Source: an uncultured bacterium
Lineage (GTDB): Bacteria; Eisenbacteria; RBG-16-71-46; CAIMUX01; WJJG01
Direction: 5' to 3'
DNA length: 64,000 nt
Assembly: GCA_964506245.1 (NCBI GenBank)
Contig: CAZDKK010000001.1
Span: forward strand, 289-64,288
Shown here one piece after another: positions 1 to 64,000 of this stretch. The position numbers and the translations under genes are program-made. Each line of letters starts with the position of its first letter. Within the stretch, counting starts at the first letter, position 1. Under the pieces are notes generated by a model that did not search any database, was not told where the DNA came from, and was given only the letters and a program-made list of their open reading frames with translations.

Positions 1-1
1 G

Positions 2-331
2 ATCCTGCTGATGGCGTGGGCCCGGCCCGTCTGGCTCATCCTGCTGCTGGCGGTGCCGCTCGGCCTCGGGCTCGGCGTCTGCTACCACGCCAGCATCGTC
101 TACAGCCTCATCGACCGGAGCGGGCGCGGGCGGCGAGCGGGTTTCCACGAGGCGATCCTGGGGGCCGGCAACTTCCTGCTCCCGCTGCTCGGCGGCCTGG
201 GAGCCGCGGCAGCATCCGATCTGCGCATGCCCTACCTGCTCTGCGGAGCCGTCACGTTTCTCGGCATCGGCTTTCAGGAGCTGGTCTGGCGGCGAGCGGA
301 ACGCGGCCCGGCGCGGTGCGGTGTCGGTTGA
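2..331 (+). CDS. Partial membrane protein, 3' end of a gene running off the window start
   Basis: The reading frame is open from nt 2 and stops at 331. The product is hydrophobic with predicted TM segments (LILLLAVPLGLGLGV, LLPLLGGLGAAAA). No family assignment is possible. Confidence 0.3.
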   Translation: MLLMAWARPVWLILLLAVPLGLGLGVCYHASIVYSLIDRSGRGRRAGFHEAILGAGNFLLPLLGGLGAAAASDLRMPYLLCGAVTFLGIGFQELVWRRAERGPARCGVG

Positions 332-375
332 CAAGCGGCGCCTCTGGTGTTACTTGTGCAGCGAGAGGTAGCACT

Positions 376-801
376 ATGGCACAGCAGACCCGCCGATTCA
401 GCATTTCGATGGCCGCCGACCTGGTGACCCAGCTCGACGAGCTGGTGCGCGCCAAGGGGTACGCCAACCGTTCGCAGGCCATCGCGGAGATGGTCCGGGA
501 CAAACTGGTCGAGCACCGGGGTGAGCGGGGCAAGCACGAGATCGCCGGCACGATCACGCTGGTGTACGACCACCACCGGCGCAGCATCCAGGCCCTGCTC
601 ACATCGATCCAACACGACCATGCGGAACGGATCATCGCCTCGCTGCACGCGCATCTGGACCATCACAATTGCATGGAGGTCCTGGCCGTGCGGGGTCGCG
701 CCGGTCAGATCAGGCATCTGGCGGATCGATTGACCACCGCCAAGGGCGTCAAGCACGGCAAGCTGACCATGACCACGACCGGGACCGAGTTCGCGCGTTG
801 A
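376..801 (+). CDS. nikR: Nickel-responsive transcriptional regulator NikR (ribbon-helix-helix plus nickel-binding C-terminal domain)
   Basis: ATG at 376 lies in-frame inside ORF 16..801. The N-terminus MAQQTRRFSISMAADLVTQLDELVRAKGYANRSQAIAEMVR is a typical RHH. The C-terminus carries His/Cys ligands (HDHAERI, HAHLDHHNCMEV). It sits immediately upstream of a cbiMNQO-type transporter. Confidence 0.85.
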   Translation: MAQQTRRFSISMAADLVTQLDELVRAKGYANRSQAIAEMVRDKLVEHRGERGKHEIAGTITLVYDHHRRSIQALLTSIQHDHAERIIASLHAHLDHHNCMEVLAVRGRAGQIRHLADRLTTAKGVKHGKLTMTTTGTEFAR

Positions 802-849
802 CCATGGTTTCCGGCGGAAGGCGACGCGGGACGGATTGAGGAAGCCCCC

Positions 850-1485
850 ATGCACATTCCCGATGGGTTTCTCGACACCCGCGTCTGGGTGCCGCTGAGC
901 GCAGTCTCGGCCGCCGGGTTGACGATGGCGGCGCGCAAGACACGGAACGTTCTGGGTGAGAGACAGGTGCCGCTGATGGGGGTCATGGCGGCATTCATCT
1001 TCGCGGCCCAGATGATCAACTTCCCGGTCGCGGGAGGAACCTCCGGCCACTTCATGGGGAGCGTGCTCGCAGCGGTGTTCCTGGGGCCGCTCTCCGGCGC
1101 CCTGGTGATGGCGGTCGTGCTCATCATCCAGTGTCTGGTCTTCCAGGACGGAGGCATCACGGCCCTGGGCGCCAACATCTTCAACATGGGCCTGGTCGGC
1201 GGCATCGGCGGGTACCTGGTCTTCCGCGGTCTGGTCGGGCTGAACCGGAGCCCCGGATTCCGATCGGTGGCGATCTTCGTCGCGGCCTGGATCTCGATCC
1301 TCCTGGCCGCGCTGGCCTGTGCGCTCGAACTGGCGTTCTCGAGGACGGTTCCCCTGGCGCTGGCGGTGCCGGCCATGGCGGGCGTGCATGCCCTGATCGG
1401 CATCGGCGAAGGGCTCATCACCGTGCTGGTCGTCAGCACCGTGCTGAAGATGCGCCCTGATCTCTGGGAGGCTCAGAAGGCATGA
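850..1485 (+). CDS. cbiM: ECF-type nickel/cobalt transporter substrate-capture component CbiM/NikM
   Basis: N-terminus MHIPDGFLD is the CbiM signature. It is a multi-TM protein and overlaps the next gene by 4 nt (ATGA). Confidence 0.9.
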   Translation: MHIPDGFLDTRVWVPLSAVSAAGLTMAARKTRNVLGERQVPLMGVMAAFIFAAQMINFPVAGGTSGHFMGSVLAAVFLGPLSGALVMAVVLIIQCLVFQDGGITALGANIFNMGLVGGIGGYLVFRGLVGLNRSPGFRSVAIFVAAWISILLAALACALELAFSRTVPLALAVPAMAGVHALIGIGEGLITVLVVSTVLKMRPDLWEAQKA

Positions 1486-1799
1486 GCGCCCTGATGACGC
1501 GCCGGTTCACTCTGCTCGGCCTGCTCGTGGCCATCGCCGTGGCCGTGCTTCTATCCCCGCTCGCCTCCCGGTCCCCGGACGGGCTCGAGCGGGTGGCGGA
1601 AGACAAGGGGTTCCGGGAAAGGGGGGAAGCGGCAGCAGTGCTGCGGGCCCCGGCTCCGGATTACACGATCCCCGGCGTCGAGAGCGATCGGCTCTCGACC
1701 CCCCTGGCGGGGGCGCTGGGGACGCTGGGCGCATTCGGGTGCGCCCTGGTCCTGGCGCAGGTGCTCAGCCTGCGCCGGAAACGTCGGGCGGACAGCTAG
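1482..1799 (+). CDS. PDGLE-domain small membrane protein (CbiN/NikN-like accessory component)
   Basis: N-terminal TM, a PDGLE motif (SPDGLERVAEDKGF) and a C-terminal TM. It sits between cbiM and cbiQ. Confidence 0.7.
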   Translation: MSALMTRRFTLLGLLVAIAVAVLLSPLASRSPDGLERVAEDKGFRERGEAAAVLRAPAPDYTIPGVESDRLSTPLAGALGTLGAFGCALVLAQVLSLRRKRRADS

Positions 1800-1805
1800 G
1801 CTGGC

Positions 1806-2576
1806 ATGCATCACGACTTCGTCGATCGGTACAGTGACCTCGCGAGCCCGATTCATCGGCTCGACCCGCGAATCAAGATCCTCTGCCTGCTGCTCTTCGC
1901 GGTGGTGGTCGTGACGACTCCGTCCGACCGCTACGCTTGCTTCGGCGCCTATGCGCTCCTGATGGCTGTCCTCGTGGCGGTGAGCCGCGTGCCGATCACC
2001 TACATGCTCAAGCGGGTCAGTCTCGTTCTGCCCTTCGTCGCGCTGACCGCCGTCTTCCTGCCATTCCGGCACTTCCCGGGCGCCGGCGAGTCGAGCGGCG
2101 GCCTCCTGGGCTTGCGCGTCTCTGGTCAAGGGGCTCAGCTCCTGGCGGGCGTGACGACCAAGGCCTTGCTGGCGGCGACCGCGCTGATCCTGCTCTCCTC
2201 GTCCACCCGGTTCGTCGCGCTGTTGCAGGGGCTCGGGGCCTTGAGGTTTCCCGGGGTCATGCTGATGATTCTGTCCTTCATGATTCGCTATCTCTTCGTG
2301 GCCAGCGATCAGGCGATGCGCATGGAACGGGCACGCAGCTCGCGATTCTGCGGCGGCGGGCGGCTGGCGACGCTGCGGGTGCGCAGCAGCATGATCGGGG
2401 TCCTGTTTGTCAGGTCTTACGAGCGGGCCGAGAGGGTATACCGCAGCATGGTGTGCCGCGGGTTCGACGGCGACCCTCGCGGTGCGACTCGCCTGCAGTT
2501 CGCGCCGTCGGATGGGCTCTTTGCGATTCTGTTTCTGGCCGGCGTGGTGGCCGCGCGCTTGGCGGGGGGTCTATGA
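1806..2576 (+). CDS. cbiQ: ECF transporter transmembrane T component CbiQ/NikQ
   Basis: Five to six TM helices with a conserved C-terminal region (ERVYRSMVCRGFDG...). It overlaps the downstream ATPase gene by 4 nt. Confidence 0.85.
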   Translation: MHHDFVDRYSDLASPIHRLDPRIKILCLLLFAVVVVTTPSDRYACFGAYALLMAVLVAVSRVPITYMLKRVSLVLPFVALTAVFLPFRHFPGAGESSGGLLGLRVSGQGAQLLAGVTTKALLAATALILLSSSTRFVALLQGLGALRFPGVMLMILSFMIRYLFVASDQAMRMERARSSRFCGGGRLATLRVRSSMIGVLFVRSYERAERVYRSMVCRGFDGDPRGATRLQFAPSDGLFAILFLAGVVAARLAGGL

Positions 2577-3451
2577 ATACGGCCGTGACTCTCGGGGATC
2601 TCCGGTACACCTACCCGGACGGCCGCCCGGCACTCAACGGGATCAACCTCGAGATCCAGCCGGGTGAATCGGTGGGGATGATCGGCCCCAATGGCGCCGG
2701 AAAGACAACGCTCCTTCTGCACCTCAACGGAATCCTCGCGGGAACGGGCGAGGTCCGCATTTTCGGCGACGCGGTCACGCGGGATCGGCTGAGACCCGTC
2801 CGGCGCAAGGTGGGCGTCGTCTTCCAGGATCCGGACGACCAGCTGTTCTCGGCGACGGTCCGCGACGATGTCGCCTTCGGCCCGCTCTACATGGATCTGC
2901 CGGCCGAGGAAGTCGAGCGCCGCACACGCGAAGCGCTCGTCCAGGTGGGGATGGAGGAGCTGGCGGCACACTCGCCGCACCACCTCAGCATCGGCGAGAA
3001 GCGGCGGGTGTCGATCGCCACGATCCTGTCGATGAAGCCGGAGATCCTGGTGCTGGACGAGCCGACCAGCAACCTCGACCCACGCCAGCGAAAGAACCTG
3101 ATCGAGCTGCTCGCGCGCATCACGACCACGAAGATCATTGCCAGCCACGATCTCGACCTGGTCGACCAGCTTTGCGAACGCGTGATCTTCCTCCACGCCG
3201 GGACGGTCGTCGCAGACGGGCCCGCAGCGGAGATCCTGCGCGACGCAGAACTGCTGACCGCGAACGGGCTGGAAGTCGTTCCCCTGAGGGGCCACGGTGG
3301 CGCGGGCGCCAACCTGACCCGGTTCGCGCCCGGCTCGTCAGCGACGGCCGGGCGGGCAGGTCACCTGGGATCCGGCGCGGGGCCGCGCGACCACCCCAAC
3401 CTTCAGCCTTCGCCCTACGAGGCCCTTGGTCCACCCCGCACCAAGCGCTAG
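2573..3451 (+). CDS. cbiO: ECF transporter ATPase CbiO/NikO
   Basis: Walker A GPNGAGKTT, Q-loop, signature LSIGEKRRVSIA, Walker B ILVLDEPTSNLD. Start ATG at 2573 derived from the ORF frame. The longer ORF 1937..3451 is an upstream extension in the same frame, not a different-frame artefact. Confidence 0.9.
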   Translation: MNTAVTLGDLRYTYPDGRPALNGINLEIQPGESVGMIGPNGAGKTTLLLHLNGILAGTGEVRIFGDAVTRDRLRPVRRKVGVVFQDPDDQLFSATVRDDVAFGPLYMDLPAEEVERRTREALVQVGMEELAAHSPHHLSIGEKRRVSIATILSMKPEILVLDEPTSNLDPRQRKNLIELLARITTTKIIASHDLDLVDQLCERVIFLHAGTVVADGPAAEILRDAELLTANGLEVVPLRGHGGAGANLTRFAPGSSATAGRAGHLGSGAGPRDHPNLQPSPYEALGPPRTKR

Positions 3452-3533
3452 AATCGCCGCATTCGACGCCGGCCGGTCACCGGCGGCCGGGGCGAGGACG
3501 GTCCCCGTGGGGACCTGCGCAGGGAGGTGCATC

Positions 3534-4568
3534 GTGCGTCGCGCGATCACGGGTTCCAGGGCGTCGTCGCGGCTGGTCGTGGCGATGGGTGGGCTGCTGG
3601 CAATCCTCTGCCTCGCGCTGATCGCCGGCTGCGGGGGCGACGGCGGGCAAGGTGGACAGTCCACCGACCGACATGCGGCGGGGACGCCGGGCGGGCAAGC
3701 CCCCGCGGCCAAGGTAATCATCGGTGTCTCCCTGCTGACGCGGACCCACCCCTTCTACCAGGATCTCGAGGCCGGTCTCCAGGAAGCTGCCGCGCAGCAC
3801 GGCTACGAGCTCGTCGTGCAGGCGGGCGAGTTCGACGTGGCCAAGCAGAAGGATCAGGTCGAGAACTTCATCGTCCGGCACGTTAACGCGATCATCGTCT
3901 GCCCGTGCGACTCGAAGTCGATCGGCACGTCGGTCACGGCCGCGGCCGCGGCGGGCATCCCCGTCTTCACCGCGGACATCGCCGTTCTCGCGCCCGGTGC
4001 GCCGATCGTCTGCCATGTCGCCTCCGACAACGTGGCGGGCGGTCGCCTGGCGGCGCAGGCCGTGCGCGAGGTGCTGGGGGGCCGGGGCAAGGTGGCGATC
4101 ATCGATCACCCCGAGGTCGAGTCGGTCATCCAGCGCGTGCGCGGGTTTGAGGAGGAGATCGCCACGACGCCCGAGATCCAGGTCGTCGCCAAGCTGACCG
4201 GGCGCGGGATGAAGGACATGGCCTTCCGCACGGCGGAGGATATCCTCCAGGGTCACCCGGACCTGGACGCGATCTTCGGCATCAACGACGACAGCGCGCT
4301 CGGGGCGCTGGCGGCGGTCGAGAAAGCGGGGCGCCAGGAGCGCGTCAAGATCGTCGGGTTCGACGCGGTGCCCGAGGCGCGCCAGGCGATCGCTGCGGGG
4401 AAGATCTATGCCGACGTGATCCAGCAGCCCCGGTTGATCGGCACGACGACGATCGGCGCCATCGCCGACTACATGACCGGCAAGCCGGTCCCGCGCGAGA
4501 TCTTGATCCCCTGCGCGCTGTACAAGCAGGCCGACGCGCAGGCCGAGTCGGGCACCCGAGAGCCGTGA
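3534..4568 (+). CDS. Sugar ABC transporter periplasmic substrate-binding lipoprotein (RbsB/LacI-type periplasmic-binding fold)
   Basis: GTG start at 3534 is preceded by an AGGGAGG RBS. Signal peptide with lipobox LIAGC. Periplasmic-binding fold type I motifs (IIGVSLLTRTHPFYQDLEAG..., KIVGFDAVPEA). Confidence 0.8.
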   Translation: MRRAITGSRASSRLVVAMGGLLAILCLALIAGCGGDGGQGGQSTDRHAAGTPGGQAPAAKVIIGVSLLTRTHPFYQDLEAGLQEAAAQHGYELVVQAGEFDVAKQKDQVENFIVRHVNAIIVCPCDSKSIGTSVTAAAAAGIPVFTADIAVLAPGAPIVCHVASDNVAGGRLAAQAVREVLGGRGKVAIIDHPEVESVIQRVRGFEEEIATTPEIQVVAKLTGRGMKDMAFRTAEDILQGHPDLDAIFGINDDSALGALAAVEKAGRQERVKIVGFDAVPEARQAIAAGKIYADVIQQPRLIGTTTIGAIADYMTGKPVPREILIPCALYKQADAQAESGTREP

Positions 4569-4571
4569 GGT

Positions 4572-6107
4572 ATGGACGCGACGAGCGATCCCCCCATCCT
4601 GCTGCGACTGACAGGCATCGAGAAGTCCTTTCCCGGTGTCCAGGCCATCCGCTCGGCCGATCTCGACGTCCGCGCCGGTGAAATCCACGCGCTGGTAGGC
4701 GAGAACGGCGCGGGCAAGAGCACGTTGATCAAGGTCGTCACGGGCGCGCACCAGCCCGACGCCGGCACGATCGAGATGCCCGGGGCAGCCGCGGCGGTTG
4801 CCGCAGCAGCCGCGACCCGCGCTGGCCCGCTGCGGATCACCGATCCGGGCGAGGCGCGCCGTGCGGGCGTGGCGGCGATCTACCAGGAGTTCAACCTCGT
4901 TCCGGCCCTCACGGTGCGGGAGAACATCTTCCTGGGGTGCGAGCTGTCCCGGCGCGGCTTCTGCCGGCGTCGTGAAGAGCGCAAGCGCGCCCACGCCGTG
5001 CTCGGTCGCCTCGACGCCTCGATCGACACCGAGACGCGCGCGGGCGATCTGCACGTCGCCAACCAGCAGCTCGTCGAGATCGCGCGCGCCCTGCAAGCCG
5101 ACGCGCGGTTGCTGATCATGGACGAGCCGACCGCCGCGCTCACCCCGCGAGAGGTCGGGCGGCTCTTCGTCGTGTTGGCCGATCTGCGCGAGCACGGTGC
5201 CGGCATCCTCTTCATCAGCCACCGCCTGGACGAGGTGCTGCGCATCGCCGACCGGATTACGGTCATGCGCGATGGCCGGGCCCTGGGCACCTGGCCGCGG
5301 GCGGATCTCACGCGCGAGCGGCTGATCGAGCTGATGGTCGGCCGGCCGCTCGACAAGGAGTTTCCCCCGCGCGCGGTCACGCCGGGCCAGGACTTGCTGG
5401 TCGTCGAGGATCTGCGGGGCGGGCCGGTCCGCGGCGTCTCCTTCGCCGTGAAGCGCGGCGAGGTGGTCGGCATCGCCGGGCTCGTCGGCGCCGGACGCAC
5501 GGAGCTGGCGCGCCTGATCTTCGGCGCCGACCTGCCGGCGGGCGGTCGCGTCTTCCTGGCGGGATGGCCGATCAAGATTCGTTCGCCCCGCGAAGCGATC
5601 CGCGCCGGAGTCGGCTTGTTGAGCGAGGATCGCAAGGGCCAGGGTCTGGTGCTCAAGCTGAGCGCGCGGGAGAACTTCGCCCTGGGCAACCTCGAGCACT
5701 GGGCGCGCCGCGGCTGGATCGATCAGCACGAGGAGCGCAGCGCGTTCCTGCGCTACGTCACGCGCTTGAACATCCGGGTCTCGAGCCCGCACCAGACGGC
5801 CGAGCACCTCTCGGGCGGCAATCAGCAGAAGCTGCTCGTGGCGCGCTGGCTCGAGAACGACGCCCAGCTCCTCATCTTCGACGAGCCGACGCGCGGCATC
5901 GATGTCGGGGCGAAGTACGAGATGTACATGCTCATGAACAAGCTGGCCGAGCGTGGCAAGGGGATCCTGATGATCTCCTCCGAGCTGCCGGAAATCCTGG
6001 GGATGAGCGACCGCATCCTGGTCATGCACGACGGCCGGATCACGGGCGAGATCCGCGACGTGGCGGCGGCCACGCAGGAGCAGATCCTCGCGCTGGCTGT
6101 GCGATGA
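4572..6107 (+). CDS. Sugar ABC transporter ATP-binding protein with duplicated ATPase domains (RbsA/MglA-like)
   Basis: Two nucleotide-binding domains (GENGAGKST...; second domain GLVGAGRTELAR... LSGGNQQKL). There is an Ala-rich insertion (GAAAAVAAAAATRAGPLRI) in the N-terminal domain. Confidence 0.9.
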   Translation: MDATSDPPILLRLTGIEKSFPGVQAIRSADLDVRAGEIHALVGENGAGKSTLIKVVTGAHQPDAGTIEMPGAAAAVAAAAATRAGPLRITDPGEARRAGVAAIYQEFNLVPALTVRENIFLGCELSRRGFCRRREERKRAHAVLGRLDASIDTETRAGDLHVANQQLVEIARALQADARLLIMDEPTAALTPREVGRLFVVLADLREHGAGILFISHRLDEVLRIADRITVMRDGRALGTWPRADLTRERLIELMVGRPLDKEFPPRAVTPGQDLLVVEDLRGGPVRGVSFAVKRGEVVGIAGLVGAGRTELARLIFGADLPAGGRVFLAGWPIKIRSPREAIRAGVGLLSEDRKGQGLVLKLSARENFALGNLEHWARRGWIDQHEERSAFLRYVTRLNIRVSSPHQTAEHLSGGNQQKLLVARWLENDAQLLIFDEPTRGIDVGAKYEMYMLMNKLAERGKGILMISSELPEILGMSDRILVMHDGRITGEIRDVAAATQEQILALAVR

Positions 6108-7501
6108 AGGGCAGGTCGACGATGCCGGATGAAACGCAGAGCCCGAGTGGACGCGTGAAGCAGGCGCTCGCGCGCTTCGCCTCGCAGTACGGGATGCTCG
6201 GGGTGTTGATCCTCCTGTGCGCGTTCTTCTCCGTGCTCACGCTCGGGATGCAGCACCCCACCGGGACCGCGGGCGCGCAGGCGCTGATGCAGGAGCTGCG
6301 GATGCAGGTCGACCCGCGCGACGCGCTGATCGTTGCCGCGCGGGGAGGCGAACAGGACCTGCGCTTCACCACCACGCTGGCTCTGCTGCTCGAACAGGCG
6401 AAGATGAAGCCGGCGGCGGTGGTGACCGGCGATCCAGCCGCTCTCCGCGCGGCGCTGGAGGCGCTCCCGGACCCGCTGCCTCCCCGGATCGTCGTGGCCA
6501 CCGACGAGGGGTACGCGCCGGTCGTGCGCAGCATGGCCCTGTCGATCCCGCGCCTGGCCACCGCCCGGCTCGACGTGCTGACGCCGCCCTACCACCGCTG
6601 GCCGACGTTCCTGCTGGCCGACAACCTGCTCAACGTGGCCAACCAGATCGCGGTCATCGCCATCCTGGCGGTGGGGATGACGATGGTGATCATCACCGGG
6701 GGGATCGACCTGTCGGTCGGTAGCCTGATCGCGCTGGCGGCCGTGGTGACCGCCGGACTGATCAAGAACATGGGGGGCGAGGGGGCGAGCGCCCTGGCCA
6801 TGATGGTGGCCGGCGCCGGCGCGATCGTCGCGTGCACCCTGATCGGCGCCTTCTCGGGCGCGGTGATCACGCGCTTCAACGTGCCGCCCTTCATCGCCAC
6901 GCTGGGGATGATGCAGGTGGCCAGCGGCGTCGCCTATATCCTGGCCCGGGGGCGGCCCATCTACCAGGTGCCGGAGAGCTTCGTCGCCCTCGGGCGCTCC
7001 TCCGACCCGTTGCTCGGGATCCCCTACGCCGTGCTGCTGATGATCGTGATCTACATCGCGGCCCACCTGCTGATGGCGCGCACCGTGCTGGGTCGCCACA
7101 TCTATGCCGTGGGCGGCAACGCCGAGGCCGCGCGTCTGGCGGGTGTGCGCGTCAAAGCGGTGCAGATGTTCGTCTACTGCACCTGCGGCCTGCTGGCCGG
7201 TCTGGGCGGCGTGATCATGGCCTCGCAGCTCAAGAGCGGCGCGCCGACCTACGGCGCCATGTACGAGCTCTACGTCATCGCTGCGGTCGTCGTGGGGGGC
7301 ACGAGCCTGAGCGGGGGCGAGGGACGCATCCTGGGCACGCTGATCGGGGCGTTCATCATCGCCGTCATCCAGAACGGCATGAACCTGACCAACGTCGAGA
7401 GCTACACACAGAAGGTGGTGCTCGGGTTGGTCATCCTGGGAGCGGTGCTCCTGGACCAGCTCAAGCACCGGGGCTGGTGGCGGCGGCCGCGAGCGCATTG
7501 A
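6104..7501 (+). CDS. Sugar ABC transporter permease (RbsC-like) with an inserted extracytoplasmic domain of about 125 aa after TM1
   Basis: ATG at 6104 overlaps the ATPase stop (ATGA). The conserved permease core (VGMTMVIITGGIDLSVGS...) begins only near residue 170. The loop between TM1 and TM2 is expanded. Confidence 0.85.
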   Translation: MKGRSTMPDETQSPSGRVKQALARFASQYGMLGVLILLCAFFSVLTLGMQHPTGTAGAQALMQELRMQVDPRDALIVAARGGEQDLRFTTTLALLLEQAKMKPAAVVTGDPAALRAALEALPDPLPPRIVVATDEGYAPVVRSMALSIPRLATARLDVLTPPYHRWPTFLLADNLLNVANQIAVIAILAVGMTMVIITGGIDLSVGSLIALAAVVTAGLIKNMGGEGASALAMMVAGAGAIVACTLIGAFSGAVITRFNVPPFIATLGMMQVASGVAYILARGRPIYQVPESFVALGRSSDPLLGIPYAVLLMIVIYIAAHLLMARTVLGRHIYAVGGNAEAARLAGVRVKAVQMFVYCTCGLLAGLGGVIMASQLKSGAPTYGAMYELYVIAAVVVGGTSLSGGEGRILGTLIGAFIIAVIQNGMNLTNVESYTQKVVLGLVILGAVLLDQLKHRGWWRRPRAH

Positions 7502-7774
7502 CCGGGTGCCCCGCGCTCGGTGCGATCCGACTCCGGAGCGCGGACCGGTCCGCGGCGTGCACGAGAGCAGACAGCGGCTCCGGAGGAGTACACGCCGCTG
7601 TCCAGCGGGTCGGGGCCCGCCGCGGTGCATGTGCCGCCCTCCATCCCCTATCTCCATCTGTCGGTGCAAGAACCCGTGTCCCTGCCGCGTCGGCCCGCCC
7701 GGCATGCTTCATGAGGTGAGACAACCAGAGACGTCCGGGGTATATCGAGGTGCTGACAACGCGAGGGGGCGACC

Positions 7775-8725
7775 ATGACGGTTCCAGACACACTGCTAGG
7801 GACCGTGGCGGCCGGGGGTTCAGGGGAACGAGCCGCGCGCACGGACCGCGACGAGCATCCTGGAGGGATCGAAGGCGGATGGAGTCGCCGGCCCGTCCTG
7901 GGCGTCTTGGCCCCCCTTGCGCTCGTGGCGGTACTGGCGATGCTCGGCGGGTGCGCCCATGTGGGGCACGATGCGACCCACGATGCGACGCTGAGCGATG
8001 CCATGCGCGAGGCAAAGAAGCCGAAGCGAGAGCAGCGGGTGCTCCCCGCGGGTCACGACGAGCCGGAAGAGGAACCGGAAGAACAGGTCGACCTGCGTGA
8101 GGGGACCACGTGCGCCGACACCGTCGCAGCGCGAGCCGGCGAAGGGACCGCCTCGCCGTCCGGTCCATCCTCCCGGCCGGGTCGCAAGCACTACGGCGTC
8201 ATCGCGTCGCTCGGCGACCATGCCGGTCACCGGCTCAGCGGGTTCGGAGCCTGTGGGATCCTCATCGGCGAGGATGCGGGGGCGCGGACCCGCGTGGACC
8301 TGTCCGCCGCGTGCGGCCAGGTGGACACGCGGCCCAGCGATCCGCGGGCGGCCGGGATCAAGGGAGTGAGCGAGCTGGGCGGCGAGGTGTCGGTCCGGAG
8401 GTACCTCACCTCCGACCACACGCTCGTGGGGGCCTACGCGATGCTGGGGCTCCGGGGGGGCTGGCTCTTCTTCGACTTCGCCCACCCCCTGAGCGTCGAA
8501 GAAGGCGGGAAGATCGAGACCGTCAAGAGCGACATCATCGGGTTCGGCGAGCTCTTGCTGGGTCTGGGGATCGCGCCGCTCCAGCTCAGGCATCTGCAGA
8601 TAGGCGTGAACGCCTGCTGGGGTTTCCGGCAGTATGCCGGTGACACGTACGAGGGCTTCGCGAACGACGCCTTCCACCCCGCCGGTTCCTGGCGCCTGCA
8701 ATTCGAATTGAGCACCTCCCACTGA
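7775..8725 (+). CDS. Hypothetical lipoprotein
   Basis: An ORF with a hydrophobic segment ending in the lipobox-like LAMLGGC. No recognisable family motifs. Confidence 0.4.
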   Translation: MTVPDTLLGTVAAGGSGERAARTDRDEHPGGIEGGWSRRPVLGVLAPLALVAVLAMLGGCAHVGHDATHDATLSDAMREAKKPKREQRVLPAGHDEPEEEPEEQVDLREGTTCADTVAARAGEGTASPSGPSSRPGRKHYGVIASLGDHAGHRLSGFGACGILIGEDAGARTRVDLSAACGQVDTRPSDPRAAGIKGVSELGGEVSVRRYLTSDHTLVGAYAMLGLRGGWLFFDFAHPLSVEEGGKIETVKSDIIGFGELLLGLGIAPLQLRHLQIGVNACWGFRQYAGDTYEGFANDAFHPAGSWRLQFELSTSH

Positions 8726-8849
8726 CCGCAGGACTGAACGCAGGCCGCCCTTCCCGGCACCATCGCGTCCCATCGCTCGGGCTTCACCCTCGCGGGGTTC
8801 TGGTGCAGAATCAGACCGAATCACGGGTTCCGAGGGAAAGGGGGAGAGC

Positions 8850-11800
8850 ATGCGGCGAGGTGCAAGCGCGATGGGGCGGAACAGGCCGGGCGGCGCAATC
8901 GAGGCCGCGCAACGGGGACGGAGGCCGGCCGCGCCGCCGAGGGCGGTGGCGCTCGCGGTCCTCCTCCTGGCCGCCATGGCGCTGGTGGCTGGCGCGCAGT
9001 CCGCGCCGGGCCAACCCCCCGCGTTCCCGCCCGGCTGCTGGCCGGGCGAACCCACCCTCCACGCCGTGGCCACCGCCCACCTCGATACCCAGTGGCGTTG
9101 GACCATCCAGGAGACGATCAACGAGTACATCCCGGCCACCCTGGAGCAGAACTTCGCGCTCTTCGAGAAGTATCCCCGCTACGTCTTCAGCTTCGAGGGT
9201 GCCTTCCGCTACCAGCTCATGAAGGAGTACTACCCCGAGGCCTACGAGCGCATGAAGGGCTACGTGCGCGCCGGCCGCTGGGTGCCCAACGGGAGCTGGC
9301 TGGATGCCGTCGACACCAACATCCCCGCGGCCGAGTCGCTCATCCGCCACGCGCTCTACGGGCAGGGCTTCTTCCGCCGCGAATTCGGCCTCACCAGTCG
9401 CGACGTCTTCCTGCCCGACTGCTTCGGCTTCTCCTACGCGCTGCCGGCCATCGCGGCCCACTGCGGGCTGCTCGGCTTCTCCAGCCAGAAGCTTTCCTGG
9501 GGCTCCGCTTATGGCGTCCCCTTCGACGTCGGCCTCTGGGAGGGCGTGGACGGATCGGAGGTCGTCGCCGCCCTGAGGCCCAACGCCTACGTCTCGGAGA
9601 TCAAGAGCGACCTGAGCGCCGACTCCGCCTGGACGGCGACGATCGCCCATCAGGGCGAGCAATCGGGGGTCTGCGTCGGATACAAGTACTACGGTACCGG
9701 CGATACGGGCGGCGGCCCCACCGACGGATCGGTCGCCTGGCTCGAGCGCAGCATGGACGGCGCCGGACCGGTGCGCGTCAAGCCCGCCGGCGCCGACCAG
9801 CTCGCGCGCGACCTCACGGCCGACCTGGCCGGCGCCCGCGGCGGCCTGCCCCGGGGCCTCGAGCAGGGCCTGAGCCTGTCCGATCAGGCTGGCCCGCTGC
9901 GCCGGCTGCCGCGCTATCGCGGCGAGCTGGTGATGACCGATCACGGGACCGGCTGCTACACGTCCGAATCGGCGATGAAGCGCTGGAACCGCAAGAACGA
10001 GCGGCTGGCCGACGCGGCCGAGCGCGCCGCGGTGATCGCCGATTGGCTCGGCGGCTACGCCTACCCGCGCGAGACGTTGCGCGAAGCCTGGACGCGCTTC
10101 CTCTGCCACCAGTTCCACGACGACTTGACCGGCACCAGCATCCCGGAGGCGTACAAGTTCTCCTGGAACGATGAAGCCATCGCGCAGAACCAGTTCGCCG
10201 ATGTGCTCACGCAGGCAGTGGGAGCGGTCAGCCGCGGGCTCGACACGCGCGTCGAGGGCATGCCGGTTGTCGTGTACAACCCCCTGTCGATCGAGCGCGA
10301 GGACGTCGTCGAGGCGTCGGTCACATACCCGGGTGGCCCCCCACAGGCTGTACAGGTGTTCGACGACCAGGGGGTCGAGGTTCCCTCGCAGATCAACGCG
10401 CGCGATGGCGACGGGCTGGAGATTGTCTTCCTGGCGCGGGTGCCCTCCATCGGCTTTGCCGTCTACGACGTGCGACCCGCGCGGGAGGGCTGCCGGCTCG
10501 TGACGGGGCTGCGGGTCGACACCGCCTCGCTCACCAACACGCGGTACGCGGTGCGGCTCGATCTGCAGGGCAACATCGCCGCGATCCGAGACCTGGCCGC
10601 CGGCCGGGAGGTGCTCGCGGGCCCCGCGGAGCTGCAGCTCCTGGCGGACAGCCCAGTGGACTGGGCGGCATGGGAAGTCGACTTCGACGACGTGATGGCC
10701 AAGCCGCGCGAGGTGGTGGGCGTGCCCACCCGGACGCGTGTGGTCGAGTCGGGCCCGGCGCGCGTGACGCTCGAGGTCGTGCGCGAGACGGCGGGGTCGA
10801 TCTTCACGCAGCGCATCCGGCTGGGGGCGGGCGACGCCGGCCAGCGCGTCGAGATCGACACCGAGATCGACTGGCGGACGAAGGGCACGCTGCTCAAGGC
10901 GGCCTTTCCGCTGACGGTTCGCGACGAGATGGCCACCTACGACATCGGGCTGGGCACGATCGAACGCGGCACGAATCGCAAGGAGCTCTACGAGGTGCCG
11001 GGACAGCAGTGGGCCGACCTCACCGACGCCGATGGCAAGTACGGTGTGGCCGTGTTCAACGACTGCCGCTATGGGTGGGATCGGCCCGACGACCACACGC
11101 TGCGCCTGACGCTGCTGCACACGCCGGAGGTCAACGACCGCTGGACCTGGATCGAGGACCAGGCCTCGCAGGACCTGGGGCGGCACCGGGTCCTCTATGC
11201 GCTGGCCGGACACATGGGCGACTGGCGGGCGGGCGACGTCACCTGGACGGCCGAGCGCGTGAACCAGCCGCTGCGCGCGTTCCAGGCCGCACCGCACGAG
11301 GGGAAGCTCGGCCGCCGGTTCTCGTTCCTCACGGTCACAACACCGGGAGAGAGCGCGCCGCTGCCGCGCGTGGCCGTACGGGCGCTCAAGCTGGCGGAAG
11401 AGAGCGATGAGATCGTCTGCCGCCTGCAGGAGCTCGATGGGCGGGAGCACGACGTCGCGGTGGCCCCCTGCGCCTCCATCGAGGCGGCCCGGGAGGTCAA
11501 CGGCGCCGAGGAGCCCGTGGGCGAGATCCCGTTGCGGGAGAAACCGTCGCCGGACCCATCGCCGCGCTCCGATCGCAGGGCGTCTTCATCCAGCGGCGCG
11601 CTCGGCGGGAACCCGAGCTTGCACATGGCTGCCGCAGCGTACCGCCCGCTGGCGCTTGCCGTACGGATCGCGCCCGCGCCGGTGCGCCTCGACCGGCCTA
11701 CGAGTCTTCCCCTCGCGCTGCCGTACAACTTGGACGGCATCAGCAGCGACCTGAATCGCACGGATGGAGACTTCGACGGCAGTGGACACACACTGGCCGG

Positions 11801-13052
11801 CGAGCTGCTGCCGGCCGAGATCGTGACCGGCGGGGTCACCTTCACGACCGGACCGCGGGAAGCGGGTTGGGCCAATGTCGTGGCCTGCGACGGGCAGTCG
11901 GTGCAGGTGCCGGCGGGGGCGTACGACCGCCTCTATCTGCTGGCCGCGGCCGTGGGGGGCGACCGCCGCGCGCAGTTCAGCGTGAACGGCCGGCAGGTCG
12001 AGCTCACCATTCAGGATTGGGCGGCGCCGGTCGCGCAGTGGAACAACCGGCTCGTGGAGGGCGGGCTGACCTCTGATCCGTCGCGCATCGAGCCGGCCTA
12101 CGTCAAGGAGGATCCGATCGCGTGGGTGGGCACGCATCGCCACGGCCCGGCCGGTGACAATCGCGCCTACGAGTTCACGCAGTTCTTCCGCTATCCGATC
12201 GACCTTCCCGCTGGGGGCAAGGGTGGAGTGCTCCGTCTGCCGGACGACCCGCGCATCCGCCTGCTGGCCGTCACGGCCGCGCGCAACGAGAACGACGAAC
12301 TGCGGCCCGCGACCGCGCTCGCGGAGCGCGCCCGCGCGACCTTGGTGCGCTTTGGCAGCGAGCCGCGCGACTTCATCGGATCGACGAACGTCACGCTATC
12401 GTCGCCCAACGGCCTGGCCGAGATCCATTACACGCTCGATGGCTCGCGTCCCACGCCTGACTCGCCGCTCTACACGGGACCCATCCGGCTCGATGACACG
12501 CGCACGGTCAAGGCGCGCGCCTTTGCGCCCGGCTTCGACGATGCCTTTGCCATCGAGGAAACGTACACGCTCCGCCAGCCGCGCGCGTCCGAGCGTGTCG
12601 CGGGTCTCCAGCCCGGGCTGGTGGCGCGCTACTACGAGGGCGACTGGCGGCGGCTGCCGGACTTCGCCACGCTCACGCCACCGCGCACCGACACGGTTCC
12701 CGCGGTCGCGATCCCGCCCTACGCGCGCGCGACGCAGATCGGCCTGACCTTCGTCGGCTTCATCGAGGTGCCGCGCGACGGGGTGTATACGTTCCACCTC
12801 TGGTCGGACGACGGCAGCGCGCTCTTCCTGGGCGGAGAGATGCTGATCGACAACGACGGGCCGCACGGGAGCCGGGAGCGAAAGGCCAACGCGGCGCTCC
12901 TCGCCGGGCATCACCCGATCGAGGTGCGGTACTTCCAGATCGGCGGTGGGGCGGAGCTGGAACTGGAGATCGAGGGACCGGGTCTCCAGTTGCAGGCGGT
13001 GCCGGCCGGGATGCTGTGGTACAGGCCCGAGCAGCTCTACGCGCGGCCCTGA
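8850..13052 (+). CDS. Secreted GH38-family alpha-mannosidase with C-terminal chitobiase/Hex-C-like and PA14 domains
   Basis: N-terminal signal peptide. GH38 N-domain motifs (HLDTQWRW, FSFEGAFRYQLMKEYYPE, FLPDCFGFS). A 1400-aa multi-domain protein. Near the C-terminus a beta-sandwich (YTLDGSRPTPDSPLYTGPIRL) is followed by a PA14-like segment (ARYYEGDWRRLPDF...YTFHLWSDDGSALFLGGEMLIDNDG). RBS upstream. Confidence 0.85.
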   Translation: MRRGASAMGRNRPGGAIEAAQRGRRPAAPPRAVALAVLLLAAMALVAGAQSAPGQPPAFPPGCWPGEPTLHAVATAHLDTQWRWTIQETINEYIPATLEQNFALFEKYPRYVFSFEGAFRYQLMKEYYPEAYERMKGYVRAGRWVPNGSWLDAVDTNIPAAESLIRHALYGQGFFRREFGLTSRDVFLPDCFGFSYALPAIAAHCGLLGFSSQKLSWGSAYGVPFDVGLWEGVDGSEVVAALRPNAYVSEIKSDLSADSAWTATIAHQGEQSGVCVGYKYYGTGDTGGGPTDGSVAWLERSMDGAGPVRVKPAGADQLARDLTADLAGARGGLPRGLEQGLSLSDQAGPLRRLPRYRGELVMTDHGTGCYTSESAMKRWNRKNERLADAAERAAVIADWLGGYAYPRETLREAWTRFLCHQFHDDLTGTSIPEAYKFSWNDEAIAQNQFADVLTQAVGAVSRGLDTRVEGMPVVVYNPLSIEREDVVEASVTYPGGPPQAVQVFDDQGVEVPSQINARDGDGLEIVFLARVPSIGFAVYDVRPAREGCRLVTGLRVDTASLTNTRYAVRLDLQGNIAAIRDLAAGREVLAGPAELQLLADSPVDWAAWEVDFDDVMAKPREVVGVPTRTRVVESGPARVTLEVVRETAGSIFTQRIRLGAGDAGQRVEIDTEIDWRTKGTLLKAAFPLTVRDEMATYDIGLGTIERGTNRKELYEVPGQQWADLTDADGKYGVAVFNDCRYGWDRPDDHTLRLTLLHTPEVNDRWTWIEDQASQDLGRHRVLYALAGHMGDWRAGDVTWTAERVNQPLRAFQAAPHEGKLGRRFSFLTVTTPGESAPLPRVAVRALKLAEESDEIVCRLQELDGREHDVAVAPCASIEAAREVNGAEEPVGEIPLREKPSPDPSPRSDRRASSSSGALGGNPSLHMAAAAYRPLALAVRIAPAPVRLDRPTSLPLALPYNLDGISSDLNRTDGDFDGSGHTLAGELLPAEIVTGGVTFTTGPREAGWANVVACDGQSVQVPAGAYDRLYLLAAAVGGDRRAQFSVNGRQVELTIQDWAAPVAQWNNRLVEGGLTSDPSRIEPAYVKEDPIAWVGTHRHGPAGDNRAYEFTQFFRYPIDLPAGGKGGVLRLPDDPRIRLLAVTAARNENDELRPATALAERARATLVRFGSEPRDFIGSTNVTLSSPNGLAEIHYTLDGSRPTPDSPLYTGPIRLDDTRTVKARAFAPGFDDAFAIEETYTLRQPRASERVAGLQPGLVARYYEGDWRRLPDFATLTPPRTDTVPAVAIPPYARATQIGLTFVGFIEVPRDGVYTFHLWSDDGSALFLGGEMLIDNDGPHGSRERKANAALLAGHHPIEVRYFQIGGGAELELEIEGPGLQLQAVPAGMLWYRPEQLYARP

Positions 13053-13251
13053 GACCGCGGCGGCGGTCCCTTCGGTTCACCCCGGTCAGCGCGGGGGCGC
13101 CACGGGCGCAAGCCGCGAGCTGACCGGGCGGAGCGGCGGGCGCGGGCAGCGCTTGTCCCAGCCCGGACAATCTGCTAGACCCAAGGAGTCAAGACGGCGC
13201 GGGGCGCCGGAGGATGCACAAGTGCGGGCCGCAGCCCGCAGGAGGGAGACC

Positions 13252-14850
13252 ATGAAACGCTGGATGACTATCGGCGCTCTGTTGCTGATCGTTGCGGTGG
13301 CGGGCGTCGTGGGCTGTAGCGACGACGATGATTCGACCAGTCCGGACACAACGGCCCCCACGGTGAGCATCACTTCGCCGACCGCCAATGCCACCGTGCG
13401 GGACTCGGTCATCATCACGGCATCCGCCTCGGACAACCGCGGCATCGCCCGCGTCGATTTCTTCGTGGACGGTGACAGCGTCGGCACCGACGACAGGAGT
13501 CCCTACGCCTGGGTCTGGCGCCTGGCGGGGGAGACCTTTGGGCCGCACACACTCCGGTGCCGGGCGATCGACACATCGGACAACGAGAAGCTCTCGACCG
13601 AGGTGCCGGTCACCATCTCGGATCTGATCCTCACGGCCAACTTCACCAGCGGCTGGCTCCCGCAGAGCCAGGGGACCGGCATGCTCTTCGTCTCCGCGGC
13701 GGATGGCACCCTCCTGGCCGAGCTGACCTGGTCTGAGAGCGGCAGCTTCGCGGTGCAACCGCTCGAGGGTGTGACGCAGGTTCCGGGCAAGGTCAGCGTC
13801 ACGGTCGTTACACACGACGCGACCGGGCAGAGCGTGTCCATCGTGACCAACCGGGGCGTCATGCCCGCGAGTTGGACCTGGCAGGGTCGCCAGCGGCCGC
13901 AGTTCGAGACGCCCTCCGCGATCACCCTGGTCTTCGAGAACAACCCGAACCAGATCGGATACGTCGTCAGCTCCCCCTGGGCGGACGACCAGAATTACAC
14001 GATCAGTCTCCCCAGCCAGCTCGAGTTCCTGCTGCACGACGCCAGCAATGACCTCTTCGTGGTGTACGGCTTGCTCAACGGATCCCCGCGCTACAAGTGG
14101 TTCAACGACGTGACGGTCGGCACGGGCGAGTACACCGCCAACCTCCAGGGTGCGACGGCCGCTGGTAAGAAGTCCGTGGGGCTGCCGGGCGGTAACGCGG
14201 CCCACGTGGCTCGGCTGTACGGATTCCCGGAGGAGGGCAACCACCATGCCGGTGTCTACCTGCTGTCCACCACGGGGTCGAACACGTCGGAGGACGAGGC
14301 CGACCTGTACTACCCGTCCGGTCTGACGGACTTCATGTCCCGCATTCGCGTGGACGCGGGATCCGGAACGAAGTACTGGAGCGAGACCCGCACCGGGTCG
14401 ATGACGACGCTCGAGGCGGACTTCGCCGTCAACAACGGCGACCTGGTCTACGCGGCGCAAGCCCCCACGGGCTTCAGCGCAGCCATCTCCGGGAGCGTCG
14501 ACCAGCTTCGCACCTGTTGGCAGGTGGCTGGCGCGAATACCTATCGCTGGTTCGTCTACAGCGCTCCGTCGGACAAGGTCTACGCGCTGCCCGCGCTGCC
14601 GCCCGACTTCGTCACGCTCTTCGGTGAGGCCGCGGTCGATGCCTTCGTGCTGCAGTACGCGGAGCTGATCGACTACCCGCAGCTCACCACGTTCGACGAG
14701 GTGATCACCACGACCTTCGGGGGTGGTGAGCCGTTCGGCGACGCAGTCAACACCGTGCGGACCACGGGCTTCTGGTCCGCGGCCGCGGAACACATCCAGC
14801 CGGTCGCGCATCACAACGACGCGCGCGACGCCTTCGGAGGCGAGCGCTAG
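13252..14850 (+). CDS. Lipoprotein with N-terminal bacterial Ig-like domain, function unknown
   Basis: ATG at 13252 with a GGAGGGAG RBS. Signal peptide plus lipobox VVGCSDDDD. Ig-like segment (PTVSITSPTANATVRDSVIITASASDNRGIARVDFFVDGDSVGTDDRSPYAWVW). Confidence 0.5.
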   Translation: MKRWMTIGALLLIVAVAGVVGCSDDDDSTSPDTTAPTVSITSPTANATVRDSVIITASASDNRGIARVDFFVDGDSVGTDDRSPYAWVWRLAGETFGPHTLRCRAIDTSDNEKLSTEVPVTISDLILTANFTSGWLPQSQGTGMLFVSAADGTLLAELTWSESGSFAVQPLEGVTQVPGKVSVTVVTHDATGQSVSIVTNRGVMPASWTWQGRQRPQFETPSAITLVFENNPNQIGYVVSSPWADDQNYTISLPSQLEFLLHDASNDLFVVYGLLNGSPRYKWFNDVTVGTGEYTANLQGATAAGKKSVGLPGGNAAHVARLYGFPEEGNHHAGVYLLSTTGSNTSEDEADLYYPSGLTDFMSRIRVDAGSGTKYWSETRTGSMTTLEADFAVNNGDLVYAAQAPTGFSAAISGSVDQLRTCWQVAGANTYRWFVYSAPSDKVYALPALPPDFVTLFGEAAVDAFVLQYAELIDYPQLTTFDEVITTTFGGGEPFGDAVNTVRTTGFWSAAAEHIQPVAHHNDARDAFGGER

Positions 14851-14925
14851 CCGGGCGACGGGATTCCAGCACACGGGCTTGGTCACCTCGCGCCGGCCTG
14901 CGGCGCGTCGCGGGAGATCTATCCC

Positions 14926-16023
14926 ATGAGCCGTATCTCCGATCTGCGCAGTGACACGGTGACCAAGCCCACGCCCGCCATGCGGGCCGCGATGGCGTCG
15001 GCCGAGGTGGGGGATGACGTCTTCGGCGAGGACCCGACCATCCTGCGGCTCGAGGAACGCGCGGCCGGCATCGCGGGCAAGGAGGCGGCGGTCTTCGTGC
15101 CCTCGGGCACCATGGCCAACGAGCTCGCCATCCGCAGCCAGACCAGCGCGGGCGACGAGATCATGCTCGAGGAGCACTGCCACGTCTTCGACTTCGAGTC
15201 GGGAGCCGTGGCCAACATCTGCGGTGTCCTGCCGCGGCAGATCCCAGGCACCCGGGGCGTAATCACCTGGGATCAGATCGCCGAGCGCCTGCGCGGCGAG
15301 AACGAGCACTACGCGCCCGTGACCCTGATCCTGCTCGAGAACACGCACAACCGGGCGGGGGGCGCGATCTTCCCGCTCGAGGAGATGGAGCGCATCGGAC
15401 GCGAGGCGCGGGCCCGGGGCCTGCGGGTTCACGTCGATGGCGCCCGCATCTTCAACGCGGTCGTGGCGACCGGGACCCCGGCGGCCACCTATGCCGCGTG
15501 CGCCGACACGATCTCGTTCTGCTTCTCGAAGGGGCTGGGTGCGCCGGTGGGGTCGGCCCTGGTGGGATCGCGCGAGACGATCAAGCGCGCCCGCCGCTTC
15601 CGCAAGATGTTCGGCGGCGGGATGCGGCAAGCGGGCATCATCGCGGCCGGGGCGCTCCACGCGCTCGAGCACCACATCTCGCGCCTGGCCGAGGACCATG
15701 CGCGGGCCCGCCGGCTGGCGGAGGGGATCGCCTCGCTCCCGGGCTTCGGGGTGTGGAACAATCCCCCGGACACCAACATGGTCTTCGTGGACGTGCTTCC
15801 CGTTGGGGCTGCACAAAGCCCTTCCAGTGCGGTGCCGCGAGAAGGCGCAGCGTCCGGTCCCCGGACCGCGCCGGAGGTCTGCGCGGCCCTGCAGGAGCGG
15901 GCTGTCCTGTGCCTGCCGGTGAGCCCGAGCCGGATCCGGCTCGTTGTTCACCTGGATGTCGACGATGAGGACATCACCCGCGCGATCGCCGCCTTCGGGG
16001 ACGTAGGGGCGGCGCGCGGATAG
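14926..16023 (+). CDS. ltaE: Low-specificity L-threonine aldolase (PLP-dependent)
   Basis: MSRISDLRSDTVTKPT N-terminus and the PLP lysine region (FCFSKGLGAPVGSAL) fit the LtaE family over the whole length. A low-complexity insertion of about 25 aa lies near the C-terminus. Confidence 0.9.
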   Translation: MSRISDLRSDTVTKPTPAMRAAMASAEVGDDVFGEDPTILRLEERAAGIAGKEAAVFVPSGTMANELAIRSQTSAGDEIMLEEHCHVFDFESGAVANICGVLPRQIPGTRGVITWDQIAERLRGENEHYAPVTLILLENTHNRAGGAIFPLEEMERIGREARARGLRVHVDGARIFNAVVATGTPAATYAACADTISFCFSKGLGAPVGSALVGSRETIKRARRFRKMFGGGMRQAGIIAAGALHALEHHISRLAEDHARARRLAEGIASLPGFGVWNNPPDTNMVFVDVLPVGAAQSPSSAVPREGAASGPRTAPEVCAALQERAVLCLPVSPSRIRLVVHLDVDDEDITRAIAAFGDVGAARG

Positions 16024-16466
16024 GGGTCGCTCCCTCGAGATTCCCCGCACGGGAGTTGAAGGACCTTCCCCCGGGCGATCCCAGCCGAAAAAACGCAGGA
16101 ATCCCCCCACCTGCATCCGTCTCTCTCGAACACAGAGGCCGCGGAATCCGTCTATACTGTGGTCGTGCGACCTTACCTGCGCCTGCCCGGCATTTGCGCC
16201 GGGGTGATGGAGCTAGGGCCGGCGAGGGAGGATCGGACCACCGGCCGTGGGCACGCGGTCGCGGCTCGGGCTCGGTGATGACAGACCCCCCCCAGAAGGA
16301 CAGCAGAGCGGAAGGGTCCGGAAGCGTTCTCCTGATTCCCCCCTTAGGAAAACGTGAGCTGTTCATTGCCCTTCGCTCAGGACACGCCTGAGAGGTTTGG
16401 CATTTACTTGTATTCGTTACCGTTACCCCCCAAAGACCCCGGCCGGTAAGTCAGGAGGATCTGGCG

Positions 16467-16787
16467 ATGAACTCGAGAACGAAGGGAACCCGCGGGGCCG
16501 CGCTATCGGTGCTGGCACTGGCGGTGATCATGGCCAGCGCGCTGGCGTGGGCCGCCCCCGGTGCGGTCCAGCCGCCGGCGGACACGGGGAGGGATGCCAG
16601 GACCGCCCAGGTCTCGGCTCCCGCCCAGGCTGACCAGGACGATGTCGGCATCTGGCGCGACACGAGCCGCGGCGAGGACCCGGGCACGACGGACGGCGAC
16701 CCCGACATCCCGATGGACTCACCGCGCACCACCATCGAGTTGCTGCGTATCCGACTGATGGTGCTCATGGCGGCACTGGGGTTCTGA
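16467..16787 (+). CDS. Small secreted/membrane-anchored hypothetical protein (106 aa)
   Basis: N-terminal signal peptide (ALSVLALAVIMASALAWAAPGA), an acidic middle and a hydrophobic C-terminus. It ends 20 nt upstream of the large sigma54 activator gene on the same strand. Confidence 0.35.
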   Translation: MNSRTKGTRGAALSVLALAVIMASALAWAAPGAVQPPADTGRDARTAQVSAPAQADQDDVGIWRDTSRGEDPGTTDGDPDIPMDSPRTTIELLRIRLMVLMAALGF

Positions 16788-16807
16788 ACACAGGCGGGGG
16801 GGAGGCC

Positions 16808-19800
16808 ATGGCAGAGGCCAACCGCGAACGCAACGGTACGACCCGCGGGCCCGGTGCCAAAGGGCCCCATGAGGCCTCGGGTGCTCCGCCCGGGGGTTTG
16901 CGCGAGGAGATGGACCGGCTGGTCCAGGTTGCGGAGTTGCACCTGGCGGCCGATGACACCCAGGCCGCCCTCGAGGTCCTCAGGCGAGCCGAGGGCTTGG
17001 CGGTCGAGGGGCAGGCCGATCCCGCCTGGACGGCGGGGATGAAGATCCGCCTGGCGGATTGCCTCCGCGGCCGGGGGGAGTTTTCCGCGGCGCTGGAGCA
17101 GGTGCAGCAGGCCATCGACTTGATCGCCGACCAGGGCGATGGGATCGTGCGCGGCAAGGCGCTGGCGCGAGCGGCCAGCCTGCATGTCCGGCTGGGAGAC
17201 TACGCCAGCGCACAGGAGTGCGCGTCGACGGCCTACGAGCTGCTCCGGACCACCGGCGAGCACGCCGAGATCGGCACGCTCGAGCTGACGCTCGGCACGA
17301 TTCACATGCGCACCGGGCAGGTCCGCCGAAGCCAGGAGTTCTTCGAGAGCGCGTTGTTCACGTTCCGTCGGATCGGGCACCGCGAGGGCACCGCCAAGGC
17401 GCTCAACAACCTTGGCATTCTCCTCAAGAACGGTCCCCGCTGGAAGGATGCGCTCGACTACCTGCGGCAGACGCTGGCGATCAGCGAGGAGATGGGCAAT
17501 GCGGGCAACATCGCCATGCATTGCGGCAACCTCGGTGTGCTCTATTCGAAGATGTGCGACTGGAAGGAGGCCGAGCGCGCGCTCGTCCGCGGGATCTCGA
17601 CCTGCAAGGAGATCGGCAACAGCTTCACCGCCACCTGCTGTCACCTCGCGCAGGGCAACCTCCAGCGCCGGCGGGGGCGGTACGCGCGTGCGGCGGAGTC
17701 CTACGCCCAGGCGCGGCAACTGGCTGAGCAGAACAAGTACGGCCGCGAGATCGTGCTCTGCTGGGAATGCGAGGGCGACCTGCTGGCCGACGAGGGCAAG
17801 CTGGACGAGGCCCGCGCTCACCTCGAACGTGCGCTCGAGATGGCCAGGGCCGTGGCGCCCAGGGGTGACCTCACGCCCGAGATCGAGCGCCGGCTGGCGG
17901 CCATCGCGCTGCGCAAGGGCGAGGCCGCCGAGGCCGAGCGCCTCACCACCCGGGCCTATCGTGGGGCCCGACAGGTCGGGGACAACGTCGAGGCCGGCGC
18001 CGCGCTGCGCATCCTGGGGGATGCCTACGCCCGTCAGGGCAAGCACGCAGCGGCCAGCCGTGTTCTCCAGCGGGCCGTGGAGATCCTGGGTCAGACCCCC
18101 GACGCCTACGAGCTGGCCCTGGCCAGGATCAGTTGGGGCCGATGCCTGGGGCGTCCGGAGGCCGCCAAGCCTCACGGCGACGGTCACGGCCAGCGGTTGA
18201 AGGCTGCCGATCAGCTTCAACGCGCGATCGAGTTCTTCCTCTCCGTCGAGCTGACGGGCCAAGCCGCCGAGGCGGTGGTCGAGCTCGCCGAGGTACGCGC
18301 CGGCCAGCGCGATCTGGAGGGCGCGCTGCGGGACATCGCCCGCGGCCGCAGCCTCGCGGAGCAGGCAGATCGCCGGGACGTGATCGAGCGGCTGGATCGG
18401 GCGCGCGCGGCCCTGGAGACGCAGTCGGCCGAGGTGGCCGTCCTGAAGTCGCCCGAAGTCGAGATCATCCAGGACTGGAGCCGGTTCTTCTCCGAGGGCG
18501 GGGCGGACGAGGTCCGGCTCGAGGGCATGCTGCGCTTCGCGCTCGAACGCCTCGAGAGCAGCCGGGCCCTGCTGGCCGCGCCGGCCGCGCCGGGCGGGCA
18601 GCCGGCCGTCGTGGCCAAGGTGGGCCTGCAAGACGGGCAGGGCGATGCGATCCTGCGCGCGATCCTCCCGCACGTCGAAAGCCGAGGGTTGATCCTGGCC
18701 GGCGGGATCGCGCACGACCCGCGGTTTGCCTCCGAGGCGGAGGGTGCCTTTGCGGGCGTCCGCTCCTTCGCCAGCCTGTCGCTGAGTCTGCCCGAGGGCA
18801 AGGGGGTCCTCTACATCGACCGGCGCGCGGGCGGCAGCTCGGTGTTCGGGCGCGGGGACCTGCGGGTGCTGAGCGTCGTCTCCGGGCTGCTGGGGCTGGG
18901 GCTCATCCAGATCCGCCGCGAGCGCGAGCTGCAGGCCCAACGGCAGGAGCGCGAGCATCCGGTGCGCACCGGTCCCCTGGCCGACTACGTGACCCAGGAC
19001 GCCGAGGTGCTGCGGGTCTTCGCGCAACTCGAGCGGGTGGGTGACTCGACCGCCAGCATCTTGATCACGGGGGAGACGGGTACGGGCAAAGGCCTCCTGG
19101 CCCAGTGCATCCATCGGGCCTCGGCCCGCCGCGACGGCCCCTTCATCACGGTCAACTGCGCGGCCATCCCCGAGACCTTGCTCGAGAGCGAGCTGTTCGG
19201 TCACGTCGCCGGATCCTTCACGGGGGCGCGGGCCGACAAGCGCGGGCTCTTCGAGGAAGCGGAACGCGGCACGCTCTTCCTGGATGAGATCGGCCGCACC
19301 AGTCTGACGGTTCAGGCGAAGCTCCTGCACGCTCTCGACACGCACAAGATACGGCGTGTTGGGGCGACCCGCGACCATGCCGTCGACGTGCGCGTTGTGT
19401 GTGCAAGCAACACCGATCTCCTGGACGCCATCCGGCGAGGCACGTTCCTCGAGGACCTATTCTACCGGCTGAGCGATTTCACAGTCCACCTGCCGCCGCT
19501 GCGCGAGCGACCGGGGGACATCCCACTGTTGCTCAACAGCTTCTACGACCGCGTCTGCCACGAGCTGGGACGCAAGCCCGCTGGGCTCGATGCTGAAGTG
19601 CGCAAGCTTCTGCTGGAGCACACATGGCGCGGGAACATCCGCGAACTGATCCAGGTCGTGCGCCGCATGGTTGCCCTGAGCCTCGACGGCGAGCGGATCA
19701 CGGCCGACTTGCTGCCGCGCGAGCTGCTGGGGACCGCGGCCCAGCCGGAGCCCGCCCCCGTGCGCAGCCCGAGTCCGCCGGACGAGGGCGTGCCGGGCTG

Positions 19801-19996
19801 GTCCCCGGGGCCTGACGTCCGGAACGGCAATCCGCGGGCGCTGCACGAGGAGGTTCTGCGGCTCGAGCGACGCCTGGTGTCGGAGACGCTGACCGCGACG
19901 GGTTGGAACCGGGCCGAGACCGCCCGGCGCCTGCGCATCAGCTATCCGACGCTGCTGACCAAGATCAAGGTGTTCGGGCTGACGCCGACGCGGTGA
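16808..19996 (+). CDS. Large sigma54-dependent transcriptional activator with N-terminal TPR repeats and a GAF domain (1062 aa)
   Basis: TPR-like helical repeats over residues 40-470. A GAF-like segment, then an AAA+ sigma54-interaction domain (ILITGETGTGKGLLA, ESELFGHVAGSFTGA GAFTGA-variant, FLDEIG, RELIQVV). C-terminal Fis-type HTH (GWNRAETARRLRISYPTLLTKIK). Confidence 0.85.
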   Translation: MAEANRERNGTTRGPGAKGPHEASGAPPGGLREEMDRLVQVAELHLAADDTQAALEVLRRAEGLAVEGQADPAWTAGMKIRLADCLRGRGEFSAALEQVQQAIDLIADQGDGIVRGKALARAASLHVRLGDYASAQECASTAYELLRTTGEHAEIGTLELTLGTIHMRTGQVRRSQEFFESALFTFRRIGHREGTAKALNNLGILLKNGPRWKDALDYLRQTLAISEEMGNAGNIAMHCGNLGVLYSKMCDWKEAERALVRGISTCKEIGNSFTATCCHLAQGNLQRRRGRYARAAESYAQARQLAEQNKYGREIVLCWECEGDLLADEGKLDEARAHLERALEMARAVAPRGDLTPEIERRLAAIALRKGEAAEAERLTTRAYRGARQVGDNVEAGAALRILGDAYARQGKHAAASRVLQRAVEILGQTPDAYELALARISWGRCLGRPEAAKPHGDGHGQRLKAADQLQRAIEFFLSVELTGQAAEAVVELAEVRAGQRDLEGALRDIARGRSLAEQADRRDVIERLDRARAALETQSAEVAVLKSPEVEIIQDWSRFFSEGGADEVRLEGMLRFALERLESSRALLAAPAAPGGQPAVVAKVGLQDGQGDAILRAILPHVESRGLILAGGIAHDPRFASEAEGAFAGVRSFASLSLSLPEGKGVLYIDRRAGGSSVFGRGDLRVLSVVSGLLGLGLIQIRRERELQAQRQEREHPVRTGPLADYVTQDAEVLRVFAQLERVGDSTASILITGETGTGKGLLAQCIHRASARRDGPFITVNCAAIPETLLESELFGHVAGSFTGARADKRGLFEEAERGTLFLDEIGRTSLTVQAKLLHALDTHKIRRVGATRDHAVDVRVVCASNTDLLDAIRRGTFLEDLFYRLSDFTVHLPPLRERPGDIPLLLNSFYDRVCHELGRKPAGLDAEVRKLLLEHTWRGNIRELIQVVRRMVALSLDGERITADLLPRELLGTAAQPEPAPVRSPSPPDEGVPGWSPGPDVRNGNPRALHEEVLRLERRLVSETLTATGWNRAETARRLRISYPTLLTKIKVFGLTPTR

Positions 19997-20057
19997 GGAT
20001 GCGGCCTCCTTGCGCATGGGATCGTTCCCGAACGCGGCCTGAGGCCGGCAGCCGGCG

Positions 20058-22091
20058 TTACCGCACGCGGGCAGGCAAGACCGTCACGGCCAGCCCGGCC
20101 CACTGTAGGCGCCGCTCCAGGGCAAAGGCCGTCTCGTTGTGCAGGACACGCTGATACCAGCGATCGCGCTGGAAGAGGATCTTCCCCGCGAAGAAGGTCG
20201 GACGAGCGAATTCCCGTGAGATCTGCAGGCACAGCCGTTCCAGCTCGGCGACAGCGTCGGTGCCGACCGCCATCCGGTAGGTCGCCCGTACGCCCACGCC
20301 GTGGGCCAGCGCAACGTACTGCTCGAGGCTGCGACGCGTCTGGATGGTAAGCCGGTCGACCGCGTCGGCACCCTTGAAGCCGCCCGAATCGATCACGCCC
20401 ACGCCCACGAAGACGATGCCGCGGAAGTAGGTGGGGGCGAAGTTGAGGGCGCTCAGCGTCGTGTGAATCCCCAGCCCGCCGTACCCGCCGACCAGGACCA
20501 CTGCCACGGGTTCCCGGCGATTGACCTCGCCGGGGTGCTCGGTATGGGTACGCGGAATGGAGGCCAACTCCCGGAAGAGCTGATGGAGTTTGGCGCCGAC
20601 CATCTCGTAGTGACGATGAATCAAGAAGCAGAGCATGATGAGAACAGCCGCCACGGCGAGCGTGATCCAGCCACCCTCGCGGAACTTCGTGATGATCGTG
20701 ATGGCGAGGATCGTCACGCAGAAGACCAGACCCGTGAGGAACGTGGCGAACTTGTGTCTGTAGTCGTGCTGCTCACGCCGGCGAAGCGTGTCCCGCAGCA
20801 TGCCGTACATCGACAGTGTGAAGGTGAGGAAGACGTTGATGCTGTACATGACTACCAGATGTCGCACGGCACCGCCTGTATAAAGCAGTGCCACCAGCGA
20901 CATGGCGGCCATCAGGAGCACGCCGTTCTGCGTCGTCAGGCGATCTGAAAGGCTCGCGAAGCGGCGCGGCATCCAGGAGTCCAGGGCCATGTTGGCGAGA
21001 ACGCGGGGACCGCCGATGTACCCTGCCTGCGCGGCCACCAGCAAGAGTCCGCCCTCCGAGACCAGCGTCAGGATCACGAAGAGCTGCGCCAGGGGGAAGC
21101 CCGCGGCGAAGCGCTCGGCCAGCACAGCATTCATCGTCTTGCCGGGCTCGGCGCTGATGCCCCAGAGCAGGTAGCAGAGGATCAACCCACCGGCCGTGAA
21201 TGCGAGCGAGGTCGACATGTAGACCATGGTCCGTTTCCCGGTCTGGACGCGGGGCTCGCGCATGAGGGGCAGGCCGTTGGACACGGCCTCGAGACCGGTG
21301 TACGTGCCCCCACCCAAGGAATACGCGTGCAGAAACAGGAGCAGCAGACCTCCGGCGCCGAGGGTGGCCAGACCCTGCTGGAACCCGGTGTGGACATGGA
21401 CCGCGGTGGCCGGGATCTCGCCGATCCGGATCACGATGCCGCCGACGATGAGGATCAGATGGGTCGCGACGAAGAGCACGAAGATCGGCAGCAGCGTCAT
21501 CACCGATTCCTTGACGCCGCGCAGGTTGAGGAGGGCCAACCCCAGGATGAGCAGGACTTCGGAGGGCAGCTTCCAGATGTTCCAGCCGACCGGCATGAAG
21601 CTGAAGAGCGCATCCCCTGCTGCGGCGATCGAGACCGTAATGGTGAGGACGTAGTCGACGAGCAGCGCGCAGCCCGATACGACGCCTGTTCGGGGACCGA
21701 GGAGCTTGCTGGCGACGAGGTACCCGCCGCCGCCGTGAGGGAAGGCCTCGATGATGTATCGGTACGCCCCGGAGATGACGAAGATCGTGACCGCGGTCAA
21801 CACCGCTAGTCCCACGGCTAGATAGGTGTGCTGACCCAGGGAGTGGAAGGCTTCGGAAGGTCCGTAGGACGACGAAGAAAGACCGTCTGCACCCAGCCCG
21901 ACCCAGGCCAGGAGCGCGACGAGCGAGAGGTGATGGAAGAGCGAGCGGTCCCGCAGATCCCGCGGAGCACCCAGAATCAGCCGCCAGGCGCGCTGAAGGG
22001 CCGAGGGTCGTTCCTCGGGCTCGAGGTCGGGCGGCGGATTGGGGATCGGGGGCAAGGTTGGGCCGGGCCCACCGGCCCCGTGGCCGGACAT
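20058..22091 (-). CDS. APC-superfamily amino acid/polyamine permease with an extra cytoplasmic C-terminal domain of about 170 aa
   Basis: Twelve predicted TM helices with an APC-like pattern (GGGYLVASKLLG...), followed by a soluble C-terminal domain. GGAGG RBS before the ATG at 22091. Confidence 0.8.
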   Translation of the reverse strand: MSGHGAGGPGPTLPPIPNPPPDLEPEERPSALQRAWRLILGAPRDLRDRSLFHHLSLVALLAWVGLGADGLSSSSYGPSEAFHSLGQHTYLAVGLAVLTAVTIFVISGAYRYIIEAFPHGGGGYLVASKLLGPRTGVVSGCALLVDYVLTITVSIAAAGDALFSFMPVGWNIWKLPSEVLLILGLALLNLRGVKESVMTLLPIFVLFVATHLILIVGGIVIRIGEIPATAVHVHTGFQQGLATLGAGGLLLLFLHAYSLGGGTYTGLEAVSNGLPLMREPRVQTGKRTMVYMSTSLAFTAGGLILCYLLWGISAEPGKTMNAVLAERFAAGFPLAQLFVILTLVSEGGLLLVAAQAGYIGGPRVLANMALDSWMPRRFASLSDRLTTQNGVLLMAAMSLVALLYTGGAVRHLVVMYSINVFLTFTLSMYGMLRDTLRRREQHDYRHKFATFLTGLVFCVTILAITIITKFREGGWITLAVAAVLIMLCFLIHRHYEMVGAKLHQLFRELASIPRTHTEHPGEVNRREPVAVVLVGGYGGLGIHTTLSALNFAPTYFRGIVFVGVGVIDSGGFKGADAVDRLTIQTRRSLEQYVALAHGVGVRATYRMAVGTDAVAELERLCLQISREFARPTFFAGKILFQRDRWYQRVLHNETAFALERRLQWAGLAVTVLPARVR

Positions 22092-22331
22092 GTCACAAAC
22101 CTCCGCGCTTCTGCCACTCGAGGAAGGCCCCGTGCGTGTCGCGCGGCAGCGCTTCCCTTCGACGCCTGCGAGGTTAGCTGACGGACTCGGGCCGAAGAGA
22201 CTGCCCTACGCCTTGCGGCGATGCGCCCCGAGACTGGTTCCCCCGCTCCCGCCCCCGGCGAGATTCAGCGATAGCGGGCCAAAGGGTAGCTCGGCCAGAC
22301 GAGCACGGGCAAGGGCATTCTGGTTGGGCTG

Positions 22332-24104
22332 TCAGCGCTCCGCACCACCCGGCGGCGCGGCGGTGGGGGCGTCGGGCGCACGGGCGCCGGGTCCGAGACG
22401 AGCCACGACCTCCCGCACGTGTGCCAGCTCCTCGGGGCGGAGGTAGCGCGCGGCCAGCTCCGGTTCCACCGCCAGGATCTGAAGCAAGATCTCCCCGACG
22501 GCCACGATCTCCTGTGTGTTGCGCTCGCGCTCCGCGATCAGGAAGAGCAGATGGATCGGGGGCAGGTATCCCGGGCGCTTGACCACGGCCTCCCGCGCCC
22601 ACCACTTGGCTTGCTCCAGCTCCCCGTCGCGAAAGCAGGCGGACGCGAGATTGTGGGCCATGCGCGGATCGTCGGGGTAGAGCCGTACCCCGTCCTCCAG
22701 CGCGGCGTACATCTCGCGGTGAAGGTCGTTCGATTCGAAGAGAAAAGCCAGATGGAGCGGCGGTGGATGATCGACATAATAGGGCGCCGGGTCGTCGCCG
22801 ATCAAGTCCTGCACGCGGCGGATCGACGCGTCCCCCGCGTTGACCATCACGAAGCCCCAGGTGTTCAAGAGCGAGAGCACGATCAGGGCAGAGAACAGCG
22901 GCGACAGGACAAGGCTCCAGCGTTTCGTGGGCCAGGCCTCTTCGGTTACGCGCGGCCGGGCGGCGACCGCCGCCCACAGCAGCAGCGGCAGGCCCGCGAA
23001 CGCCAGGATGTCCCAGTCGGCGGCACCCAGGATCGCCTTGACCTCCCACAGGCTCAGCGTGACGGGCAGCGCCGCGCTCAGCACGAGCCACGCGTGGCGC
23101 TCCAGACGCGCGCGCCCGCTCACGACAGCTATCACAACTCCAGCCAAGAGCGGCAGACCCAGCAGAGCCCCAGCCGGCGACGCGAGGACGAACGCATTGA
23201 CGCGCTCCCACCAGAGCGCGGGGGCGAGCAGCGACAACCGTCCTGCGCTTGCCGTATAAGGATAGAAGAGGGCGGGAACCAGTAGCGGAAGCGCCAGCGC
23301 GCCGGCCAGCACGGCAACCATCCCCAGAGCCATCGCGCGCCCCGATGGGGAATCGAGCCGCGGGCGATCGCCGGGCTCGAGCCGGAGCCCGCGCCGCCAC
23401 GCCACGAGCACCAGCAGGGGCAGGGCAAACGGGAGGGCGATCGCGTGCAGGGCGACCGCGACGGCGAACAACGCCGCGGTCACGAGGAGCGAGCCGCCCT
23501 CGAGCGCACGGTGCGCACTCGCCAGATAGAGCGCCAGAACAGCGAAAGCCCAGGAGTAGACCTCGATGTATCCGCAGAAGAGCTGTACACCCCCCAGGCC
23601 CAACAGCCCTAGATGCACCAGCCCGCGCTCGCGCGCGTCTCGGCCCAGGACTCGGGCGAGGCGCGCGGCTGCCAGCCCGAAGGGGATTGCCGCCAAGGTG
23701 TTCAAGGCCGCCAGGCTCGCGCGCGGCGCCAGTCCGCCGGCCGATGCACCCAGCCGCATCGCCGCATGTGCAAGCGCCATCGTGCCCCATTCGTAGGGCA
23801 GCATCTGTCCCCGCATCGCCTGTTCGAGCCGCAGCCAGTTGTCGCCCAGCAGGGCGTAGCGAGCACGCAGAGCCCAGCAGAGCGCGAGAAGCAGCAGGGG
23901 CACGAGAAGATCCCCGACGCGCCGACGCCAGCCGCTGTCCACTGCCGACCCGATCGCCCGGCCCCAGGCTCCCGCGCCACGATCGAGGAGGGCCCGACCG
24001 CGCGCGGTGACGAGGGCCAGCACGAGGAGACCGACCAGCAGCCCGAACGCGACGGTCCACCCACTGGGCAGATAACGCAGTGCGTCGAAGCCCCAGATGC
24101 GCAT
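22332..24104 (-). CDS. Polytopic membrane protein, putative GT-C-fold glycosyltransferase-like, with a C-terminal TPR-like soluble domain
   Basis: More than 12 TM helices, then a helical repeat C-terminus (DGELEQAKWWAREAVVKRPGYLPP...). ATG at 24104 (MRIWGF). It lies immediately downstream of another GT-C-like gene with a 1-nt gap. Confidence 0.55.
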   Translation of the reverse strand: MRIWGFDALRYLPSGWTVAFGLLVGLLVLALVTARGRALLDRGAGAWGRAIGSAVDSGWRRRVGDLLVPLLLLALCWALRARYALLGDNWLRLEQAMRGQMLPYEWGTMALAHAAMRLGASAGGLAPRASLAALNTLAAIPFGLAAARLARVLGRDARERGLVHLGLLGLGGVQLFCGYIEVYSWAFAVLALYLASAHRALEGGSLLVTAALFAVAVALHAIALPFALPLLVLVAWRRGLRLEPGDRPRLDSPSGRAMALGMVAVLAGALALPLLVPALFYPYTASAGRLSLLAPALWWERVNAFVLASPAGALLGLPLLAGVVIAVVSGRARLERHAWLVLSAALPVTLSLWEVKAILGAADWDILAFAGLPLLLWAAVAARPRVTEEAWPTKRWSLVLSPLFSALIVLSLLNTWGFVMVNAGDASIRRVQDLIGDDPAPYYVDHPPPLHLAFLFESNDLHREMYAALEDGVRLYPDDPRMAHNLASACFRDGELEQAKWWAREAVVKRPGYLPPIHLLFLIAERERNTQEIVAVGEILLQILAVEPELAARYLRPEELAHVREVVARLGPGARAPDAPTAAPPGGAER

Positions 24105-24105
24105 C

Positions 24106-25824
24106 TCAGGGTCCCGCTTGCCCGGACGAATCGACCGGGGCTTCCTGGTATCCGCTGGGGTGAAAGCGCAGGAATGCCCCGAAGCCACCGCCGGGGACCT
24201 CTTCGAACCAGATGGGCTCGAAGTACTTGGATTGGCGCCGTATGAAGGGATGCAGGATCTTGAGCACATCCTCGTAGGGAATGCTCGAGACGTGCACCAC
24301 CGTCACACCGCGCTGGCGCAGGTGATCCAGCATGCGCGCGTCGTCGGGTTCGCGCGGAAAAGAGACGGCCTCCAGCCCGGTGACGTAACGGAAGATGTTC
24401 GACTTGCGATCCAGCACGATCTCGCGCGGCGACAGGTTCTCATGCGCCCAGCCCAGGGCGTTGAAGTAGGCCTCCCAGCGGGGCGGATAATGCCGAACCT
24501 CGCCTGCATAGGCTGCAAGCCGCTGGCCGGCGAGGACGACGATGATCACCAGCAGCGCGGGCAGCACGAGAGCGCCGGGACGACGTAGCCCGGGCCGGCG
24601 CGCGGCTGCGTTCAACCACGCATCGCGCAGTCCCAGCGCGACGAGCAGGAAGCAGAGAGGCAGGATGGGGAGCACGAAGCGCACACTCGCCCAGATCGGG
24701 GGCCAGGCCAGGCAGATCGCAAGAAAAGCCGCCGTATAGGCAACCGTGACCGGCAGTCGTCGGGCCATCCGAACCAGACCGAGAAGCAGGAGGAGGCCCA
24801 CCAGCACCCCGCTCCAGGCCGGTAGCACCGGTGGCGGCGTGATCTCGGCCGTATAGGTGCTGCAGGCCGCATAGGGCACGAGGGCATGGGCGATGTCGAT
24901 GCAGAAGTACTGGCGGCCGTTCTGTGCCAGGCGATCGACCAGCGCCGGGAGGTTCAGCGTGCCCTCGTTGGGCAGATAGGGATTGATGTACCGAATCTGC
25001 TGCAGGTAGCTCTCGCCCTCGCCGCCGGCGAGCGCGCTGTGAAGCACCCAGGGGATGAGGACCACGGCGCACAGCACGGCGCTCACGACCGCGGCCCGCC
25101 CCTGTCGTCGCAGCAGGAGGACCAGGGGCAGCGCGGCCAGGACAGCGATGCCCACGGTGCGGATGTAGAAGGCCGCCCCGGCGGCGACAGCCCAGGGCAA
25201 GAGGGCCCGCGTGTGGACGAGCCACGGTGCGCCGGCGATCCGACGCCCGCGCTTCTCATGCCCGGGGTCCTGGCTCCCGGCGATGTGGACGACCCGGTCC
25301 GTGGCGCGCTCGCCCAGCCAGAGCGCGATGACGCTGGCGAGCAGAAACGGGATCTCGGACATCACGTAGTGCGAGAACTCGACGACGGAGAGGATGAGCA
25401 TCGCGGCCCCGGCGATGGCGAAGGCCGCCCAGGAAGGCCCGGGTGGTGCGCTCCGGGGCCCGACCTTCACGGGGGGCGCACCCCGCGACACCGCCCGCTC
25501 GGCCAGCCACAGGAGTCCGACCCCCGCGGCGGCATAGCACAGGACGGACAGGACCTTGCCCGCCATGAATCCGGTGCCGAAGAGGAGCTGCAAGGGCACG
25601 AGCAGCAGGGGGAAGAGCGGTGGGTACTTCGAGCTGGCCCACAGGTTGCCCTCGCGCCACACCTTCTGGGCCAGCAGGATGTAGTCGACGTTGTCGCCGT
25701 TGACGTAGAGCTTGGGATCGAACGTGATGCCCGAGACCATGAGCAGGGGCACGATCAGCAGCAGGGCCCGGGCGCGAAAGGAGCCGAGGAGGTAACCGGC
25801 ATCGCGCTCTTGCTTGCGGGCCAC
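24106..25824 (-). CDS. GT-C-fold membrane glycosyltransferase family protein (ArnT / PMT_2, GT39/GT83-like)
   Basis: N-terminal TM, then a first extracytoplasmic loop with an acidic motif (YVNGDNVDYILLAQKV). Twelve or more TM helices and a C-terminal soluble domain. The architecture is typical of undecaprenyl/dolichyl-phosphate-sugar-dependent transferases. Confidence 0.7.
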   Translation of the reverse strand: MARKQERDAGYLLGSFRARALLLIVPLLMVSGITFDPKLYVNGDNVDYILLAQKVWREGNLWASSKYPPLFPLLLVPLQLLFGTGFMAGKVLSVLCYAAAGVGLLWLAERAVSRGAPPVKVGPRSAPPGPSWAAFAIAGAAMLILSVVEFSHYVMSEIPFLLASVIALWLGERATDRVVHIAGSQDPGHEKRGRRIAGAPWLVHTRALLPWAVAAGAAFYIRTVGIAVLAALPLVLLLRRQGRAAVVSAVLCAVVLIPWVLHSALAGGEGESYLQQIRYINPYLPNEGTLNLPALVDRLAQNGRQYFCIDIAHALVPYAACSTYTAEITPPPVLPAWSGVLVGLLLLLGLVRMARRLPVTVAYTAAFLAICLAWPPIWASVRFVLPILPLCFLLVALGLRDAWLNAAARRPGLRRPGALVLPALLVIIVVLAGQRLAAYAGEVRHYPPRWEAYFNALGWAHENLSPREIVLDRKSNIFRYVTGLEAVSFPREPDDARMLDHLRQRGVTVVHVSSIPYEDVLKILHPFIRRQSKYFEPIWFEEVPGGGFGAFLRFHPSGYQEAPVDSSGQAGP

Positions 25825-25996
25825 TCCACGCCTCCCTCACCCGGCGACCCGGCGCGTTCTGCCCTGTGCGCGCCGACAGGGGATCAGTTTCGCCCCTTCG
25901 GCCAGGTAGGTGCAAGCGCGGGCGGGGCGGCACCCGCCACCCCGCCCGTGCACGCCGCGCCGGCCCGCGACCTGGCGGTGGATCCCGCCGCGGGAA

Positions 25997-28276
25997 TCAG
26001 GACCAGGGCAGCCCCAGCCTTTGCCAGACCGATTCCCCGTCGGGAATGCGTCCGGGCTTGAGGTGCCGGTAGGTCGTGAACAGGAACCAGGCCAGCGGGG
26101 TCACCCCCAGACCGATGATGACCAAGTCGGGCAGCAGCCGGATCTGGCCCAGGAACTTCACCATGGGACGCTCGAAGAAGGCGGCATCGCGCGCAGCCCA
26201 GATCCCCTCGCGGAAGCTCGTCCAGGCCTGAGCAATGCCGACCGGGAAGAGCGTGATCAGCACCATCAGCAGCAACCCCACGTTCAGACCGAAGAAGGAG
26301 ACCCTGAGCAGCCGATCGTTCCAGTACTGCTTCTCCACCAGCCCGCGCCAGGAGAAGAGCAGCAGGGCGATCGACAGCATGCCGTAGGTGCCGAAGAGCG
26401 CCGCGTGACCATGGTTCATCGTCAGGTAGGTGCCGTGCTCGAAGTAGTTGACGATCGGGAGATTGATCAGGAATCCGAAGACCCCGGCACCGAGGAAGTT
26501 CCAGAAGGAAGAGGCCACGAGGAAGTAGAGAGGCCAGCGATACGGGAATTCCCGTCCCTCTTTGCGGATCGACTTGTACTCCATCAAGCCGCGCACGACG
26601 ATGCCGAAGAGCGGCACCGGTTCCAGCGATGAGAAGACCGCCCCCAGGCCCAGCCAGAGAGACGACCCACCGTACCAGAAGTAGTGGTGGGCGACGCCGA
26701 CGATGCCGCTCAGGAAGACGATCGTGGCCGTGAAGTAAGAGACGACCAAAGCATCGCGCGCCGAGGCGAGACCCATGGTGACCAGCAGCACCGAGATCAC
26801 GGCCACGCCAAAGAACTCGAAGATGCTCTCGACCCAGATGTGCACGACGAACCAGCGCCAGTAGTCGGCAACGCTCAGGTGCGTTCCGCGCCCATAGAAG
26901 AGGCCGAAAGCGAAGAAGGCCACGACCAGGATCGCGCTGAAGACATAGAAGGCGACGAGCTGGTGGAACTCGTCGGTGGAGGCCCGGCGCAGGCTGCCCG
27001 CCACGGCGCGGTAGACGATGGCGAGCCAGGCGAGCAGGCCCACGAAGAGCAGGATCTGCCAGAGTCGACCCAGCTCCAGGTACTCCCAGCCCTGATGTCC
27101 GAGCCAGAACCACCAGTTCCCCAGACCGCCTTTGATTCCGGCCACCTCCCCGATCAAGCTGCCGCCTGCCACGACCAGAATCGCGGCGAACAGGAGCTGG
27201 ACCAACAGGCCCTGCCGGCGGGGTTCGCGGCCGCCGACGATGGGCGCGAGGTAGATGGCGGATGCCACCCAGGTCGTGGCAATCCAGAAGATCGCGAGCT
27301 GCAGGTGCCAGGATTTCGCCCAGCTGTAGGGAATCAGGGACGCCACCGCCGGGATGTAGAAGCGCGAGGGGTGAACGGTGTAGTGGGCCAAGAGACCGCC
27401 GAACGAGGTCTGCACGAGGAAGAGCAGGATGACGACCAGGAAGTACTTGGCGGCCTTCTGCTGGCTGGAGGTGAGCGGCATGTCGATCAGCTTCTCGGCC
27501 AGCGGCACCCCCTTGCTCGGCCCGTACCAGATCTTGTAATAGTGCACGAGATAGATGAACAGGCCCAGGATCAAGAACAGCGCCAGGATTCCACCCAGCG
27601 TCCATAGATAGACTTCGCTGGTCGGCGCATTGCCGACGCTCGGATCCGGCGGCCAGTTGTTCGTGTAGCTGTAGTTCTTGTCCGGGCGATTGGTCGAAGC
27701 GGCCCAAGCGGTCCAGAAGAAGAAGCAGGCGATCTGCCGGCGCTCCTCCGGCGAGACGATGGTATTGGGCAGGAACCCGTAGTCCGAGTTGCCCGCGCCG
27801 AAAGTCTCTTCCCAGAAGCGTTCGTTTGCGGCGATGGCGTTGGCCTGCGCGACGGTCAGTCGCAGAGTGCCCGTACCCGGGTCGTAGCGGTTGGTCCTCA
27901 TCTCCGTGCGGACCTTGAGGTCGAGAATCCGGCGCTGCTCATCCCGGAGCTGGTCCACCGGGAACCCGTAGATCTCCTGGCAGAGCTGCGCGCGAATCTC
28001 CGTCCCGAGCAGGTGCACCGTCACCGCGGAGAACTCCATCCCGCGCTGGGAACCGTGGCCCCAGACGCTGCCGTGGTCCATCAGCCCGTAGCGCTGATAG
28101 ACGTCCTGGCCGGCCAGGATGTCGGCGCGGGTGATGAGGGCACGGCCCTCGGGCGCCATCACCCGTTCGGGGTAGGGGGGCACCTGACGGTTGGCGGACA
28201 GGCCGCCGATCAGCAGGATGGCCATGGCCGAGAAGAAGGCCAGGATGGCCGCCCACTTCAACTTGGTCAGAGACAT
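25997..28276 (-). CDS. norZ: Quinol-dependent nitric oxide reductase (qNOR, single-subunit NorZ/NorB type)
   Basis: ATG at 28276 with a GAGGAGG RBS. N-terminal TM plus a periplasmic NorC-like extension, then a heme-copper oxidase subunit-I-like core with 12 or more TM helices and conserved His ligands (HHYFWYG, NHGHAALFG). Total 760 aa. Confidence 0.9.
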   Translation of the reverse strand: MSLTKLKWAAILAFFSAMAILLIGGLSANRQVPPYPERVMAPEGRALITRADILAGQDVYQRYGLMDHGSVWGHGSQRGMEFSAVTVHLLGTEIRAQLCQEIYGFPVDQLRDEQRRILDLKVRTEMRTNRYDPGTGTLRLTVAQANAIAANERFWEETFGAGNSDYGFLPNTIVSPEERRQIACFFFWTAWAASTNRPDKNYSYTNNWPPDPSVGNAPTSEVYLWTLGGILALFLILGLFIYLVHYYKIWYGPSKGVPLAEKLIDMPLTSSQQKAAKYFLVVILLFLVQTSFGGLLAHYTVHPSRFYIPAVASLIPYSWAKSWHLQLAIFWIATTWVASAIYLAPIVGGREPRRQGLLVQLLFAAILVVAGGSLIGEVAGIKGGLGNWWFWLGHQGWEYLELGRLWQILLFVGLLAWLAIVYRAVAGSLRRASTDEFHQLVAFYVFSAILVVAFFAFGLFYGRGTHLSVADYWRWFVVHIWVESIFEFFGVAVISVLLVTMGLASARDALVVSYFTATIVFLSGIVGVAHHYFWYGGSSLWLGLGAVFSSLEPVPLFGIVVRGLMEYKSIRKEGREFPYRWPLYFLVASSFWNFLGAGVFGFLINLPIVNYFEHGTYLTMNHGHAALFGTYGMLSIALLLFSWRGLVEKQYWNDRLLRVSFFGLNVGLLLMVLITLFPVGIAQAWTSFREGIWAARDAAFFERPMVKFLGQIRLLPDLVIIGLGVTPLAWFLFTTYRHLKPGRIPDGESVWQRLGLPWS

Positions 28277-28323
28277 TGCAGCCTCCTCGCTGGCGGGGCC
28301 CCTTGCTGGGCGCCCCCCAAGGT

Positions 28324-28728
28324 TCACGGTTGGATCCGGAAGTCCGTCAGCCTGGTCTCGGACAGGTGCTTCATGATCTCGGCCCATACGTTCTCGAAGA
28401 CCGCTGCGAAGACGCACTGCCCCGGCCCGCAGATGGGATGGCCCAGCAGGCACCGGGGCGGGGCCAGCGGGCCCTCGATCGCCTCCAAGACCTCGCGCAC
28501 GGAGAGCTGCCGCGGGTCGACGGCTAGGCTGAATCCGCCGGCCGCGCCGCGGGTGGACTCGAGGAACCCGGCGCTGACCAGTCGATGGAGCACCTTGGCC
28601 ACGTGAGACTCGGAGCAGCGCAGCCGGCCCGCGATGTCGGGTGCCGAGAGACGCGCGTCGGGACCGGCGGCGGCGATATAGGCCAGGGCATGGATGGCCA
28701 GGTTGGACGCCTCGGAGAAGGAGAGCAC
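28324..28728 (-). CDS. nsrR: Rrf2-family transcriptional regulator, NsrR-like NO sensor
   Basis: GTG start at 28728 with a GGGAGG RBS. Rrf2 wHTH (LSFSEASNLAIHALAYIA...SHVAKVLHRL) and a three-Cys cluster (CLLGHPICGPGQC) for Fe-S binding. It sits directly upstream of qNOR on the same strand. Confidence 0.8.
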   Translation of the reverse strand: MLSFSEASNLAIHALAYIAAAGPDARLSAPDIAGRLRCSESHVAKVLHRLVSAGFLESTRGAAGGFSLAVDPRQLSVREVLEAIEGPLAPPRCLLGHPICGPGQCVFAAVFENVWAEIMKHLSETRLTDFRIQP

Positions 28729-28748
28729 GAGACCTCCCTGGGTTAATC

Positions 28749-28779
28749 CCGAATTCGGAGTCAGAATACAGGAATTTCC
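28749..28779. promoter_or_regulatory. Candidate operator palindromes in the nsrR upstream region (CCGAATTCGG and GGAATTTCC)
   Basis: A perfect 10-bp palindrome and a 4-1-4 palindrome lie 20-50 nt upstream of the nsrR start. No match to a characterised NsrR box is claimed. Coordinates are approximate. Confidence 0.2.
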
Positions 28780-28814
28780 CCTGGGGCACAATGGCGGGTG
28801 AGGCCGCTGAGCCA

Positions 28815-29576
28815 TCAGGCGCAGCCGGTGGCTAGCCAGCATGCCCAATCGGGACGCCCGTTGCGCAGCGCACTCTGGGCGGCCGCGGGCCAGTCATAGG
28901 CCACAGCGACCGGCTCGACGTTCCAGCCGTCCGGCGCATGCGACAGGATGGCGTAGCGAGCGTGCGGCGTGCCGGCTGCCATCGCGTGGGCGTGCGGATC
29001 CTGGTCGCGGTAGGCGGGCAACCCGACGCTGCCGGGGTTCACGAGGCGCCGGCCGCCTGGCAGGGTCAGCGAGTAGGGCAGGTGATCGTGACCACACAGC
29101 ACGATGCTCGCGCGGACACTCGCCAGCCGCCGTTCCAGGTCCACGGCCGTGCGTCTGACGGCGCCCTTCGGGGTGATGTCGTGGAGGAGGTAGGCATCAT
29201 CCCGCTCGGGCGTACCGTGACAGAGGAGCAGCCCGTTCTCCAGGGTCAGCGTGAGGGGAAGACCCGACAACCAGGCGAGGTGCTCCGGCTCCAGCTGGCG
29301 CAGAACGTACCCCACCGTTGCCGGATGGGATCCTGCGGCGCCGGGCTCGCAGAGCCTGCGGTCCTCGTTGCCGCGCACGGTCGGCTGATCGTGGGCCATC
29401 AACAGGCGAATCGTCCCGGCCGGGTCCAGGGGACCATAGACGCAGTCCCCGAGGTTCACGTAGCCGGCGATGCCACGCCGCGAGAGATCGTCCAGCACCG
29501 CCTCGAAGGCCCAACGGTTGCCGTGGATGTCGGACAGGACGGCGAGGCTGAAGTCGCGACACTGCGAAACGTCCAC
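28815..29576 (-). CDS. Calcineurin-like metallophosphoesterase
   Basis: MPP motifs DIHGN, GDCVYGP, GNED, GHDH (SDIHGNRWAFEAV..., LCGHDHLPY). Confidence 0.8.
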   Translation of the reverse strand: MDVSQCRDFSLAVLSDIHGNRWAFEAVLDDLSRRGIAGYVNLGDCVYGPLDPAGTIRLLMAHDQPTVRGNEDRRLCEPGAAGSHPATVGYVLRQLEPEHLAWLSGLPLTLTLENGLLLCHGTPERDDAYLLHDITPKGAVRRTAVDLERRLASVRASIVLCGHDHLPYSLTLPGGRRLVNPGSVGLPAYRDQDPHAHAMAAGTPHARYAILSHAPDGWNVEPVAVAYDWPAAAQSALRNGRPDWACWLATGCA

Positions 29577-29706
29577 CGAACCCCCTCTGCAGACCGAGCG
29601 TGCCTCGAGCCCGAGGTCGAGCCCGCCGGGGGCTCGCGAGCAGAAGCAGCAGGCTCGCGTCAGGGGTCCACCGGGTCGCGGGGGGAGTGCAGTCTTCCCG
29701 AACCGC

Positions 29707-30066
29707 TCAGGTGATTCCCAGCTCGGTCAGACGTGCGCGGGCCTCGGCCTCGGTTTCCCGCACGTTCAGCACACCCTCCAGACCGACGATGCCCATGACG
29801 CAAAGCACCCGGGGCGAACAGCTGTACACCGACATGGCTCCCCCGATCTGCTGTGCACGCGCCAGCAGGCGCACCAATATGCCGATGCCGCCGCTGCTCA
29901 TATATCGTACGCCGCTCATGTCGATGAGAAGGGCTGGCGCCCCCGGGCCTACCCGATCCGAAACCCCGTCCCACAATGCAGCCGCGCCGAGCGCATCGAG
30001 GTTCCCCTCAAGCCTCACGCGATGGCAATGCTTGAGTTCCGTGTCCCGTTCACAGACCACGCGCAT
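29707..30066 (-). CDS. STAS-domain anti-sigma-factor antagonist (SpoIIAA-like)
   Basis: 119 aa with the conserved phosphorylatable-serine region (LLIDMSGVRYMSSGGIGILV). Confidence 0.8.
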   Translation of the reverse strand: MRVVCERDTELKHCHRVRLEGNLDALGAAALWDGVSDRVGPGAPALLIDMSGVRYMSSGGIGILVRLLARAQQIGGAMSVYSCSPRVLCVMGIVGLEGVLNVRETEAEARARLTELGIT

Positions 30067-30229
30067 CGCTCAGGCCTCCCCAGCCGCTCACCCGATGCGG
30101 AAATCCGCATCCTGTGAAGGAAAAACCCCCCGCATCTTCCTCGGAAGTCCGCACCGCACCGCCGGCCGCCCCTGGGGCATCCTGCCCCAACCATCCCAAT
30201 CTGCACCGCTTAGTTGCGGCCTCTCGCGG

Positions 30230-30246
30230 AGGAACGATACTTGCAC
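30230..30246 (+). promoter_or_regulatory. Candidate sigma54 (-24/-12) promoter upstream of the octad-repeat protein gene
   Basis: aGGaACG-N4-TTGCA, with the GG and GC elements 12 nt apart as in the consensus TGGCACG-N4-TTGCA. The -12 element TTGCA is perfect. It lies about 85 nt upstream of the ATG at 30332. A receiver-less sigma54 EBP gene is adjacent. Confidence 0.35.
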
Positions 30247-30331
30247 TCCCCCAGGCCAGATCCAGCGCTTCCTGCGATGGATCTGGGTTGAGACAGGAAG
30301 CTACCCGTTAATCCTAAGCAAGGAGGTCGCC

Positions 30332-30940
30332 ATGTCCACTCATTCGTTCAAGCGCCCCACCACCGTTGCTTCGGAGGCGTGTCCGCCCCCTGCAGGAGCG
30401 ACGACCACCGGTGCAGCAGCCATCACTCCCGAGGAGTTTGAGAAGCTCACCCCGGAGCAGATCGCCGCCCTCACGCCCACGCAGATTCGGGCTCTGAGCC
30501 CGAAGTGCTTGTCGCGCCTGAGCCCCAAGCAAGCTGCCTCCCTCACGCCGAAGTGCTTGGTGACGCTGGCCCCGAAGCAGGTTGCCACCATCGCCCCCAA
30601 GTGCTTTGCGACCCTGGCCCCGCGGCAGTTCGCCAGCATCGCCCCGAAGTGTCTGGCGACGCTGGCCCCGAAGCAGATTGCGAGCGTGGCCCCCAAGTGC
30701 TTTGCGACGCTGGCCCCGAGGCAGTTCGCCAGCCTCGCCCCGAAGTGTCTGGCGACGCTGGCCCCCAAACAGGTCGCGAGCGTCGCCCCGAAGTGTCTGG
30801 CGACGCTGGCCCCGAAGCAGTTCGCCAGCCTCGCCCCGAAGTGTCTGGCGACGCTGGCCCCCAAGCAGGTCGCCGCGCTCGCCCCGCGCCAGGTGGCCGC
30901 GCTGTCGCCCCGGCAGGTCGCGGCCCTGCCGATGGGCTAG
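30332..30940 (+). CDS. Cys/Pro-containing octad tandem-repeat protein (203 aa); no family assignment, candidate substrate/precursor of the adjacent module
   Basis: ATG at 30332 with an AAGGAGG RBS. After a 38-aa N-terminus the rest consists of 20 consecutive 8-residue repeats L-[ATS]-P-[KRET]-[QC]-h-[AS]-x, alternating LAPKCLAT / LAPKQVAS, and ends in LPMG. Confidence 0.7.
   Translation: MSTHSFKRPTTVASEACPPPAGATTTGAAAITPEEFEKLTPEQIAALTPTQIRALSPKCLSRLSPKQAASLTPKCLVTLAPKQVATIAPKCFATLAPRQFASIAPKCLATLAPKQIASVAPKCFATLAPRQFASLAPKCLATLAPKQVASVAPKCLATLAPKQFASLAPKCLATLAPKQVAALAPRQVAALSPRQVAALPMG
30446..30925 (+). repeat. Tandem repeat of about ten 48-bp units (20 x 24-bp half-units) inside the CDS, encoding the octad repeats
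   Basis: Near-identical units gccccgaagtgtctggcgacgctggccccgaagcagttcgccagcctc are read directly in the sequence. Confidence 0.85.
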
Positions 30941-30943
30941 AAG

Positions 30944-30959
30944 GCAGAGACGTCTGCCC
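30944..30959. terminator. Short hairpin (ggcaga-gacg-tctgcc) between convergent genes; possible bidirectional terminator
   Basis: A 6-bp stem with a 4-nt loop immediately after the repeat-protein stop. No U-tract follows, so it is weak. Confidence 0.2.
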
Positions 30960-30994
30960 GGAACGGGGGGCTCTCGCAGCGGGAGTCCCCACGT

Positions 30995-32251
30995 TCATTC
31001 CTTGCGCTCGATGACCTCGGACAGCCTCAGCAGGTCTTCCCGATAGGCCTGGGGCAGCTTGGCGAACGCCTTGCGCAGCGCGATCATCCGCCTTCCAGGA
31101 CTGTTCCCACCGCGCTCCCAAGCGCGGATCGCCACGCGCAGTGTCTGCCCCAATTTGCGCTGCACCAGCGGAGCCAGAGACGGATCACCGGCCAGGCCGA
31201 GGGCCGCAGCCTCCAGGTTGCCGCGCTCCGCGGCGAGTGCGCGGAATCCCTCGCCCGCCAGGTAGTAGGTCAGACCGCTCCGGGAACAGACTGGAACGCT
31301 GCGCCGGGGAGAGGTGCGCCGTCGAGCGGTAAGCATGCGTTCTGCCAGCGCGATGTTGAAGTGGTACACGCGCAGCTGCTCGATCACCCAGGCACCGACC
31401 TCGCTGCCGGGCTGGAGGCGGGGGGAGCTGGCCAACCCATCACTTGGTGGAGCGTCCGAGAGCCGGTGGCGCGCGAAGACGGCGGAGACGTGCCGATCGT
31501 GGATCTCCTGGCCGCGCGCTTCAATGAGCAGCGCGCTCACGATGTTTTGAAGCTCGCGCACGTTCCCTGGATAGGCGTAGGCGAACAGGCGGCGCAGCGC
31601 AGCCGGATGGACGGGCGGGCAGGGCCCCCCGAGCTGCGCCGATCGTTCTCTGAGGAAGTGGTTGATCAACAGAGGAAGGTCTTCCCGCCGTTCGCGGAGC
31701 GGCGGCAGATGCAGCGGAAAGACGGCCAGACGGTAGTAGAGGTCACGCCGAAACTCCCCATTGCGAACCGCCCGTTCCAGGCTGCGATTGGTCGCGGCCA
31801 CCACACGCGCCTCGGTCTTGAGCTGTCGCTCCCCACCGACCGGCAGAAAGACGCCGTCCTGCAACACGCGCAGGAGACGGACCTGCGCGGAGGGAGACAT
31901 CTCGGCAATCTCATCCAGGAAGACGGTTCCGTGACCTGCGCGCTCGAACAGCCCCCGATGGGCGCGCACCGCGCCCGTGAAAGCCCCGGGCACGTGGCCG
32001 AAGAGTTCGCTCTCCAGCAGAGACTCGGGAATCGCCCCGCAGTTGATGGTCTCGAAAGGCTGCCGGTCGCCGCAGGAGATCTCGTGCACAATCGTCGCGA
32101 TCAGCTCCTTGCCCGTTCCCGACTCGCCTTCCAGCAGTACGGGGCAGTGCACCGCGGCTACCTTCGCGACATCCTCGAGAACCGCGCGAATGACCGCGCT
32201 CTCTCCCACACAGCGGAGAAACGCCGGATGTTGCGTCTCGCTCGGGGCCAT
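30995..32251 (-). CDS. Sigma54-dependent transcriptional activator lacking a receiver/sensor N-domain (AAA+ domain plus C-terminal DNA-binding region)
   Basis: ATG at 32251 (MAPSETQHPAF). Motifs LLEGESGTGKELIA, ESELFGHVPGAFTGA (GAFTGA), FLDEIA, RELQNIV. Putative Fis-like HTH, then an extra C-terminal region of about 90 aa. Confidence 0.85.
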   Translation of the reverse strand: MAPSETQHPAFLRCVGESAVIRAVLEDVAKVAAVHCPVLLEGESGTGKELIATIVHEISCGDRQPFETINCGAIPESLLESELFGHVPGAFTGAVRAHRGLFERAGHGTVFLDEIAEMSPSAQVRLLRVLQDGVFLPVGGERQLKTEARVVAATNRSLERAVRNGEFRRDLYYRLAVFPLHLPPLRERREDLPLLINHFLRERSAQLGGPCPPVHPAALRRLFAYAYPGNVRELQNIVSALLIEARGQEIHDRHVSAVFARHRLSDAPPSDGLASSPRLQPGSEVGAWVIEQLRVYHFNIALAERMLTARRRTSPRRSVPVCSRSGLTYYLAGEGFRALAAERGNLEAAALGLAGDPSLAPLVQRKLGQTLRVAIRAWERGGNSPGRRMIALRKAFAKLPQAYREDLLRLSEVIERKE

Positions 32252-32400
32252 GGGGTGCGTGACCCCCCATCTGTCTCTCGGTAACCGCGCAGCCGCCACG
32301 CTGTCACGTCGGCCACGGTCGGGAGCCGCAACCTCCGTCGAGGTCACCGTCCCGTTTGCGGAGCCCGCCGGTCGATCGCGGGCCGTGAGGAAATGCCGCG

Positions 32401-33216
32401 ATGCGTTTCCGCGCTGCGAGGACCAAGCCGCAGTGGGCGTTCCTGCTGTCCCTGGGCCTGCTGGCGGCATCATCGCCGGCGCCCGCGCAGTCAAGCGCGG
32501 CGCCGGCGGACACGGATGGCGATCCGAGCCTCTCCGCCGATTCGCGCATCTTTCCCGGCATCCTGCTGCCGGCCAGCACAGCCCTGATCAAGGCCCCGCG
32601 CGACGAGAGGATCGCATCGGTCGCGGTCCACGTCGGTGACGTCGTGAGGAAGGGACAACTCCTGATCGAGCTGGTGGCCGACGAAGAACGCGTGACCCAA
32701 GGACGCGCAGCGGCGGTGCTCGAGCAGGCGCGGGACGAGCTCGACCGCGTGCGGCGGCTGTCCGCGGAACACCTGACCTCCGACGAGGCCCTCGAGGTGG
32801 CCGAGACCGCCTACCGGATCGCGCGCGCCGATCACGAGCTGGACTCGCTGCGCTACGCGGAATCCTCGATCCGGGCCCCCTTCGACGGCGTGGTCGCGGA
32901 GCTCCGCGTGGACCCTGGAACATCGGTCGAGACCGGTGACAACCTGGTGCGCGTTGCCTCCAGGTCGCTGCTGCGCCTGGAGGTTCTGCTCCCCGAGGAG
33001 ATGCTGCCAGCCTTCACCGTCGCGACGGTGGTGGAGGTGCAGCCCACCCATCCCGACACGACGCTCCACTTGCCGGTGTACGCACGTCCGCTGGTGGTGG
33101 ACCCGAGCAGCGGCACGTTTACGCTGGAGATCGAGGTCCCCAACAAGGCTGGGCGCCTGATTCCTGGTGTAAGCTGCCAGGTGAGCGTGCGAACAGCGTC
33201 GGGCGATGCACCGTGA
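32401..33216 (+). CDS. Short periplasmic HlyD-family membrane-fusion/adaptor protein (biotin-lipoyl-like plus beta-barrel)
   Basis: Signal peptide. Lipoyl-like hairpin motifs (ILLPASTALIKAPRDERIASVAVHVGDVVRKGQLLIEL... IRAPFDGVVAELRVDPGTSVETGDNLVRVAS). TGA overlaps the GTG of the next gene. Confidence 0.75.
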   Translation: MRFRAARTKPQWAFLLSLGLLAASSPAPAQSSAAPADTDGDPSLSADSRIFPGILLPASTALIKAPRDERIASVAVHVGDVVRKGQLLIELVADEERVTQGRAAAVLEQARDELDRVRRLSAEHLTSDEALEVAETAYRIARADHELDSLRYAESSIRAPFDGVVAELRVDPGTSVETGDNLVRVASRSLLRLEVLLPEEMLPAFTVATVVEVQPTHPDTTLHLPVYARPLVVDPSSGTFTLEIEVPNKAGRLIPGVSCQVSVRTASGDAP

Positions 33217-35273
33217 ACCCTGCGCGGGTCTACCAGCTCCGCCACGACCTGGTCATTCGGCGGCGCGTCTTCGGCGAATCGGTCAAGTACTTGGTCAAGG
33301 ACCCGCAGCGCCTCGAGTACTACACCATCGACGAGTGGACCTACCAGCTGCTCTCCTTGTGCGATGGCCACCGCGACCTGGGGGCGCTGAGCGCCGCTGC
33401 CCGTGAACGTCTTCCGGACATGGACCTGAACCCGTTGACGATTCTGGAGTTCTGCGAGACCTATCGGCGTTTCCACTTCTTCGAGGACAGCTGGGAGCGG
33501 AATATCCTGCTGATCGAGCAACGCCGCGGCTCGCGCCTGAAGCGCTTGCGCAAGGCATTCGCCAACCCGCTCGAGATCCATCTGCCAGCCTGGGACCCGG
33601 ACCTCTTCTTCAGCCGCATCGTCCGGCCCCTGGGTTTCCTGTACACGCGATCGGCGCTGGTGGTCTACGCCACACTGATCCTGCTGGCGATCTGGCTCTC
33701 CGCCACCCACGCGGATGAGTTCGCGCTGTCCTTCCGGGAGCTGTGGGTGATTCCCGGGAAGACGGGCTTGGGCCTGATCGCGCTGTGGGCGGCGCTGCTC
33801 CTGACCGTCGTGATGCACGAGGTCGGGCATGGCCTGACCTGCAAGCACTACGGCGGCGGCGTCCACAAGATCGGCTTTCTCCTGCTCTACTTCAATCCCT
33901 GCATGTTCTGCGACGTGACCGAGAGTTACTTCTTCGATGACCGGCGCAAGAAGCACGCGGTGACCCTGGCGGGCGGACTGGTCGATCTGCTCACCGCCGC
34001 GGCCGCGACGTTTGTCTGGTACTTCACGGTGCCGGATCTCTTCCTGAACGCCGTGGCCCACCGGGTGGCGATCTTCAACGGCGTGACGGGCATCTTGGTC
34101 AACTACAATCCGCTGATGAAATACGATGGTTACTTCCTGTTCAGCGATCAGCTCGGGATCCCGAATATGCGGGGCGAGTCGTTCCACTTCCTGGGCAACC
34201 GCGTCCGCGGGCTCTTGCGACTGCCGCACGAGGAGGAGCTGGTCTCCGCGCGCGAGCGCCGGATCTTCTGGATCTACGGGATCTGCGCGTTCGCCTACAG
34301 CGTCTTCGTGCTGTGGTTCGTCCTGCGCTTCGTCGGGGGGTGGCTCGTGCATCTCCTCCGGGGCGCCGGGTACGTCCTGACCGCCGCGTTGCTGTTCCTG
34401 ATGACCAAGGGCTACTCGCGCAGGCTATTCGGCTTCGCGCGTTTCGTGGCGCTGGACAAGGGCGGGCATTTCCGCCGCTACCGGGTGCCCTACCTGGCGG
34501 GACTGGCGGCAACGCTGGCCGCGCTCTTCCTGCTGCCCGTCCCGCGCCACGTGCGGGGGGAATTCGTGCTGCACCCGGGGAGCGAGGTCGTGGTGCGGGC
34601 CGAGGTGACAGGCGTGATCGAGTCGGTGCATGCTGACGAGGGGGATCGCGTGGCCGCGGCAAGCACACCGGTCGTGCTGCGCGCCGAGAACGTGATTCTC
34701 GGGGTGGAGGAAGCGCGCAGCCTGCGGCAGTCGGCCGGGGCGCAGCGCGCCGCAGCGCAGGTCGCCGGGGAGCCAGCCGCCGCGGTGGCTGCTGCGGCCA
34801 GGATGACCGCTGGGCAGGCGCTCGAGCATTACTACCGCTCCCGCGAGGTGTATCTGCGCCCACCGGCGCCGATCAGCGGCATCGTATTGACGCCCCGCCT
34901 GCGCGAAAGGGTCGGTCTGGCGTACGTTCCGGGAGACACCCTCTACGTGGTCGGCGAACTGGGCACGCTCCGCGCCGAGGTTCTCCTGGACGAACGTGAC
35001 ATGGGGCTGTTGACCCCCGACCAGCCGGTAGAACTGCGCACGCGCGCGACCGCGGGGCAGAGGCTCCTGGGTCACATCGAGCAGATCTCCCAGGAGCCTT
35101 CGGCCCTGCGGACTCGGCCGCTCTACCGGGTCGTCGTGCGCGTCGAGAACCCGGAGGAGATCTGCCGGCCGGGGCAAGAGGGCGTGGCCCGGTTCGCTGC
35201 GGGAAGGCTCTCGTTGATCGGTCATGCTCTGTCTGGGCTGGCCCGGACGTTCCGGATCGAGTTCTGGGTGTGA
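33213..35273 (+). CDS. Tripartite fusion: N-terminal PqqD-like RRE domain, membrane M50 (site-2 protease type, HExxH) metalloprotease, C-terminal HlyD-like domain
   Basis: Residues 5-95 follow the PqqD/RRE pattern (RVYQLRHDLVIRRR...YYTIDEWTYQLLSLCDGHRDLGAL...LTILEFCETYRRFHFF). Multi-TM core with HEVGHGLTCKHYGG. C-terminal HlyD-like beta-barrel/lipoyl motifs (VRAEVTGVIESVHADEGDRV..., VVRVENPEE..RPGQEGVARF). Confidence 0.75.
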   Translation: MNPARVYQLRHDLVIRRRVFGESVKYLVKDPQRLEYYTIDEWTYQLLSLCDGHRDLGALSAAARERLPDMDLNPLTILEFCETYRRFHFFEDSWERNILLIEQRRGSRLKRLRKAFANPLEIHLPAWDPDLFFSRIVRPLGFLYTRSALVVYATLILLAIWLSATHADEFALSFRELWVIPGKTGLGLIALWAALLLTVVMHEVGHGLTCKHYGGGVHKIGFLLLYFNPCMFCDVTESYFFDDRRKKHAVTLAGGLVDLLTAAAATFVWYFTVPDLFLNAVAHRVAIFNGVTGILVNYNPLMKYDGYFLFSDQLGIPNMRGESFHFLGNRVRGLLRLPHEEELVSARERRIFWIYGICAFAYSVFVLWFVLRFVGGWLVHLLRGAGYVLTAALLFLMTKGYSRRLFGFARFVALDKGGHFRRYRVPYLAGLAATLAALFLLPVPRHVRGEFVLHPGSEVVVRAEVTGVIESVHADEGDRVAAASTPVVLRAENVILGVEEARSLRQSAGAQRAAAQVAGEPAAAVAAAARMTAGQALEHYYRSREVYLRPPAPISGIVLTPRLRERVGLAYVPGDTLYVVGELGTLRAEVLLDERDMGLLTPDQPVELRTRATAGQRLLGHIEQISQEPSALRTRPLYRVVVRVENPEEICRPGQEGVARFAAGRLSLIGHALSGLARTFRIEFWV

Positions 35274-35350
35274 GGCGCCGGTGACTGGCGCGACCTTGCC
35301 TTCGGTCGCGTCGGGTCCCGGACCGTGAAGCGGAGAGCCCCGCAGCGGGG

Positions 35351-37453
35351 ATGGGTGTCATGAAAGACCCCAACAGCGTGTCGGGCGAGGCCAGGGACAG
35401 AGAGTTGGAGGCCCTCTACACCCAGGTGGTGCAGAACGCCGCTCGTCTCATGGTCGTCCATGAGGCGAGCAGCATCCTGCGGTCCACGCACGACCCAGAA
35501 GAACTGGCGCGCGGTCTCCTGACCACGGTGACCGAGGCGGTCCTGGCCGGCTCGGGGTGTGTCGCCGGCCTGGAGGGCGATGAGCTGAAGGTCCTGGCCA
35601 CCAGCGGTCTGACGGATGAGGAGGTGGAAACCCTCGCTGCTAACGCGAGCGAGGCTCAGGCCTGGTTCGCAGTGGCCGATGGCGAAGATCCGCAGACACG
35701 CCAGCAGCTCACCGAGGTGCTGGGCTTCGCGGTGGGTGAGTCAGCCGAGAGTGGGGAGGACGATGGAGACGCTCCGGATGAGCCCGAGTGGCGCGGGGAG
35801 GCCGACGACGAAGAACCCGAGTCCTACGAGCACCTGTGGGACGAAGCCGAGGAGGCGGCCGAGTCCGAGCCTGCAGCGGGGGGATCGGAGTTCGGTCCAT
35901 CCGCCGCGCCCGCCTTCGAGCTCTACCTTCCCCTGCGCGTGGAGGACGAGGTGCTGGGGGTGCTCGTCCTCGGCCCGCGCGTGGACGGACAGGAGTACCG
36001 CGAAGACGATGTGCAACTCGCCCGGTCGCTCTCCGCACACCTGGCGCTGGCCCTCAACCACGCGGCCCTCTTCGCCGAGCGCAGTCGTCGCATCGAGCAG
36101 TTGTCGGTCCTGCTTCGGATATCCCGGGAGATCACGAGCACCCTCGACCTTGATCGCGTTCTCCAGACCGTCGTCCAGATGATGGCCTTGGTCGTCCCCA
36201 ACCGGAGGTCCGTGCTGGCCCTGACCTCGGCCCGCGGCGTCTCGCTCCGGGCCAGCTCGGATCCCTCGTTCCAGCCCAAGGAGGTCAGCCGCGATTCCAT
36301 CCTCCCCATCCTGCAGTGGGCCCAGGATGCGCGCCAGCGCATCAACACCCACCGTGCCGCGCTGGAGCAAGACGCCGAGGCCGAAGGCCGGGATCTGCTT
36401 CTGCCGTGGCTCAGCCGAGAGCGTGGACCGCGTGGGTTGGCGGTGATGCCCCTCGAGGACGATCAGGGCGTGCTCGGACTGCTCGCGATCGAGACCGACA
36501 GCGACGCCATGCCCCTGGACGAGAACCACGAGGAGCTCGTCAGCATCCTTGCCAACCAGGCGACGGTCGCGGTCCGCAACGCTGAGCTCTACCAGCAGGT
36601 TCCGATGATCGGCTTCCTCGAGCCGATCCTGGGCAAGGTGCGGCGCGCGCGCGCGGCGGGGTCACGCCGGCTGCTGATCCGGGCGGGGGTCGTGATGGCG
36701 ATCCTGGCCGCCGGTTTCCTCATTCCGATCCCCGCGTGGGTCTCGGGTGATGCCCAGCTACGGCCATTCGCGCCGATCGCTTTGCGCGCCGGGACAGAGG
36801 GTACCGTCGATGAAGTGCTGGTCCGCGAGGGTCAGTCGATCCGGGCCGGGACCGTGGTCGCGCGCTTGCGCCGCGATGAGTTCGAGGTCGAGCTCGAGCA
36901 GACCCGCGCCGAGACCCGCCGGGCCCAGGCCGAGGCGGCCCAGGCGCGGATCGCTGGCGATCTCGCCACGTATCGCGCCCGCCAGGCGAAGCTCGGCGAG
37001 CTGACGCGGACGGAGCAGTTCCTGGTCTCCGAGCTCGAGCGCACCGAGCTGGTGGCGCCCTCCGACGGCGTTGTTCTCACGCAGGATGTGGAGCGACGCC
37101 AGGGCGCCCACCTGCGACCCGGCGAGACCCTGCTCGAGCTGGCCGATCTCGCCACGATGGAGGTAGAGGTCTCCCTCGCGGGGCACGACATCCGGTCCAT
37201 CGGTCAGGGAAGCCGCGCGCGGCTCAAGGTGCAGGCCTACCCCGGTCGCACGTTCCGGGGCGAGGTGACACGCATCGCGCCGAGGTCGGACCGCGACGGG
37301 ACCTTTCGGGTGACGATGCGACTGCCCAACACGGACGGGGCGCTGCGTCCTGGCATGACTGGGCGGGCTCACGTGGAGATTCCCGGGCGCCCAGCGCTGG
37401 TCTCCCTCTTCGCACCGGTTGTGCGCCGGTTGCGGCTGGGGCTCTGGCTGTGA
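35351..37453 (+). CDS. GAF-domain(s)-HlyD fusion protein: cytoplasmic GAF sensor region, one TM helix, periplasmic HlyD-type domain
   Basis: GAF-like segments (LYLPLRVEDEVLGVLVLGPR...; second: VLALTSARG...GLAVMPLEDDQGVLGLLAIETD...ATVAVRNAELY). TM (LLIRAGVVMAILAAGFLIPIPAW). HlyD features (coiled coil EVELEQTRAETRRAQAE..., LVAPSDGVVLTQDVE..GAHLRPGETLLELAD, MTGRAHVEI). Confidence 0.7.
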   Translation: MGVMKDPNSVSGEARDRELEALYTQVVQNAARLMVVHEASSILRSTHDPEELARGLLTTVTEAVLAGSGCVAGLEGDELKVLATSGLTDEEVETLAANASEAQAWFAVADGEDPQTRQQLTEVLGFAVGESAESGEDDGDAPDEPEWRGEADDEEPESYEHLWDEAEEAAESEPAAGGSEFGPSAAPAFELYLPLRVEDEVLGVLVLGPRVDGQEYREDDVQLARSLSAHLALALNHAALFAERSRRIEQLSVLLRISREITSTLDLDRVLQTVVQMMALVVPNRRSVLALTSARGVSLRASSDPSFQPKEVSRDSILPILQWAQDARQRINTHRAALEQDAEAEGRDLLLPWLSRERGPRGLAVMPLEDDQGVLGLLAIETDSDAMPLDENHEELVSILANQATVAVRNAELYQQVPMIGFLEPILGKVRRARAAGSRRLLIRAGVVMAILAAGFLIPIPAWVSGDAQLRPFAPIALRAGTEGTVDEVLVREGQSIRAGTVVARLRRDEFEVELEQTRAETRRAQAEAAQARIAGDLATYRARQAKLGELTRTEQFLVSELERTELVAPSDGVVLTQDVERRQGAHLRPGETLLELADLATMEVEVSLAGHDIRSIGQGSRARLKVQAYPGRTFRGEVTRIAPRSDRDGTFRVTMRLPNTDGALRPGMTGRAHVEIPGRPALVSLFAPVVRRLRLGLWL

Positions 37454-37462
37454 ACCAGGTCC

Positions 37463-38029
37463 CTACATGAAGCGCTCGAACCGGTCTTGCTTCGCCTTGC
37501 AGATCGGACAGATCAGCGGGGGCTTCTCCCGGGCGCACAGGTACCCGCAGACGCGGCAGCGCCACACCGGCAGCGTTGGTTCCGCTCGCTCCGCCGCTGC
37601 GGCCAGGCGCTGGGCCGGCCCCGGTGTGCCGGCGTCCGCAGGCCGTCGCTCGGGAATCGGGGCGGGCTTCACCTCGCCCGCCAGGACGCGGTCCGAGACG
37701 TAGAGGGCGCAGAAGCAGGCGTCGAACTCGTCGAGGTCCGCGTCCCGGTAATCGCACGGGCAGATGATGTCACGGTCGATCTCCTGATTGCCCTCGGCCA
37801 AGCGGCACGGACAGGCCCAATAGCCGTAGCGGGCTTCGTTGACGAGCAGACCACGCACCAGGTCGCGTGTGAACTCGAGGTCGGGGTTCAGGTGGTATCC
37901 CGCGGCCTCAGCCTCTCGCTGCAGGCGCGCGTGGAGCGCCGCGGTGCGCTCTGGCGTGACAGAGCCGGCAGCGTCGTTCGGGCGCGGATCGCCGGAGTTG
38001 CCCCGGCCGGGTGTTGCGGGATCACGCAT
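37463..38029 (-). CDS. Ferredoxin:thioredoxin-reductase-like catalytic subunit fused to a C-terminal rubredoxin-type zinc ribbon (FDR-like ferredoxin:disulfide reductase)
   Basis: FTR catalytic cysteine pattern CPC-x15-CPC-x11-CFC (WACPCRLAEG...IICPCDYRD...DACFCALY). C-terminal CxxC...CxxC rubredoxin-like motif (WRCRVCGY...LICPICKA). It overlaps the upstream glutaredoxin gene by 8 nt. Confidence 0.75.
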   Translation of the reverse strand: MRDPATPGRGNSGDPRPNDAAGSVTPERTAALHARLQREAEAAGYHLNPDLEFTRDLVRGLLVNEARYGYWACPCRLAEGNQEIDRDIICPCDYRDADLDEFDACFCALYVSDRVLAGEVKPAPIPERRPADAGTPGPAQRLAAAAERAEPTLPVWRCRVCGYLCAREKPPLICPICKAKQDRFERFM

Positions 38030-38309
38030 CGTCCAGTGCCTTTCGGATCTCGTCCTCCTTCATCCCGACGATCACGCGCTCGTCCCGAATGACGATCGTG
38101 GGGTAGGAGGTGCTGGGATTCCAGCGGCGCAGGTCATGAAGGGCTTCCTCCCGCAGCTGGTGATCCAGGAGATCCACGTCGATGTACTCGTAGGCCACTC
38201 CGAGGCTGTCGAAGAAGCGCTTCGTCATGCGGCACCAGACACAGGTGCTGAGCGTGTACAGGAGAATCCTGCCTCGATCCTCGCCCGCCACGCGGGTCGG
38301 CTCGATCAT
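38022..38309 (-). CDS. Glutaredoxin-like small thiol-disulfide oxidoreductase (CxxC)
   Basis: 95 aa with a thioredoxin-fold active site TCVWCR (ILLYTLSTCVWCRMTKRFFDSLGVAYEYIDVD). Confidence 0.8.
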   Translation of the reverse strand: MIEPTRVAGEDRGRILLYTLSTCVWCRMTKRFFDSLGVAYEYIDVDLLDHQLREEALHDLRRWNPSTSYPTIVIRDERVIVGMKEDEIRKALDDA

Positions 38310-38541
38310 CCTGGGTGCCTCCGATCACCTTCTGGGCGTGCTCGTCCTCAGGACCGATACTAGCCATGAAGCGGGCGGTTCGGCAACGGCGGCGGCTTTC
38401 CGGCAGCCGATCCCCCGGAGTGCCCGCGACGAACACCCCCCGCGTGCCGCGGGACCGGGCTTGCAATCCACCGCCAGGACCGATAGGAATACTCGATCCC
38501 CCTGGGCCCCGGGACGGACGGGCCCACGAGAGGAGCGATGC

Positions 38542-39714
38542 ATGGCACCCAGGATCACCTACGCGCCGCCCGCCGACGAACAGGAGCTCAACGCCTATGC
38601 CGGCCTCGCGGCCATCGCCTTCGGCGGCAATGCCGCGGAGATCCGCCCCAAGTTCGCCGCCCTGGGTCCCGAGCCCATGCGGCTGATCAAATCCGGACGC
38701 GCCGTCGTGGCCGGCCTGATCGCCCACGACTGCGCGCAGTGGTTCGGCGGCCGGCGCGCGCCGATGGCGGCCATCGCGGCCGTGACGACAGCGCCCCACG
38801 AGCGGGCGGCCGGGCATGCGACGCGCCTCATGCGCGCGATGCTCCGGGAGCAGCACGCCCGCGGCGTCGCGCTCTCGGCGCTCTACCCCGCCACCCGGCC
38901 GCTCTACCGCCGGGTGGGCTATGAGATGGCCGGCGGGCGCTACGAGATCACGGTGCGCCCGCGCGAGATTCGCCTGCCAGAGCGACAGCTCGCCGTGCGC
39001 GAGGCTCTGCCCGAGGATCTACCCGCGATCGGGCGCATGTTCGGGCGCAGCGTCGCATTCGACTCTGGCCCGCTGGACTGGGGTTCACAGGGCTGGCAGC
39101 GCTCCCTGCGCGCGTGGCGCCCGCCACATGCCGCCTACGTCATCCTCGCGGGCCGGACGGTCGAGGGCTACATCAGCTACCTGACCGCCCGCAAGGAGAA
39201 GGTGCTGGAGGTGGCCGACTTCTTCGCGGCCACCCCGCGGGCGGCGCGGCGGCTGCTGGCGCTGGTCTGCGATCACAGCGCGCAGATCGAGGAGGCCAAG
39301 TGGTCGGGTCGCCCGGTCGAGCCGATGCTGATGATGCTGCAGGCGGGCACCCACCGCACGACCCGGGCGGCCGGCTGGATGCTGCGGATCGTCGATGTCG
39401 TGGCGGCGCTCGATCAGCGCGGCTATGCGCCGGGCGTGGAGGCGGCACTCCACCTGCAGGTGCGCGACGACGTCCTCCCGGCCAACAACGGGCGGTTCCT
39501 GCTGGAGGTGTCGAGCGGACGCGGGCACGTGCGCAGGGGCGGACGCGGTGTGATCCGGCTGGATGTGCGCGGGCTGGCCGCCTTGCACAGCGGCTATGTC
39601 ACGGTGCGCGATCTCCAGCAGTGGACGCGGTACCTGGATGCCCCGGAGCGCCAGGCGAAAACCCTCGCGACCGTGTTTCCGGCCGGGTCACCCTGGATGG
39701 CTGCGCGCTTCTGA
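38542..39714 (+). CDS. Eis-like GNAT acetyltransferase (tandem GNAT plus SCP2-like C-terminal domain)
   Basis: ATG at 38542 with a GAGAGGAG RBS. GNAT motifs (AVTTAPHERAAGHATRLMRAML..., RRVGYEMAG). The length (390 aa) and three-domain layout match the Eis/enhanced-intracellular-survival family. Confidence 0.75.
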   Translation: MAPRITYAPPADEQELNAYAGLAAIAFGGNAAEIRPKFAALGPEPMRLIKSGRAVVAGLIAHDCAQWFGGRRAPMAAIAAVTTAPHERAAGHATRLMRAMLREQHARGVALSALYPATRPLYRRVGYEMAGGRYEITVRPREIRLPERQLAVREALPEDLPAIGRMFGRSVAFDSGPLDWGSQGWQRSLRAWRPPHAAYVILAGRTVEGYISYLTARKEKVLEVADFFAATPRAARRLLALVCDHSAQIEEAKWSGRPVEPMLMMLQAGTHRTTRAAGWMLRIVDVVAALDQRGYAPGVEAALHLQVRDDVLPANNGRFLLEVSSGRGHVRRGGRGVIRLDVRGLAALHSGYVTVRDLQQWTRYLDAPERQAKTLATVFPAGSPWMAARF

Positions 39715-39775
39715 GCGACCCCGCACGCCCGGGCTGCGTGTGGGTCGGCCCGAGCGTACCGATCCCCGCGTCCTC

Positions 39776-40843
39776 TCAGCCCTCACCGCGCAGGCGCAGC
39801 GACACCGCACCATCGCCGGTGAAGGCCACGAGGCGCGGCCCACCCCCGTTCAGCGTGCCTTCGGCACGACGGCGGCTCACCTGGCCGTCGAGATCGGCGG
39901 CGCGCCCCAACCGCACGCTCTCACCGCGCAGCTCGATGTCCGCGGCGATCCGGGAATCGGCGGTGATTTCGATATCCCCGCCTCCCGCCTCGATGCGCGT
40001 CTCGTCCAGCCGCGTGATGCCAATGAAGATGTCGCCATCTCCTGTGACAGCCTGGAGGGCACCCGACACGCTGGCGAGATCGATGTCGCCGTCGGAGGTG
40101 TGCACGAGGATGTCGCGACCCTCGAGGTGGTTCGCGTGAACATCACCGTCGCTGGTGTGCAAGTCGATTTCCTCGGCGGAGATGGTCTCAGCCTCGATGT
40201 CGCCGTCGGAGGTCTTGAACAGGGCCGCGGGACCGCGGGCGTCGCGCACGCTGATGTCACCATCCGAAGTGACCACGTCGACCGCGCCGATGATCTCCAG
40301 CAGGCTCACGTCGCCATCGGAGGTCTCGACGTTCAGAGGGCCTTCGAGGCGATCGACCTTCACATCCCCGTCGGAGGTCACCAGCTCGGCCTTGCCCACC
40401 AGCCGCTCCAGGTGCACATCGCCGTCGGAGGTCTCGACATCGACGTTGTACTGCCCGGGGAGCCGCACGAGGACCGTGACCTGGAACCCGCCCAGGTCCC
40501 GCAGGCCCGAGAACCAGTGGTGCCCCTCGTCGCTCGTGATCAGCACGCCGTCGGACTCAGCGCTGGCGCGCAGGTCCATGTCTTCGTACCGCTCGCGGGC
40601 CCGCTCCATCCGCCTGGCCTTCAAGTAGAAGGTGACGTCGATGCGGTCCGCCATGCCCTCCAGCAGCTCGACGTCTCCGTCGGCGATATCGATCCTCACC
40701 GTGCCACTGGCCGGCGCGGGGAAGCTCTCCTCGTGCATCACCTCACCATAGTCCTTGCCGTTGGTGGCCCGGACCGATCCCGGGGAGCTCAGGACGGCGG
40801 CCAGGATCACGGCCAACGGCAGGAGCGAACGGGGCATCGTCAT
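39776..40843 (-). CDS. Secreted DUF4097-family beta-strand-repeat protein (putative adhesin-like)
   Basis: ATG at 40843 with a GGAGG RBS and a signal peptide. More than 8 repeats of the TSDGD[IV]x motif typical of DUF4097. Confidence 0.75.
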   Translation of the reverse strand: MTMPRSLLPLAVILAAVLSSPGSVRATNGKDYGEVMHEESFPAPASGTVRIDIADGDVELLEGMADRIDVTFYLKARRMERARERYEDMDLRASAESDGVLITSDEGHHWFSGLRDLGGFQVTVLVRLPGQYNVDVETSDGDVHLERLVGKAELVTSDGDVKVDRLEGPLNVETSDGDVSLLEIIGAVDVVTSDGDISVRDARGPAALFKTSDGDIEAETISAEEIDLHTSDGDVHANHLEGRDILVHTSDGDIDLASVSGALQAVTGDGDIFIGITRLDETRIEAGGGDIEITADSRIAADIELRGESVRLGRAADLDGQVSRRRAEGTLNGGGPRLVAFTGDGAVSLRLRGEG

Positions 40844-41154
40844 CGTAACCTCCCTTCCTGGAACGCCTTGGAGGTCGAGGCCGCATGGGCCGAGCGCGAA
40901 TGGTCTCCGCCAGCGGCGTCGTTTTGCTATGGAAGAGACGGTTGGGGGTGCCAAAAGGTTCGCAGAGCGCGCGAGACCCTTCCGGGTGGCCCCGCGCGGG
41001 GGTGACCGCCGGGGAGGGCGATCCGAGCAGGCGGACCTTGATCCGGGCCAGGTCGGGCCTGAGAATCGGCGCGCGTGAGCACGATCACCGGCGGCCGGGC
41101 GAGGCGCACCGTCTTGAGGTCGCTAAGTCATATTGCTGATGTGAGCTAGAGCGC

Positions 41155-42279
41155 ATGCGCGTCCTGCACCTGATCAAAGCCACCGGCCTGGCGGGCGCGG
41201 AGGCGCACCTGCTCGTGCTGCTCGATGGCCTGCGACGGGCGGGGCTCGATGCGCGGCTTCTGGTCCTGGTCGCGCCCGGCAACCCGGTCGAAGCGCTCGC
41301 CCGCGCGGCGGGGGACCGCGGCATTCCGATCACGCGCCGATCGCTTCTCGGCGACCTGGATGTCAGCCTGGGACCGAGGCTGGCGCGCGAATTCAGCCGG
41401 GCGAAGCCCGCCATCGTGCACACCCACCTGATCCACGCCGATGTGCACGGGCTGGTCGCCGCACGGCTGGCGGGCGTTCCGGCCGTGGTGACGACGCGCC
41501 ACAACCTCAACCCCTTTCGCACCCGCCCGCTTTCCCGGCTGCTCCACCGGCTCTACTGGCCGCGGGTCGATGGCTGCATCGCCGTCTCCGACGGGGTCGC
41601 CCGGTTCGCCATCGAGATCGAGGGGGCGTCTCCGGCGCAGGTTCGCACGATCCGGCACGGCCTCGAGGAGCCCCCTCGCGGTCCGGACCGCCCTGCGCTG
41701 CGCGCTGATCTCGGGATCCGTGAAAGCGACCGGGTCGTCGGGATGGTTGGACGCCTGGTAGAACAGAAGGGTTTCCTCTATGGATTGGAGGCGTTCGCCT
41801 TGATCGCGGATCGGTGCCCGGATTGCCACTTGCTGATCGCGGGCGAGGGACCAGTGCGCACGGAGCTCGAGCGGCGCGTGGGGGAACTCGACCTGACCGC
41901 GCGCGTCCGCTTCCTCGGCTGGCGCTCCGACGCGGCCGCGCTCATGCGCGCGTTCGACCTGCTCCTCGTTCCCAGCCTGTGGGAGGGCTTCGGCTTCGTG
42001 ATATTGGAGGCGATGGCGCGCGGCGTGCCGATCATCGCCAGCGCGGTCGGCGGCATTCCCGAGGTCGTGATCACGGGATCGACCGGGATCCTGGTTCAGC
42101 CCCGCGATGTCGAGGGGATGGGTCGGGCCCTGGCCAATCTTCTCGACGATGGCACCCGCCGGCAGGGCATGGGCCAAGCCGCACGCGAGCGGGTGCGGGC
42201 GCACTTCAGTGCGCAACGTATGGTCGCAGAGACAATCGGCTTGTACCAGGAATTGATGGACCGCAAGGCACGGAAGTGA
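41155..42279 (+). CDS. GT4-family glycosyltransferase (GT-B fold, retaining)
   Basis: N-terminus MRVLHLIKATGLAGAEAHL. The C-terminal domain carries the EX7E-type motif region (EGFGFVILEAMARGVPIIAS). Confidence 0.85.
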   Translation: MRVLHLIKATGLAGAEAHLLVLLDGLRRAGLDARLLVLVAPGNPVEALARAAGDRGIPITRRSLLGDLDVSLGPRLAREFSRAKPAIVHTHLIHADVHGLVAARLAGVPAVVTTRHNLNPFRTRPLSRLLHRLYWPRVDGCIAVSDGVARFAIEIEGASPAQVRTIRHGLEEPPRGPDRPALRADLGIRESDRVVGMVGRLVEQKGFLYGLEAFALIADRCPDCHLLIAGEGPVRTELERRVGELDLTARVRFLGWRSDAAALMRAFDLLLVPSLWEGFGFVILEAMARGVPIIASAVGGIPEVVITGSTGILVQPRDVEGMGRALANLLDDGTRRQGMGQAARERVRAHFSAQRMVAETIGLYQELMDRKARK

Positions 42280-42284
42280 ACGCG

Positions 42285-43460
42285 ATGCCCGATCTCTCGA
42301 CAGCCGAGCCCGTGCGGGTTCTGCGCGTCATCGCGCGGCTCAACATCGGGGGACCCGCCATTCACGTGATTCTCACTGCAGAAGGTCTGCGCTCCAGGGG
42401 CTACGATACCACGCTCGTCTGCGGGCCCGTCCAGCCGCCCGAGGGCGATATGATGGATCTGGCCCATCGCCAGGGTGTGCACGCCGTGCTCTTGCCGCAG
42501 CTGGGGCGGGCTCCACATCCGCTGCGTGACCTCGTCAGCCTGTGGCGACTCTGGCGGCTGATGCGCCGCGTTCGGCCGGACATCGTCCATACCCACACGG
42601 CGAAGGCGGGCTTCGTCGGGCGAATGGCGGCCCGTCTGGCCGGCGTCCCGGTGGTGGTCCACACCTTCCATGGCCACGTATTCGAAGGCTACTTCGGCCG
42701 GGCGGCCACCGGCCTGTTCCTGCAGCTCGAGCGCCTGGCCGCGCGGGGGTCGACGTGCATCGTGACGCTGAGCGAGCGCCTGCGTTGCGAGCTGACCGAA
42801 GTCCACCACGTCGCCCGACCCGAGAAGGTCGAGGTGATCCCACTCGGCCTGGACCTGCGGCACCTGGCGGTCTCGCCTCGGCGCCAGGGCGACTTCCGTC
42901 GATCGCTGGACATTCCCCAGGACGTCCCGCTGGTCGGCATCGTGGGACGACTCGTGCCGATCAAGCGACACGAGCTGCTCATTGTGGCCGCAGGAGGGGT
43001 GCGAGAGGCCTTCCCGGACGCCCGGTTCGCGGTGATCGGCGACGGAGAGCTACGTTCCAACCTCGAAGCTCGCGCGGCGGCCATAGGGCTGGAGCACGCG
43101 TTCCATTTCGCGGGCTGGCGATCGGATCTGGAGGCTGTCTACAGCGACCTGGATCTCTGCGTCCTGTGCAGCCGCAACGAGGGCACGCCCGTCTCCGTGA
43201 TCGAGGCCCTGACTGCCGGGTGCCCGGTCGTGGCGACCGACGTGGGGGGTGTGGCGGACATCTTGGGTCAGGAGACTTGGGGGCGCCTGGTTCCCCCCGA
43301 AGATCCCGCGGCTCTGGCCGAAGCGATCGTGGCCATCCTGCGAGATCCCCCCGATGTCGGGAGTGCCCGCCGAATCATGCCTGCCCGCTACGGCGTCGGC
43401 CGCCTGCTGGACGACCTCGACGCGCTCTACCGGCGGCTGCTGGCACAGGCAGCGCGGTGA
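42285..43460 (+). CDS. GT4-family glycosyltransferase (second copy, directly downstream)
   Basis: ATG at 42285, 6 nt after the previous stop. Motifs RVLRVIARLNIGGPAIHV and NEGTPVSVIEALTAGCPVVATDVGG. Confidence 0.85.
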   Translation: MPDLSTAEPVRVLRVIARLNIGGPAIHVILTAEGLRSRGYDTTLVCGPVQPPEGDMMDLAHRQGVHAVLLPQLGRAPHPLRDLVSLWRLWRLMRRVRPDIVHTHTAKAGFVGRMAARLAGVPVVVHTFHGHVFEGYFGRAATGLFLQLERLAARGSTCIVTLSERLRCELTEVHHVARPEKVEVIPLGLDLRHLAVSPRRQGDFRRSLDIPQDVPLVGIVGRLVPIKRHELLIVAAGGVREAFPDARFAVIGDGELRSNLEARAAAIGLEHAFHFAGWRSDLEAVYSDLDLCVLCSRNEGTPVSVIEALTAGCPVVATDVGGVADILGQETWGRLVPPEDPAALAEAIVAILRDPPDVGSARRIMPARYGVGRLLDDLDALYRRLLAQAAR

Positions 43461-43693
43461 CCCACCGGGCCGGGGCGGGCAGCGCCGTGACGCCACGGGG
43501 CGCGGCGGGCGGTTCTGTCCCGCCGGGTCGCTCGATCTCCCCACGAGTCCGAGGATCTCGTGATATCATTGTCCCCGGCCCGGTTGCCCAATCGAGCCGC
43601 CGGCGGCAGCGGAACGCCGCCGGCCGTGACGGCCTCACTGCCCGGTGACCGAGATGGGTCGCGCCGGCGGTGACCGCTCTGCAGGAGGTGTGC

Positions 43694-46687
43694 ATGCGTC
43701 TCTGGAACGGCAACATCCCGCGCTCCCCGCTCTCATCGGCTCCCTCACGCGCCACGACCGCCGCCAGCCTCGTGCTGTGGACGACCCTGGCCCTGGCCAC
43801 GCTGGCCGCCCTGGCCGCCCAGCCCGCGGCCGCCGGCGCGGCCCGGCCCCTGGCCGGCGACGAGCCCGTGGGGATCCGCGTCGACAACATCTCGACCGGT
43901 GAGATCGAGCGGCTCGAGCAAGAAGGCTTCGACGTCGCCTTCCGCGGCGCCGACTACGTCGAGCTGCTCGCGCGGCCGGGGGACACCGGGCGCCTGGAAC
44001 GCATGGGCTACACCTGGAGGCTTCTCGGGCGTGACCTCTTCCCGGGTGCTCGCTCGGTGAGTGACGAGGGCAACCTGGATCCGCAGTATCACACCTACCA
44101 GGAGATGCTCGACGAACTGACGCTGCTCGCGACCACGCACCCGAACATCTGCCAGATGTACGAGATTGGCGACGCCGAGAGTCGCATCTGGTGGTGGGAC
44201 AACTACACCTACCAGTACGACATCTGGGCCGTGCGCATCTCGGACAATCCGAGCATCGATGAGCCGGAGCCGTGCATCGTCTACGATGGCCGGCATCACG
44301 CGCGCGAGCCGGTGGGGACGGAGATCTCCCTCGCCGTGGCGCGCTACTTCTGCGAGAACTACGGGGTCGACCCCGAGATCACACAGGTCGTGAATTCCAG
44401 CGAGATCTGGGTCGTGCCGATGATCAACCCCGACGGGCACCAGTGGGTGGAGAGCGTCGATCCCTGGTGGCGCAAGAACCTCTTCGATCATGACACCGAC
44501 CACCATGTCGATGACTATGAGGGCATCGATCTCAACCGCAACTACGACTGGCACTGGGAAGCCGGGAGCTGGAACAGCGAGACCTATGGTGGGCCCTACG
44601 CATTCCGTGCGCCCGAGACCACAGCCCTGCGCGACCTGTGCCTCGAGCACCGACCGGCGATCAATCCAACGTACCACAGCTACGGGCGGCAGGTCCTCTA
44701 TCCGTTCGGCTACGGCGTGCTCGCCGAGCCGGCCGTGCTCGACATCGCCACCGAGTATGCTGGGCGCATCTCCTATACGCCCATGCAATCGACCACCCCG
44801 ACAGGATCTTCCAAAGACTATTTCTACGGCGTCATCGGCACGGCCGGCTTCACGGTGGAGACGGCCACCGACTTCATCCCCAGCGGCACGTCGATGCTCG
44901 CCGAAGTGCAGCAGCTCCTGCCGGGCAGCATCTGGCTGGCGAAGCGGCTGTGGGGCCCGTCGATCCAGGGCACGGTGACCGACTCGATCGCGGGCATCCC
45001 GCTCGCGGCGACCATCCATATCCCGGAAATCATGGAGGTCTATGGCCAAGGCGAGCTGTGGGACATGCAGACCGAGGCTTCGACCGGCTACTACTGCCGC
45101 GTGCGCCCGGCGGCCCAGCAGACGATCACCCTCATGGTCAGCGCGGACGGCTACTTCGGCAAGACCGTGCGGGTGACGACGGGCGGCACGACCGCGACGG
45201 TGTTGAACATTCAGCTCGTGCCTGAGAGCTTCGACCGCGGCATCGTGCAGGGCACGGTGACCAACGCGACGGCGGGTGGCGCCCCGGTGCCCAATGCGAC
45301 GGTCACCGTGATCGGCGCGGGCGTGAGCGTGCCGACCAACGCCAGCGGCTTCTACAGCGGCTATGTGGCCCCGGGCAGCTATCGCTTGGCGGTCCACCAC
45401 GAGAGCTTCGCGCCCGACACCTCGGACTACGTCCCGGTTGTGATCGGGGAGATCACGACGGTCGACTTCTCGCTCGTCGATATCGCCGGGCCGGCGATCA
45501 CCAACACGACGCAGTACCCGAACACCGAGGACCCCGTCGGGCCCTACGAGATCGAAACCACGATCACGGACATGAGCCCGCTGGCCGAGAAGACGCTCTT
45601 CTACCGCGTGGGCACGCAGCCGTTCCAGGCCCTGCCGATGGCGTCAGTCGGCCTGAATCGCTTCCAGGCGGACATCCCCGGCCAGCCCCTCGGGTCAGTG
45701 ATCCAGTACTACGTGTTCGCGACAGACCTGGGCGGCAACCAGTCGGCGGATCCGCCCGAGGCGCCGTCCGAGCTCTACATGTTCCGCGTGTCGCCGTTCG
45801 TGGTGGTCTTCGAGGATGCGATGGAGACCGGTCAGGGCAACTGGTTGCACGCCGCGGTGACCAGCGGCTATGTCGACCAGTGGCACATCTCGACCCAGCG
45901 CAACCACACCCCGGGCGGGACGACGAGCTGGAAGTGCGGCGCGGCCGGCACGGGCACCTACGCCAACCTCCTCGACGGCGGGCTCGAGTCGCCCAGTTTC
46001 ACACTGGGTGAATCCGGCGAGCTGACGCTGTGGCACTGGATCGAGGCCGAGGCCAGCAGCTCCTATCCGACCCAGGCCTACGACGGCGGCCTGGTAGAGA
46101 TCTCCGTCGAGGGCGGCCCGTGGACACAGATCGTGCCCGAGGGCGGCTACACGCACACGATCCGCGCCAGCAGCCAACCGGGCCCGTTCCCGGCCGGCAC
46201 CCCCATCTTCTCGGGCGCGATCACCTGGAACGAGGTTACCTTCGACCTGTCGGCCTACGAGAATGTGGAGGCGCGCGTCCGCTTCCGCTTCGGCAGCGAC
46301 GGCAACACCGGCCGCGAGGGGTGGTACATCGACGACGTGCTGGTCCGTTCGATGAATCCCGCGTCCGGCGTCGAGGAACAACCGCTCTCCCTGGCGCCGC
46401 TGCGCTGCACACGGCTCCTCTGCAGCCCGAGCCCGTGCCTGGCCGGCGTCGGCGCGGGTGTGCGCTACGAACTGAGCCGTCCGGCCCCGGTCGTGGTGCG
46501 CGTCTTCGATGCCGCCGGCCGCCAGGTGTCGGTCCTGACCGCCGGGCAGGCGCAGGCCGCAGGATCGATCTGGTGGGACGGCCGCGATGCCGCCGGCCGC
46601 CCGGTGGGTTCGGGCATGTACCTCCTGCGGCTCGACGCCGCCGGGCAGAGCCTGATCGGCCGCAAGGTGATGCTGCTGGCGAGGTAG
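43694..46687 (+). CDS. Secreted M14 zinc carboxypeptidase with carboxypeptidase-regulatory-like domains and a T9SS/Por-type C-terminal sorting domain
   Basis: Signal peptide. M14 motifs (HAREPVG..., INPDGHQW, GTAGFTVE). CarbopepD_reg-like beta-sandwich repeats (GTVTDSIAGIPLAA..., GTVTNATAGGAPVPNATVTV). C-terminal roughly 75 aa (VRVFDAAGRQVSVL...GMYLLRLDAAGQSLIGRKVMLL) typical of the FlgD-Ig/T9SS CTD. Confidence 0.85.
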   Translation: MRLWNGNIPRSPLSSAPSRATTAASLVLWTTLALATLAALAAQPAAAGAARPLAGDEPVGIRVDNISTGEIERLEQEGFDVAFRGADYVELLARPGDTGRLERMGYTWRLLGRDLFPGARSVSDEGNLDPQYHTYQEMLDELTLLATTHPNICQMYEIGDAESRIWWWDNYTYQYDIWAVRISDNPSIDEPEPCIVYDGRHHAREPVGTEISLAVARYFCENYGVDPEITQVVNSSEIWVVPMINPDGHQWVESVDPWWRKNLFDHDTDHHVDDYEGIDLNRNYDWHWEAGSWNSETYGGPYAFRAPETTALRDLCLEHRPAINPTYHSYGRQVLYPFGYGVLAEPAVLDIATEYAGRISYTPMQSTTPTGSSKDYFYGVIGTAGFTVETATDFIPSGTSMLAEVQQLLPGSIWLAKRLWGPSIQGTVTDSIAGIPLAATIHIPEIMEVYGQGELWDMQTEASTGYYCRVRPAAQQTITLMVSADGYFGKTVRVTTGGTTATVLNIQLVPESFDRGIVQGTVTNATAGGAPVPNATVTVIGAGVSVPTNASGFYSGYVAPGSYRLAVHHESFAPDTSDYVPVVIGEITTVDFSLVDIAGPAITNTTQYPNTEDPVGPYEIETTITDMSPLAEKTLFYRVGTQPFQALPMASVGLNRFQADIPGQPLGSVIQYYVFATDLGGNQSADPPEAPSELYMFRVSPFVVVFEDAMETGQGNWLHAAVTSGYVDQWHISTQRNHTPGGTTSWKCGAAGTGTYANLLDGGLESPSFTLGESGELTLWHWIEAEASSSYPTQAYDGGLVEISVEGGPWTQIVPEGGYTHTIRASSQPGPFPAGTPIFSGAITWNEVTFDLSAYENVEARVRFRFGSDGNTGREGWYIDDVLVRSMNPASGVEEQPLSLAPLRCTRLLCSPSPCLAGVGAGVRYELSRPAPVVVRVFDAAGRQVSVLTAGQAQAAGSIWWDGRDAAGRPVGSGMYLLRLDAAGQSLIGRKVMLLAR

Positions 46688-46701
46688 AGTTGCCGGCGCA
46701 A

Positions 46702-48801
46702 ATGGGCGACCGCGACAGCCGCAAGGATGCGTCCCCGCGGGTTCCGCCGGATGAGACCCGGCGACGGGGCGTCACCATAGCCGCCGTGCTGATCTGCGCC
46801 GTGGTGGGCCTCGCCTTCAGCAACAGTTTCGGCGGCGTGTTCGTGCTCGACGACCTGCCGAACATCGTCCGCAATCCGGCCATCCGCACCCTGTGGCCGC
46901 CGTGGCGAGCGCTTGCCAATCCCCCGCTCGGCTTGAACGGCCGTCCGCTGGTCACGCTCACGCTGGCCCTCAACTACGCCGTGAGCGGCGAGCAGGCCTG
47001 GAGCTACCACGTCCTCAATCTTCTGATCCACATCCTCGCCGCGCTCACGCTGATGGGGATCCTGCGGCGAACCCTGCTCATGCCCCGCCTGCACGCCGGC
47101 TTCGGAGGGGCCGCGACGCCGCTGGCCGCGATCGCAGCGGTGATCTGGGCGGTGCATCCGCTGCAGACCCAAGCCATCACCTACGTCATCCAACGCTGTG
47201 AATCGCTGATGGGCCTCTTCTTCCTGCTCACGCTCTACGCGGCGATCCGCGGCTGGCAGTCACCCGCACCGCGGCGCTGGCACGCGGCGGCCATCGCGGC
47301 CTTCCTGGCCGGTGCCGGCAGCAAGGAGGTCATCGCCGCCGCCCCGCCGCTGGTCTTCCTCTATGATCTGCTCTTCGTGCACGAACGTCCGCGCGAGGCC
47401 CTGCGCGGCTCGCGCGCGTTGTACGCCGGGCTCCTGATCGGCCTGGTCCTGCTCGCGGTACAGGTGGTCGCGTCCAGCATGAGCACGCTCGGACTCGAGC
47501 GGCTGTCGATCACTTCGGCCGAGTATGCCCGCACCCAGCCAGAGGTCATCCTGCACTACCTGCGCCTGGCGATCTGGCCGCACCCGCTGGTGCTCGACTA
47601 CCAGTGGCCGATCGCCCGGCCCGCCGCGGCCATCGTGCCCGGCACGATCCTGCTCGTGCTCCTGGGCGCAACCGCCTGGGCTTGCTGGCGGCGGCGTCCG
47701 CTCGGATATCCGGGTGCGTGGTTCTTCCTCATCCTCGCGCCCAGCTCGAGCGTGATCCCGATCCGCGATCTGGCCTTCGAGCACCGGATGTACCTGCCCC
47801 TGGCCAGCGTGGTCGTGCTGGCAGTGGTTGGGGCCTACGCCCTGGCGCGGCGACGGGCGCGCGTCGGGATGGCGGGAGCGCTGGTGGTCGTCACGGTGCT
47901 GGGTTTCCTGACGTTCGACCGCAACCGCGACTACCGGAGCGAGCTGACGATCTGGACCGATACGGTTGCAAAGCGGCCCCTCAACGCCGGTGCGCATCTG
48001 AACCTGGGTGCGGCGCTCGACGCGGCCGGACGCACGCGGGAAGCGCGGGAGCATACCGAGCGGGCCGCGCGGCTCAACCCCGCGTCGGCCCTGGCCCGCA
48101 ACAACCTCGGGTGCATGTTGGCGGGGGAGGGCGACCTGGCCGGGGCAGCGACGCAGCTCGAGGAAGCGACGCGCCTGGATCCCACCTACGCCGAGGCGCA
48201 GTACAACCTGGGCAACGTGCTGCACGGGTTGCGGCGCTTCGCGGAAGCGGAGGCGCACTATCGCCGCGCGCTGGAGCTTCAGCCAGGCTACTTCGCCGCG
48301 CAGCGCAGCCTGGGCCGAACGCTGCAAGCGACCGGGAAGCTGGCGGAGGCCGCGGAGAGCTACCGCCTGGCCCTGCGGATGAATCCGCGAGACGCCGAGG
48401 TCCACCACGACCTGGGGGGCGTCCTCCTCGGAGGCGGGCGACTGGACGAGGCCCTGGCGAGTTTTCGCGAGGCGGCGCGCCTGAAGCCCGATTGGCTGGC
48501 GCCGCAGAACGCCATCGCCTGGATCTTGGCGACCCACCCCGATCCCGACCGCCGCGATCCGGCCGCCGCCGTGCGGATGGCCGAGCAGCTGGCGGCGCGG
48601 ACCGGGCAACAGAACTCGGGGGTGCTCGACACGCTGGCCGCGGCCTATGCCGCCGCCGGACGATTCACCGACGCGATCAGAACCGCAGAGCAGGCCCTGG
48701 CGGTCCTCAACGCGCGCGGGCCGGAGGGCCCGGCCCGCGAGATCGAGCAGCGGCTGGCCCTCTATCGGCAGGGCCAGCCGTTCGTATGTGCGATGCGCTA
48801 G
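46702..48801 (+). CDS. TMTC-like membrane protein: N-terminal multi-TM (DUF1736/PMT-like) domain plus C-terminal TPR repeats; putative protein O-mannosyl/glycosyl-transferase-like
   Basis: ATG at 46702 in frame with ORF 46030..48801 (residue 225 of that ORF). About 10 TM helices followed by 6 or more TPRs (NAGAHLNLGAALDAAGRTREAREHTERAARLNP...). Confidence 0.75.
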   Translation: MGDRDSRKDASPRVPPDETRRRGVTIAAVLICAVVGLAFSNSFGGVFVLDDLPNIVRNPAIRTLWPPWRALANPPLGLNGRPLVTLTLALNYAVSGEQAWSYHVLNLLIHILAALTLMGILRRTLLMPRLHAGFGGAATPLAAIAAVIWAVHPLQTQAITYVIQRCESLMGLFFLLTLYAAIRGWQSPAPRRWHAAAIAAFLAGAGSKEVIAAAPPLVFLYDLLFVHERPREALRGSRALYAGLLIGLVLLAVQVVASSMSTLGLERLSITSAEYARTQPEVILHYLRLAIWPHPLVLDYQWPIARPAAAIVPGTILLVLLGATAWACWRRRPLGYPGAWFFLILAPSSSVIPIRDLAFEHRMYLPLASVVVLAVVGAYALARRRARVGMAGALVVVTVLGFLTFDRNRDYRSELTIWTDTVAKRPLNAGAHLNLGAALDAAGRTREAREHTERAARLNPASALARNNLGCMLAGEGDLAGAATQLEEATRLDPTYAEAQYNLGNVLHGLRRFAEAEAHYRRALELQPGYFAAQRSLGRTLQATGKLAEAAESYRLALRMNPRDAEVHHDLGGVLLGGGRLDEALASFREAARLKPDWLAPQNAIAWILATHPDPDRRDPAAAVRMAEQLAARTGQQNSGVLDTLAAAYAAAGRFTDAIRTAEQALAVLNARGPEGPAREIEQRLALYRQGQPFVCAMR

Positions 48802-49517
48802 CCCCGGCGGCGCCTGAAGAGCGCGAGCCCGGAACCGGCGAGAGCCAGACCCAGCAGGGCCACTGACGAAGGCTCGGGGACGTCATCGGGGGGGCCCAGC
48901 AGGTCCTGGTCGCCCTCCCAGTCCCAGTACGTGGCCACGTCCTGGCCGCGATCGTCCAGGTACTGGGCCACGAAGCCGTCGTAGAAGCCCTCTGCCGTGT
49001 AGCCGAAGTAGGAGATGTTGTCCAGACCGAGAACCTTGAAGTTGCCCGCGGTCAGGTCCCAGCCAGTCCTGCGGCCGCCGTCGTAGATCGCTTCCCACAC
49101 GGAGATCTGCAACGCCGCGCGGCTCAGCTTGTCTTCCACGGTGTTCTGGTTGTACAGCGGCACGCCATACTTGTTGTAGAGGTACGCCGCCCAGTCCAGC
49201 CCTGCCTGCGAGATGCCCGAGGCCATCGCACTCGATGGAACCTCGTTGGTCGGATAGACGTTCCAGTAGCGAGGATGGCCGTACATCCCGGTCCCGATGT
49301 CCAGGCAGTAGAAATCAGCCCAGTACGTTCCCGAGGCGTCGTACCCCTGCCACGACCCGAAGCTGTAGTTGAGCAGGTTCGTGGAGTTGACGGAGAAGTC
49401 GCCCACCAGGACGTTGTAGTTGTAGGAGAACTCCGGGTCCATGTAGACGACGGAGGCTCCGGACGCCGCCGGCAGGCAGAGTGCCACCGCTGCCATCGCC
49501 AATAACCATCTCAGCAT
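48798..49517 (-). CDS. PEP-CTERM sorting-domain protein (exosortase substrate)
   Basis: N-terminal signal peptide (ATG at 49517; the ORF-track start is a TTG 7 codons upstream). The C-terminus is VPEPSSVALLGLALAGSGLALFRRRRG, i.e. the PEP motif plus a TM plus an Arg cluster. Confidence 0.8.
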   Translation of the reverse strand: MLRWLLAMAAVALCLPAASGASVVYMDPEFSYNYNVLVGDFSVNSTNLLNYSFGSWQGYDASGTYWADFYCLDIGTGMYGHPRYWNVYPTNEVPSSAMASGISQAGLDWAAYLYNKYGVPLYNQNTVEDKLSRAALQISVWEAIYDGGRRTGWDLTAGNFKVLGLDNISYFGYTAEGFYDGFVAQYLDDRGQDVATYWDWEGDQDLLGPPDDVPEPSSVALLGLALAGSGLALFRRRRG

Positions 49518-49690
49518 GGTCGCAACCCCCAGTCTCAAAGGTGTCCCTTGCCGTCATGCGATTCCCTGCTGGATGCCGGGGCATCGGCAGGGCATCTATG
49601 AAGCGACCTCGGGCGGGCCACGGGGGTCCTCCGAGGTAACGCATGTAAACTATACACCATAAGTATACGCATGTCAAGTTTGTCGTGGAA

Positions 49691-49798
49691 CGAGGATTGG
49701 TGAGGATCACAGTGTAAATGATTACAAAACATTCATTTAGGCAGACAGGTTGTCATGCCAGCGGACGTGGGCTGTGAGTCCCGGAGGGTTCGCAAGGC
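49691..49798. other. Conserved intergenic element, copy A (about 108 nt); candidate cis-regulatory element or small structured RNA
   Basis: About 80% identical over two conserved arms to 59720..59828 (acgaggattgNtgaggat...gtaaatg / gtcatgcca...gg.tg.ga..cccggagggttcgcaaggc). It lies in an unusually AT-rich intergenic island. Confidence 0.4.
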
Positions 49799-49871
49799 AG
49801 CCGGGGGGGTCACCAATCTTCGCACCACAGCCTGGGAAGAAGTGCGGCAGGTCACCGTAAGTCATTTTCAT

Positions 49872-51041
49872 TCAAATAATTGTGCGCTCAAGAGCCATCC
49901 CGGGCCACCACTCCCTCAGGCGGGCCAGGAAGCTCTCCGCCTGCCCGTCAGCAGTGTACCCCTTGAGGACCGTCGCGCGGGCCTGCTCCGCCTCCCGGAC
50001 CCAGGCGGCCGGGTCGGCGACGAGCGCCTCCACTGCGTCGGCCAGAGCCTCGGGCGACGCGGCCCGGGCGGCGATCACCCCGCTGCCGCGGGGGAACGAG
50101 GTGGGGACGGCTGGGACGGGGGGACCGTCGCAGACCACGACGGGGCAGCCGCAGGCCAGCGCCTCGAGCACCGCCATGCTGAGGCCCTCGGACCGGCTGG
50201 GGTGAAGGAGCACATGGCTGGCGGCGACGGCGCGGCGCAGCTCTTCGGGTGGCAACAGGCCTCGGAAGACAACTGCATCCGGTCCAGCGCCTGCCCGCGC
50301 CCGGCCCTCGAGCTGCGGCCGCTCGGGGCCGTCGCCGCAGACATCGAGGCGCGCTGCCATCCCGCGCGCGCGCAGGGTGACCAGGGCATCGAGCGCGAGG
50401 TCGGCACGCTTGCGGTCGGTCAGCACGCCGGCGAAGCACAGGCGCAGCGCGTCACGAGCGGGGGGGAGACGCCCCGGGTCTGGTCGCCACACGTCCAGGT
50501 CGACCCCGTTCGGCACGACCACGGCCGCGCGGGCCGCGCGGCCGCAGAGCGGGAGCCGGGCGAGGAGGGCGCGCAACTCCTCGGTGACACAGACCAGGTG
50601 ATCCGCGGCCAATGCCGTGCCCACAGCGCGCCACGCGCCCGGCCCGCGCAGCTCCTCGGTAGGGCCGTGCACGTACCCGATCACTGCGCCCCACGGGCGC
50701 AGCGAGCGCAGCGCACCCAGCACGGGGAAGAGCCGCAGGCCGTGGAAGACCACGAGGCCATGGGTGCCGGCCCGGGCCGCCAGGCGGCGGGCCGCGCTCA
50801 GATAGGCGTCCGGCCGCGGGCCGGGACGCTTGGCCACGTACTCCCAGGCGACGGAGTGCTCCTCGAGCACCCGCAGGTAGGTGGGTCGCGGATCGGGCAC
50901 GCCGTAGAGGACCGCTGTCTGCGGAAGCCGTCCAGCCAGACGGCATGCCAGGTTCACGGCCACGGCGCTGGCGCCGGAGGGTCCGCTGTAGAAGCAGTGC
51001 ACGAGATCGCCTGCTGCGCGCGCAGTCGCGCCGTTCCCCAT
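49872..51041 (-). CDS. GT4-family glycosyltransferase
   Basis: ATG at 51041 (MGNGATARAAGDLVHCFYSG...). Motif HPSRSEGLSMAVLEALACGCPVVVCD. Confidence 0.8.
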   Translation of the reverse strand: MGNGATARAAGDLVHCFYSGPSGASAVAVNLACRLAGRLPQTAVLYGVPDPRPTYLRVLEEHSVAWEYVAKRPGPRPDAYLSAARRLAARAGTHGLVVFHGLRLFPVLGALRSLRPWGAVIGYVHGPTEELRGPGAWRAVGTALAADHLVCVTEELRALLARLPLCGRAARAAVVVPNGVDLDVWRPDPGRLPPARDALRLCFAGVLTDRKRADLALDALVTLRARGMAARLDVCGDGPERPQLEGRARAGAGPDAVVFRGLLPPEELRRAVAASHVLLHPSRSEGLSMAVLEALACGCPVVVCDGPPVPAVPTSFPRGSGVIAARAASPEALADAVEALVADPAAWVREAEQARATVLKGYTADGQAESFLARLREWWPGMALERTII

Positions 51042-51176
51042 GGTTTGCTCCACGATCTGATTATGCACGCGCGCAGTACGAAAGGGAATGCGCACCGGCA
51101 TCGGGGAATGCTATGACTGTCCGGGCCGAGGATTCCGGAAGAGATCGGCTGGCGTGAGGATCACGGTGGAGGGGGC

Positions 51177-51968
51177 ATGATCGCAGACGTGCTCAAGGCC
51201 GCCCTGGAGGCGCTGGCCCACGGGGAGTCGTTTGCCGTGGCGACGGTGATCACGGCGCGTGGATCTTCGCCCGGCAAGCCGGGCCACAAGATGGTCGTGC
51301 GCGCCGGAGGCGCCCAGGTGGGCACGATCGGCGGGGGGCAACTCGAGCTGCATGTCCAGCGCGAGGTCGCGGCCATGCTCGCAGCAGGGCAGGGCGGCGT
51401 GCTGGAATACTCCTTCGAGCCTGGGGCGCCCAACAACCCGGGTATGACCTGCGGGGGCAGCGTGACCATCGCGGTCGAGGTGGTGCCGGCCGCGCCGCGT
51501 CTCCTCCTGTGTGGGGGCGGCCACGTTGCGCAGTCACTGGCGCAGCACCTGGGGGGACTCGGCTTCGCGCACGTGGTCGCCGACGAGCGACCACAGGTCG
51601 CGGGGCGCGAGCAGTTCCCGAACGCCGCCGACATCCGGCATGAGTCGCCGGCCGCGCTCATCCGCCGCGATGGCCTTGCCGGCTTCAGCCACGTGATCAT
51701 CTTCACCCACGATCACGCCCTCGATCGCGAGATCCTGCTGGCCGTCGCGCGCGCCGGCTTCGCGGGCTACGTCGGTCTGATCGGCAGCGCGCGCAAGTGG
51801 GCCACGACCCGCGCGGCACTGCTCGCCGCGGGTGTCGCGGCGGAGTGGATCGATCGCGTCCACTGCCCGATCGGGCTGTCGATCGGAGCCCGCACGCCGG
51901 CCGAGATCGCGGTGTCGATCGCCGCCGAGCTGATCCGCGAGCGAAACGCCGCGAGCGACGCACGCTGA
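51177..51968 (+). CDS. xdhC: XdhC/CoxI-family molybdenum-cofactor insertion/accessory protein
   Basis: XdhC N-terminal domain (FAVATVITARGSSPGKPGHKMVV) and the Rossmann-like C-terminal domain (LLLCGGGHVAQSLA...IIFTHDHALD). Confidence 0.8.
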   Translation: MIADVLKAALEALAHGESFAVATVITARGSSPGKPGHKMVVRAGGAQVGTIGGGQLELHVQREVAAMLAAGQGGVLEYSFEPGAPNNPGMTCGGSVTIAVEVVPAAPRLLLCGGGHVAQSLAQHLGGLGFAHVVADERPQVAGREQFPNAADIRHESPAALIRRDGLAGFSHVIIFTHDHALDREILLAVARAGFAGYVGLIGSARKWATTRAALLAAGVAAEWIDRVHCPIGLSIGARTPAEIAVSIAAELIRERNAASDAR

Positions 51969-52116
51969 TCCGCGCGGCGCGGGGAACGCATCCGCGGTTG
52001 CCCCGTGCGACGGCGTGACCTACCTTGAGGCCTGAGGCCGCCGGCGGCGGGCAGCCCCGCTGTGAGCGGCTGGCATGGTGAAACCCTGGGTCTGGCCTGT
52101 TGCAAGGAGTCCGCCC

Positions 52117-53475
52117 ATGAAGCATGCCTCCCTCGTCGCCGTCCATCTGCTCGCCATCGGCCTCGCGGCCTCCGGCTGGGTCGTCGCGGGGGCGCAGAAG
52201 CCGCAGCCGGCTGCCGCCGAGACCGCTGCCGGTCGCTGCATGACCTGTCACAAGGAAAAGACCCCGGGGCTGTACCGGCAGTGGTACGTGTCGGCGCATG
52301 CCAAGCATGATGTGACCTGCCTGGAGTGCCACGGGGCGCAGCGCTCCGATCCGGACGCCTATGTACACGAGGGGGTCCACATCGCGACGCTGGTCACGCC
52401 CGCGGACTGCGGCCAGTGTCACGACCGCGAGGCGGGCGAGGTGGGTGGCTCGCATCACGCCAAGGCCGGTGAGATCCTCGAGTCGGCCGATGCGTACATG
52501 GCCCACGCGGCGGGGGGCCAGCCAGCGGCCATCGCCGGATGTGAGAGCTGCCATGGGTGCAAGGTCAAGCTCGACTCGAGCTCCCGCAACAGGCTGTCGC
52601 GCGAGAGCTGGCCCAACTCCGGCATCGGCCGCCTCAACCCCGACGGGAGCAAAGGCGCCTGCAATGCCTGCCACACGCGCCACAGCTTCTCCAAGGCTCA
52701 GGCGCGGCAGCCGGAATCGTGCGGCAAGTGCCACCTCGGACCAGACCACCCGCAGAAAGAAGTGTACGAGGAGTCGAAGCACGGCAACGCCTATTACACG
52801 CACATCCCCGACATGAATCTGAACGCGGATCGATGGGTGGTCGGGGTGGACTACTTCGAGGCGCCGACCTGTGCAACCTGCCACCTCTCGGAGACCAGCA
52901 AGCAGAAGGTGACCCACGATGTGGGCCAGCGGATCTCTTGGACCCTGCGACCGGAGATCTCCCAGCTCAACGAGAACTGGCAGCAGAAGCGGGCCAACAT
53001 GCAGGATGTCTGCTCGACCTGCCACCTTCAGGAGTTCGTTGCTGGTCACTACTTCCAGATGGATGGCGTGATCCGCCTGTACGACGAGAAGTTCGGCAAG
53101 CCGGCCGGCGAGATCATGAAGATGATCCGCGACCAAGGGCTGCTGGAGAACCCTTCGGCCTTCGGCAACGAGGTGGAGTGGACCTACTGGGAGATCTGGC
53201 ACCACGAGGGTCGCCGAGCCCGCCACGGCGCGGCGATGATGGGACCTGACTACACCTGGTGGCACGGGATCTATGACGTGGCCCAGCACTTCTACTTCGA
53301 GTTCCTGCCCGAGGCGCGCGCCTACAACAACGCCGAGATCAACGCCTACATCGACAAGCTGCTGGCAAGTGACCCCATGCATACCTGGATCCGGCGGCCG
53401 ACGGCCGAGATCAAACAGGACATCCGCAGCGGGCGGCTGCAGGAGACCTACCGTCACCTCTTCAGGCCGGAATAG
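52117..53475 (+). CDS. Periplasmic octaheme cytochrome c of the hydroxylamine-oxidoreductase (HAO)/octaheme reductase family
   Basis: ATG at 52117 with an AAGGAG RBS and a signal peptide. Eight CxxCH motifs (CMTCH, CLECH, CGQCH, CESCH, CNACH, CGKCH, CATCH, CSTCH) in about 450 aa. Confidence 0.8.
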   Translation: MKHASLVAVHLLAIGLAASGWVVAGAQKPQPAAAETAAGRCMTCHKEKTPGLYRQWYVSAHAKHDVTCLECHGAQRSDPDAYVHEGVHIATLVTPADCGQCHDREAGEVGGSHHAKAGEILESADAYMAHAAGGQPAAIAGCESCHGCKVKLDSSSRNRLSRESWPNSGIGRLNPDGSKGACNACHTRHSFSKAQARQPESCGKCHLGPDHPQKEVYEESKHGNAYYTHIPDMNLNADRWVVGVDYFEAPTCATCHLSETSKQKVTHDVGQRISWTLRPEISQLNENWQQKRANMQDVCSTCHLQEFVAGHYFQMDGVIRLYDEKFGKPAGEIMKMIRDQGLLENPSAFGNEVEWTYWEIWHHEGRRARHGAAMMGPDYTWWHGIYDVAQHFYFEFLPEARAYNNAEINAYIDKLLASDPMHTWIRRPTAEIKQDIRSGRLQETYRHLFRPE

Positions 53476-53507
53476 CCCGGTGGCGACCCAACACGCGGAG
53501 TAGCGGG

Positions 53508-55064
53508 ATGCCCAAGCGCTTTCGGCTGTTCCTGCATGGCCTGGCCACCAACTGGGTGGGGACGATCGGGGTCGTCCTGACGACCAGCGCCTTCCTCTTG
53601 TTCCTCTTCATGGAAGCGCTGCAGCTCCTGGGGATCGTGACCAACGCCTACGTCGGGCTGGTCAGCTACATGGTCCTGCCGGCCCTCTTCATCCTCGGCC
53701 TGGTGCTGATCCCGATCGGCTGGCGCCTGTACTGCCGGACCTCGGGCCGCCCGACACGGGAGCTCCTCTCGGAGCGCTTCACGCCGGAGATGGTGGCACC
53801 CACCCGGATCTACGGCTCAAGCCTGTTCGGTCTGATCGCACTGCTGACGCTCACCAATCTGCTCTTCCTGGGCGCGGGCGGGGCGCGGATGCTCCACTTC
53901 ATGGACCAGCCGAAGTTCTGCGGCACAGCCTGCCACAAGGTCATGCACCCCGAGTGGGAGTCCTATCAGCGCTCTCCCCACGCGCGCGTCCGCTGCGTCG
54001 ATTGCCATGTGGGCGAAGGCACGCAGGCCCTGATCGACGCGAAGCTCAATGGCCTGTGGCAGATCATCAGCGCCACGCTCCATCTCTACGAGAAGCCCAT
54101 TCCGACCCCCGTGCGCAACCTCCGGCCAGCGCGCGAGACGTGCGAGCATTGCCACTGGCCGGAGAAGTTCTACGGCGAGCGCATGAAAGTCTTCACGCAT
54201 CACGCCCTGGACGAGGCCTCGACCCCTCGCTACACGACCCTGGCGCTGCGCGTGGGCTCGGGTGCGGGCGATGAACGCGGGACCATCCACTGGCACATCG
54301 CCCCCCAGAACGAGGTGCGCTATCAGCCGGCGACGGAGGATCGCAGCGAGATGGCCTGGGTGGAGATGCGCACGGCTGGGGGCGAAGTGCGCCGCTTCAC
54401 CCACCGGCCTCGCCTCGACGCCTCTGCGGTGGCAGGCGGACCGGGGGCGGAGAACGATGCTCCCACCGGACACGCGCTCGCCCCACGGACCGTCGACTGC
54501 ATCGACTGCCACAATCGGGCGACCCACATCTACGAAGACCCCGAGGCGGCGATCGACGAACGGATGGCCGCCGGCCGGCTGGATCGCGCCGTCCCCTACC
54601 TGAAACGCGCGGCGCTGGGTGCGCTTCTGGGCAGCTACGCCTCGAAGGAAGCAGGGCTGCTCGGGATCCGCAAGGAGATCCAGGAGACGTACGCGCGTGA
54701 GCTGCGGCGCGAGGCGGCCGGCCGCCAGGTCGAACTGGATCAGGCCGTGGCGACACTCCAGGAGATCTACCAGCGCAACATCCATCCGCGGATGAGAGTG
54801 TTCTGGAACGTCTATCCCGATCACCGCGGCCACCGCGCCGGCGGGGGATGCTTCCGGTGTCACAACGCGGAGATGGTGGACAGCCAGGGCGAGGCCGTAG
54901 CCCACGACTGCGCGCTGTGCCACTCGATCCTGGCCTACGAGAGCCCCGAGCCCTTCCAGTTCCTGTTGCCGGTGGGGGAGGAGGAACCCGAGCGGAGGAT
55001 GCACCTCTACCTGCAAGAGGAGTTCCTGGGCGCTCGTCTTCGCGAAAACCCGGTGAGCCGATAG
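53508..55064 (+). CDS. Membrane-anchored multiheme (6 x CxxCH) cytochrome c, NapC/NrfH-like quinol dehydrogenase partner
   Basis: Four N-terminal TM helices, then CGTACH, CVDCH, CEHCH, CIDCH, CFRCH, CALCH. It lies immediately downstream of the octaheme gene. Confidence 0.75.
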   Translation: MPKRFRLFLHGLATNWVGTIGVVLTTSAFLLFLFMEALQLLGIVTNAYVGLVSYMVLPALFILGLVLIPIGWRLYCRTSGRPTRELLSERFTPEMVAPTRIYGSSLFGLIALLTLTNLLFLGAGGARMLHFMDQPKFCGTACHKVMHPEWESYQRSPHARVRCVDCHVGEGTQALIDAKLNGLWQIISATLHLYEKPIPTPVRNLRPARETCEHCHWPEKFYGERMKVFTHHALDEASTPRYTTLALRVGSGAGDERGTIHWHIAPQNEVRYQPATEDRSEMAWVEMRTAGGEVRRFTHRPRLDASAVAGGPGAENDAPTGHALAPRTVDCIDCHNRATHIYEDPEAAIDERMAAGRLDRAVPYLKRAALGALLGSYASKEAGLLGIRKEIQETYARELRREAAGRQVELDQAVATLQEIYQRNIHPRMRVFWNVYPDHRGHRAGGGCFRCHNAEMVDSQGEAVAHDCALCHSILAYESPEPFQFLLPVGEEEPERRMHLYLQEEFLGARLRENPVSR

Positions 55065-55146
55065 CGAATCTCCAGGTGAGCTCGATCCTGACCCCCGATG
55101 GGCTTCGAGACGGGCGGGGAGAACGTTTCCCGCTGCGGGAGGTGCC

Positions 55147-55947
55147 ATGGACCGTTCTGGTGGCTACGAGGAGCCCCTGGTCGCCGAGTTCTACGATCAT
55201 ATCGTGCCCTACAACGAGCGCGACGATGTGGCCCGCTTCGTCGAGTGGGCCCGCGCGTCGAGCGGGCCGGTGCTCGAGCTGGGATGTGGCACGGGGAGGG
55301 TGCTGATCCCCACCGCGCGCGCGGGGGTCGAGATCGTGGGTCTCGATCTCTCGGCGCGGATGCTTGCGGTGTGCCGCGCGAGACGGGCAGCTGAGCCCCC
55401 GGAAGTTCGGAGGCGCGTCGAACTGGTGGAAGGTGACATGACCGCGTTTGCCCTCGGCCGGCGCTTCGGGTTGATCACCATCCCTTTCCGCCCCTTCCAG
55501 CACATCCTCACGGTCGGGGGCCAGCTCGCGTGCCTCGCCTGCGTGCGCGACCACCTCGCCGACGACGGCCTCTTCGTGCTCGACCTGTTCAACCCCTCGC
55601 TGCCCATGTTGACGAAGGAGGGCCTCGACCAGGAGTTCGGTGATGAACCCGAATTCACGATGCCGGACGGACGCCGCGTGCAGCGGCGCATGCGCATGGG
55701 GGGGCGCGATCTCTTCGAGCAGATCAACGACGTCGAGCTGATCTACTACGTCACGCATCCCGACGGGCGCCGGGAGCGGATCGTCCACGCGTTCCGGATG
55801 CGCTACCTGTTCCGCTTCGAGGTCGAGCACCTTCTAGCACGAGCAGGATTCTTGGTGGAACGCATCGACGCGGATTACCGGGGAAATCCCTACGGAACGA
55901 AGTACCCGGGCGAGCTGGTCGTGCAGGCGCGCAAGCTTGGAGCATGA
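55147..55947 (+). CDS. Class I SAM-dependent methyltransferase
   Basis: Motif I VLELGCGTGR. Acidic residue at the motif II position (VGLDLS). Length 266 aa. Confidence 0.8.
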   Translation: MDRSGGYEEPLVAEFYDHIVPYNERDDVARFVEWARASSGPVLELGCGTGRVLIPTARAGVEIVGLDLSARMLAVCRARRAAEPPEVRRRVELVEGDMTAFALGRRFGLITIPFRPFQHILTVGGQLACLACVRDHLADDGLFVLDLFNPSLPMLTKEGLDQEFGDEPEFTMPDGRRVQRRMRMGGRDLFEQINDVELIYYVTHPDGRRERIVHAFRMRYLFRFEVEHLLARAGFLVERIDADYRGNPYGTKYPGELVVQARKLGA

Positions 55948-56007
55948 GGCAGTGGGCATGAGACGAGGCCACGCGGGCTCGCCCGCCGCCCGCAGGAGCC
56001 GGCACGC

Positions 56008-57249
56008 CTAGGGCTCATCCTGCTCCGGGCTGCCCCGCGGCCGCAGCGAGCTGTCATCGTCGTCGCGCCGCTCGTCCCGGATCCGGAGCAGTTTCGCGGG
56101 CAGGACCTTGCCGCGCCCGAAGCGGTCCTCGATGCGGTCAATCGTCTCGGCCAGCCGGCGGCGCTTCTCCTGACTCTGAGGGGCAGCGAAGAGATCGAGC
56201 ATCTCGCTGCCCTCTGGGGCGATTCCGCTCACCGCCACACCGATCAGGCGCACGGGCTGGCCATTCCAATGCTCGTGGAAGAGGTGCCGGGCGACCTCGT
56301 AGATGCGATTCGCGTCGCAGGTCGCGGTGCCGAGGGTCGTGCGGCGCGTGAGCGTGCGGAAATCGTGGTAGCGCAGCTTCAGTTGTACGATCTGGCCAGC
56401 CACCTCGTCCGCTCGCAAGCGGCGCGAAACGCGGAAGGCCTCGTCCAGCATGACGCTCTCGAGCAGCTCGGTGTCCGTCTGGTCGCGCCCGAAGGTCTGC
56501 TCGTGGCTGTAGGACTTTGCCTCCCAGACGGGGATGACCTCGCGGTCGTCACGACCAGAGGCCAGCTCGTGCAGGTGCTCACCGTGCTGGCCGAAGCGCG
56601 CGATCAGGGCGTGACGGTCCATGTCGGCCAGATTACCGATCGTGCGGATCCCCAGCGCCTCGAGCGACTCCCGCGTGCGCGGGCCGACGCCCCACAGCCG
56701 GCCGATCGGGAGCGGTCGCAGTGTCTCCAGGACCTTGTCCGGCTCGACCACCACCAGACCATCGGGCTTCTCGAGATCCGAGGCGATCTTGGCCACGAAC
56801 TTTACTGGTGCGATGCCGACCGACGCGGTCAAGCGGGTCTTGGCGCGGATGGTGTCCTTGATCTTGCGGCCGATCTCGCGTGGTTCGCCCAGGACGCGCT
56901 GCGTGCCCGTGAGATCGAGGAACGCCTCGTCCAGCGAGAGCGGCTCGATCTTGGGTGAGAAGCTGCGGAAGACCTCCATGATCTGGTCGGAGACGTCGCC
57001 GTACTTGCGGAAGTTGACCGGCAGGCGCACGAGATGCGGGCAACGCCGCTGGGCCTCGGCCATCGGCATGGCGGAGTGGATGCCGTACTTGCGCGCCTCG
57101 TAGGAGGCGGCACTCACGACGCCTCGCCCGCTGGCCGAGCCGCCCACCACCACGGGCTGGCCCTCGAGCGACGGGTCATCGCGGATCTCGACCGACGCGT
57201 AGAACGCGTCCATGTCGACGTGGGCGAAGATGCGCTCCCACTGCGCCAC
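56008..57249 (-). CDS. dinB: DNA polymerase IV (Y-family, DinB)
   Basis: Catalytic motif IFAHVDMDAFYASVE, PVVVGG, little-finger domain. GTG start at 57249 assumed; the ORF-track ATG at 57285 is the alternative. Confidence 0.85.
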   Translation of the reverse strand: MAQWERIFAHVDMDAFYASVEIRDDPSLEGQPVVVGGSASGRGVVSAASYEARKYGIHSAMPMAEAQRRCPHLVRLPVNFRKYGDVSDQIMEVFRSFSPKIEPLSLDEAFLDLTGTQRVLGEPREIGRKIKDTIRAKTRLTASVGIAPVKFVAKIASDLEKPDGLVVVEPDKVLETLRPLPIGRLWGVGPRTRESLEALGIRTIGNLADMDRHALIARFGQHGEHLHELASGRDDREVIPVWEAKSYSHEQTFGRDQTDTELLESVMLDEAFRVSRRLRADEVAGQIVQLKLRYHDFRTLTRRTTLGTATCDANRIYEVARHLFHEHWNGQPVRLIGVAVSGIAPEGSEMLDLFAAPQSQEKRRRLAETIDRIEDRFGRGKVLPAKLLRIRDERRDDDDSSLRPRGSPEQDEP

Positions 57250-57473
57250 GGTGGCTCCTCGGCGGGGGACCCGGTGAGCAGGCACGGCGTGCCCCTCGTC
57301 CCGTGCAGGCAGCTCGCGGATCCCTCAGGACGCTGCAGCGTTCCCTTGTCCCGGCGAGGCACCATTTTAGCCGGAATCGCCCGGTGGGGCACGCCCTCTC
57401 CGGCGGCCCGCGGCACGGCACGCAGGTGCTGTCCCGCCCACCCGCCAGGGGTTCGTGACCCCTCGGGTCACGA

Positions 57474-59297
57474 TCAGAGCTTGAACTGCGCCACCGCGTC
57501 CCTCAATGCCGTGGCCGTCTGCTGCAGCACCTCGGTCCGCGCACTCGCCCGTGAGGCCTCGGTCACCGCCTCGCGCGCCGCGTCGCTCACTTCGTGGATG
57601 TTCTTCGTCACGTTGCCCACGCCAAGGGAGATCTGCTGGACGTTTGCAGCGATATCGACGGCCGCGCTCGACACGCTCCCCACGCTCGCGGCGATTTCGT
57701 TGGTGGTGACGGACTGCTCCTCGACCGCCGTGGCGATGGCCTGGGTGATCTGTCGCACGTCACGGATGATCCCCGCAATCTCCTGAATCGCGTTGACCGC
57801 TTCGCCGGCATTGGTCTGCATCTCGGTGATCTCTCGGCCGATCTCCTCGGTCGCCACCGCCGTCTCCCGCGCCAGGGCCTTGACCTCGCTGGCCACGACC
57901 GCGAAGCCCTTGCCCGCCTCACCGGCCGAGGCCGCCTCGATCGTCGCGTTCAGGGCGAGCAGATTGGTCTGGTCCGCGATCTGATCGATCGTGTCGAGGA
58001 TCTTCCCGATCTGCTGGGACGAGGAGCTGAGCCGCTCCATCGCTTCCCCGGTCGACTGCGCCTTGCCATCGGCCCGGGCTGCAACCTCGGCGGCTTGCAC
58101 GCAGTTGTGCGCGACCTCGCCCAGGGAGCTGCTCATCTCCTCGATGGCGGTTGCCACGCTGCGCACGGCCGTGGACGTCTCCTCCGCGCCGGCCGACACG
58201 TGGATGACGCTGGAGGAGATCTGTTCAGCCGCGGCCGCCACGCCGCTGGCTTGCTCGAGCATCTTGCCCGCGTTGGTTGCCAGCCCGCTGGCCCGACCCG
58301 ACACTTCATCTGCCGACTCGCCTACTGTGCGGCTGTGGTCCCGCAGCTCGGTGATCATCGCGTGCAGCCGCTGCAGGAACCCATTGCAGTTCCCGGCCAG
58401 TTGTCCGACCTCGTCGTTCCCGCCGGCCGGCAGCCGGGCAGTCAGATCATTCCCCTTGGTGATCTCCGACAGCATCTCCGTCGCCACGCGCACCGGGCGG
58501 ACAACACACCGCGTGGCAATGCCGACCACGAGCAGGACAAGCATCGTCGTCCCCACCATGATGGCCAAGATCGTGCCGATGAGCGTGCGCGCGGCCCCGC
58601 GCTCCTCCGCCGCGAGCAGCTCGACCTCGGCATCCACGAAGTCCACGTATTCGCCCGTGCCGATGACCCAGCTGCGCGCTGGGTAGAGCTTCACAACGGA
58701 GATCTTCGGGTATCCTTCCTCGGTCACACCGCCGTCGGACTTTGGCTTCGGCCAGTAGTAGCTCACCACGCCGTCGCCCTTCTCCACGCACACCTCGTTC
58801 ATGCGCACGAAGAGGTTGGTCTCGGGGATGTGAGCCACTTGCGGATCGCTGCGATCGAAGATGCGGCCGCGATATTGGATCTTCTGGAATCGCTCCCTGT
58901 CCCGGAAGTCCGAGACCTCGGTTCCGTTCAGATTCGGCATGGTCGGATGCATGACCATGACCGGCCGCTCCGGGTGCTCTCGGTCCAGCTGGTGAATCCA
59001 GATGTAGGAGGCATTCGTGGTGAGCGCGGCCACACGTTCGAGACATTCCTCCGTCGTCAGACGGTTGCGGTCACAGACACGCACCGTGGCGATCGCTTGA
59101 TCGACCAGCGCACTCAGACGATCCTTGACGGCTGCGATCTGCTGCTCACGGATCCGCTCCAGGCGACCTGCCGTCTGGCGGGCATTGAGCATCGAGATGC
59201 CCAGCGTGGTGGCCGCCATGCTGAACAACAGCGGGATGGTGACCGCGTAGAGAAGTCGGGTAGCGATGGAGTGCTGAACCTGGCGGGAACCGAACAT
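57474..59297 (-). CDS. Methyl-accepting chemotaxis protein with a periplasmic Cache-type ligand-binding domain
   Basis: ATG at 59297 with a GGAGG RBS. TM1, a periplasmic domain of about 250 aa, TM2, HAMP, and the MA signalling domain with methylation heptads ([14 protein letters not shown]..., highly conserved tip region [17 protein letters not shown]... [33 protein letters not shown]). Confidence 0.85.
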
Positions 59298-59719
59298 GAG
59301 AGGACCTCCTTTGGCACAATGCAGACGGGCTGCACACGTCCTCTCCCGGACCGCCGAGGCATGACAGGCACGAATCGCGCGTTCACGGGACGCACTCGGG
59401 CAGGAACCTGCGATCCCTGTAGGAAGCATCGGCTTGGCGTCCATATCCTTGATCAATCACGCGGGAGACGAAAACCGATGGACGGATTCAAGCATATGGA
59501 AACGTGTACAGAACAAGCGCGCGGATGTGTAAAAGTGTTTGCCAGAGATATCGAGATTGGGGTTCGGCAGCAGTGCCATGGAACCCAGTCGGGGCGGGAC
59601 TGGGCCTGTTTTTCAGGTTTGTGTGTAAGCATGTCGCGATGATAGGTGGCTGCTTTCTGCGGTCCGGGAGGGTGCGCCCGCGCGCGCGCGTGCTGTCTGC
59701 GGCTGCGTTGGTTGGGAAA

Positions 59720-59828
59720 CGAGGATTGCTGAGGATTGCACGGTAAATGTTTGCAGAGTAGATGGTTAGCCAATTCGCGTGTCATGCCAACACGCCTGGG
59801 ATGCGAAGTCCCGGAGGGTTCGCAAGGC
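59720..59828. other. Conserved intergenic element, copy B (about 109 nt)
   Basis: See copy A. It lies between the divergent MCP gene and the CBM/T9SS gene. A perfect TGGCAC hexamer sits about 45 nt downstream. Confidence 0.4.
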
Positions 59829-60013
59829 GCCGACGCGGCGGACCGGCGCGTGCCCACCAAGCCCCAGTCGCGTGGCACTCCCGCCGTGGGCGGCCCGGCA
59901 GCCGCAGGGCGAGCCTATTCTCACTCCGGCCCTGCTGCGCTATACTCCGGACAGCCCACCGCGTCAGCTGTGCATCTCGCGTGCACCCCCCCCACCCGAA
60001 GGGGGCTGTCGTC

Positions 60014-60601
60014 ATGAAGCACTGGACTGCGTTCCTCCTGATCCGGTACGGGTGTCTCCTCCTGATCTGGTCTTCTTTCGTCGTATCTGCCGACGCCCTG
60101 GAGCTGGTCGTCAACGGAGGCTTCGAGCAGCCCTGGGGCGCGGGGGACTGGCAGCCGTGCCAGTCGGGGCCGGCATCCGTCCTCGAACGCGCCACCGACC
60201 TGGACCCCGACCCCGACTTCGAGGCCCGGCTCTCGTGCGGCACGGGCACCGGCTACACCCGGCTCGACCAGACCGTGCACATCCCGGGGCCAGCGACTCA
60301 GCTCACCTTCCGCGCGCGCATGTCCGTCGACGCGACCTCGAGCGCCTGGGCGGCCGCGGGACTGGTGATCGCCTACCTCGACCAGCGCGGTTTCACGCAG
60401 GCTGAGACACGCGTGTACACCGCCACCCGCTACTGCCCCTGGGTGGACAGCCCGACCCTGCACCTGCTCCCCATCGGCGGCGAGGTGTGGCAGAGCTATG
60501 TCATCGACATCGCCGAGGACCTCACGCACTTCCCTGGCATGGATCCGGAAGCGGTCCAACAGGTTCGGATCTCTCTCCTGGCCCAGACATACAACTGCTG
60601 A
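60014..60601 (+). CDS. Secreted CBM-like (CBM_4_9-type, VVNGGFEQ) domain protein; N-terminal part of a gene interrupted by an in-frame TGA
   Basis: ATG at 60014 with an RBS. Signal peptide MKHWTAFLLIRYGCLLLIWSSFVVSADA. A TGA at 60599..60601 is followed in the same frame by ORF 60638..61948. Confidence 0.6.
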   Translation: MKHWTAFLLIRYGCLLLIWSSFVVSADALELVVNGGFEQPWGAGDWQPCQSGPASVLERATDLDPDPDFEARLSCGTGTGYTRLDQTVHIPGPATQLTFRARMSVDATSSAWAAAGLVIAYLDQRGFTQAETRVYTATRYCPWVDSPTLHLLPIGGEVWQSYVIDIAEDLTHFPGMDPEAVQQVRISLLAQTYNC

Positions 60602-60637
60602 GGTGGCGCGGAGGCGGCGGAGGTCTCCGCCGATGAT

Positions 60638-61948
60638 GTGTCGCTCACTTGCGCGTTTCCGGTGCCGGTCCTCAGGGTGATCGACCTCGTCGTGCTGGAC
60701 ACCCCGGGCAACGGCTACCTCGACCCCGGGGAATCCACGGGGCTGGTGACGGTGCTCAAGAACTTCGGGGCGAGCGCGGTCGGGGTCACGGCTGACCTTG
60801 AGACGGGGGATCCCTATGTCAGCGTCACGCAGGCGAGCGGTTTCTTTGGTGACATGGCCGAGGGCGCGGTGCTGGACAGCATGGCCCAGCCCTTCAGATT
60901 GAGCGCGTCGGCTGGCACACCCGAGGGACACGCCGCCGTTCTGGAGCTGACCGCTCACTTCGCCGGCGGGATGACGACGTCGGCGTTCACGTTGTGCGTG
61001 GGCGACTTCGATTACCTCGTGTGGGAGCACTCCACGGACGAGTCGAGCGGGCCCGTGTTGCATTGCACCCTCGCCTCGCAGGGGTACAATGGCGACCTGA
61101 CGACGATTCTCCCGCTGCGGGGACTTGAACGCTACCGGGCTTTGTTCGTGTCCTGCGGCATGTACTCGGAGAACTTCGCGATCAACCGTAGCTCCCCCCA
61201 GGCCCTGGCGCTGTTGGACTACCTTGCTGCCGGCGGTGGGCTCTATCTCGAGGGGGGAGATGTCTGGTGCCTGGATTCGCTGGCAACCGGTCATGATTTC
61301 GGCCCCGCCTTCGGGATCGCGAGCTACGACGGCGGCTCGGGCATGCTCCCGCTGATCGGTGTCGACGGTGTGCAAGGTACCTTCACGCAGGGGATGACCT
61401 TTGAGTATGTCGGTCACAACTTCCACGTCGATCAGCTCCAGTCCGTTGGTCCGGCATTCACGCTGCTTTCGGATCCCTATGTTCAGATCGATGTGGGCGT
61501 GGCCCGGAACGATGGGATGGGCGCGAGCGTGGGCACCTCGTTCGAATTCGCGGGTCTGGCGGACGGCGCGCCACCGTCGACCAAGGCAGAGCTGGCGCGG
61601 GCACTGATGGGGTTTCTGACCGCGGGAGGGGCTCAGGACCTCCCTGACGGGGGCGGAGCGGACGGACCGACCGAGCCGGCCGGGCCCGGCGTGCGGCTGT
61701 GCGAGGTCAGGCCGAACCCTTGGGGCGGACAAGCGACGCTGCAGTGTGCGCTACCACGGGCTGGTGGGATTCGGGCGGACCTCTTCGATTCCGCGGGCAG
61801 ATGCGTGGCGAGCGTGGTGAGGAAGCACCTGACAGCGGGGAACCACGCGTTGGAGTTGAGTCGCGGCGGGCTGCCTGCGGGGACGTACTGGATCCGACTG
61901 CAGACTGGCGGTGAGGTGATCGTGGGCAAATGCACGATCGTACGCTGA
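60638..61948 (+). CDS. C-terminal part of the interrupted gene: beta-rich domains ending in a T9SS/Por-type C-terminal sorting domain (no signal peptide of its own)
   Basis: Same frame as 60014..60601. It ends with a CTD (VRLCEVRPNPWGGQATLQCAL...GTYWIRLQTGGEVIVGKCTIVR) resembling that of the M14 carboxypeptidase. It lacks an N-terminal signal peptide, which suggests it is not an independent gene. Confidence 0.55.
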   Translation: MSLTCAFPVPVLRVIDLVVLDTPGNGYLDPGESTGLVTVLKNFGASAVGVTADLETGDPYVSVTQASGFFGDMAEGAVLDSMAQPFRLSASAGTPEGHAAVLELTAHFAGGMTTSAFTLCVGDFDYLVWEHSTDESSGPVLHCTLASQGYNGDLTTILPLRGLERYRALFVSCGMYSENFAINRSSPQALALLDYLAAGGGLYLEGGDVWCLDSLATGHDFGPAFGIASYDGGSGMLPLIGVDGVQGTFTQGMTFEYVGHNFHVDQLQSVGPAFTLLSDPYVQIDVGVARNDGMGASVGTSFEFAGLADGAPPSTKAELARALMGFLTAGGAQDLPDGGGADGPTEPAGPGVRLCEVRPNPWGGQATLQCALPRAGGIRADLFDSAGRCVASVVRKHLTAGNHALELSRGGLPAGTYWIRLQTGGEVIVGKCTIVR

Positions 61949-62474
61949 CGGTCAACGCCCCGCCAGCCTCGCCCGGCGACGGGCGCTGGCGGTTTCGGTG
62001 CGCATGTTGCCGAGGACGACGCGGCAGCGTCCGCGCAGTGCGCGAAAACTCCGCGTCGAATCGCGCAACGAGGCAAAACTCCCGCCTGCGAGCTCGCTTG
62101 CCCCGCCGTGCGCACGACTGCTCAGGACTCCCAGTAGGGCAAACCAGCCTGCCAGCCCACCGGCCTTCCCAACTCGGACAGATGAACTGCGCCAGAGCCA
62201 CGACGCTGACGCCTGTATTCCTGCGACTCCGAGGTACGTCCGCGCTCCTGTTCAAGTCAGCTTCTGACTAGCCATGCCTTGCAGCGTGGTTTGATCACCA
62301 GTAAGGTACCTGATGTCGAATGGAGTCCACTCATGCCCGCCGCGTCCCCGGCGCGAGTGCCATGTGATCGGGAGGTTCGGGTGCGCACACGGGGGGGATG
62401 GCTATCCGTCCTCGCCAGGCACGGTCTCGAACCCATGGTGGCACCTGTAGTCGATCCACAGAAAGGAGAACGTT

Positions 62475-63638
62475 ATGACTCGCTGGGTGCATGTTCTTGC
62501 CTTCCTATGCTTGGGGGCACTTTTCGCCGGGTGTTCGCAGGATGAACTGACCCAGGCTCCCTCCCCGGGACCCACCACATCCCCGGCAGCAATGTCGACA
62601 GGCTTCTTCGAGGGTGAGATCGGGCCGGGATCATACTATGCCCTCTCTTGCCCGGAGCCATGGAATGGCGACCTCGTCATCGTCGCGCACGGGTACTACA
62701 GCCCGATGGAGCTGGCGGATCCGCCGCGGGGCGAGGAGTTCTTCTACAGCACTACCCTCCTGGGATTCCTCGAGCTGGGCTATGGCGTGGCCTACACCAG
62801 CTACCCGGCGAACGGGTGGGCCGTCAAGGAGGGAATGATCGCCCTGCACCAGCTGCGCGGCCTGTTTGCTTCTCGATTCGGATCGCCGGATAGGACCTTC
62901 CTCGCCGGGCTCTCCATGGGAGGCCTCATGGTCGTCGCTCTGGCGGAGAAGTATCCGCACCAATACGCAGGCGTGCTCGCCGAGTCCGGCCCGCTCGGAG
63001 GTGCGGCCATGATCTTCGATCAGATCTTTGGCGTGCGGGCTGTGTTCGATTACTACTATCCAGGAGTCCTTCCCGGCAGCGTGCTCAGAATCCCTCCCGA
63101 CACCCTGCCCACCGACGCTTTCGAGGCGGCTGTCAACGCCATGGTCGCCAATCCGGGTCCTGTGGCAGAGATTGCCTCCGTCGAGCAATTCGACTTCAGA
63201 TACGAAGGCTTCGAAGAACTCCTGATGGTCATCGGGTACAGCGTCTATCTGCAGATTGGCCTCGCGAATGAACTCGGCGATCGGATCGGCGGCTCACCTC
63301 TGGACAATGCCGACACTTGGTACAGCGGCACCACCAACGATGAGGCTCTAAACGCGGGCGTCGCGCGCTTCAGCACTGTCCCCCGCGCGGAGAACTACTT
63401 GACTCACTACTACCTGCCCACCGGCCAGATCCAGACTCCGATTCTCACTCTCTATAACACCCGAGACCCCATCGTGCCGTTCGGGCATGCCGAGGCCTAT
63501 CAGCGGGCGGTCGCTGCGGCCGGACACGCCGACCTGCTGCGGACGAACACTATCGAACGATTCGACCATGTCCTCCTACCGGAGGAGACCCTGGCAGCCT
63601 TCCAGGAACTCGTGATCTGGGTGGACAGCCTGGAGTGA
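62475..63638 (+). CDS. Alpha/beta-hydrolase-fold lipoprotein (putative esterase/lipase)
   Basis: Signal peptide plus lipobox LFAGCS. Nucleophile elbow GLSMGG. AAAGGAG RBS. Confidence 0.75.
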   Translation: MTRWVHVLAFLCLGALFAGCSQDELTQAPSPGPTTSPAAMSTGFFEGEIGPGSYYALSCPEPWNGDLVIVAHGYYSPMELADPPRGEEFFYSTTLLGFLELGYGVAYTSYPANGWAVKEGMIALHQLRGLFASRFGSPDRTFLAGLSMGGLMVVALAEKYPHQYAGVLAESGPLGGAAMIFDQIFGVRAVFDYYYPGVLPGSVLRIPPDTLPTDAFEAAVNAMVANPGPVAEIASVEQFDFRYEGFEELLMVIGYSVYLQIGLANELGDRIGGSPLDNADTWYSGTTNDEALNAGVARFSTVPRAENYLTHYYLPTGQIQTPILTLYNTRDPIVPFGHAEAYQRAVAAAGHADLLRTNTIERFDHVLLPEETLAAFQELVIWVDSLE

Positions 63639-64000
63639 CAGGGTCGGCATCTGTCACCCGGCTGCAGGAACTGGGGATCGCTCGAGTGGTCGGCGAGCGA
63701 TCCCCGCGATTTCAGCAGCCTCCGCGTGCGTTCATCCCCGGGCATGTTCCAGAGCCTCTTGCAGCCGGTGGGCGACGCCTGAAGACGCAGCGATGGACTT
63801 CTCGCGGGCTACGGGCCTCCCATCACGTCGCTCAACGTAGAATCAACACGTGCAATGCAGCGGTTGTGGGGTGCGAGTCGAGCCGGCAGTAGTAGCAACC
63901 GGTGGCGGCCCGCCACCCGTTGTCGCCCGTTCCGTCCCAGGCAAACTCGTGCCGCCCGGCATCCAGCCTCTGGTGCGCGAGGGCGCGCACCGGCCGGCCC

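Follow-up and report, generated by a model that had tools for sequence, protein, structure and literature searches.

A non-coding intergenic element of about 110 bases occurs twice, on the same strand (+) and 10 kb apart, in the 64,000-nt stretch of DNA from an uncultured bacterium of the phylum Eisenbacteria that was analysed here (the window). The question raised by this locus is what the element is: a pair of RNA genes, a protein-binding DNA site, a mobile repeat, or a remnant that does nothing. An earlier note, made from the sequence alone, had placed both copies upstream of genes for secreted or surface proteins and had proposed an orientation-independent enhancer for sigma54 enhancer-binding proteins (EBPs) or, alternatively, a small RNA.

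Anatomy of the two copies

Block alignment recovered both copies on the + strand at the positions reported before, each with two arms around a variable segment (Table 1). The colinear blocks common to copies A and B are AACGAGGATTGnTGAGGAT, GTAAATG, TGTCATGCCA and an exact 22-nt block. The spacing from arm 1 to TGTCATGCCA is the same in both copies (offset 10029), and the change of offset from 10029 to 10030 corresponds to a single 1-nt indel ahead of the 22-mer AGTCCCGGAGGGTTCGCAAGGC. From centre to centre, arm 1 and arm 2 lie ~82 bp apart in both copies. The GAGGAT direct repeat described for the first arm is present in both copies and has a 10-bp period in copy A (49692-49697 and 49702-49707). 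A 13-mer, CGARGATTGSTGA, occurs three times within the element and is absent from the rest of the window and from all fetched loci; it covers the GAGGAT tandem repeat of arm 1 and recurs inverted at 49810-49822. The arm-2 dyad reads TGTGAG-N10-TTCGCA in copy A versus TGCGAA-N11-TTCGCA in copy B.

Table 1. Coordinates of the two copies, their parts and the neighbouring features in the window.
Feature	Position	Strand	Remark
PEP-CTERM protein gene	48798-49517	-	Pfam
PEP-CTERM promoter, TTGACA-17-TATAGT	49649-49677	-	near-consensus sigma70; outside the element
Copy A	49685-49798	+	block alignment
Copy A arm 1	49685-49721	+	GAGGAT direct repeat, GTAAATG, sigma54-like string TGGAACGAGGATTGGT at 49686-49701
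Copy A-only hairpin, TAAATGA-N11-TCATTTA	49715-49739		perfect inverted repeat
Copy A middle, poorly conserved	49722-49750	+	contains 3' half of the copy A-only hairpin
Copy A arm-2 hairpin	49748-49802	+	includes TGTCATGCCA and the exact 22-mer
Inverted arm-1 motif, CGAAGATTGGTGA	49810-49828	-	closes copy A as a 144-bp unit
GT4 glycosyltransferase gene	49872-51101	-	Pfam
MCP gene	57474-59297	-	Pfam; ATG 59297 after Shine-Dalgarno sequence AAAGGAGG
Copy B	59714-59828	+	block alignment
Copy B arm 1	59714-59750	+	GAGGAT at 59721-59726 and 59731-59736, then GTAAATG
Copy B middle, poorly conserved	59751-59779	+	length equal to copy A middle
Copy B arm-2 hairpin	59775-59833	+	TGTCATGCCA, dyad TGCGAA-N11-TTCGCA, exact 22-mer
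Promoter of the 60014 gene, TTCTCA-17-TATACT	59918-59946	+	sigma70-type; outside the element; conserved in relative L028
Secreted protein gene, 195 aa	60014-60601	+	no Pfam domain
Gene for protein with weak T9SS tail	60638-61948		Pfam
Block AACGAGGATTG	A 49689-49699 / B 59718-59728		offset +10029
Block TGAGGAT	A 49701-49707 / B 59730-59736		offset +10029
Block GTAAATG	A 49714-49720 / B 59743-59749		offset +10029
Block TGTCATGCCA	A 49751-49760 / B 59780-59789		offset +10029
Exact 22-mer AGTCCCGGAGGGTTCGCAAGGC	A 49777-49798 / B 59807-59828		offset +10030

Several smaller features noted before were also found again. The perfect inverted repeat TAAATGA-N11-TCATTTA lies in copy A as described, the nearby direct repeat is ACGCATGT, present twice (49639-49646 and 49667-49674), and the copies do sit in AT-rich islands, where GC falls to 40-53% versus about 70%. 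A Logan assembly contig from run SRR12133403 is identical to the copy A region over 800/800 positions, so the sequence is not an artefact of the MAG assembly.

The extent given for copy A was real as a span, but the true unit is larger, since a 19-nt inverted repeat (49685-49703 / 49810-49828; 16/19 complementary, a value reached in 0/300 shuffles) encloses the copy. A 156-nt unit of copy A folds into a three-way junction, the z-score being -3.1 for the + strand and -3.4 for the - strand. For copy B, no good right-hand partner of the inverted repeat was found (best alignment score 12-14, near chance, versus 26 for copy A), nor does its extended fold stand out (z +0.3). These features bring to mind a MITE-like dispersed repeat comparable to ERIC, Correia or RUP elements: a non-autonomous unit of ~145 bp with ~19-bp terminal inverted repeats that has reached intergenic sites by spreading or by recombination, with copy A intact and the right end of copy B lost or degraded. 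Under this reading, which we regard as doubtful though possible, effects on the neighbours would be incidental (UTR structure, protein sites) and GTGGAACGAGGATTGGTGA-like ends would occur on a related IS element. The inverted repeat and the stable fold of copy A speak for it, as do the small size and the non-coding, intergenic nature of the element. Against it stand the unconvincing right end of copy B, although its internal blocks are perfect, and the lack of a target-site duplication at copy A, whose flanks (...tttgtc and agcctg...) share no direct repeat.

Block-wise conservation

The two copies are identical at 83/115 alignment columns (72%), and in the middle segment of ~30 nt at 13/29 (45%). 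The mismatches are unevenly distributed, with significant clustering in permutation tests (P 0.002-0.009): the longest stretch of identity spans 22 columns (P 0.009), and the variance of identity in ten-column windows is also unusual (P 0.0016). The clustering, with the 22-nt run, the variance and the 13/29 middle, suggests that the blocks have been under selection in A as well as in B. In 100 shuffled versions of the window, the 21-mer core was never matched by chance, and blastn inside the window matched arm 2 with E 1.6e-8 and arm 1 with E 0.002. Searches with nhmmer profiles and with the covariance model R1 returned just these two copies in the 64-kb window.

This pattern bears on the simplest account, in which the element has no function and is what remains of an old short duplication or of a recombination junction, its blocks having been kept by chance or gene conversion. 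Just two copies are known, and no promoter, terminator, homologue or known family can be attached to them, as would suit such a remnant. However, block-wise conservation, a near-saturated middle and fixed spacing indicate that the blocks have been maintained in both copies, a combination improbable under neutral decay (P 0.002-0.009), and the substitutions in predicted stems keep pairing (see below). We consider a remnant very unlikely. The block-wise rather than uniform divergence also weighs against the MITE-like repeat.

Other explanations for the duplication were tried and rejected. No reading frame is common to the two copies in small-ORF readings of A and B, since the 1-nt indel shifts the frame inside an invariant block, which rules out a conserved small ORF. 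A wider segmental duplication is ruled out because the flanks of the copies have nothing in common by blastn, and no paralogous neighbouring proteins were found around them. The template and variable repeats of a diversity-generating retroelement are excluded as well: Pfam finds no RT domain between or around the copies, and the mismatches involve all four bases.

Predicted RNA structure and strand

Both RNAfold and RNAalifold predict that arm 2 forms an irregular hairpin of ~55 nt on the + strand, with an invariant loop and 3' strand. The RNAalifold consensus has 23 pairs and -17.8 kcal/mol on the + strand versus 9 pairs and -9.2 on the - strand, and four G.U pairs of copy A become A.C mismatches if the other strand is read. 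In copy A, the arm-2 pairing is GGUUGUC.UGC.AGC...GGG/CCC...GUU.GCA.GGCAGCC; the consensus pairs are GUC/GGC, UGC/GCA, ARC/GUU and GGG/CCC. Among the variable positions of the hairpin, 8 are in loops and 4 in stems, and all of the latter still pair through changes of U.G to G-C, U-A to U.G and G.U to A-U (1 compensatory, 2 one-sided). Over the 23 consensus pairs, 1 compensatory and 4 one-sided changes and 0 broken pairs were counted. Two sequences permit no covariation statistic, and the fold was itself obtained from this pair. The base of the arm-2 stem runs into non-conserved flanks that differ in sequence between the copies. The z-scores of the core fold are unremarkable (-1.4 and +0.07), and the fold of the whole element differs, copy A closing via the downstream inverted repeat that is absent from copy B.

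A local stem proposed before, UGYGAR/UUCGCA together with CCC-GGA-GGG, can form, but it excludes the consensus fold and is less stable, by 1.5 kcal/mol in copy A and 8.8 in copy B. The asymmetry between strands, the substitutions that preserve pairing and the 1-nt change in dyad spacing, which an RNA bulge would tolerate better than a dimeric DNA site, together favour an RNA over a double-stranded DNA site. The small-RNA alternative of the earlier note remains viable and is slightly strengthened by the + strand fold and the retained stem pairing.

A consensus scan limited to one promoter type recognised no + strand sigma70 promoter in arm 1, and sigma28, ECF and extended -10 readings of arm 1 gave no consistent match by eye. 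Downstream of copy B, a scan revealed no intrinsic terminator, and downstream of copy A just a weak, 5-bp terminator-like hairpin at 49843-49869. Arm 2 itself is excluded as an intrinsic terminator, having no U tract. A cis-acting leader or riboswitch is also ruled out, since copy A, read on the + strand, runs towards the 3' end of the glycosyltransferase gene, which is convergent with it (stop 49872); only copy B has a + strand gene downstream.

Neighbouring genes, promoters and the sigma54 question

Copy A lies between the stop codon of the glycosyltransferase gene and the start of the PEP-CTERM gene, and copy B in a 716-nt intergenic region, 421 nt from the MCP start (ATG 59297). Pfam confirmed the PEP-CTERM, MCP and T9SS-tail neighbours. 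The gene right after copy B, which had been described as a CBM/T9SS gene, has neither a CBM nor any other Pfam domain, the T9SS tail belonging to the next gene, and the distance from copy B to the downstream ATG, given as ~165 nt, was measured at 186 nt. The similar distances of the two copies to their genes, on which the enhancer proposal had been built, were taken from opposite ends of the element. Read in reverse, each copy precedes a minus-strand gene, PEP-CTERM for copy A and MCP for copy B, and the orientation of the element relative to the gene is then the same in both cases. Neither nhmmer nor the covariance model found a copy near another T9SS-type cargo gene in the window (43670-46687), and with the relatives' orthologues also lacking the element (see below), the link to genes for secreted or surface proteins rests on two cases.

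The flanking promoters are of the sigma70 type. A gap of 7 bp separates the -35 hexamer of the PEP-CTERM promoter from copy A, whose left end is at 49685. The octamer ACATGCGT (in the minus-strand reading) occurs twice at 49639-49677, once over this -35 hexamer and once over the predicted start, and the pair may represent operator sites. Copy B lies 90 bp upstream of the + strand promoter TTCTCA-17-TATACT. In the upstream region of the MCP gene, a good intrinsic-terminator-like hairpin of 7 bp (5 GC) followed by CCTGTTTTTC was observed at 59584-59613 (+), with no + strand gene before it; a small or antisense RNA made opposite the MCP leader could terminate here.

Some features resemble a sigma54 promoter with its upstream activating site (UAS), namely the arm-2 dyad of copy B, the similarity of arm 1 to the promoter consensus and the presence of EBP genes in the window. 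The differences are the broken near-invariant positions, the sigma70-type flanking promoters and the frequency of pattern matches, which across the window is below chance (78 versus 95 expected). Against TGGCACG-N4-TTGCW, arm 1 has 2 mismatches in copy A and 3 in copy B; the near-invariant -12 C is a G in copy A and the -24 G an A in copy B, and the sole variable base of arm 1 falls on the -12 C position. Near the copies, no GG-N10-GC promoter with intact GG and GC was found apart from arm 1, which is defective in each copy; an enhancer would call for such a promoter at 80-200 bp, ahead of the gene under its control. A sigma54 promoter in arm 1 or arm 2 is therefore ruled out by a broken invariant position in each copy, and a UAS with fixed half-site spacing fails on the arm-2 dyad spacing of 10 nt in A versus 11 nt in B. 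With sigma70-type flanking promoters, no valid sigma54 promoter nearby and no element at the relatives' orthologues, the orientation-independent enhancer is not supported. The EBP genes of the window lie at 16634-19996 (+) and 30995-32494 (-), one of them fused to TPR repeats, and a well-formed sigma54-like site, AGGAACGATACTTGCA, is found at 30230-30245 (+), ~750 bp from the end of the EBP ORF at 30995-32494.

A broader DNA-level reading assumes a double-stranded regulatory module in which one factor binds CGARGATTGSTGA and a second protein the arm-2 dyad, jointly controlling the adjacent promoters. The 10-bp period of the direct repeat suits tandem-binding regulators, the three occurrences of the 13-mer are confined to the element within the window, arm 2 of copy B contains the dyad TGCGAA-N11-TTCGCA, and the centres of the two arms keep their spacing of ~82 bp; moreover, a near-consensus promoter has its -35 hexamer ~15-30 bp downstream of arm 1 of copy A, and two sigma54 EBP genes are encoded in the window. 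The geometry, however, is unequal, with copy A abutting a -35 hexamer and copy B separated from the putative MCP promoter by ~160 bp and from the + strand promoter by 90 bp, the latter facing the opposite end of the element. The dyad of copy A differs in half-site and spacing, there is no valid sigma54 promoter close by, blocks of 22 + 10 + 20 nt exceed typical operator needs, and neither the relatives' orthologues nor the other cargo gene of the window carries the element. We judge such a module rather unlikely.

Loci of relatives and gene order

Judging by the names of homologues, the bacterium stands close to Candidatus Eisenbacteria and Krumholzibacteria. Four syntenic loci from relatives were obtained via the NapC/NirT cytochrome (76, 74, 70 and 65% identity), as well as MCP-orthologue loci from three relatives (60-58% identity). 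In these 4 syntenic and 3 MCP loci, which comprise ~200 kb of the relatives' DNA, neither nhmmer nor the covariance model R1 detected the element, and it is absent from the orthologous PEP-CTERM, secreted-protein and MCP genes. The gene order in the closest relative (L028) is PEP-CTERM / gamma-PGA hydrolase / DMT_6 / GT ... DinB / secreted protein / T9SS protein, indicating that the window genome is without two genes at the site of copy A and has an extra MCP gene and a long intergenic region at copy B. Both copies thus sit exactly where the gene order departs from that of the relatives. For the MITE-like repeat, these changes of gene order (two genes gone at A, the MCP gene moved in at B) and the element-free orthologous intergenic regions of four relatives are favourable evidence; a functionless remnant would likewise be at home at such rearrangement junctions.

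The promoter of the 60014-gene orthologue is recognisable in L028, where it lies ~60 bp from dinB with no element. Its conservation in an element-free locus places copy B outside the ancestral control region of that gene. The alignable part (ATTCT..-N-CTGCGCTATACT) is found at 59918-59946 in the window and at 13880-13915 in L028, and the remaining intergenic DNA is unalignable. The MCP orthologues (L038-L041, three relatives) have the conserved order DUF502 or scramblase / MCP / M24 peptidase / flavodoxin_2. The MCP gene of the window is situated between dinB and the secreted-protein gene, unlike the neighbourhood of its orthologues, so it has been translocated. Upstream of the MCP orthologues, the sigma28 -10-like sequences GCCGATAG, GGCGATAG or GTCGATAT occur, and the window has CTCGATAT at 59555-59548 (-).

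Searches for further copies and known families

No match to the element was obtained with Rfam 15 at the gathering threshold in the window, and permissive Rfam scans of both copy regions gave only noise (E 2.3-9.5). The only match at the gathering threshold in the window is a c-di-AMP (ydaO/yuaA) riboswitch at 22148-22280 (-), which scores 86.6 bits over the full-length model and is positioned at the 5' end of an ORF for an amino-acid-permease-type transporter (20058-22205, -). ARAGORN found no tRNA or tmRNA in the window, which rules out a tRNA-derived att site or tRNA-like element, and the element does not qualify as an attC site.

An exact 18-mer had 20 matches in 185,579 species genomes, all unrelated and compared with ~17 expected by chance, and an exact 19-mer had 5, all unrelated, in 241 million metagenome contigs; both collections evidently lack the source genome itself, whose proteins were found only in short Logan contigs. 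Among viral contigs, arm 2 had no match and arm 1 a single chance match in a coding region, and blastn against plasmids and phages returned nothing. The earlier note had counted a lack of additional copies elsewhere against its proposal, and no additional copy was found in any of the collections, the relatives' loci or the 64-kb window searched. The absence of copies from the public collections scanned, and of a transposase or third copy from the 64-kb window, also counts against the MITE-like repeat. As none of the collections searched yielded a further copy, any function assigned to the element is an informed guess.

The 18-mer CCCGGAGGGTTCGCAAGG is also part of a multi-copy alphaproteobacterial unit (L002, L004, L007, L012, L014-L017 and L019), which lies 60-200 nt downstream of a tRNA gene in the 7 loci where Rfam finds one. 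In Mesorhizobium (L007), the CCCGGAGGGTTCGCAAGG units are 113 nt long, arranged in tandem and terminated by a tRNA-3'-like end, ...GGGTTCGATCC..GCACCA. The unit has nothing else in common with the element, and this match, which involves a GAACCC-GGA-GGGTTC hairpin, is taken to be a coincidence.

A pair of small structured RNAs as the preferred reading

We tentatively prefer, at less than even probability, to read copies A and B as paralogous, lineage-specific genes for small structured RNAs expressed from the + strand. A divergent centre between conserved ends is the pattern of paralogous sRNAs such as OmrA/OmrB. In such an RNA, arm 2 would be the functional core, an irregular hairpin of ~55 nt with an invariant loop and 3' strand, and arm 1 would serve as a promoter or control region, or as a 5' domain. 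The GAGGAT repeat of arm 1 might be the site of a tandem-binding activator that takes the place of a -35 element, ~9 bp upstream of a putative weak -10, which reads AATGAT in copy A and AATGTT in copy B. In that case, the transcript would begin within the variable middle and extend through the arm-2 hairpin. We infer transcription, the assignment of the promoter and any target or effect on neighbouring genes from the sequence. Confidence in the small-RNA reading is low because neither promoter nor terminator is demonstrable, the global fold is not shared and two sequences give no statistics.

Compared with OmrA/OmrB and the multi-copy Qrr sRNAs, the element is alike in having two intergenic non-coding copies of the same length with near-identical terminal blocks and a variable middle, a direct-repeat motif as a possible activator site, and envelope and motility neighbours. 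It differs in showing no sequence or Rfam similarity to them and no clear promoter or U-tract terminator, and in having its copies 10 kb from each other and not side by side. A similar comparison with ERIC/IRU, Correia and RUP repeats finds agreement in the size of 110-145 bp, the non-coding, intergenic and promoter-adjacent nature, the presence or absence among related genomes and, for copy A, the ~19-bp terminal inverted repeats and long-stem fold, and disagreement in the missing target-site duplication, the lack of a right inverted repeat in copy B, the mere two copies seen and the block-wise conservation. The element is most like paralogous sRNAs with conserved ends (OmrA/OmrB) or ERIC- and Correia-type repeats, but it fits neither definition in full, and for now it is best regarded as a small intergenic repeat or candidate sRNA that belongs to no established class.

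Implications for Eisenbacteria

New in this analysis are the inverted repeat around copy A, the + strand bias of the fold and the sigma70-type flanking promoters. A more ambitious proposal, speculative and improbable as a whole, is that copies A and B are the first members of a new structured sRNA family of Eisenbacteria/Krumholzibacteria-like bacteria, in which a tandem-repeat-binding activator would drive expression through arm 1, while the invariant arm-2 hairpin would bind a protein or an mRNA and thereby coordinate genes for the envelope or surface proteins with chemotaxis genes. The element, which is duplicated, conserved in blocks at fixed spacing, asymmetric between strands in its fold and absent from relatives, is real and non-random, belongs to one genome as far as seen, and constitutes a well-defined candidate rather than a discovery. 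We know of no regulatory RNA or repeat family reported so far from the uncultured phylum Eisenbacteria. If confirmed, an sRNA family or a mobile repeat would provide the first handle on gene regulation or genome plasticity in this phylum.
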